Part shown: positions 1 through 64,000 of the stretch, one piece after another
Numbering within the stretch: the stretch's first letter is position 1
How the letters are laid out: every line of letters starts with the position of its first letter
NCBI GenBank assembly: GCA_964429815.1
Contig: CAYSCM010000001.1
Location: 320,001 to 384,000, forward strand
Direction of reading: 5' to 3'
Length of the DNA stretch: 64,000 bases
Source: an uncultured Candidatus Saccharibacteria bacterium
GTDB taxonomy: Bacteria > Patescibacteriota > Minisyncoccia > Phycocordibacterales > CAYSCM01
The notes under the pieces: generated by a model
Seen by the model: the letters and a program-made list of their open reading frames with translations, nothing else
Told to the model about the DNA's origin: nothing
Database searches by the model: none
Position numbers and translations under genes: made by a program

Positions 1-2454
<2,454 letters not shown>

Positions 2455-2694
2455 CGGCGGCGGTTCTGATTAGGTAGAGAAAGAAAGGGAGGCCCGCCAT
2501 GCATATGCGCGGATATGGATCTTCGGAGGGCGAAGTGAATATTCTCCTCCTGTACCTGCTCGTTGGGCTTGTTGCACTCATTCTGTGGGTTACGGCTCTC
2601 ACGGATAAGCTCCGTACTGGCCTGCGGGTAGTTGCCACTCGGGGCAAGAGACTCGTCGGTCGATTCGACACCCGAGACACTTGACAGGCTTCAT

Positions 2695-2726
2695 AGAGCT
2701 CCGCACTAGTGCGGAGCTCTTTGTTT
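2695..2726. terminator. intrinsic terminator hairpin after ligA
   Basis: agagctccgcactagtgcggagctct followed by ttgttt. Confidence 0.6.
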
Positions 2727-2753
2727 CAGCTCTAAAAGTGCTAGCATAACGCT

Positions 2754-3041
2754 ATGTTCGGAACCGATGACGTTAAAAAGCTCGCCGCCCTCGCGCGCAT
2801 CGAGCTCGGGAAAGCCGAGACGGAAAAGCTCGCCAAGGAGCTTTCCTCCATAGTCTCTTTCGTCGACCAGGTGCAAAGGGCACCTACGGGCACTGAGGAA
2901 GACAAACCGTCGCTCCGCAACGTCATGCGTGACGACATCGATCCGTATCCGCGCGGAGCCTTTTCAGAGAAGCTCCTTTCCGCGGCCCCGAAGCGAGAGG
3001 GCAGGTATTTCAAGGTAAGGAAGATAATCACCCGCTCATGA
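2754..3041 (+). CDS. gatC: Asp/Glu-tRNA amidotransferase subunit C
   Basis: 95 aa; typical GatC N-terminus (VKKLAALARIEL...); overlaps gatA start by 4 nt. Confidence 0.85.
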   Translation: MFGTDDVKKLAALARIELGKAETEKLAKELSSIVSFVDQVQRAPTGTEEDKPSLRNVMRDDIDPYPRGAFSEKLLSAAPKREGRYFKVRKIITRS

Positions 3042-4453
3042 AAGAATTACAAGGGCTTTCGCTTACCAAAGTCCGCGAGCTTCTCCATGCACGGGAAATT
3101 TCCTCGGAAGAACTCACCCGACAGCTCCTCGAAGTAGTCGAAAAAAGGAACGGACAGGTAAACGCATACCTGGAAGTATTTGATGACGCACTTGCGCAGG
3201 CGAAGGCCGCCGATGCGAGAATCGCTTCGGGAGAGAGCGGCGCGGTACTTGGGGTCCCGCTTGCGATAAAAGACAACATCCTCATCGAAGGGCGTCGTGT
3301 CGGGGCGGCATCGAAGATCCTCGAAGGCTATGTCGCAAGCTACGACGCGAGCGCGATAGGGAAACTCAGAGCTTCCGGAGCGGTATTTGTGGGCCGCACC
3401 AATATGGACGAATTCGCGATGGGCGGCTCAACGGAAAATTCCGCCTATGGCGCGACCAAAAATCCCCACGACGAAACTCGCGTAGCCGGCGGCTCTTCCG
3501 GAGGGTCCGCTGCAGCCGTCGCCATGGGCGGGGCGTGCGCCGCGCTTGGCTCAGATACGGGCGGCTCGGTGCGGCAGCCGAGCTCGTTTTGCGGGGTCGT
3601 GGGGCTCAAGCCGACCTATGGCGCCATTTCCCGCTATGGGCTTATCGCCATGGGCTCCTCGCTCGACCAGATCGGTCCGATAGGAAAAAGCGTTTCTGAT
3701 GTCCAGGTCCTTTTCGATGTCATGCGTGGTCGCGACAGTCTTGACTCGACCAACACGCCACCGGAGCTTTATCCAAAAGGCGGAAAGCCGATGACCATTG
3801 GAATCCCGTACCATTTTTTGGGAGAAGGAATGGAAACCGATGCACGTGCGGTGTTCGATTCCGCGGTCAAAAAAATGGAGAATGCCGGCTATAGGATTAA
3901 AGACATCAAACTCCCGAGCGTCACCTATGCGCTCCCGGTCTACTATATAGTGATGCCGGCCGAGGCGTCGACGAACCTTGCGCGCTTTGATGGCGTACGC
4001 TACGGGCTCCGCCGGGACGGGAAGGATATGCTCGACGAATATCTCAAGACCCGCGGCTTTGGGTTCGGCCCGGAAGTTCGGCGTCGCATCATTCTCGGGA
4101 CTTATGTTCTGTCGGCCGGCTATTACGATGCATACTATCGAAAAGCTGATGCACTCCGGCGCGTCATCGCAAGGGAGTATCAAAACGCATTTGAGGATGT
4201 CGACCTCATTGTGACGCCAACGACCCCGGGACCTTCCTTTAAGGTTGGGGCGAAACAGGACCCACTTTCTCTCTACCTCGAAGATATTTTTACCGTCCCC
4301 GCAAACCTCACAGGGCTTCCCGCTATGTCAGTGCCTTCCGGAGTAGTCTCCCGGGACGGCCAGGACGTGCCGCTTGGCATTCAATTCACGGCACCGCAGG
4401 GAGGAGAAGGATCTTTGTTTGCGGCCGGGATAGATTTTGAACAGGTCCGCTGA
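3038..4453 (+). CDS. gatA: Glu-tRNA(Gln)/Asp-tRNA(Asn) amidotransferase subunit A (amidase)
   Basis: 471 aa; amidase signature GGSSGGSAAAVA and Ser-cisSer-Lys context. Confidence 0.95.
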   Translation: MKELQGLSLTKVRELLHAREISSEELTRQLLEVVEKRNGQVNAYLEVFDDALAQAKAADARIASGESGAVLGVPLAIKDNILIEGRRVGAASKILEGYVASYDASAIGKLRASGAVFVGRTNMDEFAMGGSTENSAYGATKNPHDETRVAGGSSGGSAAAVAMGGACAALGSDTGGSVRQPSSFCGVVGLKPTYGAISRYGLIAMGSSLDQIGPIGKSVSDVQVLFDVMRGRDSLDSTNTPPELYPKGGKPMTIGIPYHFLGEGMETDARAVFDSAVKKMENAGYRIKDIKLPSVTYALPVYYIVMPAEASTNLARFDGVRYGLRRDGKDMLDEYLKTRGFGFGPEVRRRIILGTYVLSAGYYDAYYRKADALRRVIAREYQNAFEDVDLIVTPTTPGPSFKVGAKQDPLSLYLEDIFTVPANLTGLPAMSVPSGVVSRDGQDVPLGIQFTAPQGGEGSLFAAGIDFEQVR

Positions 4454-4488
4454 AGACGGGTGCTTGGTGTCGTATACTAGAGAGCGAA

Positions 4489-5055
4489 ATGAATGAGATA
4501 ACGTTCCTCAATCTCGAGTATTTTTTTCTCCTGATTTACAACTTTTTTACGGGAGCGCATATCGTCGCCGCGCCCGAACACATTCGGGCCATTTGGAAGA
4601 CGTTTTCTTTTTTCTCCACGTTCATCAGCCTCCTTTTCCTTTCCGTCGCCATATATTCCTATGTGCGTCTGAGGGCCATCCGTCGGGATGAAGTGAAAAA
4701 GTATGGATACGTGCCCCTAGTCGAGTCTCCGCGGGAAAGGCACGACCCTCGTTGGCAACGGGTAGAGGCGCTCATGTCTTCGCTCAATGAGAACGACTGG
4801 CGCCAGGCCATCATCGAGGCGGATGTCATGCTCGACGATATGCTAAAAGGCATGGGCTACCCCGGCGATACGCTCGGGGAGCGGCTCAAGTCCATCGAAT
4901 CGAGCGATTTCGAAACCCTCAACGATGCATGGGAAGCGCACAAAATACGAAACGAGATAGCGCACGGCGGACTCGATTACCACCTCGACCGACGTCGCGC
5001 GCAGCACGCTGTCAACCTCTTCGGGAACGTGTTTCGTGCAAATTATTTGATATAG
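4489..5055 (+). CDS. hypothetical membrane-anchored protein
   Basis: 188 aa; N-terminal TM segments, no recognisable catalytic motif. Confidence 0.5.
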   Translation: MNEITFLNLEYFFLLIYNFFTGAHIVAAPEHIRAIWKTFSFFSTFISLLFLSVAIYSYVRLRAIRRDEVKKYGYVPLVESPRERHDPRWQRVEALMSSLNENDWRQAIIEADVMLDDMLKGMGYPGDTLGERLKSIESSDFETLNDAWEAHKIRNEIAHGGLDYHLDRRRAQHAVNLFGNVFRANYLI

Positions 5056-5113
5056 AAACCGGGGATTGGTCACACGTTTCGCTTCGCGAACTCGCGATCC
5101 CGCCCCACCGTCG

Positions 5114-5181
5114 CCTCACTCTCTCCGCAATCCAGAGAACAGAAAAGGACACGCAGAAGCGTGTCCTTTTCTGTTCTTGTT
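5114..5181. repeat. hairpin-containing direct repeat, copy 1 (about 68 nt)
   Basis: About 91% identical to 6285-6348; internal 19-20 bp stem gagaacagaaaaggacacgc/agaa/gcgtgtccttttctgttc. Confidence 0.75.
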
Positions 5182-5240
5182 ACACAGCTAGGACGATAGT
5201 GGCTCAAGATTTATAAGTTGGTTTTCCACACTTATGCTGC

Positions 5241-6116
5241 CTAGAAGTTTATATTTATGACGGTTCCGGCTACGTCTGAAATGTGGAAATAGGGTGGAGG
5301 TGATAAGGATTCAGAATTGAAAACGAAAGGATGTGAGGTTGTGGAAATACCGTCGCTTGCCTTGAAGGAGATCTGAAAAGTCGGGGTGTAGAATACTACA
5401 GTCGACATAAGATCACTTAATTTCGTTACCATCGGAACTAGATAATCATATATGCCGTCATGACCAACCGTTGCACTAATGGCTGTCATGTTTGGCGTCA
5501 ACGAAAAAGTAGAGGTTGCATTAGCAAAATGGTCATACGCGACGACCTGTATTGAACGGAAATCAATTGGAAAGGTAGTGTTCAAGGTAACCGAGCTGTT
5601 AGAAAGAACTGCGTAAATTACCTTTTTAGGAAGCACAGGAATTTGAGGACTTGCTACCGCTACTACAAGAGGCGGTGGGCCTTGTGGTGTAGGTGGTGGT
5701 GCCGGCTGGAACTCCTTTTTCTGCTGAGCAATTAACATATTCATCTTATTCTCTAAGTCCTGTATTGCGGCCGTTGTCGTGGGGGCGCTTTGACCGTCAG
5801 CACTTGTCGAAACCTGACTGATATGTTTCCGCGTAAGGGGACCGACATAACCCGACGCAGGAGAAATGCCCTCTTTAATTTGGAACGCGATTACAGCCCT
5901 CTTTGTCATAGGTCCGAAGAATGAAGTAATCGGTCCGGAATATACATTTTTTAATGTAAGAAATTGCTGAAGAGCAGCAACATCAGCACCTCTGATTCCT
6001 AGTGACAGGTTTCTATTGAAAGTAGCGTCAGCAAAAGCTACTAGAGGCAAAACTGCGAATACCAAAAGAAGTTTCTTCATTGAATACAATATGCAACAAC
6101 TGGCGCCGTTAAGCAA
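5241..6116 (-). CDS. secreted protein with peptidoglycan-binding (PG_binding_1-like) domain and Pro-rich linker
   Basis: 291 aa; signal peptide MKKLLLVFAVLPLVAFA; GIRGADVAALQQFLTLKN...TKRAVIAFQ motif; PAPPPTPQGPPP linker. Confidence 0.7.
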   Translation of the reverse strand: MLNGASCCILYSMKKLLLVFAVLPLVAFADATFNRNLSLGIRGADVAALQQFLTLKNVYSGPITSFFGPMTKRAVIAFQIKEGISPASGYVGPLTRKHISQVSTSADGQSAPTTTAAIQDLENKMNMLIAQQKKEFQPAPPPTPQGPPPLVVAVASPQIPVLPKKVIYAVLSNSSVTLNTTFPIDFRSIQVVAYDHFANATSTFSLTPNMTAISATVGHDGIYDYLVPMVTKLSDLMSTVVFYTPTFQISFKASDGISTTSHPFVFNSESLSPPPYFHISDVAGTVININF

Positions 6117-6284
6117 AATTACTCGAATCCGTCAAAGTGTGAGATTTTGTTCATTGCGGGGTAATTGGTCACGGATATTTCGCTCGTCGTCGCTCGCGAA
6201 ATTCCGCGACCCCGGCTCGGCATCGAAATCCGCTGATTTCGATATGCCTGCGCCTTGCAATTCCCGCCGCGAGGCAAGTAGTTG

Positions 6285-6348
6285 CCTCGCTCTCTCCACA
6301 AACCAGAGAACAGAAAAGACACGCAAAAGCGTGTCTTTTCTGTTCTTG
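6285..6348. repeat. hairpin-containing direct repeat, copy 2
   Basis: Same 68-nt unit as 5114-5181 with paired G/C single-base deletions on both stem arms; directly abuts 3' end of tRNA-Met. Confidence 0.75.
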
Positions 6349-6420
6349 TTGCGGGGGCGGGAATTGCACCCGCGACCTCAAGGTTATGAGCCTTGCGAGC
6401 TACTGCTGCTCCACCCCGCT
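6349..6420 (-). tRNA. tRNA-Met (anticodon CAU); initiator-like overall layout with A1:A72 mismatch
   Basis: Manual fold: AGCGGGG/UG/GAGC-AGCAGUA-GCUC/G/CAAGG-CUCAUAA-CCUUG/AGGUC/GCGGG-UGCAAUU-CCCGC/CCCCGCA-A; no encoded CCA. Confidence 0.8.
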
Positions 6421-6454
6421 ATGATGGGAGAAGTATAGCCAAAGGGGAGATTTA

Positions 6455-6493
6455 TGCAAATAAAAAAGTAACCCGCTGGTGTATGCGGGTTAC
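6455..6493 (-). terminator. intrinsic terminator for 6490..6822 gene
   Basis: gtaacccgc-tggtgtat-gcgggttac hairpin followed by T6 on minus strand. Confidence 0.65.
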
Positions 6494-6822
6494 GAGGCTT
6501 TGCCGTTGTATTTCTTTCGGCCGCGCTTAAATTCTTTGAGCACTTCGTCAGAGATGAGGAGAAATTCCTTCTGCCCACCATCGTCCACGTGCTTTTTGCG
6601 CCGAATCGGAATTTTCATCCAAAGGGTCCTTGAGCGGGTGTAGAGGTAGATCACCTCTACGGGTCCCTCGTCGGAAAAGACGCCGACATCCTTTCGAGGA
6701 TCCTCCGGTCCAAAACCTTTCTTATAAATGTGCTGCGGTTCCTTGGGATCGTCGTTTTTCTCGATGTAGGGCATCCCATGCGGGATGTCGCGAAAGTGCA
6801 TGAGTCCCAATTTCATGACCAA
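6490..6822 (-). CDS. hypothetical protein
   Basis: 110 aa ORF, basic C-terminus, followed by terminator. Confidence 0.45.
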   Translation of the reverse strand: MVMKLGLMHFRDIPHGMPYIEKNDDPKEPQHIYKKGFGPEDPRKDVGVFSDEGPVEVIYLYTRSRTLWMKIPIRRKKHVDDGGQKEFLLISDEVLKEFKRGRKKYNGKAS

Positions 6823-6979
6823 CCCCCTGTGCTCCTTTTTCCTACTTGATGATGTGATGGAAATAGAGTTGCGTCAACGAACAAAGCCCAATTCAAGTTT
6901 TTATTTTGCGTAACCTGGTGGACGCTGTTGGAACTAAAATACGTGAAAATCAGGAATGCATTTATATTCCCGATCTATC

Positions 6980-7303
6980 CTAAGAATCACCCTCAATCAT
7001 CTCGCCCACCAAAAAGTCGCAGCCATTAGGGCCGACGACTGCCGTGTGCTCCTTACTAGGTGGGACATCAAATCGGTCACCTTCTTTAAGGGTTACTTCT
7101 TCATCACCAAACTGAAACGTGAGTCCGCCGCCAAGTATGTACATGCTGACTTTGTCCTTGTGGACATGCGCCGGGTACTTCGTTCGTGCGTCATCATGCC
7201 ATTCATACACGTGAGGGAATCCTTCGTCAGCCAATTTGTGCTTCAATACCTCTTTATCCATAACTGAATTGTAACAAAAATGGACTATCTTTCGGATAGT
7301 CAT
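6980..7303 (-). CDS. cupin-domain protein
   Basis: 107 aa; cupin_2-like His cluster HVHKD...; beta-barrel pattern. Confidence 0.65.
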   Translation of the reverse strand: MTIRKIVHFCYNSVMDKEVLKHKLADEGFPHVYEWHDDARTKYPAHVHKDKVSMYILGGGLTFQFGDEEVTLKEGDRFDVPPSKEHTAVVGPNGCDFLVGEMIEGDS

Positions 7304-7515
7304 TTTTCAACCAATCTACGATTATTTGCGCGGTGGACGGTAGCGTGGACCTGGTCAGGCATTCCATAATCGCCGTCGCGATTATGGCCGCACGACCCTG
7401 CCTCGCGGTTTCGCGTGCTGGCGAAACATCGCTCCGGCCTTCAAGTCCCGATGCCGCTTCGCGGCTTCTAAAATCCAAAACCCGCCGGAATAAATCCCGA
7501 CGGGTTTTGACTTAG

Positions 7516-7590
7516 CGCGGCGGACGGGACTTGAACCCGCAACCTCCCGCGTGACAGGCGGGTGCTCTAACCAAGTTGAGCTACCACCGC
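7516..7590 (-). tRNA. tRNA-Asp (GUC)
   Basis: Manual fold: GCGGUGG...CCCGC-CUGUCAC-GCGGG...GCGGG-UUCAAGU-CCCGU-CCGCCGC-G. Confidence 0.9.
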
Positions 7591-7647
7591 ATCTTTACGA
7601 TGCGAACGCAGACACTGTAGCAGAAAATGAAGGTCTTTCAAACGGTC

Positions 7648-8127
7648 TCACTCTTTAATGTTCTGAAAAGAAAGGCGGTCATATTCATCTGTAGGAAAGA
7701 CAGCAAAACCTGAGTCCTGCCAGAGCACAAACTCTGCAATGCCGCAGTCGAGAGCCAGGCGGCTACAAACGGTGCAGTAGGGCTTGCCAGAGTGTTTGGG
7801 TTCACCCACCTCCGTTACCCGAACAAAATATAAGCGGGAGCCTTTTATTTTTTGTGGATTACGGCTTTGCGCGTCCAGTATCGCGCGCCACTCCGAATGC
7901 ATGCAGCATGTATGATCGTAGCGATAGTTTTTCGGCAGTTCATATTCACTGAGGCAGGTCCGGTAAATCGGGTTGTCTAAGGGAGGAGCGTTGTATCCTT
8001 CGCCTATTACTTCGCCGTCTTTTACGATGACGGTGCCACACTTTGCCCTAAGACATAGCGCCTTTCGGGCGACTCGGGCCGCCTCATCAATCCAGTGTTT
8101 AGCTTCTTGTTCTGCAACAAGCTTCAT
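7648..8127 (-). CDS. cytidine/deoxycytidylate deaminase-family zinc enzyme
   Basis: 159 aa; CMHSEW...PYCTVCSRL (H/C-x-E ... PCxxC zinc motif). Confidence 0.6.
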   Translation of the reverse strand: MKLVAEQEAKHWIDEAARVARKALCLRAKCGTVIVKDGEVIGEGYNAPPLDNPIYRTCLSEYELPKNYRYDHTCCMHSEWRAILDAQSRNPQKIKGSRLYFVRVTEVGEPKHSGKPYCTVCSRLALDCGIAEFVLWQDSGFAVFPTDEYDRLSFQNIKE

Positions 8128-8140
8128 GATCTTAAAGCTG

Positions 8141-8214
8141 TGCCGGGGGACGGGATCGAACCGTCGACCTGACGCTTATGAAACGTCCGCTCTAACCGAC
8201 TGAGCTACCCCGGC
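8141..8214 (-). tRNA. tRNA-Met (CAU) (could be elongator Met or lysidine-Ile2)
   Basis: Manual fold: GCCGGGG...GACGU-UUCAUAA-GCGUC...GACGG-UUCGAUC-CCGUC-CCCCGGC-A. Confidence 0.85.
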
Positions 8215-8233
8215 GCAGTCTTACGCTATCATC

Positions 8234-8674
8234 GTGCCAAGAACTCTACAAGGAGCGCGCTATACTGTGGTAATGCGCTCAATTCAGATTATTTTGCTCG
8301 GGCTCATCTTCATTGGGATTGGTCTCATTGCGACGAAAAATCTCTGGCTCCCTCCGCTTGCAGATGCTGTGGTAGAGCGTGAGGGAGCGAAAATATGGAT
8401 CGATCAGTATTTCTCAAAAGATCCTTCGCATGTGTACTACGCATCCTTCCAGGGCGGAAAGGAGGGCGTGATAACGGTCACGACCAAGGCTCTCGAAGGA
8501 GCGGACCCGGATACGTTTAGAAGAGTAAGCGATATGACTGTCAGCACGACAACCGCCAGCTATCGTGAGTGGGCGCTCTATAGCGACAAAAACTCGACGT
8601 ACACCTACCTCATTTTCAAAACCGCGGGCGGCGTTCAAACGCTCGTGACCGCGACAAGCTCAAGCGCGCGGTAG
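8234..8674 (+). CDS. hypothetical membrane-anchored secreted protein
   Basis: 146 aa; N-terminal TM helix then soluble domain. Confidence 0.5.
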   Translation: MPRTLQGARYTVVMRSIQIILLGLIFIGIGLIATKNLWLPPLADAVVEREGAKIWIDQYFSKDPSHVYYASFQGGKEGVITVTTKALEGADPDTFRRVSDMTVSTTTASYREWALYSDKNSTYTYLIFKTAGGVQTLVTATSSSAR

Positions 8675-8675
8675 C

Positions 8676-9842
8676 ATGAAGCGCATCTTTAGTTTCCCAC
8701 GCAATATTTTCTTTCTCGGACTGACGAGCCTCTTCAACGATTTTTCCTCCGAGATGATCTACGCTGTATTTCCGGCTTTTTTCACCTCTGTCCTCCATGC
8801 TGGCGCACAGTCGCTCGGGCTTGTCGATGGTATCGCGGAAGCTGCTTCAAATTTTTTTAAGATTTATTCCGGCAATCTCTCCGACCGCCTCGGGAAGCGC
8901 CGGCCGCTGGTCATTGCGGGCTACACACTTTCCGTTTTCACACGTCCGCTCTATGTACTGTTTGCTTCCGTGGGCGGGGCGCTTAGTCTGCGCGTTCTCG
9001 ATCGTGTTGGAAAAGGCTTTAGGGACGCGCCAAGGGACGCTATTATCTCACTCTCGACACCGAAAGAAGAATTGGGCCGATCATTTGGCTTCCATAGGTC
9101 GATGGATACCCTCGGTTCCATTTTAGGACCCCTAGCCGCATATTTCCTTCTCCTCTATTTCCCGGGACAATTCGGTTCGCTTTTTTTGGCTTCGTTTGGA
9201 GTAGGCCTCATTGCGCTGTTTTCGCTCCTTTTTATCTCCGATGCAGCGATCTCGACCGGGCCGCTCAAGCGCGGATTTATCGGCTCACTCGACCGATACT
9301 CAAAAAAATTCAAACTGTTTCTCCTCGCCGTATTCATCCTCTCAATGGGGGCCCTTCCGGTTGCGGTCTTGCTCCTCAAGACAGAGTCGCTCGGACTCAA
9401 CATTGCCACTATACCCCTCTTCTACGTCGTCTACAGCATTTCTTACACCATTTTTTCTTTTATCGCCGGCAGTGTGAGTGACAAGATGGGCTCTCGCATT
9501 GTTATATCTCTCGGCTATCTAACTCTCATCGCCAGTTACTTCTTTATAGATGCCGCGCGGAGCGCCTGGAGCCTCGCGCTCGGTTTTTTTGTGTTAGGAC
9601 TTTTTCCGGCCCTTACCGATGGAGTTCAACGCTCTCTTGCGTCACAACTCTCGGGAACGCAGGAGCGCGGAGGGGCGCTCGGTCTTCTCAATGCGGCAGT
9701 GGGCCTCGGTGCGCTCATTGCGGGAGTTGGCGGTGGCTATGTGTGGCAAATGTTCGGCCCCAGCGCCGCATTTTTCGTTGGCGCTAAAGTGATTCTCGTA
9801 GGTCTCGTTGTTTTTGTTATCGCATCGCGATTACGCAGGTAA
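8676..9842 (+). CDS. MFS transporter
   Basis: 388 aa; about 12 TM segments, MFS-like loop GKRRPL. Confidence 0.8.
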   Translation: MKRIFSFPRNIFFLGLTSLFNDFSSEMIYAVFPAFFTSVLHAGAQSLGLVDGIAEAASNFFKIYSGNLSDRLGKRRPLVIAGYTLSVFTRPLYVLFASVGGALSLRVLDRVGKGFRDAPRDAIISLSTPKEELGRSFGFHRSMDTLGSILGPLAAYFLLLYFPGQFGSLFLASFGVGLIALFSLLFISDAAISTGPLKRGFIGSLDRYSKKFKLFLLAVFILSMGALPVAVLLLKTESLGLNIATIPLFYVVYSISYTIFSFIAGSVSDKMGSRIVISLGYLTLIASYFFIDAARSAWSLALGFFVLGLFPALTDGVQRSLASQLSGTQERGGALGLLNAAVGLGALIAGVGGGYVWQMFGPSAAFFVGAKVILVGLVVFVIASRLRR

Positions 9843-9889
9843 TGTTTTTGCAAAACGGGCGAAATTGGCTAGTATGTTCATTGTTTTGT

Positions 9890-9962
9890 GCCACCTTAGC
9901 TCAATTGGTAGAGCAACGGTATCGTAAACCGTAGGTTCCCGGTTCAAGCCCGGGAGGTGGCT
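9890..9962 (+). tRNA. tRNA-Thr (CGU)
   Basis: GCCACCU...ACGGU-AUCGUAA-ACCGU...CCCGG-UUCAAGC-CCGGG-AGGUGGC-U. Confidence 0.9.
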
Positions 9963-9991
9963 CCCTGAAATGTTCAGGTCGCATACGCGAT

Positions 9992-10064
9992 GCCGAAGTA
10001 GCTCAGTTGGCAGAGCATTCCCATGGTAAGGGAAAGGTCGCCGGTTCGATTCCGGCCTTCGGCT
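9992..10064 (+). tRNA. tRNA-Thr (GGU)
   Basis: GCCGAAG...UUCCC-AUGGUAA-GGGAA...GCCGG-UUCGAUU-CCGGC-CUUCGGC-U. Confidence 0.9.
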
Positions 10065-10068
10065 CAAC

Positions 10069-10950
10069 ATGAAGGACGAAAAAGACGTAAAGAGACGGAT
10101 CGTTTTACTCGAAGCCGCCATGGCCGCGCCGGATTTTTGGGCCGATAAAGAAAAAGCACAAGCTTCCATAAAAGAACTTCGGGAGCTCAAAGCGGCACTG
10201 GAGGGGAGAGGAAAGTACGATGCTGGCGAGGCTATCGTTTCCATTTTCTCGGGAGCGGGGGGAGATGACGCGGAGGATTTCTCCGCGATGCTCTTTGGCA
10301 TGTATCGCAAATTCTCCGAGGGAAAGGGGTGGGGACTCACCCTTCTAGGGGAAAATCAAAACAACCACGGAGGCTTTCGCAACGTGACTTTTGAAATAAG
10401 GGGCAAAAACGTATACGGCACGCTTAAAAACGAATCGGGCGTGCACCGGCTGGTGCGCGTGTCCCCGTTCAACGCCCAAGGTAAGCGTCAGACGTCCTTC
10501 TCTCTCGTCGAAGTCGTCCCGAAGCTTCCAAAGACCGACGACATCGATATCCCCGCCGACGACATCGATATCCAATTCCAAAAGGCGGGAGGCCCCGGCG
10601 GGCAAAACGTCAATAAGCGCGAGACCGCCGTGCGAGCCGTCCACAAACCTACCGGCATTTCGGTCCACGTTACGAGCGAGCGCAGCCAAGCGCAGAATAA
10701 GGAAAAGGCTCTTGAGGTCATCAAAGGAAAGCTCTTCAAAAAGCAAGAAGAAGACAGAAAACGTGAGGCTGCGGGCCTATCAATCTCGAAGACGACGTCC
10801 ATCGAGTGGGGCAACCAGATACGTTCCTATGTCCTCCACCCCTACAAGCTCGTCAAAGACCACCGCACGAGCGTCGAGGCGCACGACCCAGACTCCGTGC
10901 TCGCAGGAAATCTAGAAAAATTTATTGAAGCAGAGAAAAATTTAGAGTAA
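10069..10950 (+). CDS. prfB: peptide chain release factor 2 (short form, no programmed frameshift)
   Basis: 293 aa; SPF tripeptide (RF2-type), GGQ motif ([10 protein letters not shown]), [10 protein letters not shown]; starts 5 nt after tRNA-Thr. Confidence 0.85.
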
Positions 10951-10962
10951 ACTGTCTAAGTT

Positions 10963-11643
10963 GTGATCTATTTCGATAAGGTCAGTAAGGTCTACGCCGA
11001 TAACTCCGTGGCGCTCGACGATGTGACACTCTCGATAGCTCCGGGAGAGTTTGTCTCCGTCGTCGGCCACTCTGGTGCAGGAAAGACGACGCTCCTCAAG
11101 ATGCTTCTTGCGGAAGATAAGCCGTCTTCCGGAAACGTATTTTATGAATCAGTCGATGTGCACCGTCTCAATAGGACCCAAATAAACGAGTACCGACGTC
11201 GTATTGGCGCAGTTTTCCAGGATTTTCGTCTCCTGCCGCACAAAACGGCCTACGAAAATATCGCCTTCGCGATGGAAGCCGCCGGGCGCAGCGACGAGGA
11301 AATAGAATCCGACGTTCCGCACGTTCTCGAACTCGTAGATCTCGCCGATAAAATGTGGAATTTCCCAAAAGAGATGAGCGGCGGAGAGCAGCAGCGCGTC
11401 GCCATCGCGCGCGCCATCGTCAATCAGCCGGATATCGTCATTGCGGACGAGCCGACGGGGAACCTCGACCCCATCAATACCTTCGAGGTGGTTCAAATTC
11501 TCAAGAAGGTAAATGACTTAGGCACTACGGTGATCCTCACAACGCACAACAAAGGGGTCATAGACTCTCTGGGAAGACGTGTCATCACCCTCGATCGCGG
11601 TAGGATCGTGCGCGATGATAAGAGCGGCACGTACGTCCTCTAA
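10963..11643 (+). CDS. ftsE: cell division ABC transporter ATP-binding protein FtsE
   Basis: 226 aa; GTG start; Walker A GHSGAGKTT, signature LSGGEQQR, Walker B IVIADEPTG. Confidence 0.9.
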   Translation: MIYFDKVSKVYADNSVALDDVTLSIAPGEFVSVVGHSGAGKTTLLKMLLAEDKPSSGNVFYESVDVHRLNRTQINEYRRRIGAVFQDFRLLPHKTAYENIAFAMEAAGRSDEEIESDVPHVLELVDLADKMWNFPKEMSGGEQQRVAIARAIVNQPDIVIADEPTGNLDPINTFEVVQILKKVNDLGTTVILTTHNKGVIDSLGRRVITLDRGRIVRDDKSGTYVL

Positions 11644-11666
11644 AAACTGTTGTATACTGGGTCGGT

Positions 11667-12590
11667 ATGTGGACGGCGACAAAGCGCATCATACGGGGCG
11701 GGTTCATAGGATTCCTTCGCAACGGGTTCGTCTCTCTCGCCTCTATCCTCGTCATGACCGTGACCCTCTTTGTAATAGGGTCGCTTTTGTTTTTGGGAGC
11801 TATTTTCAACGCGTCGCTCCAAGAGCTTAAGGACAAAGTCGACGTGAACGTCTATTTCGTAACGACAGCTCCGGAAGACTCCATCCTCGCGCTCAAAAAA
11901 GACCTAGAGGCGCTTCCGGAGGTAAAAGGGGTGACCTACACGAGCCGGGAACAGGCCCTTGCCACGTTTCAAGAGCGCCACAAGGACGACCAGCTCACCA
12001 TCCAGGCGCTCCAGGAACTCGACAACAACCCACTCGGCGCGTCGCTCTCCATCAAGGCAAAAGAGACCTCACAGTACGAAGGTATCGCGAAGTTTCTAGA
12101 AAGCGGCTCGGCGCTCGGAAAGGACGGCACACCGATCATCGACAAGGTGAACTACTTCCAAAACAAATCGGCGATAGACAAACTCTCCTCGATCATCGAT
12201 TCCGCCAACAAAGTAGGGCTCGCCGTCACGCTTATCCTCATCGTCGCCTCCATCATCATTACCTTCAATACTATCCGGCTTGCTATCTATACGAGTCGCG
12301 AGGAAATCTCGGTGATGCGGCTCGTCGGTGCTTCTACCATGTATGTGCGCGGGCCATTTGTTTTCGCGGGCGTTCTCTACGGGCTCATTGCGGCGCTCGT
12401 GACGTTGCTTCTCTTCTATCCACTCGCGCTTTCCTTGGGGCCAGCTACGGAGCGTTTTTTCGGCAGCATCAACATCTTTTCCTACTACGCCTCGAATTTT
12501 GCCCACCTGTTCCTTGTCATAACGCTCTCCGGCGTTATTCTCGGCGGAGTGTCAAGCTATCTTGCGGTCCGAAAATACCTTAAGGTGTAG
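11667..12590 (+). CDS. ftsX: cell division permease-like protein FtsX
   Basis: 307 aa; FtsX topology (TM1, large periplasmic loop, 3 C-terminal TMs); follows ftsE. Confidence 0.85.
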   Translation: MWTATKRIIRGGFIGFLRNGFVSLASILVMTVTLFVIGSLLFLGAIFNASLQELKDKVDVNVYFVTTAPEDSILALKKDLEALPEVKGVTYTSREQALATFQERHKDDQLTIQALQELDNNPLGASLSIKAKETSQYEGIAKFLESGSALGKDGTPIIDKVNYFQNKSAIDKLSSIIDSANKVGLAVTLILIVASIIITFNTIRLAIYTSREEISVMRLVGASTMYVRGPFVFAGVLYGLIAALVTLLLFYPLALSLGPATERFFGSINIFSYYASNFAHLFLVITLSGVILGGVSSYLAVRKYLKV

Positions 12591-12619
12591 GCATACGGGA
12601 GCAATGGCAGAACGTCGGC

Positions 12620-14278
12620 ATGACCAAGAAGGGACATAAATACATTTTCGTGATAGGGGGCGTCATGTCGGGAGTCGGCAAAGGCATCGCCGCCTCCTCG
12701 ATCGGCAAAATCCTTCAAGCGAAGGGTTTTATTGTAAATCCCGTCAAAATCGACCCCTACCTCAATGTCGATGCGGGCACCATGAACCCGACCGAGCACG
12801 GGGAAGTCTTCGTGCTTCGGAGCGGACTTGAGACCGATCAGGACATGGGCAACTACGAGCGTTTCATGGAGCTCGATCTCACGAGCGAGGATTACATGAC
12901 CTCGGGCATGGTCTATCAATCGGTTATCAAGCGTGAGCGCAGTCTCGGCTATCGGGGGAAGTGTGTTGAGGCGATTCCCCATGTACGCGATGAAATTATC
13001 GGACGTATTGAGGAGGCTGCGAAAAAAAATGGCTCCCAGATCTCCATTATCGAAATTGGGGGCACCATCGGCGATTTCCAAAACGCTCTCTATATAGAGG
13101 CGGCACGCATCATGAAGATGGAGCACCCTGATGACGTGCTCTTCATCATGGTCTCTTATTTGCCGGTACCCGGGAAGCTCGGCGAGATGAAGACAAAACC
13201 AACGCAAAATGCCGTACGTCAGCTCAATTCCTACGGCATCCAGCCGGACATAATCCTCGCACGAAGTGCGGTGCCCCTCGACCGTAAACGCAAAGAGAAA
13301 CTTGCTATCTGGTGTAACGTGCGTGCCGATCATGTCATCTCCGCGCCTGATATCGAAAGTATTTATGAAGTACCGCTCAATTTCGAAAAGGACGGACTCG
13401 GAGACATACTCCTCGAACAGCTCAAAATAAAGGCCGCAGGGCGCAAGTCCGATCTCCGCGCATGGAAAAATTTTGTCACCAAGATCCTCAACGGAAAAAC
13501 CGAGCTTCAGGTGGCGATCGTGGGCAAGTATTTCGATACGGGGGATTTCGTCCTCTCCGATGCCTACATATCCGTCATCGAGGCTATTAAATTCTCTGCC
13601 GCCAAGCTCGGTGTGCGGGCGAAAGTGTCCTGGCTCAACTCAAAAGATTTCCAAAATGGTGCGGCAAAACTCGCATCTCTCAAAAAATTCCACGGCATTA
13701 TCGTCCCAGGTGGTTTTGGGGAAACTGGCATCGAAGGAAAAATAGCGGTTATTCGCTATGCACGCGAGAACAAAATTCCCTACTTTGGGCTCTGCTACGG
13801 CATGCAGCTTGCCGTCGTCGAATTTGCCCGCAATGTATTGAAGCTCAAGGGCGCTCATACGCGGGAGATCGACAGCAATCCTACGCATCCGGTCATTGAC
13901 ATCATGCAAGATCAAAAAAAGAAACTCGCTCAAGATGATTACGGCGGCTCCATGCGGCTTGGCGTCTATCCGGCCCACCTCAAGCTGAGAACGCTAGCAC
14001 GGGAGGCCTATAGGAGGGACATGATCGAAGAGCGTCATCGGCATCGCTACGAGGTGAACCCCGACTACGTGGCGAAATTCGACGGCTCCGACATGCTTTT
14101 CTCCGGCGTCTCGCCGGATGGGGTTCTCATGGAAATCATGGAGCTCAAAAAAACTGTCCATCCGTTTTTCCTGGGCACTCAGTTCCACCCAGAGCTTCAG
14201 GCGCGCCCGCTCCACCCCCACCCGCTCTTTACGGCTTTTCTCGCCGCCGCGCTTTCTCGCAAAAAGCGCTCGCGATAA
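12620..14278 (+). CDS. pyrG: CTP synthase
   Basis: 552 aa; N-terminal KYIFVIGGVMSGVGKGI, C-terminal glutamine amidotransferase GLCYGMQ. Confidence 0.95.
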   Translation: MTKKGHKYIFVIGGVMSGVGKGIAASSIGKILQAKGFIVNPVKIDPYLNVDAGTMNPTEHGEVFVLRSGLETDQDMGNYERFMELDLTSEDYMTSGMVYQSVIKRERSLGYRGKCVEAIPHVRDEIIGRIEEAAKKNGSQISIIEIGGTIGDFQNALYIEAARIMKMEHPDDVLFIMVSYLPVPGKLGEMKTKPTQNAVRQLNSYGIQPDIILARSAVPLDRKRKEKLAIWCNVRADHVISAPDIESIYEVPLNFEKDGLGDILLEQLKIKAAGRKSDLRAWKNFVTKILNGKTELQVAIVGKYFDTGDFVLSDAYISVIEAIKFSAAKLGVRAKVSWLNSKDFQNGAAKLASLKKFHGIIVPGGFGETGIEGKIAVIRYARENKIPYFGLCYGMQLAVVEFARNVLKLKGAHTREIDSNPTHPVIDIMQDQKKKLAQDDYGGSMRLGVYPAHLKLRTLAREAYRRDMIEERHRHRYEVNPDYVAKFDGSDMLFSGVSPDGVLMEIMELKKTVHPFFLGTQFHPELQARPLHPHPLFTAFLAAALSRKKRSR

Positions 14279-14287
14279 ACTGGGGAG

Positions 14288-14560
14288 GTGGCGACTATAG
14301 AAAAAAGGATATGGCCAGGGAACTTCGAAGAGGTCCTCTCCGGCAAAAAGACGTATGAGCCGAGACTCCAGGATTTTGTAGTTGAGCCGGGAGATACGCT
14401 CATCTTGCGAGAGTGGGATCCTAAATTAGGCGAATATACAGGACGTAAAATCAAGAAAAAAGTTTCTCAGGTTTCTAAACTTTCTGCAAAGGAGCTTCGA
14501 AAGTATTGGACCCAAGAGCAAATAGAGCACTACGGGCTTCAAATAATCCATTTCACCTAA
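14288..14560 (+). CDS. DUF3850 (ASCH-like) domain protein
   Basis: 90 aa; EEVLSGKKTYEPRLQDF...GDTLILREWDPKLGEYTGR matches the DUF3850 pattern. Confidence 0.6.
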   Translation: MATIEKRIWPGNFEEVLSGKKTYEPRLQDFVVEPGDTLILREWDPKLGEYTGRKIKKKVSQVSKLSAKELRKYWTQEQIEHYGLQIIHFT

Positions 14561-14661
14561 CGCCGTCTTGATGCGGCGTTTCTCGCCCTTGTCGCGCTCG
14601 GCTTCCAGAACTGTAGCGCGATGGCGGGACGTGCTGCGAATAACGGGGCTATACTACTCTC

Positions 14662-16032
14662 ATGCAAGAGTTCGGGAAGAGGATAGCGCAGGGGTATGAG
14701 CGGTTGTTTTCTATAGAAGAAATACGCGCCACCCCTCTCCTCCAGTGGATGTTCGGAGCCATGCTCCTTTTTTTCTTTTATTCTTTCTCCATCTGGCTCT
14801 TCACGGGCGCTGGCACGCAGGAGGCATATAGAAGCGGTGCGGTCGTGTGCTGGCCGTATTTCCCCGATTGCGGCAACTATGCGCTCTTTCACGATCTCTA
14901 CGTCGACTATTCGAAGGGCATTTTCTACATGCTCCTCTACGCGATACTCCTCGCCATCGTGTGGTGCATGTGGAAAGGGAGATGGGCGGCCGCGCATGCA
15001 CTCATGGTCATTCTGTTCCTATGGCAGGCGCTGTTCTCGCTTGTCTTTGCCTACACAATGACGGGGCCGCCGTACTACTACCATCTTTTTTTGACCGCCA
15101 TCCTCCTCTTTGTTCCGTTTAAAGAGTATTTTTTACGAGTCGCCTTTGTTCTCTTGTATTTTCTCTCGGCCACCATTAAATTCGACAGCGGATGGGTACT
15201 CGGTACCGAATTTACGACGCTCAAGACCGGTCTCCCGCTTTTCTCCGACGCGCTGACCCCCATTTTTACCAACATCGTCATCTTTTCGCAGGTGGTCCTG
15301 TGTTGGTTTTTGCTATCGAGCCGTCCAAAGCTGCAGCGCGGAGCGCTCCTATTTTTCGTATTCTTTCACTGGTACTCCGGGATTTTCGTCGGATACCTCT
15401 TCCCGACCATCGCCCTCGTGCCGCTTCTCATTCTCTTCGGGCCGATGTATCGGCCGCTTCCGGCGCCGTTTGACAAACGTGCGCTCCCCGGCGTTTTCGT
15501 GCTCGGGCTCATGATCGCGTTCCATGCTGTCGGGTTCCTCATCCCTGGGGATCGTCGCATGACGCTCGAGGGGAGCCGGTACGGATTTTTCATGTTCGAT
15601 GCGAATTATCAATGCCGCATGAACGTGACTATCTACAGCGACCTGAGGCCTCTGCCTCCCTCAGGGCTTGAGGCGTGGGACAATCCGCTCGGTACGCGCT
15701 GCTACGATTTCTATTGTCTTGTCGGTGTTCATGGAAGCTCGACTAAACACGAGCTTGTGCGGAACGAACGTTACGAGTCAAATTTTTCCCAGCACAGCTG
15801 CGACCCGTACGAATGGTGGGCCCGGTATCGGCCGCAATGCGCCGCTTCGTCGACCAGACGGATTTCTCTTCAATTCGACAATTCAGTAAACGGCAGCCCG
15901 TACTACCGCATCGTCGATGTCGATAATGTCTGCGCTCTCGACTACAGACCATTTAGCAGAAACGAATGGATCAAAGAGCCACCGGAAGCTCCTGTCGTCG
16001 GATATCCGGTCAAGGACGTATATCGCTATTGA
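14662..16032 (+). CDS. polytopic membrane protein with C-terminal Cys-rich extracytoplasmic domain
   Basis: 456 aa; about 9 TM helices, then 10 Cys in the last about 150 aa. Confidence 0.55.
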   Translation: MQEFGKRIAQGYERLFSIEEIRATPLLQWMFGAMLLFFFYSFSIWLFTGAGTQEAYRSGAVVCWPYFPDCGNYALFHDLYVDYSKGIFYMLLYAILLAIVWCMWKGRWAAAHALMVILFLWQALFSLVFAYTMTGPPYYYHLFLTAILLFVPFKEYFLRVAFVLLYFLSATIKFDSGWVLGTEFTTLKTGLPLFSDALTPIFTNIVIFSQVVLCWFLLSSRPKLQRGALLFFVFFHWYSGIFVGYLFPTIALVPLLILFGPMYRPLPAPFDKRALPGVFVLGLMIAFHAVGFLIPGDRRMTLEGSRYGFFMFDANYQCRMNVTIYSDLRPLPPSGLEAWDNPLGTRCYDFYCLVGVHGSSTKHELVRNERYESNFSQHSCDPYEWWARYRPQCAASSTRRISLQFDNSVNGSPYYRIVDVDNVCALDYRPFSRNEWIKEPPEAPVVGYPVKDVYRY

Positions 16033-16262
16033 TATGAATGTCTCAACCACGACGCTTCTCGTGCAAAAATCTTTCGCGGGGAATCCCCCGGTCGAGCTCA
16101 ACGCGCTCCAGCGCTTCCTCGAGCCGCATGCGACGACCATCGTTCATGCGTGGGTCGTACTCTGGATCCTAACCGCTCTGTTCGTTTTGTTGAAACTGCA
16201 TCGAGACTATCGTTCTCGTAGATAGAAAAAAGACGAAGACATGCTAGAATCACGCCGTTATA

Positions 16263-16333
16263 TTGCGGGATCGTCTAATGGTAGGACACCAGGTTCTGGC
16301 CCTGGTAATCTAGGTTCGAGCCCTAGTCCCGCA
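16263..16333 (+). tRNA. tRNA-Gln (CUG)
   Basis: UGCGGGA...CCAGG-UUCUGGC-CCUGG...CUAGG-UUCGAGC-CCUAG-UCCCGCA-G; U1:A72 as in bacterial tRNA-Gln. Confidence 0.85.
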
Positions 16334-16447
16334 GCAGCAGTCAGCGCAGTATCGTGCGAGACCGGAGAGCCTCAGAACTCAAAGGTCCGCCGATTCGCTG
16401 AATGTACTATTCCGTTATTGCATATCCGGTGAGTCCGGTATTCAGAA

Positions 16448-16480
16448 CAAAAATCGCCCCTTACAGGGCGATTTTTGTTG
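16448..16480. terminator. bidirectional intrinsic terminator between tRNA-Gln and recombinase gene
   Basis: aaaaatcgcccc-ttac-agggcgatttttgtt; A/T runs on both sides. Confidence 0.75.
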
Positions 16481-16493
16481 GCCGACTATTTCT

Positions 16494-17825
16494 CTAGAGA
16501 TATCTTTTTGCTTTTAATGTGATTCTGGTTTTAAGAGTTCCTAGCAGTTCACGCTTCTCAAGAACATCGCCTTCTGTCAGGACATGTCTCACATAATGCC
16601 GTGCATCGAAGTGTTCCTCGACACGCTGCGGTGATTGCTGCCCCAAGAACATTCTTTGGAATTTCTTAGCTCGGGCGCGTTCCTCCTCAAATTTCTTGCG
16701 AATTATCGGCTCATTGAGTTCTAATTTATCTATCTGCTCTATGAGTTGTCGGACAAGCTCCTCTTCGCGAATGTAACCGGCGGCTCTACAGGCGCGATCC
16801 TTTGAGCGATTGCATCCGTAGTACAGGTACGTGGCAGTCGTGCCCGTGCTTTTGATGAGTTTGTGCTTCTCCTCGGCGCAGACACCCGAGCCGCACGCTC
16901 CGCAGGTGATGAGTCGTGTGAAGGCGAACTCCTTGGACTCACCGCGCACAATTCTGTCGCGCTTGAGTTGTGCCAGCACCTTTTCATACAGTTCACGGGT
17001 GATTATCGGTTCGTGTTTGCCCGTGTACCATTTGCCGCTCCCGATTGGGTACTCAAACTGTCCGAAGTAGAACGGCGTCTGCAGGATTTTGTAAATGTTA
17101 CTCAAAGTCAGAGGCTTATTGCTCGTTGCGCTTCGGAAATTCATATCGAACTTGAGCCAGTGATAGAGCTTTTGCCCAGACCATTTCTCGTATGCGACCT
17201 TCTCGAACATCTGCCGAACGACTGGTGCACGGTCGGGGTCGACCATGACGTACCCCTTCCGGTCGACACGTTTCTCGTTGAGGTAGCCGGTCGGCGCAGG
17301 CGCAGGCCATAAGCCCATCTCACAGCGCATGCGGAGGCCTCGCTTCACATTCACACTTTTGTTGTCGTTCTCAAGCTTTGCCTGACTGCACAAAATCATG
17401 AGAAGAAATTTCTCACTCGGTGAATTTGTGAACTTCTGGCCGTATGTTCGGATCTCGACGAGAAGTTTTTGGTCCATCAAGTCCACCAGACTCCCGAGGT
17501 CGCCTGCGTTGCGGCTCAGGCGGTCTGGGTTCCAGGTGAGTACACCGTTGAACCGTCCGGAGCGGATGTCTTTGAGAATCTCATTGAACACAGGCCGCTG
17601 GCCGGAGTCCTTCGCAGAGTGTGCTTCACGCCGGATGTCCACGATCTCGATGCCATCACGCTCCGCGATCTCGAGCATTTCCTTCACCTGAGAGTCGATG
17701 GACAGTGCCTGTTTTTCGCTCGTGTCCTCAGTCGACTTTCGAGCGTAGAGTACATACTTAACTGGTACTGCTAATTGCGGCACGAAAGTGCCTGGAGCTC
17801 TAGCCCCTCGGGTTATGGTTTCCAT
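16494..17825 (-). CDS. large serine recombinase (resolvase/integrase family)
   Basis: 443 aa; N-terminal resolvase domain YARKSTEDTSEKQALSIDSQ (catalytic Ser), recombinase domain, zinc-ribbon CGACGSGVC...YYGC. Confidence 0.9.
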   Translation of the reverse strand: METITRGARAPGTFVPQLAVPVKYVLYARKSTEDTSEKQALSIDSQVKEMLEIAERDGIEIVDIRREAHSAKDSGQRPVFNEILKDIRSGRFNGVLTWNPDRLSRNAGDLGSLVDLMDQKLLVEIRTYGQKFTNSPSEKFLLMILCSQAKLENDNKSVNVKRGLRMRCEMGLWPAPAPTGYLNEKRVDRKGYVMVDPDRAPVVRQMFEKVAYEKWSGQKLYHWLKFDMNFRSATSNKPLTLSNIYKILQTPFYFGQFEYPIGSGKWYTGKHEPIITRELYEKVLAQLKRDRIVRGESKEFAFTRLITCGACGSGVCAEEKHKLIKSTGTTATYLYYGCNRSKDRACRAAGYIREEELVRQLIEQIDKLELNEPIIRKKFEEERARAKKFQRMFLGQQSPQRVEEHFDARHYVRHVLTEGDVLEKRELLGTLKTRITLKAKRYL

Positions 17826-17917
17826 ATACCCAAAGGAATGACGCCTCCCGCCAGGAAGTCCAACGTCTAAGTTGGTAACCTTCAGAGCCGATTTGACTTT
17901 GATTCATTTGATGCATT

Positions 17918-18229
17918 ATGATGGTAGGTATGGAAGATTCAGTTTCAGGGTACAAAGCAGTTAAACGGCTCGCGGTAGAGCGGCCTGATTGGCTCCCTAT
18001 CATTCGAGAGTGCTTGAATTTGCGGAAAGAGATTCACAACACTGACTTTGCTGGCGCATGGGTATATCAGCGTCTTCAAGAGAAGGGCGGACCGAAATTT
18101 TCAAATCTGCGTCTTCTTGTTAGCTTTGGCATCTTGAAGAAAGAGGCGACCTCACGCGGTGGTCGACGCGCGTACTACTCCTTCGTCGATCCTGAGGGTG
18201 TCGAGAAAGCATTAAGCGAGCTTTCATAA
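17918..18229 (+). CDS. hypothetical small protein (possible DNA-binding/controller) upstream of methyltransferase
   Basis: 103 aa; ends 5 nt before MTase start. Confidence 0.4.
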   Translation: MMVGMEDSVSGYKAVKRLAVERPDWLPIIRECLNLRKEIHNTDFAGAWVYQRLQEKGGPKFSNLRLLVSFGILKKEATSRGGRRAYYSFVDPEGVEKALSELS

Positions 18230-18233
18230 TTTT

Positions 18234-19331
18234 ATGAAAGTCAAAGTTGCGAACACAAGCCTACACGGCGCAAAGAAAGCGAAAAAAGACGAGTTCTACA
18301 CTCAACTCGTTGATATTGAAAAAGAGCTGAAGCACTACAAAAACCAGTTTCGCGGCAAAGTCGTGTACTGCAACTGTGACGACCCGTTCGAAAGCAACTT
18401 TTTCAAATACTTTGCCGCAAATTTCAACGCGCTTGAGTTGAAAAAACTTATCACGACGAGCTTCGTCAAATCGCCTATCGCTGGTGGGCAGTTGCCGCTT
18501 TTTGAAATGCAGGGGCTAAAACCCGACGGCAAAGAACCGTTTAAAATTGCAATACGGGAGGTCCCAGACGCGGACGGCGACGGTGCAATCAATCTTGATG
18601 ATGTGAAGTATCTACTGCAGCACGACAAGAACACAGCAACCCCGCTGAAAGGAAACGGCGATTTCCGCAGCGATGAATGCATGGAATTTCTTAAAGAGGC
18701 AGACATCGTCGTGACAAACCCGCCATTCTCACTTTTTCGTGAATACATTTCGCAACTGGTAGAACACAACAAAAAATTCCTGATCATCGGCAACATCAAC
18801 GCCGTCACCTACAAAGAAGTGTTCCCTTTGATTAAGGCAAACAAACTATGGCTCGGTGCAAGTATCCATAGTGGGGACCGCGAGTTCCGAGTGCCGGAGG
18901 ACTACCCGCTAAACGCAGCTGGCTACCGAGTTGACAGCGACGGAAACAAATATATTCGCGTCAAAGGTGTGCGCTGGTTTACCAATCTCGATTACGACGA
19001 ACGCCACGACAGCGTTGTGCTTTACAAAAAGTATTCGCCAAAAGAATATCCTAAATACGATAACTACGACGCCATAAATGTGAACAAAACTGTTGATATT
19101 CCCATGGACTATAAAGGCGCTATCGGTGTACCAATTACTTTCCTTGATAAATACAGCCCCGACCAATTTACAATTCTAGGCGCACTAATCTCTGGTCCAC
19201 TTGGACAAGAGCTAGGAGCGACCAAAACAAAACAGATCAGGCCAAACGGAAAAACGACAATGGAATACGGGCCTATTATCAAGACGAAGGGTTATTACGG
19301 AAGGATTGTCATTAAAAATAAAACGCTATGA
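18234..19331 (+). CDS. M.EcoRI-family N6-adenine DNA methyltransferase
   Basis: 365 aa; N-terminus KKAKKDEFYTQ...KVVYCNCDDP...FFKYFA and IVVTNPPFS (motif IV); collinear with M.EcoRI as recalled. Confidence 0.9.
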   Translation: MKVKVANTSLHGAKKAKKDEFYTQLVDIEKELKHYKNQFRGKVVYCNCDDPFESNFFKYFAANFNALELKKLITTSFVKSPIAGGQLPLFEMQGLKPDGKEPFKIAIREVPDADGDGAINLDDVKYLLQHDKNTATPLKGNGDFRSDECMEFLKEADIVVTNPPFSLFREYISQLVEHNKKFLIIGNINAVTYKEVFPLIKANKLWLGASIHSGDREFRVPEDYPLNAAGYRVDSDGNKYIRVKGVRWFTNLDYDERHDSVVLYKKYSPKEYPKYDNYDAINVNKTVDIPMDYKGAIGVPITFLDKYSPDQFTILGALISGPLGQELGATKTKQIRPNGKTTMEYGPIIKTKGYYGRIVIKNKTL

Positions 19332-20419
19332 AAATCGAGCTACAAAAAATAAAAATACGCGATGTCGTGAATGGCTACAAAGACAGCGCCGAGGAAGGCG
19401 TCGTAGCGTATGGTGGTAAGCTCGATATTCGTCCAAAGTACCAGCGTGAGTTCATCTACAAAGACAAACAGCGCGATGCGGTGCTTGATACGGTCAAGAA
19501 AGGATTTCCACTCAACGTTATGTATTGGATGGTGCGGGAGGACGGCGGTTATGAAGTGCTCGACGGCCAACAGCGCACCATCAGCATCGGCCAGTATGTC
19601 AATGGTGATTTCTCGCTCGGCGACCGCTATTTCCACAATCTCATCAAGGAGGAGCAAGAGCAGATTTTGAGCTACGAGCTGATGATTTATTTCTGTGAGG
19701 GCACAGATAAGGAACGGCTCGACTGGTTTAGGACAATCAACATCGCGGGCGAAAAGTTAACAGACCAAGAGCTTCGCAATGCTGTATACACTGGCCCTTG
19801 GCTTTCAGACGCAAAACTCAAATTCAGCAAGACGGGCTGTGCTGCCTATCACTTGGCAAACGACGGTGGGGCGCTCGTCAGTGGCTCGCCGATCCGACAG
19901 GAGTATTTGGAAACTGCACTCTCATGGATAAACAAGGGTGAGGTTGCGGCCTACATGGCGAAGCATCAGCATGACAAAGACGCTGAGAAACTATGGACTT
20001 ACTTCCAAGACGTAATTGGGTGGGCGCGAAAGACGTTCCCCAACTACCGCAAGGAAATGGCGCATGTGAACTGGGGTGAACTATACAATGAGTTCAAAGA
20101 CAAGAAACTGAATGCCGCCAAACTCGAAACCGAAGTCAAGAAACTAATGCAGGACGAGGATGTAACGAAAAAGTCCGGCATCTATCCGTATGTTTTGACC
20201 GGCAACGAGCGCGAACTTTCTATCCGCGCGTTCACCGACAAAATGAAGCGCGAGGCATACGAGCGACAAGACGGCGTCTGTCCGTTTTGCAAAAAGAAGT
20301 TTGACGTTTCAGAAATGGAAGCCGACCACATCACGCCATGGCATGAGGGCGGAAAAACAACAGCTGAAAACTGCCAGATGCTCTGCAAGCAAGATAACCG
20401 GACAAAGTCCGGGAAATGA
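19328..20419 (+). CDS. DUF262 (ParB-like nuclease-fold) protein with C-terminal HNH endonuclease domain
   Basis: 363 aa; IRPKYQREF and DGQQRT DUF262 motifs; C-terminal CPFCKKKF...ADHITPWHEGG...NCQMLCKQDN HNH; start overlaps MTase stop (ATGA). Confidence 0.85.
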   Translation: MKIELQKIKIRDVVNGYKDSAEEGVVAYGGKLDIRPKYQREFIYKDKQRDAVLDTVKKGFPLNVMYWMVREDGGYEVLDGQQRTISIGQYVNGDFSLGDRYFHNLIKEEQEQILSYELMIYFCEGTDKERLDWFRTINIAGEKLTDQELRNAVYTGPWLSDAKLKFSKTGCAAYHLANDGGALVSGSPIRQEYLETALSWINKGEVAAYMAKHQHDKDAEKLWTYFQDVIGWARKTFPNYRKEMAHVNWGELYNEFKDKKLNAAKLETEVKKLMQDEDVTKKSGIYPYVLTGNERELSIRAFTDKMKREAYERQDGVCPFCKKKFDVSEMEADHITPWHEGGKTTAENCQMLCKQDNRTKSGK

Positions 20420-20476
20420 ATCGAGAAGTCATCGAAAAAAACATGGCGACGAAATGACACAGACCATAAATATCCC

Positions 20477-21184
20477 ATGATAGAGCTACCATCTTGGCTT
20501 AAGATTGGAAAAATAATCGAAAAACTCGATTTCTCCAATTGGTTTAGTCGCCAGTTAAGAGATGATCAGCGTAAGTATGTGGGTGGGGACTACATCGAGA
20601 AAGTGGAAATACATAACCACGCTCCTTCAGGCACCATCGAGGAAGATCCGCTGGCCAGAGGACTGTATACGCTTGGTTTGGAAAGACGGCAGGTAGACAC
20701 GTACGGGGGCTTCTTCAATAGTTTTTATCTAGAAGTAGAGAAGAGACGGGAGCGTCAAATAACGAGAAGTGCTCATACCATGCTATTGGGTGCGGTTTTT
20801 GCCGTCGGGACAAAGTATCAAAACAATCCTGAGTGGAAAGAACACTGCTCATCGTCATTACGTGAAATATTCCACGAGTGGAGTGGCCCAGATGAATTCA
20901 GGCGGGACCTTGTTTCTGTCTACAACCACAGCAACGCAAAAGGAGGGCTTGCAACAGACGAGGAGGATAGTCTAACGTCATTTTGGCTTCTGTATCGATA
21001 TTTCTCTAGTATAGATCATCATCAAGCATCCGGAATACTGCACGCTCTACGCGCATTTCTTAGAGATAGCTCGCTTAAAATCGAGGACTGCGTGAATGAC
21101 GATATTTTTATTGAGAGAGCAAAAGATTTCTTCTCACATTTATCTCGTATTTCTGAAATCGCAAAGAAACGTACTGAACCATGA
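20477..21184 (+). CDS. hypothetical protein (no recognisable domain), upstream partner of 998-aa protein
   Basis: 235 aa; stop overlaps next start (ATGA). Confidence 0.6.
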   Translation: MIELPSWLKIGKIIEKLDFSNWFSRQLRDDQRKYVGGDYIEKVEIHNHAPSGTIEEDPLARGLYTLGLERRQVDTYGGFFNSFYLEVEKRRERQITRSAHTMLLGAVFAVGTKYQNNPEWKEHCSSSLREIFHEWSGPDEFRRDLVSVYNHSNAKGGLATDEEDSLTSFWLLYRYFSSIDHHQASGILHALRAFLRDSSLKIEDCVNDDIFIERAKDFFSHLSRISEIAKKRTEP

Positions 21185-24177
21185 ACCAGATCGAATTACA
21201 CAACAGGATAGATGAGTACATTGCTCACGGCCCAGGGAAGGCTGCATGGACGGCTGTAAAAAAAATAACTGAGATTCACCTCGACGTGAAGAAGTATTTT
21301 TATACTAGAGCCGATGAAAAGTGGTTTGACTTGGTACGCGGAGATATTCTGAATGTGGCGAAGACAAAAGCTAGTGATCCCACGAAATACTCATATCAAA
21401 CGCCTGAGCTTGATTATTTGGCTCGGGTGGCTGAGATAATTCCACAGAAGGTCACTAAACTCATTTTAGACACTTCCATATCTAAAGAGAACTTCAATCC
21501 AGAAGTGGTTGATCGTTTTCTTTGGATTTCGAGCAAATTGCCCGCCGACCAACTTAAACGAGTAGTCGTGAAAATCCGCGATGATCAATGGATTCAACTT
21601 ATGGCGCCTTTCAATAGGTGGGTTTTTGAATATCAAAAGATGTTCGAGACGCTTGCAGTTGCCAAGGACCAGGACAGCATACTTATCCTTGCGGAAGCGG
21701 TTTTGCGGACACGTTCAAAGGATGAGCTGGCAAAGATTAACAATGGGATATCGACGGACAATCCCTTCTTCCTTTCAGACCTCAGCGAAACAGACATTTT
21801 CAGTCTTCTTGCCTCTTCTGATGATAAACATCTAGATGCTGCTCTTCGGGTCGCAACTAATGCACTCGCGGGCGTTATCAGGACTGGCGATCGAGAAGAT
21901 AACGTTTTTGAAATCGGTGAGATTTTTCACCTCTTTGATGTTGACTTTTTTTCTCTTGAATTGGGCAAGGGCCGACATTATTCACATAGAGATGAGGTCA
22001 GAGAACTGGCAGCCGTTGTCAAAACACTCGTGAATCGCTCTATTGGTAAGAGCTGCAACGATTCAAAAGAGACTCGCCGGATCTACGAACACATAGAACG
22101 TTTGCCGGATAGTCGATCCATGTGGCGACTGCGGCTCTATGTCTGGAGTCTGTGTCCGAAGGTGTTCAAGGACGAATTACAGACTGCATTTTTCAAGGGC
22201 CTAGAGTCGCGAGAAATGTTATGGCCAATTACAGGCGGTGCGGAATACGATCACGCTCTTAAAAGGTGTTTTGATGTTGTTCTGTCCGAGGAGGACCGGA
22301 AGGCATATATTCAACGTGCCTTTGAGATACTTGACGTGAATGAAGAGCACCCATACGGCTACGGTATATTTGCCAGTATCCAAAGGCATCTGTCAGAACC
22401 GCAGAAGCAGCGGGTGGAAGCCCTCTACAAGATGCCGCTTGATCCAAATTATACGCCTGAGCCTAGCGTAGGTCATTCGTATGCCGGCACAATAGTTTCG
22501 CAGTCACCCAAGGAGGCAGATGATGTCTGGGGAAAGCCGGTTCCGGAGATTGTACAAGCTCTAGAAACCCGCTTGACGCCGGAGCAACTACAAAAGATAG
22601 ACGGTAGGAAAGATTTTCTAAAACCGGTAAACGCAGAGGGGGTGGCGGATAAAATGCGGTCACAAATGAAAGAACGCACGAGTGAATATACCGCCAACGC
22701 GACTTTGTTTTTCGATAGAAAACTAATGGATCCACACTACACCTACTCCTTCTTCCGTGGCGTGGATGAGATTATTCGCTTGCATCGAGAAAAAGTGTCA
22801 GAAATAAACTGGCAGCAGATTATTGCGCTTGGTGTCGCAATTACGAAAGAAGGACAACGAGAGTCTTTTGATTTCACTAAGCGAGAAAGGGAGCACTTCG
22901 ATGCCTGGCTCGCAGGATGGATTGGTGTACACGACGGCCTCGGAGATGTTTTGCAGGATTATCTCCGAAATGATAACGGAATCACTGAGGAGTCCTTCAA
23001 TAAGAACCGGGAGGATCTTTTCAAGATTATTTGCTACCTACTCACCATACCGGATCCGGTTCCTAAGGACGAGCAACCTGAAACGGCTGGCATGACTACC
23101 ACGCCGCCCGGCGGAGAGAAATTAGTGAGCGATCCTTTCGCGATAGCCATTAACTCGGTTCGCGGCCGAGCATATCAAGCGTTCGTAATGTTTATGGAGT
23201 GGGATGGGCGTAAGTATGCGAAGGACGCAAAAGTGAAGCTATCTCCAGATGTATTGCAAGAGTACAAGGATCTTTTAGCGCGTGAAAATACCGGCGCAAT
23301 TTTCTTCATGTACGGACACTATCTACCGTTTTTCTACTTCCGCGATGTTAAGGAAGTCCGAAAGCTCCTCCCGCAAATATTTACGAGCGACAGTAAAAAG
23401 GTTCATCTGTATCTCGCGGCGTGGGAGGGTTATCTGACTCGTAGTCTCTATCGAGAGATGTTTGTCCAGCTACAGGGTGAATACGAACGAGCAATCAAAA
23501 ATAATCCTGACTCTTATCCGAAAAGAAATTACCGTGCAGACCTTGACGAAGCATTAGCAACTCATATGGCATTGGCGTACATCCACTTCGAGGATTTCAC
23601 GCTTGATTCAAGTCTGTTCAAACTTTTTTGGAGCACTCCAAACCAAAAGAGGTATCAAGAGTTTGTATCATTCATCGGACGCTATGTGATCTCGAAAGAT
23701 CATGCAAAGGAGAATCTCGCTGAAAATCCTGAGATCAAACTTTCTAAGCTTATTGACTTCTGGGATTGGACGCTTGAATACGTTAATGACCCGGATGTAT
23801 TTGCCGAATATGGTTTCTGGATGGATACAACCGGTGGTTTATATGACGATGTAACGGCACTTGCCCGAAGGATTCAGAAAACACTCAAAAAATCTAAAGG
23901 TAAAGTCGACTGGGAGATTAAGCTAATGGATTCGCTCCCGACGTTGGCGGCAGCAGTCCCCAAGGACACACTGGAGATTTTACGACTTTATCTCAAACCA
24001 CTTGATGTGAGCCCACGCAGTCGACACTTCATGCATGTCGACGCCGACCTTGTAAATATTTTCAGGACGCTGCATAAGAATCCAGAGACTCAAGACGAGA
24101 CTTATAAGTTGATCGACGAACTCCTGCCGTTGGGGAATGGGGTGTATTGGAAGTTGAAGGAGGCCTTAACGGAGTAG
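21181..24177 (+). CDS. large hypothetical protein (998 aa), predicted alpha-helical, no NTPase or nuclease motifs recognised
   Basis: Uninterrupted 3 kb ORF in lower-GC island; Trp/Tyr-rich; no Walker A. Confidence 0.7.
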   Translation: MNQIELHNRIDEYIAHGPGKAAWTAVKKITEIHLDVKKYFYTRADEKWFDLVRGDILNVAKTKASDPTKYSYQTPELDYLARVAEIIPQKVTKLILDTSISKENFNPEVVDRFLWISSKLPADQLKRVVVKIRDDQWIQLMAPFNRWVFEYQKMFETLAVAKDQDSILILAEAVLRTRSKDELAKINNGISTDNPFFLSDLSETDIFSLLASSDDKHLDAALRVATNALAGVIRTGDREDNVFEIGEIFHLFDVDFFSLELGKGRHYSHRDEVRELAAVVKTLVNRSIGKSCNDSKETRRIYEHIERLPDSRSMWRLRLYVWSLCPKVFKDELQTAFFKGLESREMLWPITGGAEYDHALKRCFDVVLSEEDRKAYIQRAFEILDVNEEHPYGYGIFASIQRHLSEPQKQRVEALYKMPLDPNYTPEPSVGHSYAGTIVSQSPKEADDVWGKPVPEIVQALETRLTPEQLQKIDGRKDFLKPVNAEGVADKMRSQMKERTSEYTANATLFFDRKLMDPHYTYSFFRGVDEIIRLHREKVSEINWQQIIALGVAITKEGQRESFDFTKREREHFDAWLAGWIGVHDGLGDVLQDYLRNDNGITEESFNKNREDLFKIICYLLTIPDPVPKDEQPETAGMTTTPPGGEKLVSDPFAIAINSVRGRAYQAFVMFMEWDGRKYAKDAKVKLSPDVLQEYKDLLARENTGAIFFMYGHYLPFFYFRDVKEVRKLLPQIFTSDSKKVHLYLAAWEGYLTRSLYREMFVQLQGEYERAIKNNPDSYPKRNYRADLDEALATHMALAYIHFEDFTLDSSLFKLFWSTPNQKRYQEFVSFIGRYVISKDHAKENLAENPEIKLSKLIDFWDWTLEYVNDPDVFAEYGFWMDTTGGLYDDVTALARRIQKTLKKSKGKVDWEIKLMDSLPTLAAAVPKDTLEILRLYLKPLDVSPRSRHFMHVDADLVNIFRTLHKNPETQDETYKLIDELLPLGNGVYWKLKEALTE

Positions 24178-24178
24178 C

Positions 24179-24397
24179 TTAGAGGAAATACTCAACATTC
24201 TTTCCGTATAGCTTCGCCAGCTTGTTGAGCCATATTGCTTCTACCCGCAATTCTCCCAGCTCAACTTTCGACACCCACGACTGAGAGCATTTGAGTTTGT
24301 CAGCGACCTCGGCTTGTGTCAGCCCCGCATCAAGGCGGGCTTTCCTCAGTCGCTTCACGAATACAGCCCGCTCGTCAGTATGAATGGACTTTCTCAT
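24179..24397 (-). CDS. XRE-family HTH transcriptional regulator
   Basis: 72 aa; LTQAEVADKLKCSQSWVSKVELG HTH. Confidence 0.8.
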   Translation of the reverse strand: MRKSIHTDERAVFVKRLRKARLDAGLTQAEVADKLKCSQSWVSKVELGELRVEAIWLNKLAKLYGKNVEYFL

Positions 24398-24424
24398 ACC
24401 TATAAGCGTCTATTCCGTTATGGG

Positions 24425-24443
24425 ATATTCCAAAATGGAATAT
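24425..24443. promoter_or_regulatory. perfect palindromic operator atattcca-aaa-tggaatat in divergent XRE/nuclease promoter region
   Basis: 8-bp perfect inverted repeat with 3-bp spacer, 28 nt upstream of XRE start. Confidence 0.6.
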
Positions 24444-24527
24444 TCAATGTTAGGCTACGAATGTCCGACAAAGGCAAGAGTTGGTAACCTCCTTCGCAAG
24501 CCTCCGAATCTAAGTTAGGAACACCAC

Positions 24528-24995
24528 ATGGACCCTATATCCAATAACAAGCGTAATACCATCCTTACCGGCGTCTCCGGCGAGTACTACGTCGCCGCTG
24601 AACTTTCGCGTCGTGGATACCTCGCCTCTATCACACTTCGCAACACCAAAGGCGTAGACATCCTCTGCTCAAACGCGGAGGCGAGTAAATCTGTAGGTAT
24701 CCAGGTAAAGGCAAAGTCGGGTAATGATCGTGTATGGATTCTCAACGAGAAAGGAGAACATTACTACGCGAACAATCTCTTTTACGTTTTTATCAACATC
24801 GACGACGGTCTCAACAAGCATCCTGAGTACACGGTCGTGCCCAGTAAGGTAGTTGCCGAGTACGCTCGCGAGTCGCACGCGAGGTGGTTAAGCGAACCGA
24901 AGAAGGACGGCAGCGCTCGCAAAGACACGACTATGCGGAAGTTTCAGGATCCGGAGGAGAAGTATCTTGGTCGGTGGGATCTGTTGGGTCTTTGA
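24528..24995 (+). CDS. PD-(D/E)xK-fold nuclease-like protein (YraN/Hjc-like motif)
   Basis: 155 aa; GVSGEYYVAAELSRRGY...RNTKGVDILC resembles GxxGE...GEIDLIA core. Confidence 0.5.
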   Translation: MDPISNNKRNTILTGVSGEYYVAAELSRRGYLASITLRNTKGVDILCSNAEASKSVGIQVKAKSGNDRVWILNEKGEHYYANNLFYVFINIDDGLNKHPEYTVVPSKVVAEYARESHARWLSEPKKDGSARKDTTMRKFQDPEEKYLGRWDLLGL

Positions 24996-25560
24996 ATTCG
25001 TTCCCGTATTTCTCATTCAACCTCTCGAGTGTCTTTTTGCTAATAACGATCTGCCCGTTTTCGTCTGAAAATGCTTCAATTAGGTCTTGTTTTCTCTGTC
25101 TCTCAACTTCGTCAAGGAATTTCTTCAACGAAGCCTCTCTGACAAGTAACTTCCCGTCGGGGCCGGTGAACATCCTCCGCAATTTCTTCAGGTCGATTTC
25201 CATCTGGTAGTCGGGACCGAATTCCTCATAGTCGTCGAACTTATCCATGAGCGGTATCTTCTCCTCCTCGCCGCGAAGCTTCGGGCTGTAGAACTTGCTG
25301 TTGTGCGTGAGGAAGAATTTGGAGTCCGCCTTGTCCCCGTTGTTGATCCCTTTGATGATGTTCGACTCCGCCTTCTCGCTCACGGCCTCCCGGCTCACTC
25401 TCCGCACGGTTTCCGCGGCCCGCTTGAATTCCGGGTCGTCGTGCATCCACCGGTATATGGTCATGCGCGTAACGTCGACCTTTCGCGCGGCCGTGCCGAT
25501 AAACGGCGTGGTCTCCAACGCCTTGAGGAATTCCTCGCGTTTATCGGCACCGTGCGTCAT
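24931..25560 (-). CDS. phage terminase small subunit-like HTH protein
   Basis: 209 aa; N-terminal HTH GTAARKVDVTRMTIYRWMHDDPEF; acidic C-terminus; 3' end overlaps the convergent gene by 65 nt. Confidence 0.5.
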   Translation of the reverse strand: MTHGADKREEFLKALETTPFIGTAARKVDVTRMTIYRWMHDDPEFKRAAETVRRVSREAVSEKAESNIIKGINNGDKADSKFFLTHNSKFYSPKLRGEEEKIPLMDKFDDYEEFGPDYQMEIDLKKLRRMFTGPDGKLLVREASLKKFLDEVERQRKQDLIEAFSDENGQIVISKKTLERLNEKYGNEFKDPTDPTDQDTSPPDPETSA

Positions 25561-25563
25561 AAA

Positions 25564-26925
25564 CTAGCCGATCTTCACGCGCTTCTTGCCTGTGAACTTC
25601 TCCCAGCGATTGAGAATTACTTCGGCGTACACAGGTGATTTCTCAATCAGGAAACAACGCCGACCAAGCGTGATGGATGCGATGAGCGTCGACCCGCTCC
25701 CGCCGAACGGCTCAAGCACGAGCTGCCCGCGCTTCGTGAGCGTCTTGATGTACGGCACGAGAATCTCGATCGGTTTTACGCCGAAGATGATCGCTTGGCC
25801 TGAAGATTTTTCATCAGCGGCATTGAACTCGATGAAATCGGTCGGGCAGTATTTCTTGTCTTTGCCGTAGCTCTCCCAGTGTGCGCCCTTGCCGTCAATG
25901 GCAAAGAGTGCCGTTTGGTACTCGTTCTCGTACAACTCCTGTTCGTTCTCGAGATTCAGACCGCTGTACTCCTCGCTCGTGCCGACCATCGCGATGTCGT
26001 GCTTGGAGAAGAACTTATTGCGCCCCGCGTATCCTTGGTTGCGGTTCGGCAAGTGCCACACGATCATATTGCGCACCTTCCAGTGCTTTTCCATCTCACT
26101 CCAGATTTCGCGAATGTTCTTCCAGTTTTCGTAGCAGATGATTGAGAAGTCCTTATTCGCAACTTTCGCAACATTGCTCATCCATTTCTCGGTGAAATCG
26201 GCTGGCAATGATTCTGTTTCAAGATAGCGACGGTTCTTCTTCGAGCCGAACCCAACCGTTGGCTCGCCATTGCGGGTCTTGCCTTTGAGGTAGTCCAGCC
26301 GATACGGAGGGTCCGTCATAACCATGTCCGCCTTTTCGGACATGAGCTTGAGCACATCTTCTTCGATAGTGCTGTCCCCACAGAGAAGCCGCGAACCGTC
26401 GAGCTCGTACACGTCGCCCTTCCGCACACCGATTGTTTTGATGTCGAGCTTTTTGAGCTCTTTCTCAAGTGAGAATTCCGCCTCCGTAGAATCTTCCTCA
26501 AAGATGTTGTCGAGTTCTTCGGAATCGAAGCCGACAGCCTCAAGGAATGCTTCGTCGAACTCGGCGAGCAACAGGTCGTAATCCCACTCACCGACAGCCT
26601 TGTTGAGGCGGAGGCAGAGGTCCTTCTCTTTTTCGATATCGGCAATGTGGACGAAGACGCACGGCACCTCCTTGTACCCGAGATCTTTCATGACTTCGAA
26701 GCGGAGGTTGCCGCCAATAATGACGTTCTCGCGCTCCTTGGCGCGGTTTACTACAAGGGGATCAACACTTCCATGCCGCTCAAGACTCTCGCGCACGGGC
26801 TTCTTCGTGTCATCGTTGACCAAACGAGGATTATATTCGGCGTGCTTAAGGCTGGTAATGGGAACATATTCGACCCACAGTTTGTGAGCCGTATCCGCAG
26901 AGACTGCGACAGTGTTTTTAGTCAT
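25564..26925 (-). CDS. ParB-like nuclease domain fused to DNA N6/N4 methyltransferase (phage-type)
   Basis: 453 aa; ParB N-terminal domain (VPCVFVH, GGNLRFE), then MTDPPY (motif IV) and C-terminal PFGGSGST (motif I): beta-class order. Confidence 0.85.
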   Translation of the reverse strand: MTKNTVAVSADTAHKLWVEYVPITSLKHAEYNPRLVNDDTKKPVRESLERHGSVDPLVVNRAKERENVIIGGNLRFEVMKDLGYKEVPCVFVHIADIEKEKDLCLRLNKAVGEWDYDLLLAEFDEAFLEAVGFDSEELDNIFEEDSTEAEFSLEKELKKLDIKTIGVRKGDVYELDGSRLLCGDSTIEEDVLKLMSEKADMVMTDPPYRLDYLKGKTRNGEPTVGFGSKKNRRYLETESLPADFTEKWMSNVAKVANKDFSIICYENWKNIREIWSEMEKHWKVRNMIVWHLPNRNQGYAGRNKFFSKHDIAMVGTSEEYSGLNLENEQELYENEYQTALFAIDGKGAHWESYGKDKKYCPTDFIEFNAADEKSSGQAIIFGVKPIEILVPYIKTLTKRGQLVLEPFGGSGSTLIASITLGRRCFLIEKSPVYAEVILNRWEKFTGKKRVKIG

Positions 26926-27012
26926 ATGGTTACGACTATTAACGAATAATAGGAGACGCTATGCCTCCTGTATGTAGTAGTCGCCGGAAAATCGGAGTTT
27001 AATACCCGCCCC

Positions 27013-27453
27013 TCACAGCTCCAATCCTGCGGGATATACTCGATTGGTTATGTAGGTATCACGCCCCGCGCGGCGGCGGAGGTCCTTTATTCCGTTTTTG
27101 AGAATGCTAAGAACGTATGTACGCGGCGCTGCGCCATTTTTGTGCTTGAAATTGAGCTTCGCGTTGATAAGCCGCAACTTCAGTTCGCTTTCTATATCAT
27201 CGGGGTCAAGATCTGGAACCCACTCGTATTCAGCAATCTTTCTGATGTCCGCGCTATATTGCAAATAGAGTTTAAAATTCGGTGCCATGCAATGGATTCT
27301 ACAACCGGTGTTCGAGTAAAAGGTGCCAGGCGAGAACGCAAAAATCTCCAATGACCCTAAATGAAGCATTCGAGATTTTTGAAAACGGTGGATAACTGAT
27401 TTGACGGGTTTTCGCAAAACTCTTGAGTGTCGTAACATTCGTATCATTTTCAA
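27013..27453 (-). CDS. hypothetical protein
   Basis: 146 aa ORF in AT-richer DNA; no motif recognised. Confidence 0.3.
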   Translation of the reverse strand: MKMIRMLRHSRVLRKPVKSVIHRFQKSRMLHLGSLEIFAFSPGTFYSNTGCRIHCMAPNFKLYLQYSADIRKIAEYEWVPDLDPDDIESELKLRLINAKLNFKHKNGAAPRTYVLSILKNGIKDLRRRAGRDTYITNRVYPAGLEL

Positions 27454-27557
27454 AAAATGACCCCAACCGAGACGGGTCAGTTTGCTATCATGAAAGTCTC
27501 CAAAGAATCCTTATAGTGTCTTACCACTCTGGGTTCTGAACCGGAGCGGCCAGCAGA

Positions 27558-27851
27558 TTACTTGGATTTCAAATAAAGCTCGCTGTATTTAATCATCGCG
27601 TTTTCGATGACTTTGAGACCCCTGCCTTTTCCCGTTGCGGTATAGATCCCCTCTTTTGATTTTGCGATTAAGCCGAGCTTCTTGAGGCGCATGAGCTTAA
27701 GGGTAAGCGTGCGGGTCGATATTCCTTGAAGCCAGCCCTCAAGCTCAGAAAAACGCTTCGGTCCTTCCGTAAGCGCTCGCATGATAAGCATCGTCCAGGT
27801 GTCAGAAAGGAGTTCGGCAACCCTGGTAATAGGGCAGGTCTCTTTGGTCAT
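27558..27851 (-). CDS. HxlR-family winged-helix transcriptional regulator
   Basis: 97 aa; CPITRVAELLSDTWTMLIMRAL...FSEL typical HxlR/MarR-like. Confidence 0.8.
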   Translation of the reverse strand: MTKETCPITRVAELLSDTWTMLIMRALTEGPKRFSELEGWLQGISTRTLTLKLMRLKKLGLIAKSKEGIYTATGKGRGLKVIENAMIKYSELYLKSK

Positions 27852-27868
27852 AGCTGTACTCTAGCATA

Positions 27869-27931
27869 GAAGACTTTACAAAGTAAAGTCTTTATTGTGG
27901 GGCTATGGAAACTGCTTTACAAAGTAAAGTA
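27869..27931. promoter_or_regulatory. two copies of palindrome (a)agactttac-aaa-gtaaagtctt in the HxlR/LUD divergent intergenic region
   Basis: 27869-27893 and 27913-27931 share ctttacaaagtaaagt. Confidence 0.55.
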
Positions 27932-27967
27932 CTTAGTGGAATATAGTGCTCTACTAGCTTCTATTTC

Positions 27968-28594
27968 ATGCATATGCCACAAGTCGCTGCATCAAAAAAA
28001 GAGAACGTGCCAACGTCACTCATTGATACGTTCAAAGAACGTAACATTGAAGTGATGCTCATCAAAGGTCGGGAGGGGGCGCTTGAAAAAATTAAAGAGT
28101 TGATTCCGGCAGGAGCGTCGGTGATGAATGGCACTTCGAGGACTCTCGAAGAGATCGGGTATATCGATTATCTGAAATCGGGCAAACATAGCTGGCGCAA
28201 TCTCCACGAGGAGATTTTGAAAGAAAGTGATCCGGCAAAGCAGGCGCGCCTGCGCAAGGAGGCATCGATCGCCGACTATTACCTCGGGAGCGTACATGCG
28301 CTCACGGGGGAGGGGGAGTTCCTCATAGCTTCTGCCTCTGGAAGCCAGCTTCCGGGCGTTGTGTTCAATGCCAGCAACCTGATTTTCGTAGTAGGAAAAC
28401 AGAAAATAGTCCCCGATCTGGCAGCCGCATTTAAACGCCTCAAAGAATACGTTGTTCCGCTTGAAGATGCACGCATGAAAAAGGCGCATGGCATAGGCAC
28501 GCTTCATTCGAAGACCTTACTATTTCACCGGGAAGCTCCGTTTACCGGACGCAAGGTTTACCTACTCCTCGTCGACGAAGAGCTTGGGTTTTAG
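27968..28594 (+). CDS. LUD-domain (LutC/YkgG-like) protein
   Basis: 208 aa; lactate-utilisation LUD domain pattern. Confidence 0.7.
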   Translation: MHMPQVAASKKENVPTSLIDTFKERNIEVMLIKGREGALEKIKELIPAGASVMNGTSRTLEEIGYIDYLKSGKHSWRNLHEEILKESDPAKQARLRKEASIADYYLGSVHALTGEGEFLIASASGSQLPGVVFNASNLIFVVGKQKIVPDLAAAFKRLKEYVVPLEDARMKKAHGIGTLHSKTLLFHREAPFTGRKVYLLLVDEELGF

Positions 28595-28648
28595 TCCGCC
28601 AAGCACTCACTAGTGCCGGCATAACCTCGCCCATGTTGCTCCGCACGA

Positions 28649-29919
28649 TTGCTGCGGCAGAGGTATACTTTGTGTATGGCTAAAGTATGGCTTGGCGTTA
28701 TCGGCCTCGTCATTTTGGGAGGGGCTTTTTGGGGATTACGGCATGAATTGTCCGCACCTGCTTCGACCGACCAAAATAATCAAGCCCAAAAAATTTCCTC
28801 GCTGCAGCCGACACTGAATTCGAATACGCAAACAAAAACCACCGAGACCTCATCCTCCCATCGCGCAACAGGTGGCGCACCCCTTAGCCAAAGCGAGCTC
28901 TTGGCACTCGCAGACAACAAGTATAGTAACGGTGCGATACCCCTTGGCGATTATAAGTACATCACCTCCGGGCCCAAGAAGGGCTACATCTACCTCTGTC
29001 GCGCCATGGGCGGAGGCGGTGGCGCGCAGGCGAATGGTCCGTGGATCCACGGAAGTACTTGGAATCCGAGCGAGAAGATTGCCGTACGCGGAGCAATCGT
29101 TTGGCCGAATGCGACATTTTCAAACATCATCTCCGGTGCCAGTCGCATTCTCTCGGGGAATGGACTCCCCGTCGGCTACACAACCGGGGTATTCCCGATT
29201 TCCGCAAGCGACCCCGCGTATGCTTACGATAGGAACCCTAACTCCATTTCAGCGCAGTCTTTGTTGAAGACCCTTCCGGAAAATCCCGCGTACAGCGATT
29301 CGCCCTACTGCATGGGCGGGGAAGTGGGCATCATGCTCTCGGGGTGCCGCTTTTCAATGGATTTGATGCGGACACGCGGGATGCCGTCGCGCATGAGGTG
29401 CAAGATTCTTGTGGCGGCCATCCGGAGAGGACCGGACAGTACCACTACCACGGGCTCTCGGCTTGTTTTAAGGACACGAATGTTTCGACCGTGCTCGGCT
29501 ATGCACTCGACGGCTTTCCGATAACCGGTGGCACGGTCGCAGCGAATGCCTACCTCACGACCGAGAACCTCGACGAATGTCATGGACTAGTGAGCGACGT
29601 CGTCATAGATGGAGAGGTGCGGACGACCTATCACTACGTGTTGACGCCAGATTTTCCCTACTCCGCAAGCTGTTTCCGGGGGAAACCGGTGTCACTTATG
29701 ACCGGGGGAGCGGGAGCGTCGGGTTCTCAGATAACACCAATAAGCCAGCCTTCGCAGAGCACGAGAGGCATCCCGGGGCAACCACCTCAAGAAGCTATCA
29801 GTGCTTGTATCGGTAAGTACTCAGGCATGTCGTGCTCTTTCACCTCATCTTACGGCGACATCATCTCCGGCAACTGCGCCACGCCGCCTGGCTCGCAGCT
29901 CGCTTGTGTTCCGCAATGA
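28649..29919 (+). pseudogene. YHYH-domain secreted protein interrupted by a 1-nt frameshift in a G4 run (or sequencing error)
   Basis: ORF 28649..29524 and ORF 29344..29919 read as one protein (...GEVGIMLSG|VPLFNGFDADTRDAVAHE...GHPERTGQYHYH) if one G is added at 29341-29344. Confidence 0.6.
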
Positions 29920-30461
29920 ACCTGGACCTTACGCTATTTCGTGCCATAAACGACCTCGCTGGTTCGTCGCGCTTCCTCGATTACGTCGCAATTTTTTTCG
30001 CAGAGTACTCTCAATATCTCTGGGTCGTCGTACTCGCGGGGTTTTTCGACATTCCTTCAAAACGCCTTAGCGAACATCGTGACATGGTGACGCTCGCGCT
30101 CGTCGCGGCCCTCACGGCGCGTTTCGCTATCAAGCCGCTCATCGCTTTCTTTTATGCGCGACCGCGTCCTTTCGAAGCCCTCTCTGGCGTGCACCAACTT
30201 ATCCCACTCATCGGTGGAAGTGGCTATTCGTTCCCCTCCGGTCACACACTCTTTTTCTTTGCAATAGCGACCGTACTTATCCGCTTTAATCGACGAGCGG
30301 GAACCATCGCTTTCATTGCCGCAACCCTTATGACGCTTTCCCGCATCTACGCAGGAGTCCACTACCCAAGCGATGTTCTCGCGGGAGCGATCATCGGCAT
30401 CGTGGTCGGATTGGCGACGGTTGCCCTGTATCGACGCTACGCCGCGCCTGCGCGCACGTAA
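29916..30461 (+). CDS. PAP2-family phosphatase (undecaprenyl-diphosphatase-like)
   Basis: About 181 aa from ATG 29916; PAP2 motifs KxxxxxxRP, PSGHT, SRIYAGVHYPSD. Confidence 0.8.
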   Translation: MNLDLTLFRAINDLAGSSRFLDYVAIFFAEYSQYLWVVVLAGFFDIPSKRLSEHRDMVTLALVAALTARFAIKPLIAFFYARPRPFEALSGVHQLIPLIGGSGYSFPSGHTLFFFAIATVLIRFNRRAGTIAFIAATLMTLSRIYAGVHYPSDVLAGAIIGIVVGLATVALYRRYAAPART

Positions 30462-30595
30462 GACCCTTCTTCTCGTGAAGGTCCACGAGGGCCTCTCTCC
30501 CAGTGACGGCGTATTTTTAACCTTCCGTTCATGGGAGCTTTGGTTTGATGAGGATGGTCGACATTAGCGGCCAGCCTATCCGCACAGCATAGCGT

Positions 30596-30781
30596 ATGCA
30601 TGGAAACGGGGCGCACAACTCACGAAAAAAGAAACGTGGATTCGCGGCGATGGACAAGGAGTTACAGCGTAAAATCGCCAGCAAAGGGGGGAAAAGCCAG
30701 GGCAAGGAGAACAATCCCGGCAACTTCGCCAATAATCCCGAACGCGCCAGCGTCGCTGGCCGCAAAGGGGGCCAGTCGTAA
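30596..30781 (+). CDS. KGG-repeat general stress protein (YciG-like)
   Basis: 61 aa; KGG(K/Q)S motifs repeated; followed by strong terminator. Confidence 0.6.
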   Translation: MHGNGAHNSRKKKRGFAAMDKELQRKIASKGGKSQGKENNPGNFANNPERASVAGRKGGQS

Positions 30782-30784
30782 GCC

Positions 30785-30817
30785 AAAAAAACACGCCACG
30801 TGTGGCGTGTTTTTTTG
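30785..30817. terminator. bidirectional intrinsic terminator
   Basis: aaaaaaacacgccacgtgtggcgtgttttttt. Confidence 0.85.
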
Positions 30818-30911
30818 GGTGATTTTAATACGCGGAGAAAAATTCACGCTACCTTTAGCGACGCCGTGAGAGACTTCAGAGCATAAGTTACTAACCTAAC
30901 AAGAAAAAGTT

Positions 30912-31064
30912 ATGCTCATAACCATCGCGGTCATTCTCCTCATCCTCTGGCTCCTAGGCGTAATAGGCGTCTACACCATCGGCTGGTTCATCCATATTCT
31001 TCTCGTCGTCGCCGTCATACTTTTTCTCGTACGCATCATTCAGGGAAAAAATCCGCTCACCTAA
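30912..31064 (+). CDS. lmo0937-family small membrane protein (50 aa; not in ORF track)
   Basis: MLITIAVILLILWLLGVIGVYTIGWFIHILLVVAVILFLVRIIQGKNPLT matches the lmo0937 family pattern. Confidence 0.55.
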   Translation: MLITIAVILLILWLLGVIGVYTIGWFIHILLVVAVILFLVRIIQGKNPLT

Positions 31065-31082
31065 GAATCGGATGAAAGGTTT

Positions 31083-31790
31083 TTGTTCGAGAAGATGATC
31101 TCGGCTAACGGTTCACCTACCCTTCATGACGGCTCCTGGTACAATGCGGCGATGAATCCGCATGCACGAGGAGGAATTCTCGGTATCGTCCTTGTGCTCG
31201 TGCTGTGCTCAAGCATTGCGGCGTATGTTCTCTTTCGCAGCGGGCTCGTCGAGACCGGGGGAGAGGGAGTGTTTGAGACAGGTCCATGCGAACTGATCGC
31301 GATGGTGACGACGACCGTCTACGCAAGGCCTGACAGGGACGCCTCCGTATCGGGGTTTCTCTCGTCGCAAGAAAAAGTAGGCGTCTCCGGCATAACTGCC
31401 AAAGGTTGGTTCGGCTTCGATCCCGGAGTTGCCCACACGGTATCTATCGGTCCGTTCCGACTGCGCTACATTGCACCGGACACAGGTGCCCGCCTCTCCG
31501 GAAACTGCGCTGACGTACCCACAGTGATCACACTTCCTCCGTTCGTGTGTTTTACTATGGCCGGAACGGTAACTCCCATATACTCACGTCGCTCCTCGAC
31601 CTCTTCCATCGTCGCGGTCATGCACCTCGGCGATTATGTCGAGGTGACCGGCAAGACCGACGTTGAAGGCGCTCATGATTTCGTCCGGGTGGACTCGCGA
31701 GAAGGGAGTCTGCCAGGGGATATAGTCGGGTGGGTAGAAGGCTCCTCCACCAACCTCAATGGCGCTTGCGGGCGACTGCCGCACCTCTAA
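31083..31790 (+). CDS. hypothetical membrane-anchored protein
   Basis: 235 aa; one TM then extracytoplasmic domain. Confidence 0.5.
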   Translation: MFEKMISANGSPTLHDGSWYNAAMNPHARGGILGIVLVLVLCSSIAAYVLFRSGLVETGGEGVFETGPCELIAMVTTTVYARPDRDASVSGFLSSQEKVGVSGITAKGWFGFDPGVAHTVSIGPFRLRYIAPDTGARLSGNCADVPTVITLPPFVCFTMAGTVTPIYSRRSSTSSIVAVMHLGDYVEVTGKTDVEGAHDFVRVDSREGSLPGDIVGWVEGSSTNLNGACGRLPHL

Positions 31791-32302
31791 CTTAGAAAAA
31801 AGAGGTGATATATGACGCGTACGAACGGGTCTATGTCCGGCCCGTAGACGATAGCCGTACCGAAACCTCCGGTTATCGTGATGGTGATAAGACCCGCGAC
31901 CGAAAGAAAGATGCGCAGGGGAGGATACTGCAAGATTTTCTCGAGCCTTGCAAGACATAGCCCCGCCCATCTTGAAAAGAATTTCGAATAACGCTCCTCA
32001 AGAAAGAAAAGGGCGTATCCGATTCCGAGCGCCGAAAAGAGAAACGCCGTTGTGTAGCCGAACTGCGAATGGACCCCGATGAGAGCTTCTTTCTCAGGGT
32101 GCTGTGCGAGTACGTACTCTTGCGTCACCTCGCCGAGCTGCGTCGCGATAAGGGCGAGGACGGCCCCGGCGATGACAAGTGTTCCGCGGAAATGCCTCCA
32201 GTGAGGTCCGCGAAACCACCCACCGGAAGAAGCTATTTCCGCGATCGCATAGGCAACGAGGAGGCCGATTGGGAAGTGAACGAAGAGGGGGTGTAGGTTC
32301 AT
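31787..32302 (-). CDS. DUF2231-like membrane protein
   Basis: 171 aa; MNLHPLFVHFPIGLL N-terminus; 4 TM. Confidence 0.55.
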   Translation of the reverse strand: MNLHPLFVHFPIGLLVAYAIAEIASSGGWFRGPHWRHFRGTLVIAGAVLALIATQLGEVTQEYVLAQHPEKEALIGVHSQFGYTTAFLFSALGIGYALFFLEERYSKFFSRWAGLCLARLEKILQYPPLRIFLSVAGLITITITGGFGTAIVYGPDIDPFVRVIYHLFFLS

Positions 32303-32311
32303 CGGCCTACG

Positions 32312-32752
32312 TTAGCGAGGCCGAGCTCCGGCGGCAAAAAAGGTTTCGGTGGTCGAAGCAGGTCGTATTTGGATCGAGTTTGCCGTAATAGAGCCGTCCG
32401 AATTGTTACTGCCGGCAGCAACGATGTTTTCACCGAGCACAAGGTCGTCGAGGTTCCCCGCGACCATTTTCCCGACCATCGTCGAAGCGCCGAAGAAGAC
32501 GATGCGGGAACCGCCGGAAGGCAACTTTACGGTGACGCTTTGTTCGTCCTTCGCGATTATCTCTCCCACCGCGGCGTTACCGAGACGCCCCCGCTGGGTC
32601 GCCCCGGTCGCCCCGGCTCCGCCAAACCCTCCGGCAGTGCGTACTGCGCGCGCTCCGGTACCGGAGCGCGCGTGAAGCACGCCTGCGTAAAACGATGCAC
32701 CGCTTGCGATGATGAGGACGACGGCGACGATGATAAGATTTTTTCGGTTCAT
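32312..32752 (-). CDS. small secreted protein (DUF5666-like)
   Basis: 146 aa; signal anchor, Gly-rich linker, beta-rich C-terminus; last gene of ABC operon. Confidence 0.5.
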   Translation of the reverse strand: MNRKNLIIVAVVLIIASGASFYAGVLHARSGTGARAVRTAGGFGGAGATGATQRGRLGNAAVGEIIAKDEQSVTVKLPSGGSRIVFFGASTMVGKMVAGNLDDLVLGENIVAAGSNNSDGSITANSIQIRPASTTETFFAAGARPR

Positions 32753-32782
32753 GGTAGATGGTTACGTTACTAATTAATAATG

Positions 32783-34006
32783 CTACTCATAGCGAAGTGC
32801 CTCGATGGGGTTAAGCTGTGCCGCGCGCCGAGCCGGATAGTAGCCGAAGAGTATTCCTATCCCCGCCGCCACTCCGAACGCCAGGATGACCGAAGAGATG
32901 GAGACGCTCGTCTGTACAAGTCCGAGCGCTTTGACAGCACGGGCCAGAGCCCAGCCGAGAAGTATCCCAATGACACCTCCTACCCCCGTGAGCGCCACGG
33001 CCTCGGCAAGGAATTGGACCGTGATGTCGTGTCGAGTCGCACCTATTGCTTTGCGAAGCCCTATCTCTCGCGTGCGCTCGGTAACCGTCGTCAGCATCAT
33101 GTTCATGATGCCAATGCCGCCGACCACCAGCGATATCCCCGCGATCGCAGCAAGAAGAATAGTAAGGGTCCCGGTGATGCTTGAGGCCGTCGCGATGATA
33201 TCCGCCTCGTTGATGGTCGAAAAGTCGGCGGCGGTGGGGTCCGAGATGTGGTGGCGATTAAGGAGCAGCGTCGTAATATCCTGCTGCATCTGGGTCATGG
33301 CCGCCGCATCGACAGCCTCGACGCTTATGGTCGAGAGGTAGGAACTTCCCGCAAGGTAGCGCTGCGCGGACGTGAGCGGTACGTAGATAGCGTCATCGGG
33401 GTTGTTAAAACCGGACCCGCCCTTGCTTTTGGTGATACCGATGACCTTGAATTGCACCCCTTTGATACGGACGACGTCCCCCAAGGCATCCGCACCTTCG
33501 CCGAAAAGGTCGTCGCGGGCGGTGGGACCAAGGACCGCGACCTTGGCGAGCGAGCGGTCGTTTTGGTCGGAGATAAAAGAACCTTCGTCGACTTCAACGT
33601 TGCGAACCGTCGGGTAGCTGCCCGTCGTACCGATGACCGAAGTGTTCGTATTAGTGCCCTTGGCGCTTATTTGGTAGCGCCCGGTGAGTTCCGGCGCAAC
33701 GGCTTCGACGGAATTCACCTCGGAAGCGACGGCGTCCGCATCGCCGCGCGTGAGCGACTGGGCCGTACCGCGCCCGGTAGATATAGTGAACCCCGGCCCG
33801 CGTTGTGCGCCCGGGGTCACGAGTACCAAATTAGCCCCGATCGATTGAATACTTGCTTGAATGGAATTTTGAGCGCCTTGCCCGACCGATATCATCGCAA
33901 TGACGGAAGAAATTCCTATCACGATGCCCAGGACCGTAAGGGAAGAGCGCACCTTGTTGGCGCTCATGGCGTGGTACGTCTCATCCATAACGTCAGTGAA
34001 TCTCAT
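32783..34006 (-). CDS. ABC transporter permease, MacB/FtsX-type
   Basis: 407 aa; TM1, large periplasmic domain, C-terminal 3 TM; overlaps ATPase gene by 4 nt. Confidence 0.85.
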   Translation of the reverse strand: MRFTDVMDETYHAMSANKVRSSLTVLGIVIGISSVIAMISVGQGAQNSIQASIQSIGANLVLVTPGAQRGPGFTISTGRGTAQSLTRGDADAVASEVNSVEAVAPELTGRYQISAKGTNTNTSVIGTTGSYPTVRNVEVDEGSFISDQNDRSLAKVAVLGPTARDDLFGEGADALGDVVRIKGVQFKVIGITKSKGGSGFNNPDDAIYVPLTSAQRYLAGSSYLSTISVEAVDAAAMTQMQQDITTLLLNRHHISDPTAADFSTINEADIIATASSITGTLTILLAAIAGISLVVGGIGIMNMMLTTVTERTREIGLRKAIGATRHDITVQFLAEAVALTGVGGVIGILLGWALARAVKALGLVQTSVSISSVILAFGVAAGIGILFGYYPARRAAQLNPIEALRYE

Positions 34007-34710
34007 ACATTGGCGTGAAGTCGATGTCGACCTGTCTTTTCATCGGAGACGACCATGCCGTCTCGAATGGAAATGATACGCTGCGCATGCTGTGCAACGT
34101 CGTGCTCGTGCGTGATGATGACGATGGTACGACCGAGCTCGCGGTTGAGGCGCCCGAAGGTGTCGAGCACTACCTCGCCCGTTTTGGTGTCGAGGTTACC
34201 GGTCGGCTCGTCGGCGAGGATGAGCACCGGATCATTGACGAGCGCGCGAGCGATGGCGACGCGCTGCTGTTGGCCGCCCGAGAGAAGGTTGCTCCGATAG
34301 TAAAAGTGTCCCTCATCGAGACCCGCTTCGACGAGCGCCCTCTTCGCTCGAGTCTCTCTTCCATGTTCGGGCATTTGGGCATAGACCAAGGGAAGCATCA
34401 CGTTGCGCATGACGCTCGTGCGGCGCAAGAGGTTGAAAGTTTGAAACACGAACCCGATTTTGGCCCTTCGTATGGACGCAAGCGCATCGTCGGAGAGCGT
34501 CGATACGTCGATGCCGTCGAGCGAGTACGTACCGCTCGAGGGCGTATCGAGGCAGCCAAGTATGTTCATGAGCGTCGATTTTCCCGAGCCAGACGGGCCC
34601 ATGATAGCGACGAATTCACCGGTTTTTATACTGAAGGAAATACCCCGGAGGACGATGGTTTCGAGATCACCAGCATGAAAGATCTTAGTGATGTCCGTAA
34701 GCTCGATCAT
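34003..34710 (-). CDS. ABC transporter ATP-binding protein (MacB/LolD-type)
   Basis: 235 aa; [35 protein letters not shown]. Confidence 0.9.
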
Positions 34711-34712
34711 GG

Positions 34713-36488
34713 TCAGCGTCCGCCCGTTTGTATCCGGACGTTGCCACCGCCGCGGGCGCTCCCGATGAGGCTCGGCGCTTGTTGCGTCACTGTCGTCGCA
34801 GCGGATATGGTGCGGGAGATTATTTGTTCTCCCTCGTCGAGACCCGAGGTTATTTCAACCGCGCTGTCGCTCGTGAGCCCGACCGTGACCGGCGTGCGGA
34901 TCGGTGTCTCGCTCGTCGTAAGGCCCTGTGCCGAGTCTGTGGACGTCGCGACGGGCGGGTTAAAGACCTCGACGTAACTTGCACCGCCTTGTGATTTGAC
35001 GGCGGAGGAGGGGACGATGAGCGCGTCCGTTTTGCTTCCGCTGATGATGGCGGCTGAAACGCTCATTCCAGGCTTGATGTGTGCGTCTTGGGTATCGAGA
35101 TGAATGTCAACGGTATAGGTGACCACCCCCTGCGAGACGGTGCCCACCGTATCGACCGATGCGACTTCACCGGTGATGGAAAGCCCGTCGATGGCGTCGA
35201 AGGTAAGGGTGGCCTTCTGTCCCACCCTGACCTTCGCGACATCGACCTCGTTTAGGGTTACCTCGGCGAGTTGATCGGACGTTACGAGCGTGGCAACAGC
35301 GCTCCCCGCGCTCACCGAGTCGTATTTTTTAACGTTGACCTTGGCAAGCGTTCCCGCGAAAGGCGCGTACACGGCATAATTGTTTAGTGTCTGCTGCGCA
35401 TCCAAGAGCGCGTTTCGTCGCTGCAACAACGTGAGCTGGGAGGATTGAATATCAAGACTATCCGCGCCCGCCTTTAATTTTTGAAGCGACTGTTGCTTTT
35501 CGAGAATCGTCGACGTAGCGGTCTCTATCGCCGTTTTGTTCGTCAGAAGGCTTTGCACGTCGCCATTGACCTGTCCCGTATACGTCCCGAGATTGGTGAG
35601 GTAGACAGTGAGCGTCGAAGGGATCGCAAGTGAGTGCTCGGTGAGCCGGTCTTTTACGAAGTTGTAGAGATCGGTCGCGCTTTTAATAGCGTCACTTATC
35701 TTTTTGCTGGTGTCATAGGATTCACCGATAAGGCCGGTAAGGGTGCCGGCGTCCGCGCCACGAGAAGTAGCTTTGTAGTCGGCAAACGTTTTGTTGTAGG
35801 CATCATTCGCCCCTAGGTAGGCAGCGATGGCGGCATCTTTGTAGGTTGTTACGTTGTTGTCGAAGAGGCGAACCATATCAGAGAACGCGGAAGCGTTGTC
35901 TTGCGTGTTTCCTCCGACATTGTTGTGACCATAGAGGGCGTCGTAGAGGCCGCTCATGACCGACGGCAAATTAAGGAACGCATTACTTACAGAGCTGAAA
36001 CCATTATCAAGACCTTGGCTGTAATCGCTTTGCGCTTGAGAGAGCGCGTTTTGGGCCTGCGTCAGGGAGAGCGTGTCCGCTGGCTCCGTCAATTTTTGAA
36101 GCGCTATCTGGGCGCTTTGAAGGTTAGCCTCCGCGTCTCGCACTCCTTTTTGCGCGTCGGCGCTGTCGAGGGCGACGATAAGTTGCCCTGCATGGACGAC
36201 CTGCCCCCGCGCGGGGCTTACGTATACGACGTCGCCTCCCGCTTTAGGCTTAAGGTCGATTTGCTGCGAAGCAAGAACCTGTCCGGTACCGGTCACCGAG
36301 GAGACGATGGTTCCGCGCTCCGCCCTAGCGAGCACGTAGCGCGTCTGACTCGGCGTCGACGAAAAAGCGCCATAGGCGTAATAGCAAAATCCAAAAAAGG
36401 CGAGAAGGGAAATAGCCGAGGTAATCTTATGAGCTTTTGCGCGGGCAACCATACGCATAAGAAAACGACTATTAGGAGAAGATTTCAT
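34713..36488 (-). CDS. HlyD/MacA-family periplasmic adaptor (membrane fusion protein) with long coiled coil
   Basis: 591 aa; N-terminal TM, biotinyl-lipoyl-like segments, extensive Q/L/A-rich coiled coil. Confidence 0.7.
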   Translation of the reverse strand: MKSSPNSRFLMRMVARAKAHKITSAISLLAFFGFCYYAYGAFSSTPSQTRYVLARAERGTIVSSVTGTGQVLASQQIDLKPKAGGDVVYVSPARGQVVHAGQLIVALDSADAQKGVRDAEANLQSAQIALQKLTEPADTLSLTQAQNALSQAQSDYSQGLDNGFSSVSNAFLNLPSVMSGLYDALYGHNNVGGNTQDNASAFSDMVRLFDNNVTTYKDAAIAAYLGANDAYNKTFADYKATSRGADAGTLTGLIGESYDTSKKISDAIKSATDLYNFVKDRLTEHSLAIPSTLTVYLTNLGTYTGQVNGDVQSLLTNKTAIETATSTILEKQQSLQKLKAGADSLDIQSSQLTLLQRRNALLDAQQTLNNYAVYAPFAGTLAKVNVKKYDSVSAGSAVATLVTSDQLAEVTLNEVDVAKVRVGQKATLTFDAIDGLSITGEVASVDTVGTVSQGVVTYTVDIHLDTQDAHIKPGMSVSAAIISGSKTDALIVPSSAVKSQGGASYVEVFNPPVATSTDSAQGLTTSETPIRTPVTVGLTSDSAVEITSGLDEGEQIISRTISAATTVTQQAPSLIGSARGGGNVRIQTGGR

Positions 36489-36491
36489 ACG

Positions 36492-36959
36492 TTAGCGCAT
36501 CGGGGGCGGCGGCAGGACGCGAACAAACCGCGCGACGACCTGGGAGCTATCATTTGGATTGCCGATGACGACGACGTAATCATCCTCAGCAAGCGTTGAG
36601 GAAGAAATGATCTGTTCCCCGCTGCGAATAGTGGTGCTCGCGTTGAGAAGGACGACCTTTTCTTCTCCGCGCGGCTCTTCGACCAGGAATGTCGGGAGGG
36701 AGACTTTGATTATTTTCCCAAACGCACCATTTCCACCCGGAAGGTTGAAGAAAGAAGATCCCATCGGCATTCCACGATCTTCTCCCGAACGGAAGACACG
36801 GTAGTAACTATCCCCAAAACGATACGCAAACCCCGCCTCATGCCGTCCCACGACGACACCAGCCTGGAAGACGACAAGAACGCTGATAATGGCAAGGAGA
36901 GCTATCAAGACGCGACGCAACGTCTTCGATTCGAACGTCGAGTGCAGGTTCATGTGCAA
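36492..36959 (-). CDS. hypothetical membrane-anchored protein
   Basis: 155 aa; single TM. Confidence 0.5.
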   Translation of the reverse strand: MHMNLHSTFESKTLRRVLIALLAIISVLVVFQAGVVVGRHEAGFAYRFGDSYYRVFRSGEDRGMPMGSSFFNLPGGNGAFGKIIKVSLPTFLVEEPRGEEKVVLLNASTTIRSGEQIISSSTLAEDDYVVVIGNPNDSSQVVARFVRVLPPPPMR

Positions 36960-36962
36960 AAG

Positions 36963-37400
36963 TTATGCGTAGCGAATAAAAAATGGTCGCGATGTGCCGA
37001 ACAAAAACCGAAGCGACAGAAGGAAGGTGGAAAGAGACAGCAACACTGCAATGAATCCCATGACCGGCAGCGTCTGCGCGATCGAGAGCAGGAGCTCTCG
37101 CCAGACTTCTAGTGCAGATGAGCCATCGCTTACGACGAGGCGTACATATGAGGTAAAGCCGCTGATGCTCGCCTCATTGAGGAGCAATCTCATTGCAGGA
37201 ACGAGGGCTCCGAACGAAAGAAGCGAACAAAGACCCATCGTAAAGATCTGAAGTCGATGGCCGCGCCTCATGCGTCGCATGAGCGCCTGTTCGATAGCGC
37301 CTTTCAAGGCAAGACGGGGCCGCGGTGAGGCTAGGCTTTGGAAGATTTCTTCGTAGGAAGTCATGGTATGTATACGTAAGAGGAGCGCATCTGGGTGCAC
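36963..37400 (-). CDS. membrane protein, possible anti-sigma factor
   Basis: 145 aa; immediately downstream of ECF sigma on the same strand; TM segments. Confidence 0.4.
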   Translation of the reverse strand: MHPDALLLRIHTMTSYEEIFQSLASPRPRLALKGAIEQALMRRMRRGHRLQIFTMGLCSLLSFGALVPAMRLLLNEASISGFTSYVRLVVSDGSSALEVWRELLLSIAQTLPVMGFIAVLLSLSTFLLSLRFLFGTSRPFFIRYA

Positions 37401-37553
37401 TCCTCCTTCTCATGGCCGGCGCGATAAAGTCGGCATATCGCGCCAGCGCGATAAACGCGCTACGCCCATCTGGCAGTGCCAGCGCGCGCAGGCGAGAGGC
37501 TTATGGCCTCTACATAAGAATACGGACAAAGTGTGAATCTTGGTGCACCATGC

Positions 37554-38168
37554 TCATTTCCGCTCTCGAAGGTCGAGGCTGGAGCGAAGTTTTTCGATGG
37601 CGCGTCGATGTCGGCTCTTTACGGTATTGTTCGATTGTCCGAGAATGTTCCCGATTTCCTCAAAGGTGAACCCATCGATATAGTGAAGATGAAGTACTTC
37701 TTGTTGCGGTAGAGGGAGCTCCTCCATGACTTCGGCGAGATGTCGCGCGTCTTCGGCGCGAGCGGCCAGCTCGGAGGGCAGAGCAGCGTTATCGGGAAGA
37801 TTCTCCGCAAACGAGCCGGCACGTTCGTCGCTCTCGAGCTCGGAGAAAAGTGTCTCGCGCCGCTTTCGCAAGAGATCTATCGAGGCATTACGGGCAATGT
37901 TGTAGAGCCATGTACGAAAACTCCAAAAACTGTCGTAGCGCGCAAGATTACGCCAGACTTTCACGAACGTTTCCTGTGCCGCATCTTCAGCGACTTCTTC
38001 TCGTCCGGTGAGCCGGAAAACGAATGCGTACACGCCAGGCAGATGACGTTCGACAAGATTCGCGAGGGCCGCCTCGTCGCCGTGCAGCGCTTCGTCCACG
38101 AGTTCTTTGTCTGAGCGCGGGTCCATGGGGGAAAGCGTAGCGCGTGAAAGCGAAAAGTAAACCGTCAC
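37554..38168 (-). CDS. ECF-family RNA polymerase sigma factor
   Basis: 204 aa; region 2 (YAFVFRLTGREEVAEDAAQETFVKVW) and region 4 HTH. Confidence 0.85.
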   Translation of the reverse strand: MTVYFSLSRATLSPMDPRSDKELVDEALHGDEAALANLVERHLPGVYAFVFRLTGREEVAEDAAQETFVKVWRNLARYDSFWSFRTWLYNIARNASIDLLRKRRETLFSELESDERAGSFAENLPDNAALPSELAARAEDARHLAEVMEELPLPQQEVLHLHYIDGFTFEEIGNILGQSNNTVKSRHRRAIEKLRSSLDLRERK

Positions 38169-38306
38169 GACTTGACTTGCTATACTAGGGTCGTAGTGTC
38201 TTGATACCTACGCTAACGGGCTGAAAACAGTTATAACGCGGCTTACCTTAAGCGTATTTTCTCCGCGAGGCCGTGGTAATAGCCTCGAGTCCGTATCGTC
38301 ATCATT

Positions 38307-38816
38307 ATGGAAGAACAAAAGAGGGCGTTCCTAGCGGCATATGAGGAGCATGCGGACGCGCTCTACCGCTACTGTTATTTCAAAATAAACGATACCGAGA
38401 TCGCACGAGATTTATTGCAGGACACGTTCGCAAAAACGTGGAATTACATTGCGTCGGGCAACACGGTAAGCAACATGAAAGCGTTTCTCTATCGCTCGAT
38501 CAACAACGAGATCATCGACGAATACCGGAGGAAGAAGCATGCCTCACTTGAGGTTATGGCCGAAGAATCGGGATTCGATCCGGTGGCTCCGGAGATGAGC
38601 TCTCACGAAGAGCTGCTCGACGGGAAGCGAGTATTGACGCTCCTTGGCCATCTGCCGAAGCTCTATCGGGATGCGATATTCATGCGCTATGTGGAGGAGC
38701 TTTCTCTCACCGAAATAGCGGAGATACTCGGTGAATCGGAAAATACCATCTCCGTGCGCGTTCACCGTGGAATAAAAAAACTGCGGGAACTTTTCGACGA
38801 AAACATACGAACATGA
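38307..38816 (+). CDS. ECF-family RNA polymerase sigma factor
   Basis: 169 aa; region 2 (LYRYCYFKINDTEIARDLLQDTFAK), region 4 (LSLTEIAEILGESENTISVRVHRGIKKLR). Confidence 0.85.
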   Translation: MEEQKRAFLAAYEEHADALYRYCYFKINDTEIARDLLQDTFAKTWNYIASGNTVSNMKAFLYRSINNEIIDEYRRKKHASLEVMAEESGFDPVAPEMSSHEELLDGKRVLTLLGHLPKLYRDAIFMRYVEELSLTEIAEILGESENTISVRVHRGIKKLRELFDENIRT

Positions 38817-40066
38817 ACGAACGAAACGCTAATTCAATAGAGGAAATCCTCACGCGCGGAAAAAGCGTCCGGCTTTCTGATTTTGAAAAGGGAGAGATGC
38901 GCAAATCCCTCATCAACACGATGGAGACTACTTCGTCGCGACCCCGCATATATCGCCAAGCGCGTGCTCTTTCTTGGAGTTATCTTTCGATGCGGGTGAG
39001 CGTCGCTTCGCTCCTCGTGCTTTTCCTCGGGGCTGGGACGTCGTTTGCGGCTCAGAGCGCGGTCCCGGGCGACGCACTATATCCCATCAAAGTCGGTGTG
39101 AACGAAAAAGTCGAAATTTTCCTTGCTAGGAGCCAAAAAGCGCTCGCCGAAGTAACCGCCAAGCATGCGCTCACGCGCCTTACGGAAGCGGAGACCCTCG
39201 CGTCGGAAGGAAAGCTCGACCCCAAGAAGAAATCCGAGGTCGAACAGCGTTTCTACAAAAACGTGGCCGATCTGCGCGGGAATCTCAAGAAATTGGAGGG
39301 GAGCGGCGACTACGCGGCGGCGACCAACGTGAGCTCCTCCTTCGAGGAGGGTCTTGGTGAGCATCTTGGTGCCTTTGTCAATCTCTCCGGAAACATTGCA
39401 ACGGCAACGCCCGAAGTAGCCGCCATTGCCGACTCGGTGGGCAGCGAGCTCCAGTCGACCCAGAACGAGCGGGTAGCGATCTCTGAGCGGGAAATCTCCG
39501 AAGCGGCGACGACCACGCTCGCGCAAGTCCGTGCCGCTTCGGATAGCGCGCAGAAGAAAATCGCGGACGTTGAAGCGTTCGTGTCCCAATCTTCCTCCTC
39601 GACACCCTCCCCGGTATCTGCCGTTGTCACTGAGCGTCTTAGCGCTGCAGAAGAACTCTTTGCGCGCGCGGTGGCCCTTCAAAATGCCGGCTCCTACGGC
39701 GAAGCGTTCGCGCTCTTTAGGGAGGTGCAGTCGCAAGTACAGGACGTCAAACTCCTCACCATTTTGGGTACGAAGGTAAAGCGCGGACTCACGGTGCGCT
39801 CCGCTCAAGGGGTCGCAACAAGCTCGCTCACGGGTTTTCCCAAAAAGGGAGAGGAAGGCTCGGGTGAAAAGGTCCAGGTACGTGCGGAACTCGCCCCCCA
39901 ACCAAAGGCCGCCGAGCTCGACATCAACGGTGAGCTGCGACAATCCGCTGATGAAAAATCATTGAGCACCAGCAGCGAAAGGAGGGGTATCAAGATACAG
40001 ATCGATCGAGATGGGGAGCAGAGAGACGAGGAAAGCTCCGGCGTTCATCTCAATATCGATCTCTGA
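38813..40066 (+). CDS. DUF5667-like membrane-anchored protein (putative anti-sigma/partner of ECF sigma)
   Basis: 417 aa; overlaps sigma gene by 4 nt; single TM; helical extracytoplasmic domain. Confidence 0.55.
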   Translation: MNERNANSIEEILTRGKSVRLSDFEKGEMRKSLINTMETTSSRPRIYRQARALSWSYLSMRVSVASLLVLFLGAGTSFAAQSAVPGDALYPIKVGVNEKVEIFLARSQKALAEVTAKHALTRLTEAETLASEGKLDPKKKSEVEQRFYKNVADLRGNLKKLEGSGDYAAATNVSSSFEEGLGEHLGAFVNLSGNIATATPEVAAIADSVGSELQSTQNERVAISEREISEAATTTLAQVRAASDSAQKKIADVEAFVSQSSSSTPSPVSAVVTERLSAAEELFARAVALQNAGSYGEAFALFREVQSQVQDVKLLTILGTKVKRGLTVRSAQGVATSSLTGFPKKGEEGSGEKVQVRAELAPQPKAAELDINGELRQSADEKSLSTSSERRGIKIQIDRDGEQRDEESSGVHLNIDL

Positions 40067-40121
40067 AATTTTGATACCCGACCGAGAGCCGGTCGTCTTC
40101 CTCAAGGAGGGGTACAATAGC

Positions 40122-41267
40122 CGGATGGAGCCGCTCGCCTCGAAAATACGCCCCGAACAACTTTCTGACTTTTTCGGCCAGGAACATTTGGTCGGGAAGG
40201 GTAAGCCTCTGCGCGAGGCGATCGAAGGAGGGCACCTCTTCTCCTTCATCCTCTGGGGACCTCCCGGCTCCGGAAAGACCACCCTCGCGCGCATCTACGC
40301 AAAAGCCCTCAATGCCGAGTTCCACGAGCTCTCCGCCGTCGACTCGGGAAAGGACGACATTAAGGCGATCGTCGGGAAACGCGGCCAACTTGCGCTCGGC
40401 AAACCCAAGGTCCTCTTTATCGATGAGATACATCGATTCAACAAAGCCCAGCAGGATTTCCTGCTGCCGTTCGTCGAAAAAGGAGAACTCACGCTCATCG
40501 GGGCGACGACTGAAAACCCTTCTTTCGAGGTCATCCCCGCGCTTTTATCCCGCTGCCGCGTTTTTGTCCTCTCGGAGCTTTCAGAAAAGGATATGGAAAA
40601 GATACTCAAGCGGACGGGCTTCAAGATGGGCAGCGAGGCTAGAGGGTGGCTTATCCGGCAAGCAGGAGGTGATGCACGACAGGCTATAACGACGCTTGAA
40701 GCGGCGCACCGCCTCTACGGAAAAATTTCCGCCGAAACGCTCAGAGAGACCATTCAGAGCACGCACCTGCGGTACGACAAGAAGGGGGAAGAACACTACA
40801 ACACCGTTTCCGCGTTCATTAAGAGCATGCGTGCCTCGCAACCCGATGCGGCCCTCTACTATCTCGCACGGATGATCGAGGCAGGAGAGGACCCGCTCTT
40901 CATTGCACGCCGCATGGTCATTTTCGCAAGCGAGGACGTTGGCCTAGCCCAACCGACAGCGCTCGTCGTCGCCAACGAAGTGTTTCGGGCGTGCGAGACG
41001 ATAGGCTACCCTGAGTGCGCCATCAACCTTGCCCATGGCACTGCCTACCTTGCGACAGCGAAGAAAAATCGGGACTCCTACAATGCCTACCTTGCAGCAA
41101 TGGACGACGTGAAGACCTACGGCAACCTCCCCATACCGCTTAAGGTGCGCAATGCGCCGACAAAGCTTATGAAGGAGCTCGGGTACCACAAGGGCTACAA
41201 ACTCTATGACAGAGAAAGCTACCTTCCGGAAAAATTGAAGGGAAAAAAGTATCTCGGCGGGACCTAA
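40122..41267 (+). CDS. rarA: replication-associated recombination protein A (AAA+ ATPase)
   Basis: Start taken at MEPLASKIRPEQL; GPPGSGKTT Walker A, DEIHRFNK; MgsA C-terminal domain. Confidence 0.85.
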   Translation, partial: RMEPLASKIRPEQLSDFFGQEHLVGKGKPLREAIEGGHLFSFILWGPPGSGKTTLARIYAKALNAEFHELSAVDSGKDDIKAIVGKRGQLALGKPKVLFIDEIHRFNKAQQDFLLPFVEKGELTLIGATTENPSFEVIPALLSRCRVFVLSELSEKDMEKILKRTGFKMGSEARGWLIRQAGGDARQAITTLEAAHRLYGKISAETLRETIQSTHLRYDKKGEEHYNTVSAFIKSMRASQPDAALYYLARMIEAGEDPLFIARRMVIFASEDVGLAQPTALVVANEVFRACETIGYPECAINLAHGTAYLATAKKNRDSYNAYLAAMDDVKTYGNLPIPLKVRNAPTKLMKELGYHKGYKLYDRESYLPEKLKGKKYLGGT

Positions 41268-41290
41268 GCCCCCTTTGGTATACTCTCGCT

Positions 41291-41917
41291 ATGCACAGAA
41301 ACCTCATCGTCGGCTTCATCGCTCTTAGTGTCCTCGGGGTAGGCGGATACCTCCTCGTGGGAAGGTCTTTCTTGGGATCGGAGGTGAGCAGGAACCCTTC
41401 AGGACCGATGCAAAGTGGTTCCTTCCGCTCTCTTGCCGCGAGCGTGGCGCCGCGGCGCTGTTCCATCATAAGCGGCAGCGGCCCCTCTGCGACTAACGGA
41501 GTGCTCTACATCGCTTCGGGAAACGTCCGTGGCGACTTTACGGGCTCGGCGGGAGCCGGAAGCGTGGAGAGCCACATGATAGTGAAGAGGAATGTGAGCT
41601 ACATCTGGAGCTCGGCGACGGCGCAAGGTTTCAAGATGAGCGTCCCCTCGGCGTCCTCTGGCGGACAGGAGAGTGTCTCTGGGAGCCTCTCCTACGACCA
41701 GACGGTAGAGTATTCCTGCGAACCTTGGAGTGTCGACCAGTCGAAATTTTCTCTCCCGACGGGGATTTCCTTCTCCGACGTCTCTCAAGTGCAAAGCGGC
41801 GCCGCCGGAGCGGCCGGGAATGAGGGTCTGCGCGGAACGGCCGAGCAGTGCAAAGCGTGCGAGAGCCTCTCCGGCGCCCAGAAGGCGCAGTGTCTTGTCG
41901 CGCTCTCGTGCCAGTAA
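41291..41917 (+). CDS. hypothetical secreted protein
   Basis: 208 aa; signal anchor; Ser/Gly-rich. Confidence 0.5.
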   Translation: MHRNLIVGFIALSVLGVGGYLLVGRSFLGSEVSRNPSGPMQSGSFRSLAASVAPRRCSIISGSGPSATNGVLYIASGNVRGDFTGSAGAGSVESHMIVKRNVSYIWSSATAQGFKMSVPSASSGGQESVSGSLSYDQTVEYSCEPWSVDQSKFSLPTGISFSDVSQVQSGAAGAAGNEGLRGTAEQCKACESLSGAQKAQCLVALSCQ

Positions 41918-42319
41918 ATGATGGAGCGCGAGCGATTCGAAGAGCTGGTGACGCAGGAATTTCCGAATGCGGTACCGGAGAGATTCCGCGGTCATATCAA
42001 AAACGTCGCCCTCCTTGTCGAAGATGAACCCTCGGAGGAAGTTCGCGCCGAGGAAGGGCTTGCCGGCAACGAGACGCTCCTTGGTCTCTATCGAGGGATT
42101 CCCTACGATGACCGCGGCGGCCTCTATGGGGTGGGGGCGACGCTCCCGGATACCATAACGCTCTATCGAATACCCATTCTCGAGGAAGCGGGGGAGAGCG
42201 AGGAAAGGGTGCGGAAGATTATACGGGAGACCATCTGGCACGAGGTGGCGCATTACTTCGGGTTCTCGGAGAGAGACGTAGGGCGTCGCGAGGAAGACGG
42301 CACCAATTATTCACGCTAA
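41918..42319 (+). CDS. zincin-like metallopeptidase family protein (DUF1025-like)
   Basis: 133 aa; HExxH in WHEVAHYFG. Confidence 0.6.
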   Translation: MMERERFEELVTQEFPNAVPERFRGHIKNVALLVEDEPSEEVRAEEGLAGNETLLGLYRGIPYDDRGGLYGVGATLPDTITLYRIPILEEAGESEERVRKIIRETIWHEVAHYFGFSERDVGRREEDGTNYSR

Positions 42320-42328
42320 CCAAGATCC

Positions 42329-42724
42329 ATGTCCTATGCAGGCAATGTCATCAAGGAAACCGAGGAGAACCACTTTTTTCGAAAAGTTGTGTACACGGGA
42401 GAAAAATCCCAACTCGTCGTTATGGAAATTCCCGTTGGCGGAGACGTGGGGGAGGAAATACACGAGCACGTCGAACAGTGGCTTTTCTTTGAGGCAGGAA
42501 CCGGCAAAGCGGTCGTCGGAGAAAGGGAGTGGAGCGTGGGTAAGGGCGATGTTGTCATCGTGGCCGCAGAGACTCGACACAACTTCTTCAACGTCGGCTC
42601 GGAACCTCTCAAGATATATACGATCTACGTTCCGGCAAACCACATCGATGCGCGCATTCACAACACGAAGGCGGATGCCAAGAGGGATGCTCAAGATAAG
42701 GCATTCGGCGAGTGTGTCGTATAA
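42329..42724 (+). CDS. cupin-domain protein
   Basis: 131 aa; cupin_2 motif with His/Glu cluster (EEIHEHVEQW). Confidence 0.65.
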   Translation: MSYAGNVIKETEENHFFRKVVYTGEKSQLVVMEIPVGGDVGEEIHEHVEQWLFFEAGTGKAVVGEREWSVGKGDVVIVAAETRHNFFNVGSEPLKIYTIYVPANHIDARIHNTKADAKRDAQDKAFGECVV

Positions 42725-42804
42725 TTTGGGGATAAAAAACTTTGGGAAGAAAGCGCGCCGCGTATACTAACGTTATCGTAATTTTTTAGCAGCTGTTTGA
42801 TTTC

Positions 42805-43182
42805 ATGGACGAAAAAGAACCAATGATTGAGCGCAAGGCCTTCCAACAGTGGGCCGTGCTTGCCATCCTTATCCTTTCTCTGGCCGGGAACTACTTCCTC
42901 TACAAAGAAAACAGGAAGTTGTCGACGAACCCGCAGATCGCAGTTCAGCAGCAAATAGAGGCCATTGTCAGCAAGGTAAGCAAGCTCATCGTGCTTCCCT
43001 CCGACGAAACGCCGACCATCGTGACCATAGCCAACACGACCGATCTTAAAAATCAGCCGTTCTTCCAGAACGCCAAGCCTGGCGACCAGGTCATCATGTA
43101 CCCGAGCAATCGGCGCGTCATAATATACCGCCCGAGCGAGAACCGCATCATTGAAGTGGGGTTCATCAATATCGGCCATTAG
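42805..43182 (+). CDS. hypothetical membrane-anchored protein
   Basis: 125 aa; single TM. Confidence 0.45.
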   Translation: MDEKEPMIERKAFQQWAVLAILILSLAGNYFLYKENRKLSTNPQIAVQQQIEAIVSKVSKLIVLPSDETPTIVTIANTTDLKNQPFFQNAKPGDQVIMYPSNRRVIIYRPSENRIIEVGFINIGH

Positions 43183-43195
43183 GAAAAATTAGGGA

Positions 43196-43230
43196 AAACG
43201 CGCCGCCCGACGCGGCGCGTTTTGCTTTTG
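43196..43230 (+). terminator. intrinsic terminator
   Basis: aaaacgcgccgcccgacgcggcgcgttttgcttttg. Confidence 0.8.
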
Positions 43231-43262
43231 AAAAAGAAAGTGCGCCGAAAAATTTCGGCGCA

Positions 43263-44450
43263 CTAGGTGCACTGCGCGAGGCCTTCTATGGCCTTGCGGA
43301 AAATCTCCCTCCCGCGCTCGAGTACGCTCTCGCGGAGAGCGCGGTTCGCGGGGAAGAATATCTCGTCCATATACGCGCGGCTCTCGCGAGCGTACGGACA
43401 TTCAGGGTCTTCGTAGAGGTAGGTTCCGACCGCGTTACGCGCACAGACGGCCCACGAGCTCTTGAGGAGCTTATAGGTTCCTATCTCGACGCATAGCCCG
43501 AGAAAGAGGGCGCCATGCTCTCGGGCGAGCTCATCGGCGACGAGCGTTTCGATGACGCCGGACGAGTGGACCGCGATCGATTCGTCCGCAGCCGTCGCTT
43601 CGATGGTTCCCACCCCGAACATCCGCTCCATCCGTTCGTTCTCACGACCTCCTTTCGGAAAGTGGCTGATGAGCGAAAATTCCCCGGCTCTCCCCAGGCC
43701 GGTATGGAGATCGAGAAGAAGCACACGCTCGGCGCTTTTCGGGAGGCACCGGCGGACAATGCGACGAAGAGCGATGGCGCTTCTCGTCGGTCGACCATCG
43801 CCGGCATAAAAGACCCCCTGCGGGTAGTCTCCTTGACCGGTGCCAATGACACGCTTTAGTTTCCGTTTCCCCTCAGCAAGGCTCCACTTCCGGATCGCTT
43901 CAAGCAGCCAGAACTCGCAAACAGCTTTGAGGCACCCGGTGTAGCGCCAGAGGTCGGGGAGGCGCGGGTTGATATAAGGGTTGAGCTCGACGTACTCCGG
44001 CGACGTCGCTACTTTGGTAAGCGTTCCGTCGCGAAGCTTCCATGCTTCCCAATTCGCGCGGTTAGGATCGACATTGTTTTCATCGTTTCGGTGTGAGTGC
44101 GATGAGCCCCACGGGTTGAGGCCGTGGACGGCGAGCAGTCCGACGTGTGCCGGTGCTCTCTTATCCCACGCACCCATAAGCTCGTTTACTAGCATGGATC
44201 CCATGTAGAGCTCGGATCCATGGAGACCCGTCGTGACAAAAAGTACGCTCTGTGGCTCTGACGTCCCGCGATAGGCGGCAATGGTGACGAGCTCATCCTC
44301 GCCAACGCTCTTCCGGTACAAGCCGCGAATGCCTCGGCGCCAGAGACATTCGACGTGAATGATCGCACCGGCCGCTTCCGCCGCGGCGTAGAATGCTTTG
44401 CACGAGTCTGGAAACGTCGGCCTTGGCATCGTGAGTAGGCGATTGGACAT
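43263..44450 (-). CDS. M14-family metallocarboxypeptidase-like protein (DUF2817 / succinylglutamate desuccinylase-aspartoacylase-like)
   Basis: 395 aa; zinc motif HGSE (TGLHGSELY) and DLHTGLG. Confidence 0.6.
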   Translation of the reverse strand: MSNRLLTMPRPTFPDSCKAFYAAAEAAGAIIHVECLWRRGIRGLYRKSVGEDELVTIAAYRGTSEPQSVLFVTTGLHGSELYMGSMLVNELMGAWDKRAPAHVGLLAVHGLNPWGSSHSHRNDENNVDPNRANWEAWKLRDGTLTKVATSPEYVELNPYINPRLPDLWRYTGCLKAVCEFWLLEAIRKWSLAEGKRKLKRVIGTGQGDYPQGVFYAGDGRPTRSAIALRRIVRRCLPKSAERVLLLDLHTGLGRAGEFSLISHFPKGGRENERMERMFGVGTIEATAADESIAVHSSGVIETLVADELAREHGALFLGLCVEIGTYKLLKSSWAVCARNAVGTYLYEDPECPYARESRAYMDEIFFPANRALRESVLERGREIFRKAIEGLAQCT

Positions 44451-44537
44451 ACTGTCCCTCCTATCCTTGTCGAGGTACGACGTGCTCCTTTAATCCTATA
44501 CCCGAGCGGATGTGCGGGGAAGAGTACAATACAAGCT

Positions 44538-45611
44538 ATGGCCATCATCGGACACATAGACCTCGACGCCTTCTTCGCCTCCGTGGAGGAGCGCGACAAA
44601 CCCTTCCTCAAAGGAGAACCCATCGTCGTTGGTGCCGATCCGAAAGGGGGAAGCGGCCGTGGCGTCGTCGCGACCGCCAACTATAAAGCGCGCGAGTACG
44701 GCATACACTCGGCGATACCTATCTCGCAGGCATGGAAGCTCTCAGAGTTGGCACGAAAGTCGGGGAAACCCCAAGCGGTTTTTATCGTACCCTCCAGTCA
44801 CAAGTACGGGAAAGCTTCGAAGGAAGTTTTCAAGGTCGTGAGAAGTCACGTAACGAGCATCGAGGAAACCTCCGTCGATGAAGCGTACCTCGACCTCACC
44901 TTCACGAAAACTCTTTTGGGAGCGATCGCGCTCGCGCGCGCTGTGAAGCGCGATATCTATCGCCGTACGGGGCTTCGCGCGACGGTTGGCATCGGGCATA
45001 ACCGCATGATGGCAAAGATCGCAAGCGGCCATAAAAAACCAAATGGTCTCACGGTCGTCTCCGAACAAAAGGCCGAGAAATTCCTGGAACCACTTCCCGT
45101 TCGCATCTTGCCGGGCGTCGGCCCAAAGACCGAAGCGGCGCTTCGGCGCTATGGTGTAAAAACGGTCGGGGACGCTCGGAAATTCTCCTGGGTTGAGCTC
45201 GTCGAGCACTTCGGCTCATGGGGCTACGACCTGTATGAAAAAATCCGTGGCATCGCCCCGGCGAAGCTCTACAAGGACGAACCGTACAAATCGATCGGAG
45301 AGCACGAGACGTTTGAGACCGATACGGACGACCTCGACGCTATCATGAAAACGATAAGCGGCATGGCGGGAAGGCTCCTCAAACGACTTGTCCGTCACAA
45401 TTTTTCCGGCTTCAAGACGGTTGTCATCACGGTGCGTTTCTCCGATTTCACCACCAAGAACCGCTCGGTGACCGCCAAGGAAAAGATAGATAGCCAAAAA
45501 GTCCTCGAGGTGCGCGCGCTCAAGCTTCTCCTGCCGTTTTTCGACCGAAGCGAGAATCCCCGAAGGCTCCCGATACGGCTCGTAGGACTCAGGCTCGAAA
45601 AACTCGTTTAA
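44538..45611 (+). CDS. dinB: DNA polymerase IV (Y-family)
   Basis: 357 aa; IIGHIDLDAFFASVE, SVDEAYLD, little-finger domain. Confidence 0.9.
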   Translation: MAIIGHIDLDAFFASVEERDKPFLKGEPIVVGADPKGGSGRGVVATANYKAREYGIHSAIPISQAWKLSELARKSGKPQAVFIVPSSHKYGKASKEVFKVVRSHVTSIEETSVDEAYLDLTFTKTLLGAIALARAVKRDIYRRTGLRATVGIGHNRMMAKIASGHKKPNGLTVVSEQKAEKFLEPLPVRILPGVGPKTEAALRRYGVKTVGDARKFSWVELVEHFGSWGYDLYEKIRGIAPAKLYKDEPYKSIGEHETFETDTDDLDAIMKTISGMAGRLLKRLVRHNFSGFKTVVITVRFSDFTTKNRSVTAKEKIDSQKVLEVRALKLLLPFFDRSENPRRLPIRLVGLRLEKLV

Positions 45612-45634
45612 AAAGCGCGTGCTACAATAGCGCC

Positions 45635-46762
45635 ATGAAAAAACTCATAGTCGGCGCGGCGGCCCTCTTTGTCGTTGCCCTACCGGTCTCTGCCGCTACG
45701 ATGCGCGCGGGTAACGATTATATGCTCGGCCAGAACCAGACGGTCCCGGACAATCTCTACGCGGCAGCAAGCAACCTTACGCTCTCGGGCGTCGTCTTCG
45801 GTGACGCGCTGGTAGCGGGAAGGACGGTGCTCCTCAATGGGCTCGTCAAGGATGACGTCGCGGCCGCAGGGGGCACGGTTCAGCTCCTCTCGACGGTAAA
45901 CGGCGATGCGCGCGTCGCCGGAGGCGACGTAACGATCGGCGGCAAGATCGCCGGCGACCTCATCGTCGCCGGCGGCACCGTGCATGTGCTCCAGAGCGCT
46001 GTCATCGGAGGGGACGTCGTCATGCTCGGCGGGGCGCTCACCTTCGACGGGGTCGCTCTCAAAGATGTGCGCATGATAGGGGGCAGTGCTCTCATCCACG
46101 GCCTCATTACAGGCTCACTACGCGCAAATGTCTCGAAGACGGTCACCGTCGCGACCGGCGCTTCCATTAAGGGGAACTTCGATTACGCCGCCCCGACCCC
46201 GGCGACGGTCGAGAAAGGCGCCATAATCGGCGGGAAAATAACCGCGACGACGACACCGGCAGCGCCAAGCGAAACGCAGGCGATATTCGCAACCCTCGTC
46301 TCCATCGCACTCCTAACGAAATTCATTATCTTGGCGCTCGCCGCGGCGCTCCTCGTCTATTTCTTCCCCCGTGCGAGCTCCTCCGTCACGATGAAGACGC
46401 TCGCTGAAATTCCAAAGAACACCATTCTCGGCTTTACCGCGCTCGTCGTCATTCCGATTGCCTCCGTTCTCCTTATGGCGACAGTGCTTTTCTTCCCCTT
46501 TGGCATCCTCGTCCTCATCCTCTACGCGTTCCTTCTCGGGCTCTCCAAGCTCTACGTAGGCGTCGTCGCGGGGGCTCTTCTTTCTAAGTGGTTCGTGAAA
46601 AGGGAGGGGGTGAATGTTGGCTTTGCCATTCTCGGTACGGCGGCTATCGAGCTCGCCTCACTCATTCCTATCGTCGGCTGGATAGTCTCAGCGGTGTTTT
46701 GCCTCGCTACGTTTGGGGCCATTATGCGCATCCTCAGCGCCCGCTACGGCGCGCAGCGATAG
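45635..46762 (+). CDS. bactofilin-like (polymer-forming, beta-helical repeat) protein with C-terminal TM region
   Basis: 375 aa; signal peptide; repeated GG(D/T)V..(G/A)G motifs; about 4 C-terminal TM helices. Confidence 0.5.
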   Translation: MKKLIVGAAALFVVALPVSAATMRAGNDYMLGQNQTVPDNLYAAASNLTLSGVVFGDALVAGRTVLLNGLVKDDVAAAGGTVQLLSTVNGDARVAGGDVTIGGKIAGDLIVAGGTVHVLQSAVIGGDVVMLGGALTFDGVALKDVRMIGGSALIHGLITGSLRANVSKTVTVATGASIKGNFDYAAPTPATVEKGAIIGGKITATTTPAAPSETQAIFATLVSIALLTKFIILALAAALLVYFFPRASSSVTMKTLAEIPKNTILGFTALVVIPIASVLLMATVLFFPFGILVLILYAFLLGLSKLYVGVVAGALLSKWFVKREGVNVGFAILGTAAIELASLIPIVGWIVSAVFCLATFGAIMRILSARYGAQR

Positions 46763-47168
46763 TGTGGATAGCGGATTCTGTTATACTACGCTCTGGCACG
46801 CGTGAGTTCCTGCTTTTTACTGTCTAGCGTAGTGAGAGAAATCAAAGCTTGCTTTGGTTTCCGAGCGAGCGACGACAGCAAGGGTTCCAAGAACCCTTAG
46901 TTTGCCCCACAGCGCAAGGTCCTTCTTGTTAGATGGGGCAAATCGGAGATGAAAACAGCCCCCGCTCTCCCCTATATCAGCACAGCTGATCGGGCGATCA
47001 TCAGCATCGCTCGATGTTGATGATATAGCCGCGGCGGGCCGTTTTCGTTTTGCGCCTTACTTCAGGCTTATTTTTGCAAAAGAGAATGAATAAAACCGGG
47101 CGTCCCAATCGTCGGCACGTTCAGCGCCGACGCACGGAAGTAGCAGCGCCTGAGCGTAAACTTTGCAG

Positions 47169-47206
47169 TGGCGGCTCGTGCAAAAGCGAGCCGCCTTTTT
47201 CTTTTG
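47169..47206 (+). terminator. intrinsic terminator ending a non-coding stretch upstream of nth
   Basis: tggcggctcgtgcaaaagcgagccgcc + tttttctttt. Confidence 0.8.
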
Positions 47207-47223
47207 ATGCTACAATCCCGGCC

Positions 47224-47892
47224 ATGACTAAGGGGAAGGTGATTGAGCGGAGGGGAAGAATCTTGAGAATGAACACACTCCTGAAGCGGCTTTACCCAAA
47301 TGCAAAAATTGCCCTCCGTTACAGAAACAATTGGGAACTTCTTGTTGCGGTGCAACTTTCCGCGCAGTGCACGGACAAAACGGTCAATCGCGTTACGGAA
47401 AAGCTCTTCAAGAAGTACAAAACGCTCGACGACTACGTAAAGGCAGGTCCTCGAGAGTTCGAGCGGGATATTTTTCAAACGGGGTTTTACAAAAATAAGA
47501 CCAAAAACATTCTTGCGGCAGCGAAGCTCATCAAAGAAGACTACGGCGGCAGAATCCCTAAAACGATGAAAGAGCTGCTCCTCATTCCCGGTGTTGCACG
47601 GAAAACCGCGAATGTTGTTTTAGGGAACGCGCACGGTGTTGTCGAGGGTATCGCCGTCGACACGCACGTGCGCCGCTTTGCGCTCAAATTCGATCTAACC
47701 GACCACCGCGACCCGGTCAAAATCGAGCGCGACCTCATGGAGCTTTTGCCTAGGAAGGAGTGGTTTGCCTTTACCTACCGCATTATCGAATACGGCCGGA
47801 AGGTCTGCCCAGCACGCGTTCACGATTGTGCGGCTCATCCCCTTAGCAAAATCTACGCTCTCGCTGCGGGGCGCTTTCCCAAGGCGAAGTAA
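47224..47892 (+). CDS. nth: endonuclease III-family HhH-GPD DNA glycosylase
   Basis: Start at MTKGKVIERR after the terminator (ORF track's longer N-terminus runs through the terminator); HhH (LLIPGVARKTANVVLGNAHG) and catalytic Lys/Asp region; only 2 Cys at C-terminus. Confidence 0.75.
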   Translation: MTKGKVIERRGRILRMNTLLKRLYPNAKIALRYRNNWELLVAVQLSAQCTDKTVNRVTEKLFKKYKTLDDYVKAGPREFERDIFQTGFYKNKTKNILAAAKLIKEDYGGRIPKTMKELLLIPGVARKTANVVLGNAHGVVEGIAVDTHVRRFALKFDLTDHRDPVKIERDLMELLPRKEWFAFTYRIIEYGRKVCPARVHDCAAHPLSKIYALAAGRFPKAK

Positions 47893-47906
47893 GATAAAAT
47901 GATAGC

Positions 47907-48590
47907 ATGAGAAGGCTCGCCATCTTCGATATCGACGGGACCCTTTTCCGCTCCTCGCTCATCATCGAGCTCATCGAAGAGCTTATCGAGCAGGATATTT
48001 TCCCGAAATCCATGCGCGATATGTATCTGCGCGAGCAGGGGGCGTGGCTCGACCGGAGGGGAAGCTATGAGGACTATATAATGAAGCTCGTCGTTGCGTT
48101 CGAAAAGCATCTCAAGGGAGTTTCTTACAAAGACTTTACGGCGGCCGCGAAGGTCGTGACGGTGAAGAAGAAAGACCGTGTGTACCGATATACTCGTGAC
48201 CTCATTAAAAAACTGAAACAGGAGGACTACTACCTGCTCGCTGTTTCGCAATCCCCGAAGGCCATTCTCGAGCCCTTCGGCAAAGGTGTCGGCTTCGACA
48301 AAATCTACGGGCGCATCTACGAAGTGGGGCCGTCCGAGCGCTTCACGGGCGGCATTGAAGACCTCAATCTCATCGCGAACAAGGCAAATATCGTCAAGCG
48401 TGTCCTCGAAAAAGAAAAGCTCACGCTCGATGGCTCCGTCGGGGTGGGCGACACGGAGGGGGACATAGCGTTTCTCGAAATGGTCGAAGAGCCGATATGC
48501 TTCAATCCCAATGCCGCCCTCTACAAGCACGCCAAGCGGCTCGGCTGGAAGGTCGTCGTCGAGCGGAAGGACGTCGTGTATGAACTCTAA
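47907..48590 (+). CDS. HAD-superfamily hydrolase (subfamily IB-like)
   Basis: 227 aa; LAIFDIDGTL motif I. Confidence 0.75.
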   Translation: MRRLAIFDIDGTLFRSSLIIELIEELIEQDIFPKSMRDMYLREQGAWLDRRGSYEDYIMKLVVAFEKHLKGVSYKDFTAAAKVVTVKKKDRVYRYTRDLIKKLKQEDYYLLAVSQSPKAILEPFGKGVGFDKIYGRIYEVGPSERFTGGIEDLNLIANKANIVKRVLEKEKLTLDGSVGVGDTEGDIAFLEMVEEPICFNPNAALYKHAKRLGWKVVVERKDVVYEL

Positions 48591-48598
48591 GCACTTCT

Positions 48599-48838
48599 AT
48601 GAAGAAACTCTTTAGGAGTGAGAGGGATAGGCGCGTCGCCGGCGTCATCGGCGGAGTGGGGGAGTATCTCGACATCGACCCGACATTCCTGCGGGTCATT
48701 TTTATTTTCATCCTGGTCTTCAGCGGGTTTCTCCCCGCTACAGTCGTCTACCTCCTCGCTGTTTTGGTCATTCCGCGGCACCCGCGGATCTCAAAACCCA
48801 ACGCACTCCACTTTGACGCACAGGCGCATGACCTCTGA
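48599..48838 (+). CDS. PspC-domain protein
   Basis: 79 aa; RDRRVAGVIGGVGEYLDIDPTFLRVIFIF is the PspC signature. Confidence 0.7.
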   Translation: MKKLFRSERDRRVAGVIGGVGEYLDIDPTFLRVIFIFILVFSGFLPATVVYLLAVLVIPRHPRISKPNALHFDAQAHDL

Positions 48839-48874
48839 AGAAAAGACCGCCGGGGGTATGGCCGGCGGTTTTAG

Positions 48875-49069
48875 TCATTGACGCGATCGAAGGACGGCGG
48901 CTACGAAGAGCGCGAGGGCGATAAGGCCGATTCCTCCCCATAGCAATATTCCCCCAACGGTAAGTCCCCATGCATCGAAAGCGGGGAGCATGGACGGTTC
49001 CGTCGTTGCCGCACTTAGTATATCAGGATGATACAATGGCGTCGTGAACGCAGCGCCGACGTCCCGCAA
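48875..49069 (-). CDS. hypothetical small membrane protein
   Basis: 64 aa; one TM; overlaps start of mutY-like gene, so uncertain. Confidence 0.3.
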   Translation of the reverse strand: MRDVGAAFTTPLYHPDILSAATTEPSMLPAFDAWGLTVGGILLWGGIGLIALALFVAAVLRSRQ

Positions 49070-49868
49070 CGTAAAACGCTTTCAAAAGCTTGTGCTCGGA
49101 CATTTCCAAAAAGCCGGCCGCGACTTGCCCTGGCGGCGCACCCGCGACCCATACCGCATCCTCCTTTCCGAGATCATGCTCCAACAGACGCAAGTGGAGC
49201 GCGTCATACCCTTTTATGAGCGTTTCTTTGCCCGATTTCCTGACGTTACGTCACTTTCCCGGGCCAGTTTCGCTGAGGTATACGAGTATTGGAAAGGGCT
49301 TGGCTACAATCGTCGCGCCAAAGCGCTACGCGACCTCGCCGAGGTCATAGTGCGAGAGCATGGTGGGGCGTTTCCCTCGACCGCAAAAGCGCTCGAAGAG
49401 CTTCCTGGAGTCGGTCGCTATACCGCCGCCGCGGTCGCCGCGTTTGCGTTTAGCAAGAGAGTCATCCTCATCGAGACCAACATCCGCACGGTCTACCTCC
49501 ATCACTTTTTTTCGGGGAAGGGGAAAGTGGACGACAAAAGCATCGAGCCGCTCATCGAAAGAACTCTCCCCGACAGAGATTTCGCACGATGGTACGCCGC
49601 GCTCATGGACTATGGGGCACACTTAAAAAAGAACGGCGTTAAGCTCAACTCGAGGAGCCGCTCCTATGTCCGGCAAAAACCGTTTAAAAACTCGACACGA
49701 AAACTGCGCGGAGAAATACTGCGCCGTCTTTCGGAGAGCGAAGGGCAGATGGTGGAGAAACTTCGCCATGAACTTGGGGCAAAAGCGTACCTCTTTCGCC
49801 GTGAGCTGCAAAAGCTCAAGAGCGAAGGGCTCATCGTCCTTGAACGTGCCCACGTACAGCTTGCCTAG
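49044..49868 (+). CDS. MutY-family adenine DNA glycosylase (short; no Fe-S cluster loop, no NUDIX domain)
   Basis: 274 aa; LLSEIMLQQTQVERVIPFYERFFARFP and LPGVGRYTAAAVAAFAF (HhH-GPD). Confidence 0.7.
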   Translation: MNAAPTSRNVKRFQKLVLGHFQKAGRDLPWRRTRDPYRILLSEIMLQQTQVERVIPFYERFFARFPDVTSLSRASFAEVYEYWKGLGYNRRAKALRDLAEVIVREHGGAFPSTAKALEELPGVGRYTAAAVAAFAFSKRVILIETNIRTVYLHHFFSGKGKVDDKSIEPLIERTLPDRDFARWYAALMDYGAHLKKNGVKLNSRSRSYVRQKPFKNSTRKLRGEILRRLSESEGQMVEKLRHELGAKAYLFRRELQKLKSEGLIVLERAHVQLA

Positions 49869-51067
49869 CGCGTATCGCGGATGATAGAGGCAAAAAATAC
49901 GCCGCAGAAGGTAAGGATTCCAAAGACAAGAAAGAGGTAGCGAAGCGGCAGGAAAAAGAGAAGGACCGATCCGGTGAAAATGCCAAGGAGCGTCGCGGTC
50001 GGCTGTATCATGCGGAAAAGCGAAATAGCGTGGGCGCTGCGCCCGTCCACTTTTTTGAAAAAATAGGATTCGGTCGAGACCTCGACGAGCGCTCCGCCGA
50101 CATTCGTCAGGTAGAGAATGGAGCTCCACAGAAGGACGCTCGCGGCCTGTGAGTAGGAGATGGCAGCGACCCCGGCCCCAAGTATCACGAAGCCAAGGAT
50201 CATAAGCTCCTGCTCGCCGAGATAACGGTCCGCGATATGTCCGAGCGGTATTTCGAAAATGACGTAGGGTACCTGCGTTACGGCGAGAATGACGCCAAGC
50301 ACAGGCCAAGAAAATCCAAGATGCACGTGGAGGTAGATGGGAATGTAGACGACGGAGATGGCGTAGAAAAGACGGAGCATGAGTTGCGAGGAAAATACGC
50401 CGAAGAGGTCGCGGTTGCGTGCGAGAGAGCGGAGCGAGCGCAGGAGGTCTCGAATCCCGATGCCGACGTAGGGAGGGTCGACGAAGTTGCGGAAACGCAG
50501 CGCGATGACGACAAGAAAAGGTATGAGGAAGAAAACCGACACGAAGTAGACGCTTCTGAAATGTTCTTCGAGGCCGACGATCGCTCCCATGATAAAGGGC
50601 GCGATAACGAACGCGAGGTTCGCCAACCCGAGATAGAGGCCTCGCACGCCGCCGGTCACATCGTCCTCGCCGTCGCCAGGATGGCTGTAATTCTCGAGGA
50701 ATATATCCAGCGAAAAGAAAATAGCCGGCTCAAGTCCCAGAAGCAGTATGTCGAGCACAATTATAAGAAAAGGGCTCGTGACGGTAGCGAGCCCCAAGAG
50801 GATGCCCATTTGAAGGGCAGCGAAAATGACCAGCGAGCGATAATTGCCGAGCTTGCGGAGCACTTGTGAGGCGGCGATAAAAGTGAAGAGGGAGCAGAAA
50901 GCCGAGACGATGTAGACGACGCCGACGTAGCGCTCGCCGAGGAGGTTCCCTATGAAGTTGCTGTTGACATAGAGGACGAAGGTGAGCTGAAGGTAGGCTA
51001 TGAAGCCAGCAAGATAGAGCCAGCGGATTTTTCGCAGACGAAGGATGCGGAGTGCCGTGGTAGACAC
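49865..51067 (-). CDS. MFS transporter
   Basis: 400 aa; 12 TM. Confidence 0.75.
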   Translation of the reverse strand: MSTTALRILRLRKIRWLYLAGFIAYLQLTFVLYVNSNFIGNLLGERYVGVVYIVSAFCSLFTFIAASQVLRKLGNYRSLVIFAALQMGILLGLATVTSPFLIIVLDILLLGLEPAIFFSLDIFLENYSHPGDGEDDVTGGVRGLYLGLANLAFVIAPFIMGAIVGLEEHFRSVYFVSVFFLIPFLVVIALRFRNFVDPPYVGIGIRDLLRSLRSLARNRDLFGVFSSQLMLRLFYAISVVYIPIYLHVHLGFSWPVLGVILAVTQVPYVIFEIPLGHIADRYLGEQELMILGFVILGAGVAAISYSQAASVLLWSSILYLTNVGGALVEVSTESYFFKKVDGRSAHAISLFRMIQPTATLLGIFTGSVLLFFLPLRYLFLVFGILTFCGVFFASIIRDTR

Positions 51068-51088
51068 TCCACCAGTATATAGAGTTAC

Positions 51089-53029
51089 TTAGACCCCGAG
51101 AAGCACCGGAATGACGATAGGGCGCTTGTTGGTCTTTTGGAAGAGGAACATCTCGACCGCGTCGGTGAGACGATCTTTCACGTAGTCGAAATTGATGGGG
51201 TTTTGTCCGGCCGTTGAGTCCTCGACGCTCTTTTTGATGATGAGGCGCGCCTCGCCAAGGAGCTGCTGGCTCTCGCGCAGGTACACGAAGCCGCGCGATA
51301 TGATGTCCGGCGATTTGCGCAGTTTTCCCGTCTTGAGGTTTATGGTCGTAATGATGACGAACATTCCGTCCTGGGAGAGCGCTTTGCGGTCCCGGATGAC
51401 CACTTCCTGCATGTCCCCGATGGAAAAGCCGTCCACCATACGGATGTTGCTCGGAGCCTTTTCCTTGCGCACGCTGATGCGCGTGCCCTCCTCGCGTATC
51501 TCGACGATGGAGCCGTTATCGGGGATAACGATGTTCTCCTCTGGCGTCCCGACGGATTTCGCTATCTCGGCATGGACACGCAGCATGTAGTGGTATCCGT
51601 GGAGCGGCATGAAGAATTTTGCACCGATATGGCTGTGTATCCAGGCGGTCTCGTCGCGGTTGGCGTGACCGGAGGAGTGGACGTCGGAAACTTGGTAGTG
51701 GATTATTTTCGCGCCCTGGCGGGAGAGATTGTCCTTCAATTTCTGCACCGCGCGTTCGTTCCCCGGGATGATGGAAGAGGAGAGGATGATGGTGTCGTGC
51801 TTGCTGAGCTTCAAGTACTTGTGCTCCATCATCGCGGTGCGCATGAGCGCAGCGAAATCGTCTCCTTGAGCTCCGGTCGCGAGGATGAGGATTTTCTCTG
51901 GCGGGTACTCCCCCATCTCCTCAATGCCGATGAGCGTGCCCTTCTTAGTCTTGAGCATCCCCATCTGCTTTACGATCTCAACGTTGCTTTTCATGGAGCG
52001 CCCCTCGACGACGACCTTGCGGTCGTGCTTCTCCGCGAACTCGATGACTTTCATAATGCGCTCAAGCTGCGAGGAGAACGTACCAATGATGATACGTCCC
52101 TTGATGTCGCGAATGTACCCCTCGAGTGTATCGAAGACCTTGGTCTCGGGCACGGAATAGCCTGGTTTTTCAACGTTGGTCGAATCCGCCATGAGCATGA
52201 GGACCTTTTGACCTTTAAATATCGAGTACTCTTTTTCCTCTTTTTCGGATGGGACGCCGTCGATGTGATCGAGCTTAAGGTCGCCTGTGTGTACGATCCA
52301 TCCATAAGGGGTTTCGATGATAACCCCCATCGAGTCGGGAATGGTGTGTGTGACTGAAAAGAAGCGCACGGAGAGTCCGCCTATTTTTATGGTCTCCTCT
52401 TTCTCGACCTCGATGATGGTCGGCTTCCCGAGGTGCGCAAATTCTTCCTGGCGCTTCTTTATCATAAGCGTCGTCAACTTGCGCGAGTAGATGGGCGGGT
52501 TGCCTATTTTGTCGATGAGGTAGGGGATGCCGCCGATGTGGTCGAGGTGGCCGTGGGTCACGATGACCGCGCGTATCTTGTCCTTGCGGTCTTCGAGGTA
52601 TTTGGTGTTGGGGAGAATGAAATCGATGCCAGGGGTTTCCTCGATGCGGAACTGGAAGCCCATGTCGACAATGATAATGTCGGGACCAAACTCGATCGCG
52701 GTCATGTTGCGGCCGACTTCCTCGACGCCGCCGAGCGGAATGATGCGAACGACGCCCGATTCGATGGCGGGAATGTGGACTTCGGAGCCATTTCCGTTGC
52801 CGTTTTGCATCGCCTCTCCCACTTCTCGGGGCATGAAGCGCTGGTCACGACGCCTGCGTTCGCGGCCAGCTCCGCCACGGCGACCTCCGCGTCCCATCGG
52901 ACGGGCTCCGCGCGAGGTTCCGCCTGCTTCCGTGGCGCGGCCGCCCATCGGACGGCCGCCGCGGCGACGCGAAAAGCCACGGGAATGCCCTTCCTGTCGG
53001 TGTTGTGGTCGGTTTTGTTCGTTGTCCAT
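51089..53029 (-). CDS. rnj: ribonuclease J (metallo-beta-lactamase/beta-CASP) with Arg/Gly-rich N-terminal extension
   Basis: 646 aa; VVTHGHLDHIGG, beta-CASP and C-terminal domain; first about 95 aa RGG/RRR-rich low complexity. Confidence 0.9.
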   Translation of the reverse strand: MDNEQNRPQHRQEGHSRGFSRRRGGRPMGGRATEAGGTSRGARPMGRGGRRGGAGRERRRRDQRFMPREVGEAMQNGNGNGSEVHIPAIESGVVRIIPLGGVEEVGRNMTAIEFGPDIIIVDMGFQFRIEETPGIDFILPNTKYLEDRKDKIRAVIVTHGHLDHIGGIPYLIDKIGNPPIYSRKLTTLMIKKRQEEFAHLGKPTIIEVEKEETIKIGGLSVRFFSVTHTIPDSMGVIIETPYGWIVHTGDLKLDHIDGVPSEKEEKEYSIFKGQKVLMLMADSTNVEKPGYSVPETKVFDTLEGYIRDIKGRIIIGTFSSQLERIMKVIEFAEKHDRKVVVEGRSMKSNVEIVKQMGMLKTKKGTLIGIEEMGEYPPEKILILATGAQGDDFAALMRTAMMEHKYLKLSKHDTIILSSSIIPGNERAVQKLKDNLSRQGAKIIHYQVSDVHSSGHANRDETAWIHSHIGAKFFMPLHGYHYMLRVHAEIAKSVGTPEENIVIPDNGSIVEIREEGTRISVRKEKAPSNIRMVDGFSIGDMQEVVIRDRKALSQDGMFVIITTINLKTGKLRKSPDIISRGFVYLRESQQLLGEARLIIKKSVEDSTAGQNPINFDYVKDRLTDAVEMFLFQKTNKRPIVIPVLLGV

Positions 53030-53033
53030 GAAG

Positions 53034-54818
53034 TTAAATCGTAGGTGCTAAAAAGCTCCATACCTTATCCGTCGCCATGTACCAGCTCCGGACATCGGCG
53101 AAGCGCTCTGCGGGCGTTGTCACAAGGCCGAGCTCGATGCCCTTAAGCGACTTGGGCACGATGTAGATAAAGTCCGGCGAGTAAAGGAATATGGCCGGGG
53201 TTTCTCCCGAGACTATCGAAGCGAACTTGTCGTATGCATCCATGCGCGCGTTCGGCTGCGAAGAGCTTCGTGCGGTCTCGAGGAGTTTGTCGGCGTCTTT
53301 GTTGGTGTAGAGGGCGATATTAAGACCAGGGTCATTGCGCTGTGAGCTGTGCCAGAAAGCGAAGAGATCGAGCTCGCGCCCCACAATCTCGCCGAAAAGG
53401 AGCGCATCATAGTTGCGTGGACGTATCACGTTCTGGTTGAGGTCGCCCGTATCGAAAACCTTGAGCGTCACGTCCACACCGAGCGCTTCCCAGTCCTTTT
53501 TGAGGAGCTCCGCCGTCTGTTTGAGCTCCGGCGCAGAGGCGGTCGAGAGCGAAAAGGAAAGCTTCTCAAGGGTCTTTTTGTTCTTCTTTTTTTCATACAC
53601 TTTGTCGGTCTCGTTGTACGACCAGCCGTTGCGCTCAAGGATTGCTCGCGCGGAGGCGATGCGGGCTTCGGAGGACGTCGCGTCCCACGAGGAAGCGGGA
53701 AGGAGGTACGGCGGGAGCGGCGAGTCGATGACCTTGCCATAGCTTCCAAGCACGCTTTGCACGATCTGATCCTTGTCGATGGCGACGTCGAGAGCTTTGC
53801 GCACCTCGATGTGCGTGAATATCGACGCTTGATTCTGGTTGAAGAAGACCCCGAAGATGCGCGGCAGCGGGTATTTCAAAACGGTCTCACGGGAGGGAAT
53901 CGTCCCGAGTGTTTCCGGAGAAAGTCCCGCGGCCGCCTGCACGTCCCCGGAGGAAAGCGCGGAGGCGAGCTCGCCAACGCCGGAGTAGAAACGAACCGTG
54001 AGCTGTGCTATATGGGCGGTTCCGAGCGCCTCGTTTTCAAACGGCGCAAGCTCGTAGGAGGTCGGGATGCCCGAGGAGTTTTTTGAGATGGATGAGACAC
54101 GGTACGCCCCAGAGCCGATGGGGTTTACATTGTAATCGCTGAACGCGAATTGGTCGGCGGGGATGTTCTGCCAGATATGGGAGGGAAGTATCCCCATGGT
54201 CGTGTTCTCCAGAAACGGCGCGTAGGGGGCTTTTAGGTGGAAGGCCACCGTGCGCTCATCGATTTTTTCCACCGTGATGCCTTCCCAGTTGGCCCGCCGC
54301 GGGCTCTTTATCGTCGGGTCGAGCGCGCTGTTGACCGTGAAGACCACGTCATCGGAGGTCAAAGGCGTGCCGTCCTGGAAGACAAGGCCGGGTTTAAGGG
54401 TGAAAGTGTACGTCAGGCCGTCGGAGGAAATAGTATAGCCCTGCGCGAGGTCGGGAATGAGCGTGCCGGCAGGGGTCGGACGCAGAAGCCCCGCGTAGAC
54501 AAGCTCGGTCAGATCGCGGTCGGCGTCGGAGATAGCGAGTATGGGATTGATGAAACGAGCGGTACCTACGACCCCCTCGGTGAGGGAGCCTCCGCGGGCC
54601 GGTACCGAAACGAGAAGAGAGGCGTTTACTTCGTAGACGACAAAGAGTGCCGCGGCCGCGACGAAAAGCGAGAGCGCTCCGAAAAGGACACGCTCCGCCG
54701 GAGAAAGCCGCGATACCAAGGCGGAGAATCTCTGCATAAAGGATGGCCGTTTTGAGGCCGGGGGAGATGATTCTTCTTGAACGCCCGAATGAACGTTCGA
54801 TTGCTGCGGAAATTCCAT
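53034..54818 (-). CDS. ABC transporter substrate-binding protein, family 5 (oligopeptide/nickel-type)
   Basis: 594 aa; N-terminal TM anchor; SBP_bac_5 architecture. Confidence 0.8.
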   Translation of the reverse strand: MEFPQQSNVHSGVQEESSPPASKRPSFMQRFSALVSRLSPAERVLFGALSLFVAAAALFVVYEVNASLLVSVPARGGSLTEGVVGTARFINPILAISDADRDLTELVYAGLLRPTPAGTLIPDLAQGYTISSDGLTYTFTLKPGLVFQDGTPLTSDDVVFTVNSALDPTIKSPRRANWEGITVEKIDERTVAFHLKAPYAPFLENTTMGILPSHIWQNIPADQFAFSDYNVNPIGSGAYRVSSISKNSSGIPTSYELAPFENEALGTAHIAQLTVRFYSGVGELASALSSGDVQAAAGLSPETLGTIPSRETVLKYPLPRIFGVFFNQNQASIFTHIEVRKALDVAIDKDQIVQSVLGSYGKVIDSPLPPYLLPASSWDATSSEARIASARAILERNGWSYNETDKVYEKKKNKKTLEKLSFSLSTASAPELKQTAELLKKDWEALGVDVTLKVFDTGDLNQNVIRPRNYDALLFGEIVGRELDLFAFWHSSQRNDPGLNIALYTNKDADKLLETARSSSQPNARMDAYDKFASIVSGETPAIFLYSPDFIYIVPKSLKGIELGLVTTPAERFADVRSWYMATDKVWSFLAPTI

Positions 54819-54853
54819 ACGGTCCGGGGAAGAGCCCCGGGATTAGGCGTTAG

Positions 54854-55087
54854 TTAGCGAAGGATAAGTGCGGCAAATGCGGAGAGCGCGAACAGGGTGC
54901 CTAGCACAACAGAGCCCCAGAAGAGGTAGAGCTCGAGACCACGGCGCGTGTGGAACGCCGCCGAAAAATTGTCTCCGCCAAAGGCTCCCCCTAGAGAACT
55001 CCCCCGTCGTTGCAGAATGATCGCGGTGACGAGGAGGACGGCGAGGAGGACTTGGGCATACGGTAAAACGGACTTCAGCAAACCCAT
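54854..55087 (-). CDS. secG: preprotein translocase subunit SecG
   Basis: 77 aa; two TM with Gly-rich loop (SSLGGAFGGDNFSAAF). Confidence 0.6.
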   Translation of the reverse strand: MGLLKSVLPYAQVLLAVLLVTAIILQRRGSSLGGAFGGDNFSAAFHTRRGLELYLFWGSVVLGTLFALSAFAALILR

Positions 55088-55170
55088 GTGGGAGCTACTC
55101 TAGCAGACCCCGCTTTGGCGTGCAAGTATTTGGACTGCCTTTACATATTAGTGAACCTTGACTATCATGC

Positions 55171-55449
55171 ATGCCTCCAGCACAGGAGGTCCCCATGGCT
55201 ACATTGTCACGGACGGCCATAAAAAGAGAAAATCCCACTCCAAACAAAAAGAGAATCGAAATCGAAACCTTAACAGCGTGCGAATATCAGGACCGCCTCG
55301 TAAGGATCCTTACAGAACGTGTCAACGAGGGGTGGGAAATTGCGGCAGTAACTTTCTCTCACTTAGGAGAACCTGCAGGAGCGAACGGCTACGCGGTGGG
55401 TTTCAAGTGGAGGCACTTTTTTGTTGTTTTGAAGAGGGTCGGAGAGTAA
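55171..55449 (+). CDS. DUF4177-like small protein
   Basis: 92 aa. Confidence 0.45.
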   Translation: MPPAQEVPMATLSRTAIKRENPTPNKKRIEIETLTACEYQDRLVRILTERVNEGWEIAAVTFSHLGEPAGANGYAVGFKWRHFFVVLKRVGE

Positions 55450-55458
55450 TGTGCTGCG

Positions 55459-55488
55459 CCGCCCGGTCTCGGGCGGCTCTTTTTTTGG
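55459..55488 (+). terminator. intrinsic terminator
   Basis: gccgcccggtctcgggcggc + tcttttttt. Confidence 0.8.
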
Positions 55489-55490
55489 AA

Positions 55491-55518
55491 TTGACACGCT
55501 CTGAAACTTTTTTATACT
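55491..55518 (+). promoter_or_regulatory. sigma70-like promoter for groES-groEL (TTGACA-N16-TATACT)
   Basis: ttgaca at 55491-55496, tatact at 55513-55518; no CIRCE inverted repeat seen. Confidence 0.55.
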
Positions 55519-55542
55519 ACAGGCACTTTTATTTTTATTCCC

Positions 55543-55863
55543 ATGACATCAAAAAAAGTCTCTAAAGAGAACCTGATTCCGCTTGGTGATCGTGTGCTTG
55601 TAAGGCCGGTCGAAGAAACACAAAAAGAACGCAAGCTGCCCTCCGGTATCATTCTTCCCGAGAGCGTTTCTAAGGATAAGACGGACAAGGGGATCATCGT
55701 CGCGACGGGAGAAGGGCGTGTGACCGATGAGGGAAAGAAAATCCCGATGAAGGTGAAGGTGGGCCAGACGGTGCTTTTCCAGTGGGGCGATAAGTTCGAG
55801 ATAGGCGGCGTTGAGCACTACCTCGTCTCCGAGAGCAATATTTTAGCGGTCGTTAAGAAATAA
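55543..55863 (+). CDS. groES: co-chaperonin GroES
   Basis: 106 aa; LIPLGDRVLVRPVEE...GIILP. Confidence 0.95.
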   Translation: MTSKKVSKENLIPLGDRVLVRPVEETQKERKLPSGIILPESVSKDKTDKGIIVATGEGRVTDEGKKIPMKVKVGQTVLFQWGDKFEIGGVEHYLVSESNILAVVKK

Positions 55864-55866
55864 TCG

Positions 55867-57519
55867 ATGTCCAAGCAAATTCTTTTTGAAGACAAGGCTC
55901 GCCGCGCCGTAAAGGGCGGCATTGATAAGGCGGCGCAAGCCATCAAAATCACCCTCGGCCCCCGTGGGCGCAATGTCATTTTCGACAGGAGCTACGGCGG
56001 CCCGACCATCACCAACGACGGAGTCTCCATCGCCAAGGAGCTCTCCTTTAAAGACAAGTTCGAGAACATGGGCGCGGAGCTCGTGAAAGAGGTCGCCAAT
56101 AAGACCAACGATATGGCAGGGGATGGCACCACGACCTCGGTCGTTCTCTTTCAAGCCATTCTTGAAGAAGGTCTCAAGAACACGACCATGGGCGTGAATC
56201 CGATGGGGGTGCGCGCGGGCATCGAGAAAGCCTCAGCCCAAGCGGTAGATATCCTCAAGAAAATGGCGAAGAAAATTGCCGGGAAGGACGAGGTGAAGCA
56301 AGTCGCCACTATCTCTGCCGAATCGGCCGACATCGGGGTAAAGATTGCCGAGACCATCGATGAGGTCGGCAAAGACGGCGTCGTCACGGTCGAAGAGTCG
56401 CAGTCCTTCGGCATCGAGACCGAGGTTGTCGAGGGCATGGAGTTCGACAAAGGCTACATCAGTCACTATATGGTCACTAGCCCGGAGCGTATGGAAGCCG
56501 ATATGCGAGACCCCCTCATCCTCGTGACCGACAAGAAGGTAGCCTCCGTGCAGGAAATCCTCCCTGTCCTCGAGCAAGTCGCGCGAAGCGGCAAGAAAGA
56601 TCTCGTTATCATCGCCGACGACGTCGAAGGCGAGGCGCTTGCCACCTTTATTCTCAATAAACTGAAAGGCACGTTCAATGTACTCGCGGTCAAGGCTCCC
56701 GGCTACGGCGACCGTAAGAAAGAAATGCTCGGCGACATCGCGACCGTAGTCGGAGGGCAGGTCATCTCCGAGGAGACCGGCTCGAAGTTTGAGAGCGCGA
56801 CCCTCGACATGCTTGGGCGAGCCTCCCGCGTCATCGCGAGCAAGGATTCGACCAAAATCGTCGGCGGCAAGGGAAAGAAGGCCGACATCGACACGCGCGC
56901 GAAGAGCCTGCGCAAACAGCTCGAGAATACCGATTCCAAATTTGATAAAGAAAAGCTCGAAGAGCGCATTGCGAAACTCTCCGGCGGGGTCGCCATCATC
57001 CGCGTCGGTGCGGCTACCGAGACCGAAATGAAGTACCTCAAGCTCAAGATCGAGGATGCTGTGAACGCGACCAAGGCCGCCATCGCCGAGGGCGTCGTTG
57101 CCGGCGGCGGCGTGGCACTCCTCAAGGCGGCTATCGAGCTTGAAAAGTGGATAGAGGCCCAAAAGGGAAAGGCGACGCGTGACATCGAGGTCGGCTACGG
57201 CATTGTGCTGCGCGCGCTCGAAGTGCCCATTCGCCAGATCGCGCTCAATGCGGGGAAGGGCGATGGCTCCATCATTGTGGAGAAGATCAGAAACGGAAAA
57301 GGAAATATGGGCTACGACGCTCTTAAAGATGAGATGGTTCCCGACATGCTCGATGCGGGCATCATCGACCCGGTCAAGGTGACGCGCTCAGGCCTTCAGC
57401 ACGCAGCTTCTGCAGCGGCGATTCTCCTCACTACAGAAGCCGCTATTGCGGACGAACCAGAAGAGAAAAAGGATATGCCGGCTATGCCTCCCGGGGGAAT
57501 GGGCGGCATGGACTACTAA
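55867..57519 (+). CDS. groEL: chaperonin GroEL
   Basis: 550 aa; [12 protein letters not shown]-terminal GGM repeats. Confidence 0.97.
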
Positions 57520-57523
57520 AAAA

Positions 57524-57560
57524 CCGCGCCCTTTCCACAAGGGCGCGGTTTTTTTCTCTC
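57524..57560 (+). terminator. intrinsic terminator after groEL
   Basis: aaaaccgcgccctttccacaagggcgcggttttttt. Confidence 0.85.
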
Positions 57561-57571
57561 ATTGCGCCGAC

Positions 57572-58153
57572 ATGGAGTTAGACTATACTAGTACCACCAT
57601 GACCTACATCCTCATTGGCGTAGTCGTTATCGTGGTGCTCTGGACGATCTCTGCCTTTAACCGCTTTGTGACCCTGCGCAATCGCACGAGTGAGGCATGG
57701 GCGGATATCGATGTCCAGCTCAAGCGCCGCTACGACCTCATTCCCAACCTCGTTGAGACCGTGAAGGGCTACGCTGCGCATGAGAGCGGCCTCATCGAGC
57801 GGGTGACCCAGGCGCGCGCCAGCGCGATGCAGGCGGGCTCTACTGCCGATAAGGCGAAAGCGGAAAACGCACTCTCACAGACGCTCAAATCGCTCTTTGC
57901 AGTGGCGGAGAATTATCCGAACCTCAAGGCCAACGAAAATTTCCTCGAGCTCCAACGCGAACTCTCCGATACCGAGAACAAAATCCAGGCAGCGCGCCGC
58001 TTCTACAACACCAATGTGCGCGACCTCAACACGGCGCTTCAAGTTTTCCCGGGTAATCTCATAGGTCCTTCCTTCGGCTTCAAACCCGCGGAATACTTTG
58101 AACTCGGCGAGGCGGATGCCGCTGCTCGAGAGCCGGTCAAAGTTTCTTTCTAA
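57572..58153 (+). CDS. lemA: LemA-family protein
   Basis: Start after groEL terminator (ATG 57572, or 57599 MTYILIG); N-terminal TM plus LemA conserved NRFV...RRYDLIPNLVETVKGYA. Confidence 0.8.
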   Translation: MELDYTSTTMTYILIGVVVIVVLWTISAFNRFVTLRNRTSEAWADIDVQLKRRYDLIPNLVETVKGYAAHESGLIERVTQARASAMQAGSTADKAKAENALSQTLKSLFAVAENYPNLKANENFLELQRELSDTENKIQAARRFYNTNVRDLNTALQVFPGNLIGPSFGFKPAEYFELGEADAAAREPVKVSF

Positions 58154-58183
58154 AACCCTTTTTCGTTTTAGTTTAAAGCCACC

Positions 58184-59071
58184 ATGGCTTCTCTTTATAC
58201 TCATCAGGACGAAAATATTGCAAAGACTTGGCTGCTCGTCAGCGTTTTCTTCGCGCTCGTCGTGGGGCTTGGCTACATCATCTCGCTCTACTACCACAAT
58301 CCTTCCATTCTCGTGATCGCGGTTGTCGTCGCGGTCCTAATGAACATTTTTTCCTATTGGTATTCTGACAAAATAGTCATTTCTATGGCTGGTGCCCGGC
58401 CGGCGCCAGAGAGTGAATTTCCGCAGCTTCACCATGTGGTTGAGAACCTAGCTATTACCGCGGGGCTCCCAAAACCAAACATATACGTCATCAATGATCC
58501 TGCACCCAATGCGTTTGCAACAGGTCGCAATAAAAACCACGCTATCGTAGCGGTAACTTCTGGTCTCATCTCTCTCATGAATAGAAACGAGCTCGAGGGT
58601 GTTATCGCGCACGAGCTCTCGCACATAGGCAATCGCGACATGCTCGTCATGACGCTTGTCGTGGTACTCGCCGGTTTTGTCGCCATTATATCCGACATAT
58701 TTTTGCGCATGAGCTACTTTGGAGGAGGCAGGCGTGACGACCGAGGTGGCAACGTGCTGGCGATACTTGCTATCGTCGGCGCGATTCTCGCGCCGCTCGC
58801 AGCGACCCTTATACGCTTGGCTATCTCGCGCCGTCGAGAATTCCTTGCAGATGCCTCGGGCGCGCTGCTGACGCGCTACCCGGAAGGCCTCGCCTCGGCG
58901 CTTGAGAAGATAGGCTCCTACAACCGCCCGATGATTCGCGCCAACAATGCCACCGCCCACCTCTATATTAGTAACCCCTTTGGCGCCCGCATCGGACAGG
59001 GCATTGCACGCCTCTTTATGACCCACCCACCGATCGAGGAGCGCATCAAAGCGCTTCGCGATGAGGCATAA
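58184..59071 (+). CDS. htpX: protease HtpX (M48)
   Basis: 295 aa; HELSHIGNRD (HExxH), 4 TM. Confidence 0.9.
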   Translation: MASLYTHQDENIAKTWLLVSVFFALVVGLGYIISLYYHNPSILVIAVVVAVLMNIFSYWYSDKIVISMAGARPAPESEFPQLHHVVENLAITAGLPKPNIYVINDPAPNAFATGRNKNHAIVAVTSGLISLMNRNELEGVIAHELSHIGNRDMLVMTLVVVLAGFVAIISDIFLRMSYFGGGRRDDRGGNVLAILAIVGAILAPLAATLIRLAISRRREFLADASGALLTRYPEGLASALEKIGSYNRPMIRANNATAHLYISNPFGARIGQGIARLFMTHPPIEERIKALRDEA

Positions 59072-59073
59072 GA

Positions 59074-59430
59074 GTGCAGTTGCCTCCAAAGCGTCTCTAT
59101 GGCAGTATCGTGAGCGGACTTTTGAACACGGAGGAAAAGATGTCCAAGAGGGTTTTGATCGCTGCAAACGGCAAGGTCTCAGAAGCGCTCGCGCGGCATA
59201 TAAATAAGTCGCAGCGCACGATCGCGCACACGGCGGTGGTTGCAGAGCAGGCGCAAGGGTTCATCTCGCCAGCCGATGCGGTGACCGAAGGTTTCGGCGG
59301 CCATTTCGACGAAGCGCGCTTTCTCGCCACTCCGGCTCAAGGGAGCTTCTCCCGCGAGCCCAATCGGGGAAACAATAGCCGGCGTGGTCTCGCCTGGCAC
59401 CGCCGCCGCATCGGTGGCGATCCGATCTGA
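59074..59430 (+). CDS. hypothetical protein
   Basis: 118 aa; followed by strong terminator. Confidence 0.45.
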   Translation: MQLPPKRLYGSIVSGLLNTEEKMSKRVLIAANGKVSEALARHINKSQRTIAHTAVVAEQAQGFISPADAVTEGFGGHFDEARFLATPAQGSFSREPNRGNNSRRGLAWHRRRIGGDPI

Positions 59431-59447
59431 CAATCCTTACTCCACGA

Positions 59448-59491
59448 TGCATCGCGCGATTCCTTGAGGAATCGCGCGATTTTTATTTTTG
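59448..59491 (+). terminator. intrinsic terminator
   Basis: atcgcgcgattcc-ttga-ggaatcgcgcgat + tttttattttt. Confidence 0.85.
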
Positions 59492-59873
59492 TCTCGCACC
59501 CTACCGTCTCAGAAGCGACTGAAGGGAAGTAATGAAAACCGGGATGCTTAAAATTCCCGTCAGGTATTCTACTGATGTGTAGGCCTCTCCCGTTTTAAAG
59601 ATGTCATGGAAAAGGAGAAAATCAACGAACAAAAAGCCGACTATTAAAACAATGTCGAGTAGTTTTCTCATGCTCACATAACTAGTATACAAAGACTGGG
59701 TTTCTTAGCGGTCGGCGTAATTGTGTGTTACAACTCTTGGGTATTTAGGAGGCGTCGCATGGTGCTTTGAACCGTAGGTTTAAAGAGCTGGAGGCGCGAC
59801 GGCGGCGAGGCGGGGTCGCGGAAATTTTCAGTAGAAAATTATCCGTGACCTAGTGCACATTTGTTTGCAGGGC

Positions 59874-59958
59874 GGAGGGTTCGCATAGCGGTCTAGTGCG
59901 CACGCTTGGAAAGCGTGTGAACCGAAAGGTTCCGAGGGTTCGAATCCCTCACCCTCCG
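59874..59958 (+). tRNA. tRNA-Ser (GGA), class II with long variable arm
   Basis: GGAGGGU/UC/GCA-UAGCGGUCUAG-UGC/G/CACGC-UUGGAAA-GCGUG/UGAACC-GAAA-GGUUCC/GAGGG-UUCGAAU-CCCUC/ACCCUCC-G; same layout as E. coli tRNA-Ser(GGA). Confidence 0.85.
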
Positions 59959-60066
59959 CCCTGTATGCAAGGCTCGAGTGAATTTTCATCTCTCCGCCTC
60001 CGCCCAATCTTTACATACATGCATATCGGGTTACGGGTTCTTTAAAAATTGTAAAGAAAAGGGCAC

Positions 60067-60483
60067 TCATGATTGAGTGCCCCCAGACGACTTTTTCTCT
60101 TCTTTAGCTTTTCGCCAGCTTGAAATATTAGCGATGTCCAAGCCACATTCACGAGCGATGTCGAGCATAGCGTGGTGAAACTCGTGAACGGAGTTGAGTG
60201 CCCAGCTGAACCCGTCAGGATCGAAGTTGTCACCGTTAATCTCCGCAGTGAGCCGAGTGACCCCTGCCCGCGTCACTTCAGCACTGAACTCAAGCAGATT
60301 GGAATGCGATAGTTTTTGGTCAGCCATCGCCTTCCAACCACGGTCTTCCCGCTCCAAGGGAAGCATTGGTTCCGTGCAACGCTTTGCCTTGTAGTGGTCC
60401 ATATAGCCACATGCAGCATCTGTCCTACCCGTTTTTTCACTGCGTTGACGAAGCTTTTCAAAGAACTCTCCAAAGGTTGTCAT
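60067..60483 (-). CDS. hypothetical protein
   Basis: 138 aa. Confidence 0.45.
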   Translation of the reverse strand: MTTFGEFFEKLRQRSEKTGRTDAACGYMDHYKAKRCTEPMLPLEREDRGWKAMADQKLSHSNLLEFSAEVTRAGVTRLTAEINGDNFDPDGFSWALNSVHEFHHAMLDIARECGLDIANISSWRKAKEEKKSSGGTQS

Positions 60484-60719
60484 GGTTGCCTCGCGGTTTA
60501 ACCTATCAGCATAGTAACCTAGGGATATATAATATGAGTATGCAAAAAATTAAGATTGAAAACCATACGTTCTCCGGCGGGCTCTGGCTCGCCGCGTGGC
60601 TTTTCACGATAGGGTTTCTCAAACTCACCTTCTGGCAGGGCGTGTGGGCGATCCTCATTTGGCCCTATTACCTTGGCTTGCATTTCGCGCCGCTCCATTA
60701 AGATTCCCGTATCAGCGAT

Positions 60720-61127
60720 ATGTCGGTACTGAGAGGATTCAAACAATTCATTCTCCGCGGCAACGTCATCGACCTCGCGGTCGGCGTTGTGATCGGCGCC
60801 TCGTTCAACTCTGTCGTCACCGCACTGGTGAAAGATTTGCTCACGCCGCTCATCGGCGCCATAGCAAAGGTGCCGGATTTTTCAGGCCTCAGCTTCACGA
60901 TACACGGGAGTAAGTTCATGTACGGCGACCTCCTCAACGTCGTCATTTCTTTCCTCCTGATCGCCGTTGCCGTGTACTTTTTCATTATTACGCCGATGAA
61001 CGCGCTCATTGCGCGCTCCCGCAGAGCTCCGCCGGCAGACCCGACCACCAAGAAATGCAGGGAGTGTCTCTCCGAAATCCCCCTCGATGCGCGCCGCTGC
61101 GCACATTGCACCCAGGTAGTAGTCTAG
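60720..61127 (+). CDS. mscL: large-conductance mechanosensitive channel MscL with C-terminal CxxC...CxxC zinc-ribbon tail
   Basis: 135 aa; FKQFILRGNVIDLAVGVVIGASF; tail KKCRECLSEIPLDARRCAHC. Confidence 0.85.
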   Translation: MSVLRGFKQFILRGNVIDLAVGVVIGASFNSVVTALVKDLLTPLIGAIAKVPDFSGLSFTIHGSKFMYGDLLNVVISFLLIAVAVYFFIITPMNALIARSRRAPPADPTTKKCRECLSEIPLDARRCAHCTQVVV

Positions 61128-61269
61128 ACATTCCAAGGCTTACCATAAGGCTTTTATGCTGTGGAAAGCCGGAGACCACGTCGGAAGCGTCTCTGATAAA
61201 ATAGGAGTGTGCAACAAATCTTGCCCGGTCGAACGGCAAGTGATTACCCATTAACAATCTTCAATACCT

Positions 61270-61692
61270 ATGTCACTTTTTACTCCGAAAGGGTTCCTCA
61301 TGTGGGGAGGTGTCGTCCTCGTAGTGGTCGCGATCCTCGGCTACGTTGGCGTCATCGGTCCGACGGCGCAGAGCAGCATTTTCGGGAACTTCTGGTGGTT
61401 TGATAATGCGGAAAACATCGCGCACCTTGTGCTCGGCGTCGTCGCGCTCATCGCCATGTATGTCCTCTCGGCAGGCATGCAGAAGAACCTGGTGCTTCTA
61501 GTCGGCGTCGTGGGCATCCTCGTTGCTCTCTACAACCTCGTTGGCACTCAGCTACTCGGGGCGAACCTCGAAAGCCCGGCTGACCTCATCCTCCACCTTG
61601 CGGTGGGTGCGTGGGGCCTCTACGCGGGACTTCGCAAGGCTCCGATGATGGGTTCCTCGATGTCTATGGGCAGCGGGATGGGCTCCATGTAA
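61270..61692 (+). CDS. hypothetical 4-TM membrane protein
   Basis: 140 aa. Confidence 0.5.
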   Translation: MSLFTPKGFLMWGGVVLVVVAILGYVGVIGPTAQSSIFGNFWWFDNAENIAHLVLGVVALIAMYVLSAGMQKNLVLLVGVVGILVALYNLVGTQLLGANLESPADLILHLAVGAWGLYAGLRKAPMMGSSMSMGSGMGSM

Positions 61693-61707
61693 GATTTGCC
61701 TCGCATA

Positions 61708-61740
61708 CAAAACCGCCCGGGAAATCCGGGCGGTTTTGTA
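61708..61740 (+). terminator. intrinsic terminator
   Basis: caaaaccgcccgggaaatccgggcggttttgta. Confidence 0.85.
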
Positions 61741-61796
61741 TTGAGAGGAATTCAACTTCCTAAAACCGATACGGGAAAAGTGCTACTCTATAGGGT

Positions 61797-62207
61797 ATGG
61801 CAAATCTCAAAGACAAAGACGAAGCGTATTGGAAGAACAAGCTCACTCCCGAGCAGTACGAGGTGTTGCGAAACGCTGCGACCGAAGCTCCGTTTTCCGG
61901 AGAGCTCTACGACAACAAAGAAACCGGCATGTATCAGTGCGCCGCCTGCGGGTTTCCGCTCTTCTCTTCGAAAGATAAGTATGACTCTGGCACCGGATGG
62001 CCGTCCTTTGTGCGTCCCGTGGGGAGCGTGGAGACGGCCGACGATGGCTCTCACGGCATGCGCCGCATTGAGGTGACATGCCCGAACTGCGGAAGTCATC
62101 TCGGTCACGTCTTCGACGATGGTCCGGATCATATGCCGGATGGCTCTCCTGCGACGGGAAAGCGCTACTGCATCAATTCCTGCGCCCTCGACTTCAAACC
62201 TGAATAA
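61797..62207 (+). CDS. msrB: peptide-methionine (R)-S-oxide reductase
   Basis: 136 aa; CxxC...CxxC zinc site, GTGWPSF, catalytic [17 protein letters not shown]. Confidence 0.9.
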
Positions 62208-62258
62208 GGACTTTTGTTACCGCGCTGAAATGTCTATTATAAAAAGTATTACACTTCT

Positions 62259-62684
62259 ATGTATATAGGTATGGACATACCGATCAATTACATCGCCGTT
62301 CTCATAGCCGCCATTGCAGGAATGCTCATCGGCGCGCTGTGGTACTCGCCGCTTCTCTTTGGGAAAGTATGGATGCGGCTCATGGGGATGCAGATGGGCA
62401 TGACGCCGGAGGGGAAGAGCCGCGCCAAAATGGGTTACGCGTTCGGTTTCATAGCCGCGCTCGTCAGCGCTTATGTACTCGCGCATTTCGTGTACCTCGT
62501 CGCCACGGTCTCGCTTTCCGAGGGACTTATCCTGGGATTCTGGCTCTGGCTTGGGTTTATTGCCCCCGTCATGCTTGGCATGGTGCTCTGGGAAGGCCGG
62601 CCTTGGGGGGTCTACTTCATAAACGTCTTCTACCAGCTCGTAAGCATTCTCGCGATGTCGGTCATCCTTACCCTCTGGGTGTAG
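62259..62684 (+). CDS. DUF1761-like membrane protein
   Basis: 141 aa; 4 TM. Confidence 0.5.
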   Translation: MYIGMDIPINYIAVLIAAIAGMLIGALWYSPLLFGKVWMRLMGMQMGMTPEGKSRAKMGYAFGFIAALVSAYVLAHFVYLVATVSLSEGLILGFWLWLGFIAPVMLGMVLWEGRPWGVYFINVFYQLVSILAMSVILTLWV

Positions 62685-63408
62685 GAATACCGGCGCTCTC
62701 AAGAAGCCTGGAAAGCTCCGCTCCCTCGATACGGCGCACCTTGCCGGAAGGAAGCTTGCCTAGGAGAATATTCCCAACGCGGATGCGCTTGAGGCTTCTC
62801 ACCTGGTAGCCGAGCGCCGCGCACATGCGTCGCACCTGGTGTTTTTTTCCCTCCGTGAGCGTGAGGCGAAAGGTGCGATCGGAGAGTCTCCTCGCCTTGG
62901 CGGGCTTGGTCGTATAGCGCTCGATACGCACGCCCTTTTCCATCTTCACGAGGTCCCCTCCGAGGACTTTTTTATCGACCGCCACCTCATACTCTTTTTC
63001 TTTGAGTGCGCCCGGCTCGAGGAGCCCGCGCACGATGCGTCCGTCGTTGCTTAGGAGGATGAGTCCTTCCGAATCTTTGTCGAGTCGGCCGATCGGGACG
63101 ACGCTTTTGGAAAATTTGGAAAGCGAAGCGATATCGCTCTGTCCCTCGGAGGGGGAATGCGTGACGATGCCGCGCGGTTTGTTGAACGCGAAGTAGACGA
63201 GCTCCTTTTGCACCGAAGCGATGTTTTTGTCGAGCTCTACGAGATCTGCTTCTCGCACGACATCGCCCAATTTTGCGACGGCGCCATTGATGCGAACGTA
63301 TCCCTTCAGTACGAGCTCGTCGGCTTTGCGTCGCGACGCGATGTGACGCTCGGCCAAATATTTATTGATGCGCACCGGAAACCGAGATGCCATTGCGAAA
63401 CTATACAT
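62668..63408 (-). CDS. rRNA pseudouridine synthase (RsuA/RluB family) with S4 domain
   Basis: 246 aa; S4 (RINKYLAERHIASRRKADELV), catalytic PIGRLDKDSEGLILLSNDG. Confidence 0.85.
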   Translation of the reverse strand: MYSFAMASRFPVRINKYLAERHIASRRKADELVLKGYVRINGAVAKLGDVVREADLVELDKNIASVQKELVYFAFNKPRGIVTHSPSEGQSDIASLSKFSKSVVPIGRLDKDSEGLILLSNDGRIVRGLLEPGALKEKEYEVAVDKKVLGGDLVKMEKGVRIERYTTKPAKARRLSDRTFRLTLTEGKKHQVRRMCAALGYQVRSLKRIRVGNILLGKLPSGKVRRIEGAELSRLLESAGIPTPRG

Positions 63409-63554
63409 GCTGCACTACGCTGCGCAATGCGAAATCATACGTGTGTGATTTTTATGCGTTGGCCACTGATGCAGCGAGAAGGAAGGAGTTCTGTGAAGAG
63501 GTGAGCGGGCGCGTGAAGGGCCTTTTTCCAAACGGAGCGAAAAGTTAGTATCAT

Positions 63555-64000
63555 ATGCTCATGGGGAAACTCTTGATAGGGTTCTTGGTGCTCGCGATCG
63601 GCGCGACCGCCCTCGTATTTCTCGCCGCGAACGAGGGAAGTGTGGCTCCCTACGCACAAAACGGGGCGCAGCTCACGAACATGTATCTTGGGAACCTGCC
63701 CCTTAAGGTTGAGATCGCCCGCACGGATGCCGAGCGTCGCCTTGGACTAGGCGGCCGCATCTCGCTCGAGCAAGATCAAGGCATGCTCTTCGTGTTTGAC
63801 CGTCCGCAGCGCCTCGAGTTTTGGATGAAAGACATGCATTTTCCGCTCGATATGATCTGGCTCGATCAAAATTTTATGATAGTCGATATTTCAAAGGACG
63901 TTCGGCCTGACACGTACCCGCAAACCTTCTCGCCAAAAATTCCGGCACAATATGTACTGGAAGTCAATGCCGGGGTTTCAGATAGTTTCGGTATCGGGGA
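63555..64000 (+). CDS. DUF192-domain protein, 3'-truncated by window edge
   Basis: ATG 63555; signal anchor; LGGRISLEQDQGMLFVF...DMIWLD typical DUF192. Confidence 0.6.
   Translation, partial: MLMGKLLIGFLVLAIGATALVFLAANEGSVAPYAQNGAQLTNMYLGNLPLKVEIARTDAERRLGLGGRISLEQDQGMLFVFDRPQRLEFWMKDMHFPLDMIWLDQNFMIVDISKDVRPDTYPQTFSPKIPAQYVLEVNAGVSDSFGIG

Follow-up and report, generated by a model that had tools for sequence, protein, structure and literature searches.

Integrases reportedly leave att duplications at tRNA genes, including at a T-loop sublocation, and CIMEs (cis-mobilizable elements), which are degraded or non-autonomous derivatives, stack by accretion. Folded single-strand sites form a second group of described systems, to which integron attC and the CTX attP(+) site reportedly belong. 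The CTX phage attP(+) consists of two inverted dif-like sites in folded form. Here we analyzed a Patescibacteria locus within a DNA stretch of 64,000 nucleotides (the window), in which the original prediction had noted two hairpin repeats with a compensated indel around a gene for a secreted PG-binding protein, next to a tRNA-Met gene. Our results suggest that the repeats are probably equivalent tail modules of two tandem ~200-nt non-coding elements in the tRNA 3' flank, and that these elements are most likely non-autonomous tRNA-site insertion elements stacked in tandem. In the direction of the tRNA, a unit reads as the tRNA 3' part (X), a hairpin made of an A-tract, a GC-stem and a T-tract, a short acceptor-like strand, hairpin hp1, the reverse complement X'c (T-loop plus the 3' strand of the T-stem), hairpin B, hairpin A and a displaced copy of X.

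The two ~91%-identical repeats and their compensated G/C indel are real. A repeat search in the window paired 5110-5147 with 6281-6318 (89%), 5144-5169 with 6314-6339 (88%) and 5166-5181 with 6335-6350 (100%), while blastn of the window against itself aligned 5113-5181 with 6284-6350 at 91.3% over 69 columns (E 7e-16); a 23-mer taken from the repeat had no chance match in 100 shuffles. Repeat copy 1 (5110-5181) and repeat copy 2 (6281-6350), neither of which is assigned to a strand, share one layout: the hp1 3' arm, a spacer (CTCTCTCCACAAACC in copy 2), the hairpin and then CTTGTT, which in copy 2 lies at the tRNA end. The copy 1 hairpin (5136-5177) is a perfect inverted repeat of 19 bp (5136-5154 with 5159-5177) around the 4-nt loop AGAA, and the copy 2 hairpin (6307-6346) a perfect one of 18 bp (6307-6324 with 6329-6346) around AAAA. 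A G is absent from one copy 2 arm (AAAAGGACACGC vs AAAAGACACGC) and the matching C from the other (GCGTGTCCTTTT vs GCGTGTCTTTT). The original prediction took this pair of indels as an argument for selection on structure. On its own the pair is no proof of selection, because one arm of a perfect palindrome can serve as the template for correcting the other, a process known as quasi-palindrome templated mutation.

Both hairpins have the form stem GGACACGC-loop-GCGTGTCC, followed by TTTTCTGTTCTTGTT on the plus strand and TTTTCTGTTCTCTGG on the minus strand. As in bidirectional intrinsic terminators, a GC-rich stem stands between a 5' A-tract and a 3' T-tract, so that both strands read as a stem with a U-rich tail, and the repeats lie 3' of transcription units, one directly behind a tRNA gene and the other between convergent genes. 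Copy 1 separates gene 4489-5055 (+) from gene 5241-6080 (-); it lies 81 nt past the plus-strand stop (5055) and 63 nt past the stop (5241) of the PG_binding_1 gene, which is on the minus strand. On the minus strand, at 0 nt from the end of tRNA-fMet, the scan marked the copy 2 hairpin as terminator-like; copy 1 was not flagged on that strand, and its tail CTGGATTGCGG is T-poor. In contrast to usual intrinsic terminators, pairing of the A- and T-tracts makes the repeat stems unusually long (18-19 bp) and perfect, and they are part of a repeated unit. The best Rfam 15 matches to the hairpin were generic (STnc320, with 27.5 bits where the gathering score is 50), and a 14-mer match at 54681 lies inside coding sequence and was set aside as chance. 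The hairpins by themselves are ordinary, being putative terminators duplicated along with their surroundings. We propose that each is a putative bidirectional Rho-independent terminator: copy 2 would stop tRNA-fMet transcription and copy 1 the convergent genes 4489-5055 and 5241-6080. Either this function or arm-templated correction would keep the stem perfect, which would explain the paired indel.

Local alignment revealed weaker gapped homology upstream of both repeats (5045-5110 vs 6145-6280), so the true repeat unit measures ~120 nt in copy 1 and ~200 nt in copy 2; the original prediction did not mention this homology. On the minus strand, the copy 2 hairpin is the first feature after the tRNA gene, the repeat adjoining the tRNA 3' end with a 2-nt overlap. 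This initiator-type tRNA-Met (CAT, no encoded CCA; minus strand) was called at 6348-6420 by ARAGORN and at 6349-6420 by Rfam (tRNA model, 58.5 bits), and it resembles E. coli tRNAfMet. Its T-loop-to-3'-end segment, X_R (6350-6366, TGCGGGGGCGGGAATTG on the plus strand), is duplicated in relatives. A consensus scan found a promoter-like pattern match, TTTGCA-17-TATACT, just upstream of the tRNA (6432-6460, minus strand). A separate terminator-like hairpin, at 6468-6493, belongs to the next gene upstream, 6490-6822 (-).

Element copy 2 is intact and spans 6154-6350, with its core at 6154-6302 on the minus strand. The core comprises a remnant of the displaced tRNA end (X_L2, 6156-6167, GCGGGGTAATTG in plus-strand coordinates), hairpin A (6167-6211), hairpin B (6219-6248), a perfect 13-nt inverted copy of tRNA positions 6356-6368 (X', 6256-6268, TGCAATTCCCGCC) and hp1 (6269-6290). 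It folds with a z-score of -8.7. Its score of 132.8 bits (E 4e-32) against R1, a covariance model that we built from 15 sequences, is a match by construction, as this core is one of the 15. Element copy 1, delimited by gapped local alignment to copy 2 and by reading the sequence, is decayed and covers 5059-5181 (core 5059-5135, minus strand). It starts with a remnant of the tRNA end (X_L1, 5059-5069, CCGGGGATTGG) 3 nt past the stop of gene 4489-5055; hairpin A is shortened, ~70 nt comprising hairpin B, X' and the hp1 5' arm are gone, and the hp1 3' arm is kept. This core falls under the R1 detection threshold. The 72-nt tails of the two copies are 91% identical and the heads only ~65-70%, an inequality that one single duplication does not account for.

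Gene 4489-5055 (+), here called geneA, encodes a conserved 188-aa membrane protein and is convergent with tRNA-fMet across the clade. In five relatives the stop of its homolog lies ~15-20 nt from the tRNA end, and geneA marks the ancestral junction with tRNA-fMet. Three other assemblies of the source organism have the same arrangement, with breaks in the tRNA, and the presence of the element at tRNAs accounts for assembly breaks at these genes. The contig of the closest relative, P0002, stops 16 nt past geneA.

A genome scan with the tRNA 3' half returned 32 species, of which ~12-14 have a homologous element at tRNA-fMet, and a metagenome scan added six more. R1 gave 30 matches at E < 1e-5 in 350 kb of related DNA, namely the 15 training sequences and 15 new ones. 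Every match with a callable tRNA follows that tRNA at 1-67 nt and shares its strand, apart from the tandem second unit at locus L029, which lies at 188 nt. The hosts are tRNA-fMet, tRNA-Met and tRNA-Asp. The element occurs at 9 of 23 tRNA-Asp genes and 14 of 58 CAT tRNAs, across genomes its presence at fMet is not coupled to that at Asp, and R1 found no match in four more distant relatives (83 kb, 9 tRNAs). The original prediction had considered a small structured RNA family. Further copies and conservation in relatives did turn up, and the family covaries, but it is the adjoining core of ~150 nt that forms it, not the 68-nt hairpin. No Rfam family was matched in the window and eight related loci, either at the gathering threshold or at E up to 10; at threshold, Rfam 15 returned tRNAs only, plus a group I intron at one locus (L035). 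In IMG/VR, the X'-hp1 pattern gave two chance matches and the tRNA 3' half none. The element is not described in the literature covered by a full-text search, nor did a term look-up in a paper on Patescibacteria tRNA introns find it. The units contain no ORF and encode no protein.

The window itself holds a second family member, at 7347-7448 on the minus strand, 3' of tRNA-Asp (7515-7590, minus strand). It matches R1 positions 39-143 with 62.3 bits (E 8.5e-14). After the tRNA come a terminator-shaped hairpin (~7477-7508), then hp1 (GCCGCGAAGCGGC), then X'c (CGGGACTTGAA), which is the complement of the tRNA-Asp T-loop and T-stem TTCAAGTCCCG, followed by hairpin B, hairpin A with loop GCGACGGC, and a degenerate copy of the tRNA-Asp 3' end (~7323-7348).

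The three inner hairpins covary. In the MAFFT alignment A4, 79.6% of the cells are paired against 32-48% when the pairing is slid, double changes occur in 40 of 58 pairs, and the covariation score is 0.304 against 0.05-0.10; in the structure-fitted alignment A5 the paired fraction is 88% against 31-44%, with double changes in 56 of 58 pairs, although the members are phylogenetically related and shuffle statistics therefore overstate their independence. Junction and loop sequences are conserved (GGCGCAGCGAUG, CCGCGAGCC, GGGGUCG and the hairpin A loop given above), and 19 of 33 rows have a G.U pair at the hairpin A base. In 26 of 30 members the better fold is that of the tRNA-sense strand (mean difference 7 kcal/mol, Wilcoxon p 3e-5). 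X'c is CGGGAATTGCA at fMet and GGGAGACTCGAA at Met, and at Asp it is GGGACTTGAA or GGGACTCGAA, following the tRNA's own T-loop. X and X'c change along with the tRNA species; hairpins A and B remain homologous. The acceptor-like pairing has decayed, with the inner stem kept, in the window and at three loci of relatives (L004, L011 and L039). The core was also considered as a diverged tRNA paralog and rejected as such, X'c being the reverse complement of the T-loop and not a copy of the T-arm 5' side. A kink-turn at the base of hairpin B was likewise discarded, tandem G.A pairs being absent by eye.

At fMet, Met, Asp and Thr genes, the final 16-17 nt of the tRNA recur in direct orientation 110-250 nt downstream, with 0-2 mismatches at 13 loci. 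The insert is thus flanked by a direct repeat of the tRNA 3' part, and the tRNA on one side of it is intact; the distal copies in the window (6156-6167 and 5059-5069) are degenerate. Relatives with the same flanks supply the empty sites. The distal flank is common to L027 (empty) and L028 (filled) as far as GGGAATT, after which the two differ, and the geneA-tRNA junction is filled in the window and in L043 but empty in the five relatives with the short spacing. Because relatives show both empty and filled sites, we read the unit as an insertion in the tRNA T-loop that regenerates the tRNA 3' end. Its mobility is read from site polymorphism, a pattern that duplication plus loss could mimic. Tandem stacks also occur at L029, L011 and L009. 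At L012 the order is tRNA-Asp, core, X, a 203-aa gene, a divergent core and X; it is the only locus found where the tRNA end is directly repeated at a distance above 450 nt, and the repeat brackets a RibD_C-like gene, not a recombinase. L024 carries a tyrosine integrase and an Xis-like gene at a tRNA used by the element, and its contig contains no core; at L012, a large serine recombinase ends in tRNA-fMet. tblastn with these two recombinases found nothing beside any member. No recombinase was seen in any of the ~30 members, and no autonomous relative with the same core was found. With no ORF and no linked recombinase, the element is at most a non-autonomous derivative.

These features resemble those of tRNA att duplications and CIMEs: the element is flanked by a T-loop-to-3'-end direct repeat, the tRNA is restored by the incoming copy, empty and filled sites coexist, tandem stacks have the older, decayed copy distal, and integrase-bearing islands sit at the same tRNA in L024 and L012. 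Unlike them, the unit is only ~150-200 nt long, carries no gene and keeps constant boundaries in ~30 members, and it contains three covarying hairpins and an inverted att core re-matched to each tRNA target. A MITE is a poor description, as every member occupies a tRNA 3' flank in a single orientation; unlike in MITEs, the duplication comprises 17-20 nt or more of the tRNA, and the X'c/X inverted pair includes the duplicated target. We infer that a site-specific recombinase, acting in trans at the tRNA T-loop, moved the element. The two copies at tRNA-fMet may have come from re-insertion or from unequal recombination between flanking X repeats, and the distal copy would have decayed afterwards through the 70-nt deletion. 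The PG-binding gene at the copy junction would stand where a tRNA 3' end used to be.

A simple integrase model does not cover all of this, because ordinary double-stranded att sites need neither X'c nor covarying hairpins. It is tempting to see in the core a folded recombination module matched to its target, in which X'c:X pairing would recreate a duplex from the T-loop to the 3' end and a recombinase acting in trans would insert the unit, sometimes with one co-oriented gene. We offer this tentatively and consider it unlikely to hold as stated; in a variant, the fold would serve as an RNA guide for the recombinase. Several features would fit an analogy with integron attC and CTX attP(+), in that structure is conserved and sequence variable, one strand folds better, and the folded X/X'c inverted pair would recreate a duplex copy of the chromosomal target; moreover, single co-oriented genes lie between sites (the PG-binding gene and L012) and the newest unit is next to the anchor. 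In contrast to these systems, the anchor is a tRNA gene, an extra two-hairpin scaffold lies outside the X:X'c stem, and most units are geneless. By eye no R/L-box (GTTRRRY) is apparent, and what the pairing strands copy is the tRNA 3' end. No intI was seen near the array in the ORF list or by tblastn with one tyrosine integrase, and no link to intI or Xer was seen; the likeness is one of analogy, not of membership.

The alternative that survives best concerns the role of the core and is compatible with arrival by insertion. The core may be a tRNA-like non-coding RNA gene, transcribed by read-through from the tRNA promoter, which we regard as possible but not probable. Its acceptor-like 5' strand would pair with the downstream X into the same acceptor/T-stem minihelix as in the neighbouring tRNA, and RNase P, 3' trimming and CCA addition would free an RNA of ~150 nt. 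Such an RNA would recall the tmRNA tRNA-like domain, YrlA and the phage P4 CI RNA, with an acceptor-like stem continuous with a T-stem-like helix, and since its 3' strand is identical to that of a real tRNA it could be a substrate of RNase P and the CCA-adding enzyme. The strong covariation of three hairpins with conserved junctions and loops, the G.U pair at the base of hairpin A, the better tRNA-sense fold and the strict co-orientation with the tRNA all argue for it. However, folded single-stranded DNA also tolerates G.T, so the strand bias is not RNA-specific. Unlike the known tRNA-like RNAs, the element has no T-loop or D-loop mimic, the T-loop being closed into a helix, and it matched nothing in Rfam at E up to 1-10. 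A hairpin of the A-tract/GC-stem/T-tract type stands between tRNA and core in ~17 of 24 members when the spacers are read by eye (a script's crude T-rich flag marked only 9 of 24), which fits a terminator and speaks against the RNA; its lack in several members (L025, L013, L018-Met and L004-Met) is in favour of the RNA, and elsewhere it might act as a leaky terminator or as a processing hairpin between two RNAs. Nothing promoter-like can be seen in the 5-15 nt before the core, at the four loci named above the acceptor-like pairing is decayed, and the patchy presence among tRNA-Asp genes, CAT tRNAs and distant relatives is unlike that of a housekeeping RNA.

Insertion of tandem elements also bears on the PG-binding gene. 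This gene (5241-6080, minus strand; a gene call of 840 nt) encodes a 279-aa protein with a PG_binding_1 domain (PF01471, E 1e-12), whose N-terminus resembles a signal peptide (MKKLLLVFAVLPLVAFA). The gene stands between the element copies, on the strand of the tRNA. Its GC content is 0.41-0.49 against 0.52-0.58 in the flanks. It is an orphan, the best non-self homolog in our search having 45% identity over 43% of the query, and nothing close was found in other contexts. It is also absent from L004, the closest available relative. Low GC, the want of a close homolog and this absence suggest that the gene is foreign and was horizontally acquired. The original prediction offered the hairpins as relics of a miniature insertion that had delivered it; in that reading they would be its two ends or its target duplication. 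A low-GC orphan gene within 91%-identical direct repeats, missing from L004, would suit this, as would the single gene flanked by element copies at L012, but the relatives largely refute it and we judge it improbable. Copy 2 and its hairpin occur by tRNA-fMet without the PG-binding gene in ~18 other species or assemblies, so copy 2 is not an end of an insertion of that gene. The repeats continue into the decayed second core beside geneA, and the borders of the inserted segment (~5182-6153) lie outside the repeats, where CTTGTT meets X_L2. A third, decayed hairpin at 6126-6150 would have implied a target duplication around the segment; its local alignment was no better than shuffles (p ~0.33) and we rejected it. 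What stands is the link to insertion beside a tRNA. The hairpins are not two ends but equivalent internal modules of two tandem copies, with the PG segment at the copy junction.

Similarly improbable, in our assessment, is a history without any mobile element, in which the region downstream of the tRNA underwent local segmental duplication and the unit is a vertically inherited, often lost trailer with plain terminators. The X repeats would permit unequal crossing-over and precise deletion, yielding filled and empty sites without a recombinase, and none was found in any member. But a single hairpin A/B scaffold follows four tRNA species with X and X'c matched to each, which vertical descent of one trailer could not produce, and presence at fMet and Asp is uncoupled between genomes. 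Dispersed extragenic palindromes of the REP/BIME kind are highly improbable, although a perfect intergenic palindrome does occur twice, since fuzzy search (<=3 mismatches) and blastn-short found these two copies only in the 64-kb window, and the hairpin 3' of the same tRNA differs in sequence in each of ~20 relatives, that is, in every related genome examined; of the reading as REP-like terminators, only the terminator part agrees with shape and position.

Together, our results describe a conserved, covarying non-coding element of ~150 nt 3' of tRNA-fMet, tRNA-Met and tRNA-Asp in many Patescibacteria, bounded by duplicated tRNA ends, with an internal reverse complement of the target tRNA, and absent from Rfam and from the literature searched. 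Patescibacteria genomes are small, ~0.5-1 Mb, which makes a retained non-coding structure notable. If the core is a folded recombination module, tRNA genes of Patescibacteria would be anchors of small cassette stacks, the target would be reset by swapping X and X'c with the hairpin A/B scaffold kept, and the PG-binding gene would be a captured cassette. A fold that acts as recombination substrate or guide would amount to a new nucleic-acid-specified targeting of tRNA genes and a route to single-gene uptake, for example of a secreted PG-binding protein. If the element is instead an RNA, it would represent a new tRNA-linked RNA class. Either way, R1 and the alignments A4 and A5 provide a testable model for the annotation of candidate-phyla genomes.

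Two hairpin repeats had been predicted in the window at about 91% identity (5114-5181 and 6285-6348). Our blastn search against the window bears this out for copy 1 (5110-5181) and copy 2 (6281-6350), with 91.3% identity over 69 columns and two single-base gaps (E 7e-16). A repeat search recovered the pair as three direct-repeat blocks in register (5110-5147/6281-6318, 5144-5169/6314-6339 and 5166-5181/6335-6350), and a 23-mer from the repeat had 0 matches in 100 shuffles. Both copies contain the expected hairpin, a perfect inverted repeat with a 4-nt loop, of 19 nt in copy 1 (5136-5154/5159-5177) and 18 nt in copy 2 (6307-6324/6329-6346). Direct reading of 4700-6800 also shows the predicted compensatory indel pair: the two alignment gaps are a 5'-arm G and its partner C in the 3' arm, both missing from copy 2, and the stem is still perfect. 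As an argument for selection on structure, however, the indel pair alone is no proof. Quasi-palindrome mutagenesis corrects a palindrome in one step with one arm as template, and either this or selection for a stable terminator would produce the paired indel. Weaker, gapped similarity lies upstream of both copies (5045-5110 vs 6145-6280, blastn). Identity between the two window copies is 91% in their 72-nt tails and ~65-70% in their heads, a difference for which gene conversion and selection on the terminator are both possibilities.

In each hairpin a GC-rich core (GGACACGC/GCGTGTCC for copy 1) stands between an A-rich run on its 5' side and a T-rich run on its 3' side, and either strand reads as a stem followed by a T-rich tail. 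Such an arrangement on both strands is typical of bidirectional Rho-independent terminators, and the hairpins resemble intrinsic terminators by form. Copy 1 separates the stop codons of two convergent genes, geneA (4489-5055, plus strand) and a PG_binding_1 gene (5241-6080, minus strand). Copy 2 adjoins tRNA-Met as predicted, with the correction that this initiator-type tRNA (6348-6420 by tRNA prediction, 6349-6420 by Rfam) is on the minus strand; the hairpin would therefore be transcribed first after the tRNA. A consensus scan flagged copy 2 as terminator-like on the minus strand directly after the tRNA, and found a promoter-like TTTGCA-17-TATACT ahead of the tRNA and a terminator-like hairpin belonging to the gene upstream. 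Thus, the tRNA looks like a one-gene unit closed by the copy 2 hairpin. Form and place both agree with the proposed terminator role; the hairpins themselves are by form ordinary terminators, and termination by them is likely. Since there are only two copies in 64 kb and relatives carry at the same place a hairpin of the same architecture and unrelated sequence, the suggested REP-like family was rejected.

The hairpin repeat is the tail of a larger unit. The source names of homologs place the organism in the Patescibacteria. In L004/L005, the closest relative with a long contig, the same tRNA is convergent with a geneA homolog (68% identical). Downstream of the tRNA in L004 comes a different hairpin, then a stretch clearly homologous to window 6154-6302, in which the hairpins are kept and their sequences changed. 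In the tRNA's direction, a full unit carries first X, the T-loop-to-3'-end of the tRNA (CAATTCCCGCCCCCGCAA for tRNA-fMet), and a terminator-shaped hairpin. Next come a short strand that can pair with the 3' strand of the acceptor (UGCGGGG), hairpin hp1, and X'c (CGGGAAUUGCA), in which the T-loop and the 3' strand of the T-stem recur as their reverse complement. These are followed by hairpin B, enclosed in a short GGC/GCC stem, by hairpin A, whose loop is GCGACGGC, and by a second X copy. In the window, X' (6256-6268) matches tRNA 6356-6368 perfectly over 13 nt in inverted orientation, and 6140-6352 folds far better than shuffles on both strands (z -8.2 and -8.7). The element matched no Rfam family.

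When species-representative genomes were searched for the 25-nt 3' half of the tRNA, 32 species were returned, in all of which identity to this pattern is by construction. Within the 330 nt read downstream of each tRNA, ~12-14 of the 32 carry a homologous element, and a metagenome scan anchored on the tRNA and TGCAATTC yielded six more. The tRNA itself has an unusual T-loop, UGCAAUU, where the usual pattern is T-Psi-C; its D-loop lacks the GG pair, and its CCA is not encoded. Three other, independent short-read assemblies of the source organism all break inside tRNA-fMet (window ~6401-6404) and otherwise have the same arrangement of the PG-binding gene and copy 2. In several relatives, tRNA-fMet is split by an intron after the anticodon (L007 5420-5830, L035 2669-2932, and L036, L040, L041 and L046). 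The L035 intron is of group I (69.8 bits, Rfam), and this agrees with the group I introns described for Patescibacteria tRNA genes in a published report (PMC13011429).

Covariation analysis of relatives revealed that the fold is conserved by compensatory change. In a plain MAFFT alignment of 15 tRNA-fMet elements, with one member supplying the structure, 79.6% of cells pair versus 32-48% with partners slid by 1-3 columns, both-sided changes occur in 40/58 pairs, and the covariation score is 0.304 versus 0.05-0.10. The element covariance model, R1, gave 30 matches (E <1e-5) in 350 kb of window and loci, half of them its 15 training sequences and 15 new, and no match in 83 kb from four more distant relatives. 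In the model-fitted alignment, which leans towards the structure, 88% of cells pair versus 31-44%, with double changes in 56/58 pairs. Because the element sequences are related, shuffle counts are not probabilities; the slid controls, which keep the relatedness, are the fairer comparison.

In 26/30 members the minimum free energy is lower for the tRNA-sense strand than for its complement (mean difference 7 kcal/mol; Wilcoxon p 3e-5). A G.U pair occurs at the base of hairpin A in 19 of the 33 rows with letters at that pair in the model-fitted alignment, and in a hand-made alignment G.U exceeds A.C only modestly (42 vs 32). These results point to a fold on the tRNA-sense strand, which may be RNA or single-stranded DNA, as the data do not separate the two. 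Of the suggested small structured RNA family, a structured, covarying family of the larger unit is borne out, with RNA as one of two candidate forms. Against the core (hp1, B, A and X'c) being a simple RNA gene, the terminator-shaped hairpin usually precedes it and no promoter is visible.

The original prediction also linked the repeats to an insertion beside the tRNA, and the relatives bear this out. In many loci the last 16-17 nt of the tRNA recur, perfectly or almost so, 110-250 nt further downstream. L027 and L028 have a homologous distal flank in common up to ...CGTGTTGCGGGGGCGGGAATT, past which L027 continues into the tRNA (empty) and L028 has 157 nt of element before it (filled). The geneA/tRNA junction is empty in five loci (L008, L019, L020, L033 and L034), with the stop codon ~15-20 nt from the tRNA end, and filled in L043 and the window. 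The X repeat begins inside the T-loop, which Williams reportedly described in 2002 as one of the classical crossover sublocations of tRNA-targeting integrases. Judged from this signature in the sequences, the unit is an insertion in the tRNA T-loop.

Strong R1 matches with a callable tRNA all lie 1-67 nt downstream on the same strand; those without one lie beside contig ends or tRNA-fMet genes split by introns. Three tRNAs serve as targets (tRNA-fMet, tRNA-Asp and elongator tRNA-Met), and tRNA-Thr in L018 has the same tRNA-end duplication. Element presence is patchy and uncoupled between loci (9/23 tRNA-Asp and 14/58 CAT-anticodon tRNA genes). From target to target the hairpin A/B scaffold is homologous, as are its conserved single-stranded motifs; X and X'c vary by target and match the local tRNA, down to an A/G difference between TTCAAGTCCC and TTCGAGTCCC tRNA-Asp genes. 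X'c also matches 2-5 T-loop bases outside the direct repeat and is therefore the reverse complement of the tRNA, which rules out both a duplication by-product and a tRNA paralog. A second family member in the window (7347-7448, minus strand, R1 62 bits) follows tRNA-Asp (7515-7590, minus strand), with its own terminator-shaped hairpin (~7477-7508) and with X'c matching the T-loop of tRNA-Asp; a cupin gene starts right after it, at 7303. A weak partial scaffold match (59786-59850, plus strand, 15.7 bits, E 0.11), hairpin-A-like (GGGGTCGCGGAAATTTTC...GAAAATTATCCGTGACC), sits shortly before tRNA-Ser (59873-59961) instead of following a tRNA, and so may be a stranded fragment.

The window holds two units in tandem, an intact one beside the tRNA and a decayed one distal to it. 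In the tRNA's direction, the order is tRNA-fMet, the X copy X_R, terminator 2, core 2, the degenerate X copy X_L2 (6156-6167), a 972-nt segment that holds the PG-binding gene, then terminator 1, core 1, the degenerate X_L1 (5059-5069) and the geneA stop. From core 1, ~70 nt are missing: all of hairpin B and X', and one half of hp1. Repeated insertion at the tRNA could have produced this layout, as could unequal recombination between X repeats, and the order of events in the window is our inference. The PG-binding gene, of low GC and with no close homolog, is co-oriented with the tRNA and sits exactly between "terminator 1-CTTGTT" and X_L2, presumably the site of a former tRNA 3' end; it is absent from L004/L005, where tRNA and geneA converge in the same way. 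The interpretation of the repeats as relics of a miniature insertion that delivered this gene was therefore right in part: the insertion is tRNA-linked, but the hairpins are the tails of two larger units, between which the gene is lodged. Second units, tandem or fragmentary, also occur in L029, L011 and L009. In L004 (10571-10700), the geneA homolog's terminator is followed by CTTGTT and GTGGGTGAG, which by eye resembles an older unit, nearly erased, on the distal side of the intact element. The tRNA-Asp locus of L012 (290-1500) resembles the window in having a single gene between an intact and a divergent core: tRNA-Asp, terminator, core, tRNA-end copy, a 203-aa gene (629-1240; RibD_C-like, family assigned by eye), divergent core and tRNA-end copy (1441-1460).

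Classical integrative elements also occupy tRNA-fMet in relatives. The L024 island (2745-4234) encodes a tyrosine integrase, an Xis-like HTH protein and a 534-aa protein that is possibly replication-related; the L012 island (1822-3363) encodes a large serine recombinase, and the end of its reading frame falls within the tRNA gene. An ORF in the window (16788-17762, minus strand) near tRNA-Gln (16264-16335, plus strand) has 28% identity over ~320 residues to the L012 recombinase (tblastn) and may mark a further tRNA-associated integrative element. In its workings the unit is like a non-autonomous integrative element of tRNA sites, stacking by accretion, but it differs in that it encodes no integrase and has, in addition, a conserved fold and an inverted copy of its target. 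That a recombinase moves it in trans is plausible.

An inverted, target-matched X'c would be superfluous for ordinary double-stranded att sites. In CTX phage attP(+) and integron attC, a folded single strand recreates a duplex copy of the target. By analogy X'c might do the same, a reading we consider rather unlikely; X'c as part of an RNA whose task requires pairing to the end of the tRNA would fit equally well. The likeness to integron cassettes is one of analogy only, with no intI seen and no R/L boxes apparent by eye. The literature searched holds no description of a tRNA-linked structured insertion element of this kind, which, like the lack of an Rfam match, is no proof of novelty. We conclude that the hairpins mark a tandem pair of such an element, with the PG-binding gene between the copies.

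What the first reader, a model, noticed from the sequence alone, without database searches (positions are those of the whole stretch)
16263..27500. Roughly 11 kb lower-GC island inserted at the 3' end of tRNA-Gln, headed by a large serine recombinase
tRNA-Gln (16263-16333) is followed by a bidirectional terminator and then a 443-aa serine recombinase on the opposite strand, with resolvase catalytic domain, recombinase domain and zinc ribbon. Downstream genes are noticeably AT-richer than the flanking housekeeping genes. They are typical horizontally acquired cargo: an EcoRI-type methyltransferase, a DUF262-HNH nuclease, an XRE repressor, a PD-(D/E)xK nuclease, a terminase-small-like HTH protein and a ParB-methyltransferase. 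No terminase large subunit, capsid or tail genes are present, so this is a defence island or decayed prophage rather than an intact phage. The right boundary of about 27.0-27.9 kb is inferred only from composition and gene content.
Basis: partly seen in the sequence, partly recalled or inferred. Interest (0 to 1): 0.7.

Follow-up and report, generated by a model that had tools for sequence, protein, structure and literature searches.

The report
tRNA-Gln defence island with serine integrase
An 11.2-kb mobile island sits right after a tRNA-Gln gene in a tiny-genome (Patescibacteria) bacterium; it carries its own serine integrase and anti-phage genes, and it belongs to a large family of such islands that all sit at tRNA genes, which I did not find described.

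Summary
tRNA-Gln(CTG) lies at 16264-16335, a two-way terminator follows it, and an intact 443-aa large serine recombinase (LSR) reads toward the tRNA. About 11 kb of foreign-looking genes follow.

The host is a Patescibacteria (Paceibacteria-like) bacterium with no close sequenced relative, so no empty site could be found.

About 90 loci with LSR homologues (51-76% identity) were compared. In every locus that has a tRNA downstream of the LSR, that tRNA points at the LSR's 3' end. It is mostly Gln, but also Ser, Trp, Asn and Asp. A conserved motif follows these tRNAs and no other tRNA.

Most relatives share a backbone: ParB-methylase, TerS-like HTH, terminase large subunit, LSR. Defence genes fill the variable slots.

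A conserved ~100-nt element end at 27458-27556 sets the right boundary at the stop codon of the host HxlR gene. The island is therefore about 16336-27556.

This copy has lost TerL. It carries a type II restriction-modification (R-M) system.

Verdict: a real integrative defence island and a new variant of a known kind. Mobility and defence function are inferred, not shown.

The parts
16264..16335 (+). tRNA-Gln(CTG), intact. Its 3' end is the host-side (B) arm of the left junction.
   Evidence: ARAGORN; Rfam tRNA at 59.6 bits. In 47 of 47 LSR loci the first downstream tRNA has this geometry.
16332..16340 (+). CAGCAGCAG at the tRNA 3' end. This is the inferred crossover region of attL. It shares the core CAGCAG with 27551-27556.
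   Evidence: Sequence. Element ends in other loci finish in (C/A)CAGC(A) exactly where similarity stops. The exact dinucleotide is not determined.
16337..16372 (+). Motif 1 (AGCAGTCAGCGCAGTATCGTGCGAGACCGGAGAGCC): the inferred element-side P' arm of attL.
   Evidence: Conserved directly after the LSR-proximal tRNA-Gln in at least 14 loci. TATCG lies within 30 nt after the tRNA in 29 of 47 LSR-proximal tRNAs against 0 of 25 others, p = 8e-8. A related motif follows Ser, Trp and Asp tRNAs.
16407..16448 (+). Motif 2, a conserved block next to the LSR 3' end. It holds a small hairpin CCGG-TGAGT-CCGG at 16426-16438.
   Evidence: nhmmer hits in 12 loci. Two stem pairs show compensatory changes. In L022 it stays with the LSR while motif 1 stays with the tRNA, 2.3 kb apart.
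16446..16479 (.). Two-way intrinsic terminator: a 14-bp stem between an A-run and a T-run. It ends both the tRNA transcript and the LSR gene.
   Evidence: Sequence; minimum-free-energy fold. An equivalent terminator is conserved in relatives.
16494..17825 (-). Large serine recombinase, 443 aa. It is the island's integrase.
   Evidence: Pfam Resolvase, Recombinase and Zn_ribbon_recom; phrog_95 integrase at E 2e-65; YARKST serine motif. More than 8000 homologues; the best 120 are 66-100% identical and nearly all from Patescibacteria.
17918..18229 (+). 103-aa ORF just upstream of the methylase. Function unknown; possibly part of the R-M cassette.
   Evidence: No family hit. It is called as a gene in public assemblies. 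An ORF of the same size sits in the same position next to the related R-M in L069.
18234..19331 (+). EcoRI-family N6-adenine DNA methyltransferase (type II R-M, M subunit).
   Evidence: Pfam EcoRI_methylase at E 5e-149; PADLOC MTase_II at E 3e-129.
19328..20419 (+). DUF262/GmrSD_N + HNH endonuclease: the cognate type II restriction enzyme. It overlaps the M gene by 4 nt.
   Evidence: PADLOC REase_II PDLC03418 at E 2.7e-140 over its full length; Pfam GmrSD_N and HNH. The same M+R pair occurs in L069.
20477..21184 (+). 235-aa helical protein, partner of the 998-aa protein, with a 4-nt overlap. It is homologous to the N-terminal domain of fused relatives.
   Evidence: No library hit. A profile of the N-terminal extensions of 28 fused homologues hits it at E 3.5e-10, and the L016 partner at 2e-33. 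Conserved PS..GA..NxDW..Q..HSxREI...HH. Only 60 representative clusters among 1.84 billion.
21181..24177 (+). 998-aa alpha-solenoid protein related to the C-terminal region of Dsr1, with no SIR2 domain. Candidate defence sensor or scaffold.
   Evidence: PADLOC Dsr1 at E 7.5e-19, residues 420-932 against profile positions 712-1167 of 1227. 29 of 38 family members hit Dsr1. No Pfam hit. AlphaFold pLDDT 88, all helical; only generic HEAT/ARM matches. At least 240 clusters of homologues.
24179..24397 (-). XRE-family HTH regulator, 72 aa.
   Evidence: Pfam HTH_31 and HTH_3; PHROG repressor and regulator families.
24528..24995 (+). 155-aa ORF of unknown function. It is divergent from the XRE gene. 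It may be PD-(D/E)xK-like.
   Evidence: phrog_29029 (unknown function) at E 1.5e-16. No Pfam, NCBIfam or PDB hit. Homologues in L072 and L080.
24931..25560 (-). TerS-like / excisionase-type HTH protein, 209 aa. Backbone gene.
   Evidence: PHROG terminase-small families at E 2e-8; Pfam HTH_17 is weak. Its cluster occurs in 34 of 55 long LSR loci, always directly after ParB-methylase.
25564..26925 (-). ParB-N + N6/N4 DNA methyltransferase fusion. Backbone gene.
   Evidence: Pfam ParB_N and N6_N4_Mtase; phrog_498 at E 3e-80. Homologues in 44 LSR loci by tblastn.
27013..27453 (-). Small ORF with sigma-70 region 2 only (146 aa from TTG; 91 aa in public gene calls). It lies inside the island; its role is uncertain.
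   Evidence: Pfam Sigma70_r2 at E 8.5e-6; TIGR02937, below cut-off. No homologue in the other loci.
27458..27556 (+). Conserved non-coding element end (P arm). It holds the hairpin TGACCC-CAACCGAGAC-GGGTCA, which forms a terminator on the minus strand. It ends in GGCCAGCAG. The inferred attR crossover is at about 27551-27557.
   Evidence: An HMM built from 5 loci hits untrained loci L049 (1.5e-4), L024, L039, L029, L063 and L080. All are on the tRNA strand and distal to the LSR. Similarity stops at the CAGC(A) core. Minus-strand terminator-like site at 27480-27463.
27558..27851 (-). HxlR-family regulator: the first host gene beyond the island. Its stop codon abuts the junction. Not part of the element.
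   Evidence: Pfam HxlR. No homologue in any LSR locus. Sequence.

Best explanation
Window 16336-27556 (+/- about 10 nt) is an 11.2-kb integrative element in a Patescibacteria (Paceibacteria-like) chromosome. Its own large serine recombinase inserted it immediately 3' of tRNA-Gln(CTG).

Shown:
- The LSR is intact.
- It belongs to a very large Patescibacterial clade. Members are consistently found with a tRNA gene pointing at the LSR's 3' end. The tRNA is mostly Gln, but also Ser, Trp, Asn and Asp.
- A conserved motif follows those tRNAs and no others.
- A conserved ~100-nt end sequence lies on the far side of the LSR.
- Most relatives share the backbone ParB-methylase -> TerS-like HTH -> TerL -> LSR, with variable defence genes around it.

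Inferred:
- attP is the ~100-nt end (finishing ...CAGCA) joined to motif 1. This joined form occurs in two IMG/VR contigs and at tandem-element junctions.
- attB is the tRNA 3' end plus whatever follows it.
- Crossover lies in or next to the shared CAGCAG core. The tRNA therefore stays intact and receives a new trailer and terminator from the element.
- Successive integrations at the same tRNA build tandem arrays.

This copy has lost TerL. The slot between the HTH gene and the LSR holds three things. The first is a type II R-M system (EcoRI-family methylase plus DUF262-HNH nuclease). The second is a two-gene unit: a 235-aa helical protein plus a 998-aa Dsr1-C-terminal-like alpha-solenoid. This unit is fused into one protein in about a quarter of homologues. 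I read it as a candidate anti-phage sensor-effector in which a new small domain replaces SIR2. The third is an XRE / 155-aa pair.

The terminase genes in relatives suggest the family spreads by being packaged into phage particles, as satellites are. This step is speculative.
For: Identity of the parts.

Host phylum and absence of close relatives.

LSR-tRNA linkage:
- In 47 of 47 loci the first downstream tRNA is on the opposite strand.
- 23 of 25 loci with at least 8.6 kb downstream contain such a tRNA.
- Only 1 tRNA occurs in 515 kb upstream.
- 13 contigs end within 75 nt of that tRNA.

Motif 1 is specific to LSR-proximal tRNAs: 29 of 47 against 0 of 25, p = 8e-8.

The distal end is conserved, lies on the predicted strand and side in untrained loci, and its similarity stops at the CAGC(A) core.

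The joined end+motif 1 form occurs in viral contigs L114 and L117. These also carry ParB-methylase, TerS-like, truncated TerL and an LSR at 71% identity. The joined form also occurs at the L093 and L068 tandem junctions.

Backbone and variable cargo:
- Relatives carry type I R-M, an SNF2 helicase gene beside an Eco57I-like methylase gene, C5-methylase, STAND NTPase, caspase/CHAT and DUF6119.
- No structural phage genes were found.

Host-side synteny (prfB-ftsE-ftsX next to tRNA-Gln) is shared with L023, L025, L041 and L049, while the other side differs.

Composition.

The 235+998 unit:
- Conserved adjacency.
- Fusion evidence.
- Dsr1 C-terminal homology in 29 of 38 members, without SIR2.
- Confident alpha-solenoid model.
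Against: - No empty site, excised circle or read-level junction was seen. The nearest relative of the flanking 456-aa host protein is only 62% identical and not syntenic.
- The crossover dinucleotide is not mapped. The B, P, B' and P' arms show no convincing inverted symmetry.
- The resemblance of the element end to a tRNA 3' half is not statistically significant.
- The end HMM was trained on 5 sequences, and the untrained hits are weak (E 1e-4 to 0.07).
- Loci were collected through LSR similarity and a few are duplicates (L045/L046, L088/L091, L068/L099/L102), so the counts are slightly inflated.
- This copy lacks TerL and any recognisable replication or directionality factor, so it may no longer move.
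- The defence role of the 235+998 unit rests on partial homology and neighbourhood only. Its small domain has no recognisable catalytic fold.
- No GAATTC or CAATTG avoidance was seen in the window.
Confidence: 0.72

Rival explanations
1. Fixed remnant. The region has the same origin as above, a phage-derived LSR element. It is now an immobile, decaying relic kept only for its R-M and other cargo. The LSR is a leftover gene.
For: TerL is present in 26 of 55 relatives and absent here. No replication gene or directionality factor is recognisable. The sigma-like ORF is truncated-looking, with region 2 only. All three samples holding this genome show the occupied state.
Against: The LSR is full length, has the catalytic serine motif, and aligns end to end with homologues. 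Both inferred att arms are well preserved relative to family profiles: E 3e-9 for motif 1 and E 4e-23 for the end, although the window sequence was part of both training sets. LSR integration needs no other element gene.
Confidence: 0.2
2. Resident recombinase. The LSR is a vertically inherited Patescibacterial gene, for example a resolvase or invertase for a local locus, that happens to lie near tRNA-Gln. The AT-rich genes arrived by other means.
For: LSR homologues are extremely common and unusually conserved across Patescibacteria: 60-76% identity against about 50-62% for the neighbouring host protein. tRNA-Gln adjacency recurs in many genomes.
Against: The partner tRNA differs (Gln-CTG, Gln-TTG, four Ser isoacceptors, Trp, Asn, Asp) while the geometry is constant. 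Host flanks and cargo differ between loci. The LSR travels with phage terminase genes. Some loci hold two or three LSR copies or tandem units. Homologues occur in IMG/VR contigs. No inverted-repeat pair that would suit an invertase was found around a local segment.
Confidence: 0.05
3. Phage satellite. The element family is a phage satellite that uses its own TerS and TerL to package itself into a helper phage's capsids. The window copy, which lacks TerL, depends on the helper's terminase.
For: The backbone is ParB-methylase, TerS-like, TerL and an integrase, with no capsid, portal or tail genes in about 90 loci. Element sizes are roughly 4-14 kb. Several copies lie in contigs that IMG/VR holds as viral.
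Against: No replication module, no capsid-remodelling genes and no known helper. Terminase genes may simply mark a decayed prophage arm. Contig-level data cannot show packaging.
Confidence: 0.25

Closest known systems
Large-serine-recombinase integration modules of temperate phages and islands (phiC31, Bxb1, A118, TP901-1; SCCmec CcrAB; XisF)
   Same: Same three-domain enzyme with a catalytic serine. The integrase gene sits at the element edge. There is no long direct repeat at the ends. Best NCBIfam similarities are CcrB and XisF, both below their cut-offs.
   Different: From my own knowledge, the known examples insert into protein-coding genes or intergenic sites. Here a whole clade is tied to the 3' ends of tRNA genes of several specificities, a habit typical of tyrosine integrases. 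A text search of the paper library found no description of tRNA-targeting LSRs in Patescibacteria.
tRNA-linked genomic islands and P4-like or PICI satellites that carry defence hotspots
   Same: Insertion next to a tRNA gene. Conserved backbone genes flank variable slots filled with anti-phage systems. Size is about 10 kb. A packaging-related gene is present.
   Different: These islands use tyrosine integrases and duplicate the tRNA 3' end; here the integrase is an LSR and there is only a 6-nt shared core. No primase or replication module was found. Relatives carry both TerS-like and TerL genes. The host is a CPR bacterium.
Dsr1 (defence-associated sirtuin 1)
   Same: Residues 420-932 of the 998-aa protein are homologous to the C-terminal region of the PADLOC Dsr1 profile. 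29 of 38 family members match, with a best E of 2e-29. The fold is an alpha-solenoid, as described for the DSR2 C-terminal domain (PMC11850899 abstract).
   Different: No SIR2 domain in any of the 38 unfused or 28 fused members scanned. Instead there is a separate or fused ~170-235-aa helical domain with no known relatives. No experimental link to defence exists.
Type II R-M systems with an EcoRI-family methylase
   Same: The methylase matches over its full length, and the nuclease gene overlaps it.
   Different: The nuclease is a DUF262+HNH protein, not an EcoRI-like PD-(D/E)xK enzyme. The recognition site is unknown. No GAATTC or CAATTG depletion was seen.

Membership tests
Large serine recombinase (serine integrase) | N-terminal resolvase catalytic domain with the nucleophilic serine | tested here: met
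   PF00239 at E 1e-20, residues 25-171. YARKS(31)T motif.
Large serine recombinase (serine integrase) | Recombinase domain followed by a zinc-ribbon domain | tested here: met
   PF07508 at E 1e-12 and PF13408 at 26.9 bits (cut-off 25.3).
Large serine recombinase (serine integrase) | Short attP and attB with a 2-bp crossover and imperfect inverted half-sites | tested here: inconclusive
   Conserved arms and a shared CAGCAG core were found. No clear inverted symmetry was seen and the crossover is not mapped.
Integrative genomic island | Own integrase at one edge, next to a tRNA gene | tested here: met
   The LSR stop codon lies 158 nt from the tRNA-Gln 3' end. The same geometry holds in 47 loci.
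Integrative genomic island | Composition differs from the surrounding chromosome | tested here: met
   GC 0.485 against 0.548. Tetranucleotide distance is about 3 sd above the flanks for 18-25 kb. Backbone genes are host-like.
Integrative genomic island | Absent from the same site in related genomes (empty attB) | not testable with these tools
   The closest relative of the flank protein is 62% identical and not syntenic. The three samples with this genome all hold the occupied state.
Type II restriction-modification system | Adjacent methyltransferase and endonuclease genes | tested here: met
   PADLOC MTase_II at 3e-129 and REase_II at 3e-140, both over their full length. The genes overlap by 4 nt.
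Dsr1 defence system | N-terminal SIR2 (NADase) effector domain | tested here: not met
   No SIR2 hit in Pfam or in the N-terminal part of the PADLOC profile, for the window protein or for 66 relatives.
Dsr1 defence system | Large C-terminal helical domain homologous to that of Dsr1 | tested here: met
   PDLC04166 at E 7.5e-19, covering profile positions 712-1167 of 1227. 29 of 38 members match.
Phage satellite (PICI-like) | Integrase, master repressor, replication module and packaging gene(s), with no virion genes | tested here: inconclusive
   Integrase, XRE and TerS-like genes are present, and TerL occurs in relatives. No replication module and no helper are known.
Intact prophage | Terminase large subunit, portal, capsid and tail genes | tested here: not met
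   None in the window. Relatives have TerL only.

The most novel reading that the evidence does not exclude
Patescibacteria (CPR) harbour a very large family of phage-derived integrative elements that I did not find described. A dedicated clade of large serine recombinases targets the 3' ends of tRNA genes and switches between tRNA species. The elements carry a ParB-methylase/TerS/TerL packaging module and serve as the main shuttles of anti-phage systems in these reduced genomes. One such system is new: a small helical effector domain plus a Dsr1-like alpha-solenoid sensor, either split or fused.
Probability: 0.4. Interest if true: 0.75.

Novelty: new variant of a known kind. Interest (0 to 1): 0.6.

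Why it matters
CPR/Patescibacteria make up a large share of bacterial diversity. They have about 1-Mb genomes and rarely carry CRISPR, so how they resist phages and exchange genes is poorly known.

If the family-level picture holds, three things follow:
- It gives a concrete, widespread vehicle for defence genes in these organisms.
- It gives a set of serine integrases with predictable tRNA-end attB sites. These would be useful for genetic tools in lineages that have almost none.
- It gives a candidate defence system that keeps the Dsr1-type sensor but swaps the effector.

For this single window, the practical result is a precisely bounded island and a corrected gene inventory.

Tried and rejected
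1. Empty-site search. Relatives of the 456-aa flank protein in GTDB genomes, and its closest homologue's contigs, have no tRNA-Gln nearby and no synteny. Exact-protein look-ups found only occupied copies.
2. tRNA 3' duplication at the far end. No repeat of 11 nt or more between the ends, and no blastn-short hit above chance anywhere in the window.
3. 'The element end mimics a tRNA 3' half'. Alignment scores against the cognate tRNA are no better than shuffles (window 77 of 1000; others worse). Rfam sees no tRNA there. The idea was dropped.
4. A structured RNA between the tRNA and the LSR. Rfam found nothing but the tRNA. RNAalifold supports only a 4-bp hairpin in motif 2. The low fold energy is mostly the terminator.
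5. My first placement of the right junction at 27476/27477. It was abandoned when similarity to L034 and L038 was seen to continue to 27556.
6. Scanning IMG/VR with an 18-nt motif-1 pattern. 31 of 33 hits match only the searched core and look like chance. Only L114 and L117 carry the full motif.
8. Looking for a specific structural neighbour of the 998-aa protein. Only generic HEAT/ARM solenoids were found, with TM <= 0.25, and there was no PDB sequence hit.
9. Target-site avoidance for the R-M system. No depletion of GAATTC, CAATTG or any palindromic hexamer.
10. Literature search. No paper in the library links serine recombinases, tRNA sites and Patescibacteria.

Full report
**1. What is in the window**

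ARAGORN places tRNA-Gln(CTG) at 16264-16335 on the plus strand. Rfam scores it as a tRNA at 59.6 bits. A perfect 14-bp hairpin between an A-run and a T-run follows at about 16446-16479.

The ORF 16494-17825 on the minus strand encodes a 443-aa protein. It has Resolvase, Recombinase and Zn_ribbon_recom domains, all above Pfam cut-offs. It also has the serine motif YARKST. This is an intact large serine recombinase (LSR).

Reading rightwards, the genes are:
- a 103-aa ORF;
- an EcoRI-family methylase (E 5e-149);
- an overlapping DUF262+HNH protein;
- a 235-aa ORF;
- an overlapping 998-aa ORF;
- an XRE regulator;
- a 155-aa ORF;
- a TerS-like HTH protein;
- a ParB-N/N6_N4 methylase fusion;
- a small ORF with sigma-70 region 2 only;
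- then HxlR, a LUD-domain protein, PAP2 and further host-looking genes.

PADLOC recognises the DUF262+HNH protein over its full length as a type II restriction enzyme (E 3e-140).

To the left of the tRNA lie prfB, ftsE, ftsX, pyrG and a 456-aa protein of unknown function.

There is no TerL, portal, capsid or tail gene in the window.

GC is 0.485 inside 16338-27556 and 0.548 outside. The drop is carried by the cargo (0.44-0.50). LSR, HTH and ParB-methylase are 0.52-0.53. Tetranucleotide distance to the rest of the window is about three standard deviations high across 18-25 kb.

The 'PD-(D/E)xK nuclease' label has no profile support.

**2. Host, and why no empty site could be found**

The 456-aa flank protein finds only Patescibacteria. 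These include Kaiserbacteria, Paceibacterota and records labelled Saccharibacteria, at 29-62% identity.

The closest relative (62%) has neither tRNA-Gln nor shared gene order. Exact-protein look-ups return three Logan samples (SRR12313479, SRR12313480, SRR12313482), all with the island present.

The classical test of an unoccupied site in a sister genome cannot be done with the data available.

**3. The LSR belongs to a huge clade tied to tRNA genes**

The LSR has more than 8000 homologues at E < 1e-30. The best 120 are 66-100% identical and almost all come from Patescibacteria. It is thus more conserved than the neighbouring host protein.

I fetched 80 metagenome loci and 10 IMG/VR loci, each with up to 10 kb on either side and oriented with the LSR on the plus strand.

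- In every one of the 47 loci that has any tRNA downstream of the LSR, the first one is on the minus strand. Its 3' end faces the LSR's 3' end, as in the window. The binomial p is 1e-14.
- 23 of the 25 loci with at least 8.6 kb downstream contain such a tRNA.
- The 515 kb upstream of the LSRs contain a single tRNA.
- The tRNA is Gln (both TTG and CTG) in 27 loci. In the rest it is Ser (GGA, TGA, GCT, CGA), Trp, Asn or Asp.
- The distance from the LSR ranges from 134 bp to 8.7 kb.
- Thirteen contigs end within 75 nt beyond this tRNA. That is what assemblers do at variable junctions.
- A few loci are duplicates (L045/L046, L088/L091, L068/L099/L102), so the independent counts are slightly lower.

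On the tRNA's 5' side, several loci (L023, L025, L041, L049) share the window's host genes ftsX, ftsE and prfB. The LSR side is different in each.

This is the signature of a site-specific integration hotspot. It is not vertical synteny.

**4. Junction sequences**

*Left junction.* Directly after the LSR-proximal tRNA-Gln, at least 14 loci and the window carry a conserved motif. In the consensus it reads ACGAGTCAGCGCAGTATCGAGG..AGACCGGAGAGCCT. In the window it lies at 16337-16372.

Related TATCGAG...GACCGAGA motifs follow the Ser, Trp and Asp tRNAs. TATCG lies within 30 nt of the tRNA end in 29 of 47 LSR-proximal tRNAs and in 0 of 25 other tRNAs in the same sequences. The six other tRNAs of the window are among those 25. 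Fisher's p is 8e-8. The motif therefore travels with the element, not with tRNA genes in general.

A second block, motif 2 (window 16407-16448), and the terminator stay with the LSR. In L022 motif 1 remains at the tRNA while motif 2 sits next to the LSR 2.3 kb away.

*Right junction.* The stretch 27458-27556 is conserved in other loci (L034, L038, L068/L099 and the viral contigs L114/L117). It runs from a GACCGAGACGG hairpin to a terminal (C/A)CAGC(A). Similarity stops after that point, and unrelated sequence follows in each locus.

An HMM of these five sequences finds further copies in loci it was not trained on: L049 (E 1.5e-4), L024, L039, L029, L063 and L080. Every one is on the tRNA's strand and on the far side of the LSR, as predicted for a distal end.

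In the window the conserved end finishes at GGCCAGCAG (27548-27556). The next bases are the stop codon of HxlR.

The two window junctions share only CAGCAG:
- attL: ...CTAGTCCCGCAGCAG|CAGTCAGCGCAG...
- attR: ...GGAGCGGCCAGCAG|ATTACTTGGATT...

This fits a serine recombinase, which needs no long homology.

*Joined form.* Distal end plus motif 1, the expected attP, occurs intact in IMG/VR contigs L114 and L117. These also encode ParB-methylase, TerS-like, a truncated TerL and an LSR at 71% identity. The joined form also occurs at the edge of L093 and inside L068, where it separates two tandem units.

*What is not established.* The exact crossover is not mapped. Inverted symmetry of the half-sites was not seen. 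The apparent likeness of the distal end to a tRNA T-arm and acceptor strand is no better than shuffled controls.

**5. Backbone and cargo across the family**

I clustered ORFs from 54 long loci plus the window (55 sequences). The LSR is accompanied by a ParB-methylase in 34 and a TerS-like HTH protein in 34. A ~490-aa protein occurs in 26 and is a terminase large subunit (phrog_38 at E 2e-77; Pfam Terminase_6C).

The usual order is ParB-methylase -> HTH -> TerL -> LSR. In a few loci the packaging block is inverted.

The genes around and between these are variable and mostly defence-related:
- type I R-M (HsdR, HsdM, HsdS);
- an SNF2 helicase gene beside an Eco57I-like methylase gene;
- C5-methylase;
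- the EcoRI-type R-M (L069, L070);
- a STAND NTPase;
- a caspase/CHAT protease;
- DUF6119 and TerB_N proteins;
- a LexA-like repressor.

No portal, capsid or tail genes were seen.

The window copy has the same order, but TerL is missing. The slot between the HTH gene and the LSR holds the R-M system, the 235+998 pair, XRE and the 155-aa ORF. L031 has almost the same layout: ParB-methylase, HTH, a 235/998-type pair on the opposite strand, LSR, tRNA-Gln.

The comparative data add that this is one member of a large, structured family.

**6. The 235-aa and 998-aa genes**

The 998-aa protein has no Pfam, PHROG, NCBIfam or PDB sequence match. Its residues 420-932 match the C-terminal part of the PADLOC Dsr1 profile at E 7.5e-19. 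29 of 38 family members do the same, with a best E of 2e-29.

It has at least 240 cluster-level homologues at 40-65% identity. Most are from Patescibacteria, but some are from Omnitrophota, Elusimicrobia and Cloacimonadota.

AlphaFold gives a confident all-helical solenoid (pLDDT 88). This model matches only generic HEAT/ARM proteins.

Of the 120 listed homologues, 28 are about 170-200 aa longer at the N-terminus. A profile of those extensions hits the separate upstream proteins: 2e-33 for the L016 partner, and 6e-11, 3.5e-10 (the window's 235-aa protein) and 7e-10 for three others. So the pair is one functional unit that occurs either split or fused.

The small domain has invariant or near-invariant residues: PS..GA..NxDW..Q..HSxREI...HH. 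Its model is of moderate confidence and is a helical bundle. Fold matches are non-specific. Only 60 representative clusters exist among 1.84 billion.

None of the unfused or fused members has a SIR2 or any other Pfam domain.

The pair sits next to R-M systems, AbiEii and LSRs in unrelated contigs.

My reading is a candidate defence system with a Dsr1-type sensor scaffold and a different effector of unknown chemistry. I put the probability at roughly 0.45. It is not a member of Dsr1, because the defining SIR2 domain is absent.

**7. Mechanism, with status of each step**

| Step | Status |
|---|---|
| The LSR is intact and is the only recombinase in the island | Shown |
| Its clade is tRNA-linked | Shown |
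| Conserved sequences mark both ends | Shown |
| The tRNA is intact | Shown |
| Integration is attP (conserved end + motif 1) x attB (tRNA 3' end + downstream) with crossover in or beside CAGCAG | Inferred from family comparison |
| The element supplies the tRNA's new trailer and terminator | Inferred from family comparison |
| Repeated integration makes tandem arrays | Inferred from family comparison |
| The R-M system is active | Inferred from homology only |
| The XRE / 155-aa pair is regulatory | Inferred from homology only |
| The 235+998 unit is defensive | Inferred from homology only |
| The family moves between cells by phage-particle packaging using its terminase genes | Speculative |
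| The window copy, lacking TerL, is still mobile | Speculative |

**8. Comparison with known systems, and novelty**

The enzyme is an ordinary LSR. The element as a class, an integrative island carrying defence genes, is familiar.

Three things are unusual:
- A whole LSR clade uses tRNA 3' ends of several specificities. From my own knowledge this is the hallmark of tyrosine integrases and is rare for serine integrases.
- A terminase module and a ParB-methylase are welded to the integrase without any virion genes.
- The elements are abundant in CPR bacteria.

Full-text searches found no paper that links these features. The library does not cover subscription journals, so prior description cannot be excluded.

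I rate the finding a new variant of a known kind. Interest is 0.6. This particular island is a somewhat decayed member. The family-level pattern and the Dsr1-like pair are what deserve follow-up.

Noticed in passing
window 5001-7000: A second low-GC patch (GC 0.47) has the highest tetranucleotide distance outside the island (0.030). It holds a 291-aa PG_binding_1 protein (5241-6116, minus strand) next to tRNA-Met (6348-6420). It could be another small acquired segment at a tRNA.
   Followed up: partly
window 27557-28600: HxlR and the LUD-domain gene, just outside the mapped island end, are also GC-poor (0.486 and 0.504). Tetranucleotide distance stays raised to about 29 kb. This may be an older acquisition or the remnant of an earlier element at the same tRNA.
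   Followed up: no
L025 4388-4720 (minus strand): An intact tRNA-Gln is followed after 92 nt by a second copy of the tRNA 3' end (GAGTCCAAGTCCCGCAGC). Motif 1, motif 2 and a terminator follow that. This looks like a scar of an earlier insertion within the tRNA.
   Followed up: partly
L068/L099 16452-16600; L043, L069, L075: Tandem or multiple units occur. An internal end+P' junction sits between two element-like blocks. Two LSR genes occur per locus in L043, L069 and L075 and on the IMG/VR contig covered by L099 and L102.
   Followed up: partly
L063, L067, L079, L082, L093, L049 (after tRNA-Gln): A second family of post-tRNA motifs (CAAsTyGwGATAGGTT...CGAGAnGC) replaces motif 1 in some loci. 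L067 combines this variant with the standard motif 2. This suggests modular exchange between element subtypes.
   Followed up: no
window 16241-16432: Public gene calls annotate a 63-aa ORF that overlaps the tRNA-Gln gene and motif 1. It is almost certainly spurious.
   Followed up: no
window 24994-26473: Five of the window's 14 GAATTC sites fall within 1.5 kb of the HTH / ParB-methylase genes. GAATTC is not depleted overall. The specificity of the EcoRI-family methylase is unknown.
   Followed up: no
L140 (SRR12313479 contig, 2419 bp): A third sample's contig is identical to the window across the LSR and motifs. It stops inside tRNA-Gln at window position 16270. This could be an assembly break at the junction or merely low coverage.
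   Followed up: partly
window 17918-18229 and L069 about 13.6 kb: A 103-aa ORF with no detectable family precedes the EcoRI-type methylase both here and in the related R-M cassette of L069. It is a possible unrecognised controller protein.
   Followed up: no

Follow-up and report, generated by a model that had tools for sequence, protein, structure and literature searches.

A probable BanLI-type restriction-modification pair, an EcoRI-family methylase with a DUF262-HNH nuclease, on a likely genomic island of a Saccharibacteria bacterium

In the window (the whole stretch of DNA that was analysed, 64,000 nucleotides from an uncultured Candidatus Saccharibacteria bacterium), an EcoRI-family N6-adenine DNA methyltransferase is followed on the same strand by a nuclease that joins an N-terminal DUF262 domain to a C-terminal HNH domain. 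The locus is very likely a true restriction-modification (R-M) pair of the BanLI-type family. The methylase-then-nuclease unit is obligately co-inherited across bacteria, plasmids and phages. The sequence-only reading had left two accounts of the pair standing. Comparison of related loci strongly supports the first, a true R-M pair whose DUF262-HNH enzyme is restrained by adenine methylation. It all but rules out the second, in which a type IV enzyme has merely hitch-hiked with an orphan methylase, since the nuclease was found with the methylase in 128/128 testable loci and the methylase also occurs alone.

Gene order and domains

Three ORFs lie on the + strand at the positions at which they had been read before. 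ORF103 (17918-18229, 103 aa), a small winged-helix protein and candidate regulator, comes first in the presumed operon and is separated by 4 nt from the ATG of the methylase (18234-19331, 365 aa). The stop codon of the methylase and the start codon of the nuclease (19328-20419, 363 aa), the restriction subunit, share ATGA (ctATGAaa) at 19328-19331, the 4-nt overlap noted earlier. The tight spacing and overlap, a promoter-like site at 17893-17922 and a search that found no + strand terminator-like site between the genes suggest that ORF103, methylase and nuclease are co-transcribed. ORF235 and ORF998 were considered as parts of the module and rejected, being present in 0/80 genome loci.

The methylase matched the Pfam model EcoRI_methylase (PF13651) with an E-value of 5.2e-149 and 496.7 bits (cut-off 26.4) over model positions 2-345 of 345, and the PADLOC model MTase_II with an E-value of 3e-129. 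In BLASTP it was collinear with, and 46% identical to, the authentic M.EcoRI of the EcoRI plasmid NZ_OW967970 (E=2e-103). The N-terminal DEFYTQ and CNCDDP blocks and the catalytic NPPF motif (aa 162-165, nt 18717-18728) all align with M.EcoRI, which bears out the collinearity claimed from the strings KKAKKDEFYTQ, VVYCNCDDP and IVVTNPPFS, each of them present. Compared with M.EcoRI, the window methylase has extra segments and another C-terminal cassette. A PDB sequence search with the methylase found no solved structure of any EcoRI-family methylase. The likeness to the EcoRI system ends with the methylase. R.EcoRI is a PD-(D/E)XK nuclease unrelated to the DUF262-HNH partner, and in the EcoRI system the nuclease gene precedes the methylase gene, whereas here it follows. 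An EcoRI-type endonuclease is encoded neither within the 64-kb window nor in any related locus.

Pfam bore out the two-domain architecture that had been read from the nuclease sequence: aa 34-154 matched GmrSD_N/DUF262 (E=2.9e-17), and aa 318-361 matched HNH PF01844 (E=9.9e-13). A helical middle part lies between them. The C-terminus is a PF01844/PF14279 HNH domain with a Cys4 Zn ribbon, and a PDB HNH structure (4h9d) aligns over aa 315-360. No Pfam match was obtained to DUF1524 (PF07510), and none to ResIII, helicase or PD-(D/E)XK domains. The fold is ParB/Srx plus HNH, the DUF262 part being a ParB/Srx-like NTPase fold, and resembles BrxU, SspE and DndI.

The DUF262 nucleotide-binding motifs (+ strand, 19442-19576) are Q39-R40 (19442-19447) and D79-G-Q-Q-R83 (19562-19576); the HNH active site and Zn ribbon (+ strand, 20279-20398) comprise C318, C321, D333-H334, N348, C349, C353 and N357. 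Across a 56-sequence alignment of diverse homologues Q39, R40, D79, G80, R83, C318 and N348 are invariant, and Q81, Q82 and H334 are at least 90% conserved. The remaining residues were taken from the alignment blocks and the sequence of the window. Two of these, D333 and N357, fill out the HNH motif of the window nuclease and are absent from the list of conserved columns. With DUF262 and HNH motif residues invariant or at least 90% conserved, the active sites of the nuclease look intact. In BrxU the residues equivalent to the DUF262 motifs bind and hydrolyse NTP (PMC8565348).

Annotation pipelines name the homologues "GmrSD restriction endonuclease domain-containing protein" or "McrA", and the sequence-only reading likewise saw in the nuclease the domain logic of GmrSD/BrxU type IV enzymes. 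Part of that comparison holds: GmrSD and BrxU also carry an N-terminal DUF262 with QR and DGQQR motifs and a C-terminal His-Me finger nuclease. In other respects they differ. Their C-terminal domain is DUF1524 whereas the window nuclease ends in a Zn-ribbon HNH (PF01844) and is about 200 residues shorter, and in 128 loci the nuclease was never without the methylase. This constant coupling implies that its polarity towards modification is presumably inverted relative to GmrSD/BrxU. The PADLOC model REase_II (PDLC03418), labelled as a type II restriction enzyme, matched the whole protein (1-363 against 1-372 of 372, E=2.7e-140). The source enzyme of that model is not stated in the PADLOC paper or in a later user paper.

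Island setting and ORF103

Several features of the surrounding DNA indicate that the pair is likely the cargo of a mobile element integrated next to a tRNA-Gln gene (16264-16335, + strand, by ARAGORN), the probable integration site adjoining the island. A large serine recombinase (16494-17825, - strand) with Pfam Resolvase, Recombinase and Zn_ribbon_recom domains is the likely integrase, and homologues of it were found near the methylase-nuclease pair in about 13/80 loci. Between 18 and 24 kb the GC content is 43-50%, down from 52-59%. An imperfect 19-nt direct repeat (17/19 matches; left copy 16407-16425 on the + strand, right copy 24410-24428) offers a possible but weak indication of the ends of an 8.0-kb island, as the flanks of the two copies do not align and the match could be due to chance.

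In front of ORF103 lies a promoter-like cassette (17893-17922, + strand) with a -35 TTGACT (17893-17898), an 18-nt spacer and a -10 TATGAT (17917-17922). In a consensus scan it has 10/12 matches, in a region where the count of promoter matches is not above chance. The block TTGAC..N17-18..TATGAT..ATG is conserved in 7 loci with differing sequence to either side of it. Because the -10 box overlaps the first ATG, the true start of ORF103 is probably the ATG at 17930, the mRNA then having no leader or almost none. A search upstream for an inverted-repeat operator turned up no convincing candidate, and the loci had only the promoter block in common.

ORF103 had been put forward as a possible controller of the pair. 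As a pair-specific controller it was rejected, since it accompanies the pair in 0/80 genome loci and 0/63 viral loci. The broader suggestion fared better. ORF103 has a winged-helix fold, not an XRE-type one (Pfam matched no HTH domain in it), and its close homologues stand first in R-M operons of various kinds, among them type I, IIG, ISP-like and type II, with the conserved promoter in front, which makes a new controller class plausible. The C proteins of type II R-M systems are the obvious comparison. Like them, ORF103 is small, has a DNA-binding fold, stands first in its operon and is tightly coupled to the next gene; C.PvuII is made from a leaderless transcript, and so, probably, is ORF103. 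Unlike ORF103, C proteins have an XRE-type helix-turn-helix, with which they bind a C-box, and the homologues of ORF103 are not tied to type II operons. Among the relatives of the window pair, 11/69 have an XRE-type, C-protein-like gene in front of the methylase.

Linkage of the pair and its kinship with BanLI

Whether DUF262-HNH nucleases recur next to M.EcoRI-like genes could be answered from related loci whose nucleases are 36-84% identical. In 128/128 of the testable ones both genes are on one strand and the methylase comes first, namely in 76/76 genome loci (among the best 80) and in 52/52 viral-contig loci (36-81% identity), and the two genes mostly overlap or are 1-20 nt apart. The nuclease without the methylase was seen in 0 of these 128. 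The pair is carried by plasmids of cultured Aeromonas, Ruania and Rhodococcus and by Flavobacterium phage laban6-1, usually with a 4-nt overlap. The family extends to more than 576 genomes at species level, and the best 80 are 72-84% identical across phyla. A 688-aa protein fuses both enzymes; it is a single cluster representative and could be an artefact of one misassembled nucleotide where the genes meet at ATGA. Where the two genes are separated, the gap is a hotspot for defence-type cargo (RhuM, Fic, AAA_21 and T5orf172).

The association is unequal in its losses. The nuclease is frameshifted or truncated beside an intact methylase in five loci, the methylase stands without the nuclease in 6/8 viral loci, and the methylase family also occurs with R.EcoRI on E. 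coli plasmids. The reverse, a decayed methylase beside an intact nuclease, was met once at most, on the Microbacterium sp. No. 7 plasmid (L183), where IS256 splits the methylase next to an intact nuclease ORF. Nuclease decay beside intact methylases, together with solitary methylases, is the asymmetry expected of an R-M system.

The pair is real, and its unusualness had been overstated in the sequence-only reading: PADLOC has a type II model for the nuclease, PGAP annotates the pair on many plasmids and one cultured phage, and a system that is very probably of this kind has been published. BanLI of Bifidobacterium animalis subsp. lactis, described in 2014, consists of an integrase, an EcoRI-like methylase of 41.7 kDa and an R gene product of 43.5 kDa (PMC3990576). 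M.BanLI methylates RTC(m6A)GG on one strand only, and its methylation improves plasmid transformation. The cloned methylase and nuclease weakly restrict unmodified P1 phage in E. coli, with an efficiency of plating of about 0.1, and the authors regarded BanLI as a crippled type IIS system (PMC3990576). R.BanLI is annotated as a DUF262 protein (PMC13091528), and REBASE lists BanLI as type II.

Based on annotation, gene order and protein size, BanLI is very probably of the same kind as the window pair. An integrase or recombinase, an EcoRI-like methylase and a DUF262 R gene follow in the same order, the GC content is below that of the host, the sizes of both enzymes are as in the window, and that of R.BanLI matches a large actinobacterial clade of 388-390-aa homologues. 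No Bifidobacterium-named nuclease homologue was among the best 120 matches to a profile of three actinobacterial homologues, and a B. breve megaplasmid yielded only a short solitary EcoRI-family methylase. Family-wide data suggest that a single methylase is the normal state of BanLI-type systems. A literature search found no paper describing the family-wide pairing of an EcoRI-like methylase with a DUF262-HNH nuclease.

The variable cassette and the source of specificity

The most variable part of the methylase is a C-terminal cassette of aa 316-352 (19179-19289, + strand), flanked by conserved NPxQFEI and YxRIxIKNK. Column identity is 0.02-0.12 in the cassette compared with 0.75-0.94 in the core blocks of the methylase. 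The cassettes of 69 loci fall into 32 discrete classes that are mutually unalignable and 16-61 aa long, and their identity distribution is bimodal. A second variable segment, aa 205-245, co-varies with the cassette. This pattern is what leads us to presume that the cassette is a target-recognition module, one that appears to be swappable between methylases. M.EcoRI's own cassette is present in five loci; their second variable segment differs from that of M.EcoRI, so the two variable regions are not one fixed unit. The window cassette is 8% identical to that of M.EcoRI, and the BanLI target RTCAGG need not apply to it. Its class is shared only with the loci L008 and, apparently, L003.

The nuclease behaves differently. 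It has no variable segment and is uniformly conserved, with a mean identity of 77% compared with 63% for the methylase, and it is the more conserved partner in 98% of 2346 pairs. Its identity is 0.767 within and 0.761 between cassette classes. Such uniformity, whatever the cassette class of the partner, suggests that the methylase guides the targeting, as in type III systems. Word avoidance was assessed by observed/expected ratios (O/E) of every 5- and 6-mer and of the palindromic 4- and 6-mers, with GAATTC, RAATTY, AATT and RTCAGG among the words covered. No avoided word stood out as a recognition site, either in 820 kb of host flanks plus the window or, separately, in the five loci with the M.EcoRI cassette. 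The O/E values were 1.00 for AATT, 0.87 for GAATTC and 0.93-0.99 for RTCAGG, the BanLI target thus showing no avoidance in the host; within the window alone GAATTC gave 0.79 from small counts.

The mechanism that we propose is as follows. The methylase would mark host DNA with m6A at its target, and the nuclease would cut DNA that lacks the mark and would be harmful without the methylase. Sequence specificity would reside only in the methylase, in its swappable C-terminal cassette, and the uniform nuclease would be recruited by, or work through, the methylase, its ParB/Srx-like domain probably gating cleavage by NTP. The pair would then follow the logic of type III Mod/Res built from different parts, rather than that of two enzymes independently reading one site. 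Type III systems share the mod-then-res order, a variable module, here a presumed recognition module, confined to the methylase and a conserved NTPase-nuclease partner, and they methylate one strand of an asymmetric site, as the characterised relative BanLI does. Their Res, however, is an SF2 helicase-like ATPase with PD-(D/E)XK, not a ParB/Srx-like fold with HNH, and their Mod belongs to a different methylase family. SspE and DndI, which sense phosphorothioate, are likewise DUF262 NTPases with a nuclease that form the restriction arm of a host DNA-modification system. In their case the modification is phosphorothioation by a multi-gene pathway rather than base methylation by a single methylase, and their nuclease domain differs from the window's HNH. 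Taken as a whole, a BanLI-type R-M module carried as island cargo, with the methylase-guided mechanism included, has in our judgement an even chance of being correct.

The chief competitor is an orthodox type II system in which nuclease and methylase read the same site independently. All close relatives would then share one specificity, and the cassette, rather than determining specificity, would be a surface loop that tolerates change or a segment under selection of another kind. This is a substantial possibility that falls somewhat short of even. The family is classed as type II by PADLOC and in annotation that derives from REBASE, the strong and uniform conservation of the nuclease fits one fixed specificity, C-protein-like genes such as those in 11/69 loci are typical of type II systems, and the M.EcoRI cassette recurs beside a second segment unlike that of M.EcoRI. 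Against these points, 32 unalignable classes with a co-varying second segment look like exchangeable recognition modules, and specificities within the methylase family already differ between GAATTC for M.EcoRI and RTCAGG for M.BanLI. The conserved NTP-binding motifs of the nuclease would have no role in such an enzyme, and the one-strand methylation by M.BanLI would leave one daughter duplex unprotected from it.

Two further explanations are much less probable. It is unlikely that the pair is a selfish cassette that serves addiction or mobility rather than defence, in which the HNH protein is mainly a post-segregational killer or a homing-type endonuclease and the methylase its antidote. Very high conservation across phyla and residence on plasmids, phages and recombinase islands do point to frequent horizontal transfer, and BanLI restricts only about tenfold; but an R-M system can serve addiction and defence at once, the defence-type cargo between the two genes is that of defence islands, and a search for a homing-site signature found none. 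Least probable is a GmrSD-like, modification-dependent type IV nuclease beside an unrelated orphan methylase whose mark is irrelevant to it or avoided. The names given by annotation pipelines speak for this, but the invariable pairing with one methylase family in the same orientation and close spacing, the decay of the nuclease while the methylase persists, the PF01844 HNH in the place of DUF1524, and the behaviour of cloned BanLI towards unmodified P1 and methylated plasmids all speak against it.

A wider reading joins the methylase-guided R-M pair to ORF103. The mechanism of the family would not be that of type II. It would be a hitherto unrecognised NTP-dependent R-M class in which a monomeric EcoRI-family methylase with a swappable cassette is the sole source of specificity, possibly methylating one strand only, and a uniform GmrSD-like NTPase plus HNH subunit serves as "Res", a type IV scaffold of inverted polarity following type III logic. 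ORF103 would represent a new winged-helix controller class that travels with its leaderless promoter and heads at least five R-M operon types in Patescibacteria. We put this joint reading forward tentatively, as it is more likely to fail in some part than to hold in full.

The locus itself is one more, ordinary copy of a catalogued R-M pair. The points that appear to be undescribed concern the family: the swappable cassette, the uniform nuclease that does not track it, and ORF103 as a candidate controller class. Few restriction modules in Patescibacteria/CPR are as widespread and as well conserved as this family, and its nuclease is routinely mislabelled as type IV (GmrSD, McrA) by annotation pipelines. 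Burstein et al. reportedly found in 2016 that CRISPR is largely missing from CPR bacteria. The cassette with ORF103 would provide toxic restriction operons with a regulator that can be moved between them. Should the methylase-guided model be true, DUF262 enzymes would prove to act with either polarity towards DNA modification, there would be an explanation for BanLI's puzzling methylation of one strand and for its weak activity, and the pair would be a compact two-protein system whose specificity is reprogrammable by the swap of a 16-61-aa cassette.

Methylase, nuclease and their genomic setting

Three genes lie head to tail on the plus strand: the winged-helix ORF103 (103 aa, 17918-18229), the 365-aa methylase (18234-19331) and the 363-aa nuclease (19328-20419). 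ORF103 is separated from the methylase by 4 nt, and the methylase-nuclease spacing is -4 nt (junction ctATGAaa). The methylase matches the whole Pfam EcoRI_methylase model (E=5e-149) and is collinear with authentic M.EcoRI at 46% identity, the reference being taken from an EcoRI plasmid, where the order is R.EcoRI then M.EcoRI. The nuclease contains a GmrSD_N/DUF262 domain (aa 34-154) and a classical HNH domain (aa 318-361). Neither the window nor any related locus was found to encode an EcoRI-type endonuclease. These results confirm the pairing proposed by the sequence-only reading, an EcoRI-family methylase with a DUF262-HNH nuclease in place of an EcoRI-type endonuclease.

That reading had also considered that the nuclease might be inactive through loss of the catalytic His or Asn of HNH. 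When the window protein was aligned with 55 homologues (36-95% identity), Q39, R40, D79, G80, R83, N138, Q147, E148, N151, C318, G342 and N348 were invariant, and Q81, Q82 and H334 nearly so. D333 and N357, read in the window protein, complete the H-N-N site. With the nucleotide-binding residues taken as defined in BrxU (PMC8565348), both the nucleotide-binding site and the HNH site look intact. The AlphaFold model built on the 55-homologue alignment is confident (pLDDT 90.9).

Upstream of the three genes are a tRNA-Gln (16264-16335) and a divergent large serine recombinase (16494-17825, minus strand). GC content drops from 52-59% to 43-50% at 18-24 kb, and a 19-nt imperfect direct repeat (17/19; 16407-16425 and 24410-24428) brackets 8.0 kb, from the recombinase to an HTH block, coinciding with the low-GC region. 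The genes are therefore carried on an integrated element. The repeat pair may represent the island ends; long direct repeats are not the usual product of serine recombinases. Downstream of the nuclease is a two-gene unit (20477-21184 and 21181-24177, plus strand, 4-nt overlap) that may represent a further, independent defence candidate carried by this island. Its 235-aa product had no matches, and residues 420-932 of its 998-aa product match the C-terminal part of the PADLOC Dsr1 model (E=7.5e-19), although no SIR2 domain was found in that protein. The unit is missing from all 80 related genome loci, and on plasmids it matched only Legionella, weakly. Also characteristic of mobile elements is a second block (24528-27453), which encodes a 155-aa phrog_29029 protein, a terminase-small-subunit-like HTH protein (24931-25560, minus strand), a ParB_N and N6_N4 methylase fusion (25564-26925, minus strand) and a sigma-70 region 2 protein. 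The ParB-methylase and serine recombinase backbone also flanks ORF103 homologues at two other loci, L083 and L160.

Linkage of the nuclease to EcoRI-type methylases

The nuclease family is large, with at least 8000 scored matches, 522 clusters at 50% identity (E<1e-30) and a presence in more than 576 species-representative genomes; the best 120 of the matches all share 82-100% identity and carry labels from several CPR phyla. Of the 80 best genome loci, 76 have an EcoRI-type methylase upstream on the same strand, and the other four start at a contig edge. In the viral set (63 contigs, nucleases 36-81% identical), 52/52 testable full-length nucleases likewise have such a methylase upstream on the same strand. 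The PGAP-annotated pair also occurs on plasmids of Aeromonas, Mammaliicoccus, Variovorax, Gordonia, Ruania, Rhodococcus and lactobacilli, and in Flavobacterium phage vB_FspS_laban6-1. Among the junctions inspected in cultured examples, most were 4-nt overlaps.

Loss of the two genes is lopsided. Five loci have an intact methylase beside a frameshifted or truncated nuclease, and the methylase family is also found solitary or partnered with R.EcoRI. The sole apparent case of a nuclease without a functional methylase is L183 (Microbacterium sp. No. 7 plasmid B, NZ_CP012699.1, 637-3688), where the N-terminal half of the methylase has been lost to IS256 together with the catalytic motifs, and the DUF262-HNH ORF downstream is undamaged; this nuclease may be silenced by promoter loss or covered by another methylase copy. 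Such asymmetry is the pattern expected of a toxic nuclease and a protective methylase.

Further features were seen among the relatives. A 65-aa XRE-type HTH_3 gene, a classical C-protein-like regulator, lies directly upstream of the methylase in 11/69 (e.g., L007:4753-4950), in the position held by ORF103 in the window. One cluster representative, P0146 (688 aa), joins methylase and nuclease in what appears to be a natural fusion; it may be a genuine type IIC-like enzyme, or the overlapping stop/start may contain a 1-nt assembly error. In about 21 of 76 loci (among them L001, L012, L017, L024, L026, L028, L031, L033, L036, L039, L048, L053, L056, L059, L062, L063, L065, L069, L074 and L075), cargo of 0.45-4.6 kb on the same strand takes the place of the short junction; it encodes T5orf172, DUF2130, RhuM, Fic/DOC, AAA_21/AAA_15 and SMC-like ATPases, and a trypsin-like peptidase. 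Type I R-M loci are known to harbour the same repertoire, and the junction therefore resembles a hotspot at which accessory defence genes insert.

Of the two alternatives raised from the sequence, an R-M pair is borne out by co-inheritance and by the asymmetry. The other, a type IV enzyme hitch-hiking beside an orphan methylase, draws on the domains of the nuclease, and members of an actinobacterial clade are indeed named DUF262, HNH, "GmrSD restriction endonuclease domain-containing protein" or "McrA". Annotation pipelines use the last two names, which systematically misassign an R-M nuclease to type IV; this is the misreading over which the sequence-only reading was cautious. Against the type IV alternative stand the linkage in 76/80 genome and 52/52 viral loci, with a methylase upstream in every testable locus, the asymmetry, the XRE-type genes and the fusion; it is therefore very unlikely.

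The R-M assignment agrees with prior knowledge. The nuclease and PADLOC model PDLC03418 ("Type II restriction enzyme") align over their full lengths (E=2.7e-140). The BanLI system of Bifidobacterium animalis subsp. lactis comprises, in order, an integrase gene, M.BanLI (41.7 kDa), which its authors aligned to M.EcoRI, and R.BanLI (43.5 kDa), at a GC of 50% against 60% in the genome; in E. coli M.BanLI modified 5'-RTC(m6A)GG-3' on one strand only, and cloned methylase and nuclease lowered P1 plating about tenfold (PMC3990576). The REBASE restriction gene for BanLI is annotated "DUF262 domain-containing protein" (2026 paper, PMC13091528). Searching with a profile of actinobacterial plasmid copies recovered a second tightly conserved nuclease clade (P0343-P0462), whose members have 388-390 aa, matching R.BanLI in size, and are 70-86% identical across Mycobacterium, Gordonia, Microbacterium, Streptomyces and Cellulomonas; no Bifidobacterium-named match was among the matches listed. 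Both systems have a recombinase or integrase, then an EcoRI-like methylase, then a DUF262 nuclease. On this basis of gene order, sizes and annotation, we infer that the window locus is a further member of the already-known BanLI kind.

ORF103 as a candidate controller

The 69 ORF103 homologues aligned (45-88% identity) indicate a real gene, and none carries a Pfam domain; ORF103 belongs to a winged-helix family without one. In every context sampled, an R-M-type operon follows directly after the close homologue in the same direction, and in all cases but one the two overlap or are within a few nt of each other. At least five operon types are headed in this way: type I hsdR-M-S (L153), an MmeI-type IIG enzyme (L157), an Eco57I/TaqI_C-type enzyme (L165), an N6_N4 methylase with a HinfI-type endonuclease (L168), an SNF2 helicase with a type ISP-like methylase (L160), an SNF2 helicase operon (L083) and a methylase-ATPase-ResIII operon (L154). 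Distant homologues (53-59% identity) are not at the head of such operons. The family members carry a conserved promoter-like block ahead of the ATG (in the window, block and ORF103 span 17893-18229): seven loci have TTGACT-N17/18-TATGAT in common and an ATG at most about 7 nt after the -10 box; this spacing implies an ORF103 start at 17930 and a leaderless message in the window. Operon position and conserved promoter thus make ORF103 look like a portable promoter-plus-regulator cassette, and suggest a portable controller for restriction operons. The controller role proposed earlier is plausible on these grounds, but it is not specific to this pair (ORF103 is beside it in 0/80 genome loci) and the fold is non-classical.

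A modular methylase with a uniform nuclease

We compared 69 loci with complete methylase and nuclease genes. Mean pairwise identity was 77% for the nuclease versus 63% for the methylase, the nuclease being higher in 98% of 2346 pairs, and the divergences of the two were weakly correlated (rho=0.22). Methylase conservation is a mosaic of core blocks (0.75-0.94), variable stretches at aa 91-135 and 211-240, and a hypervariable segment at aa 316-345 (0.02-0.12), whereas the nuclease stays at 0.6-0.95 along its full length. The hypervariable cassette, 16-61 aa long, is flanked by conserved NPxQFEI and YxRIxIKNK and forms 32 discrete classes; 2165 pairs share less than 30% identity and 78 share at least 50%. 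Every larger class is common to loci from differently labelled genomes. Methylase aa 205-245 co-varies with cassette class (0.64 within versus 0.40 between), whereas nuclease identity is independent of it (0.767 versus 0.761). Even an M.EcoRI-like cassette (50-94% identical, five loci) is still partnered with the DUF262-HNH nuclease. Exchangeable target-recognition modules of type I, type III and type IIG enzymes show the same pattern, and the cassette looks like such a module.

If the cassette sets the target sequence, a nuclease that stays the same across cassette classes could have no matched recognition of its own and would have to work through the methylase. We favour this type III-like logic, in which a ParB/Srx-NTPase-HNH subunit would take the place of the type III partner; the conserved NTP-binding motifs of the nuclease, the methylase-then-nuclease gene order and the one-strand methylation by BanLI (PMC3990576) are consistent with it. 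An orthodox type II system, in which the cassette has no bearing on specificity, is a serious rival. Word avoidance was uninformative as to the target sequence, with no recognition word recovered. The window pair is an ordinary member of a catalogued, mechanistically unstudied family; its interest lies in the combination, across that family, of a modular methylase with an invariant GmrSD-like nuclease, and also in the ORF103 cassette.
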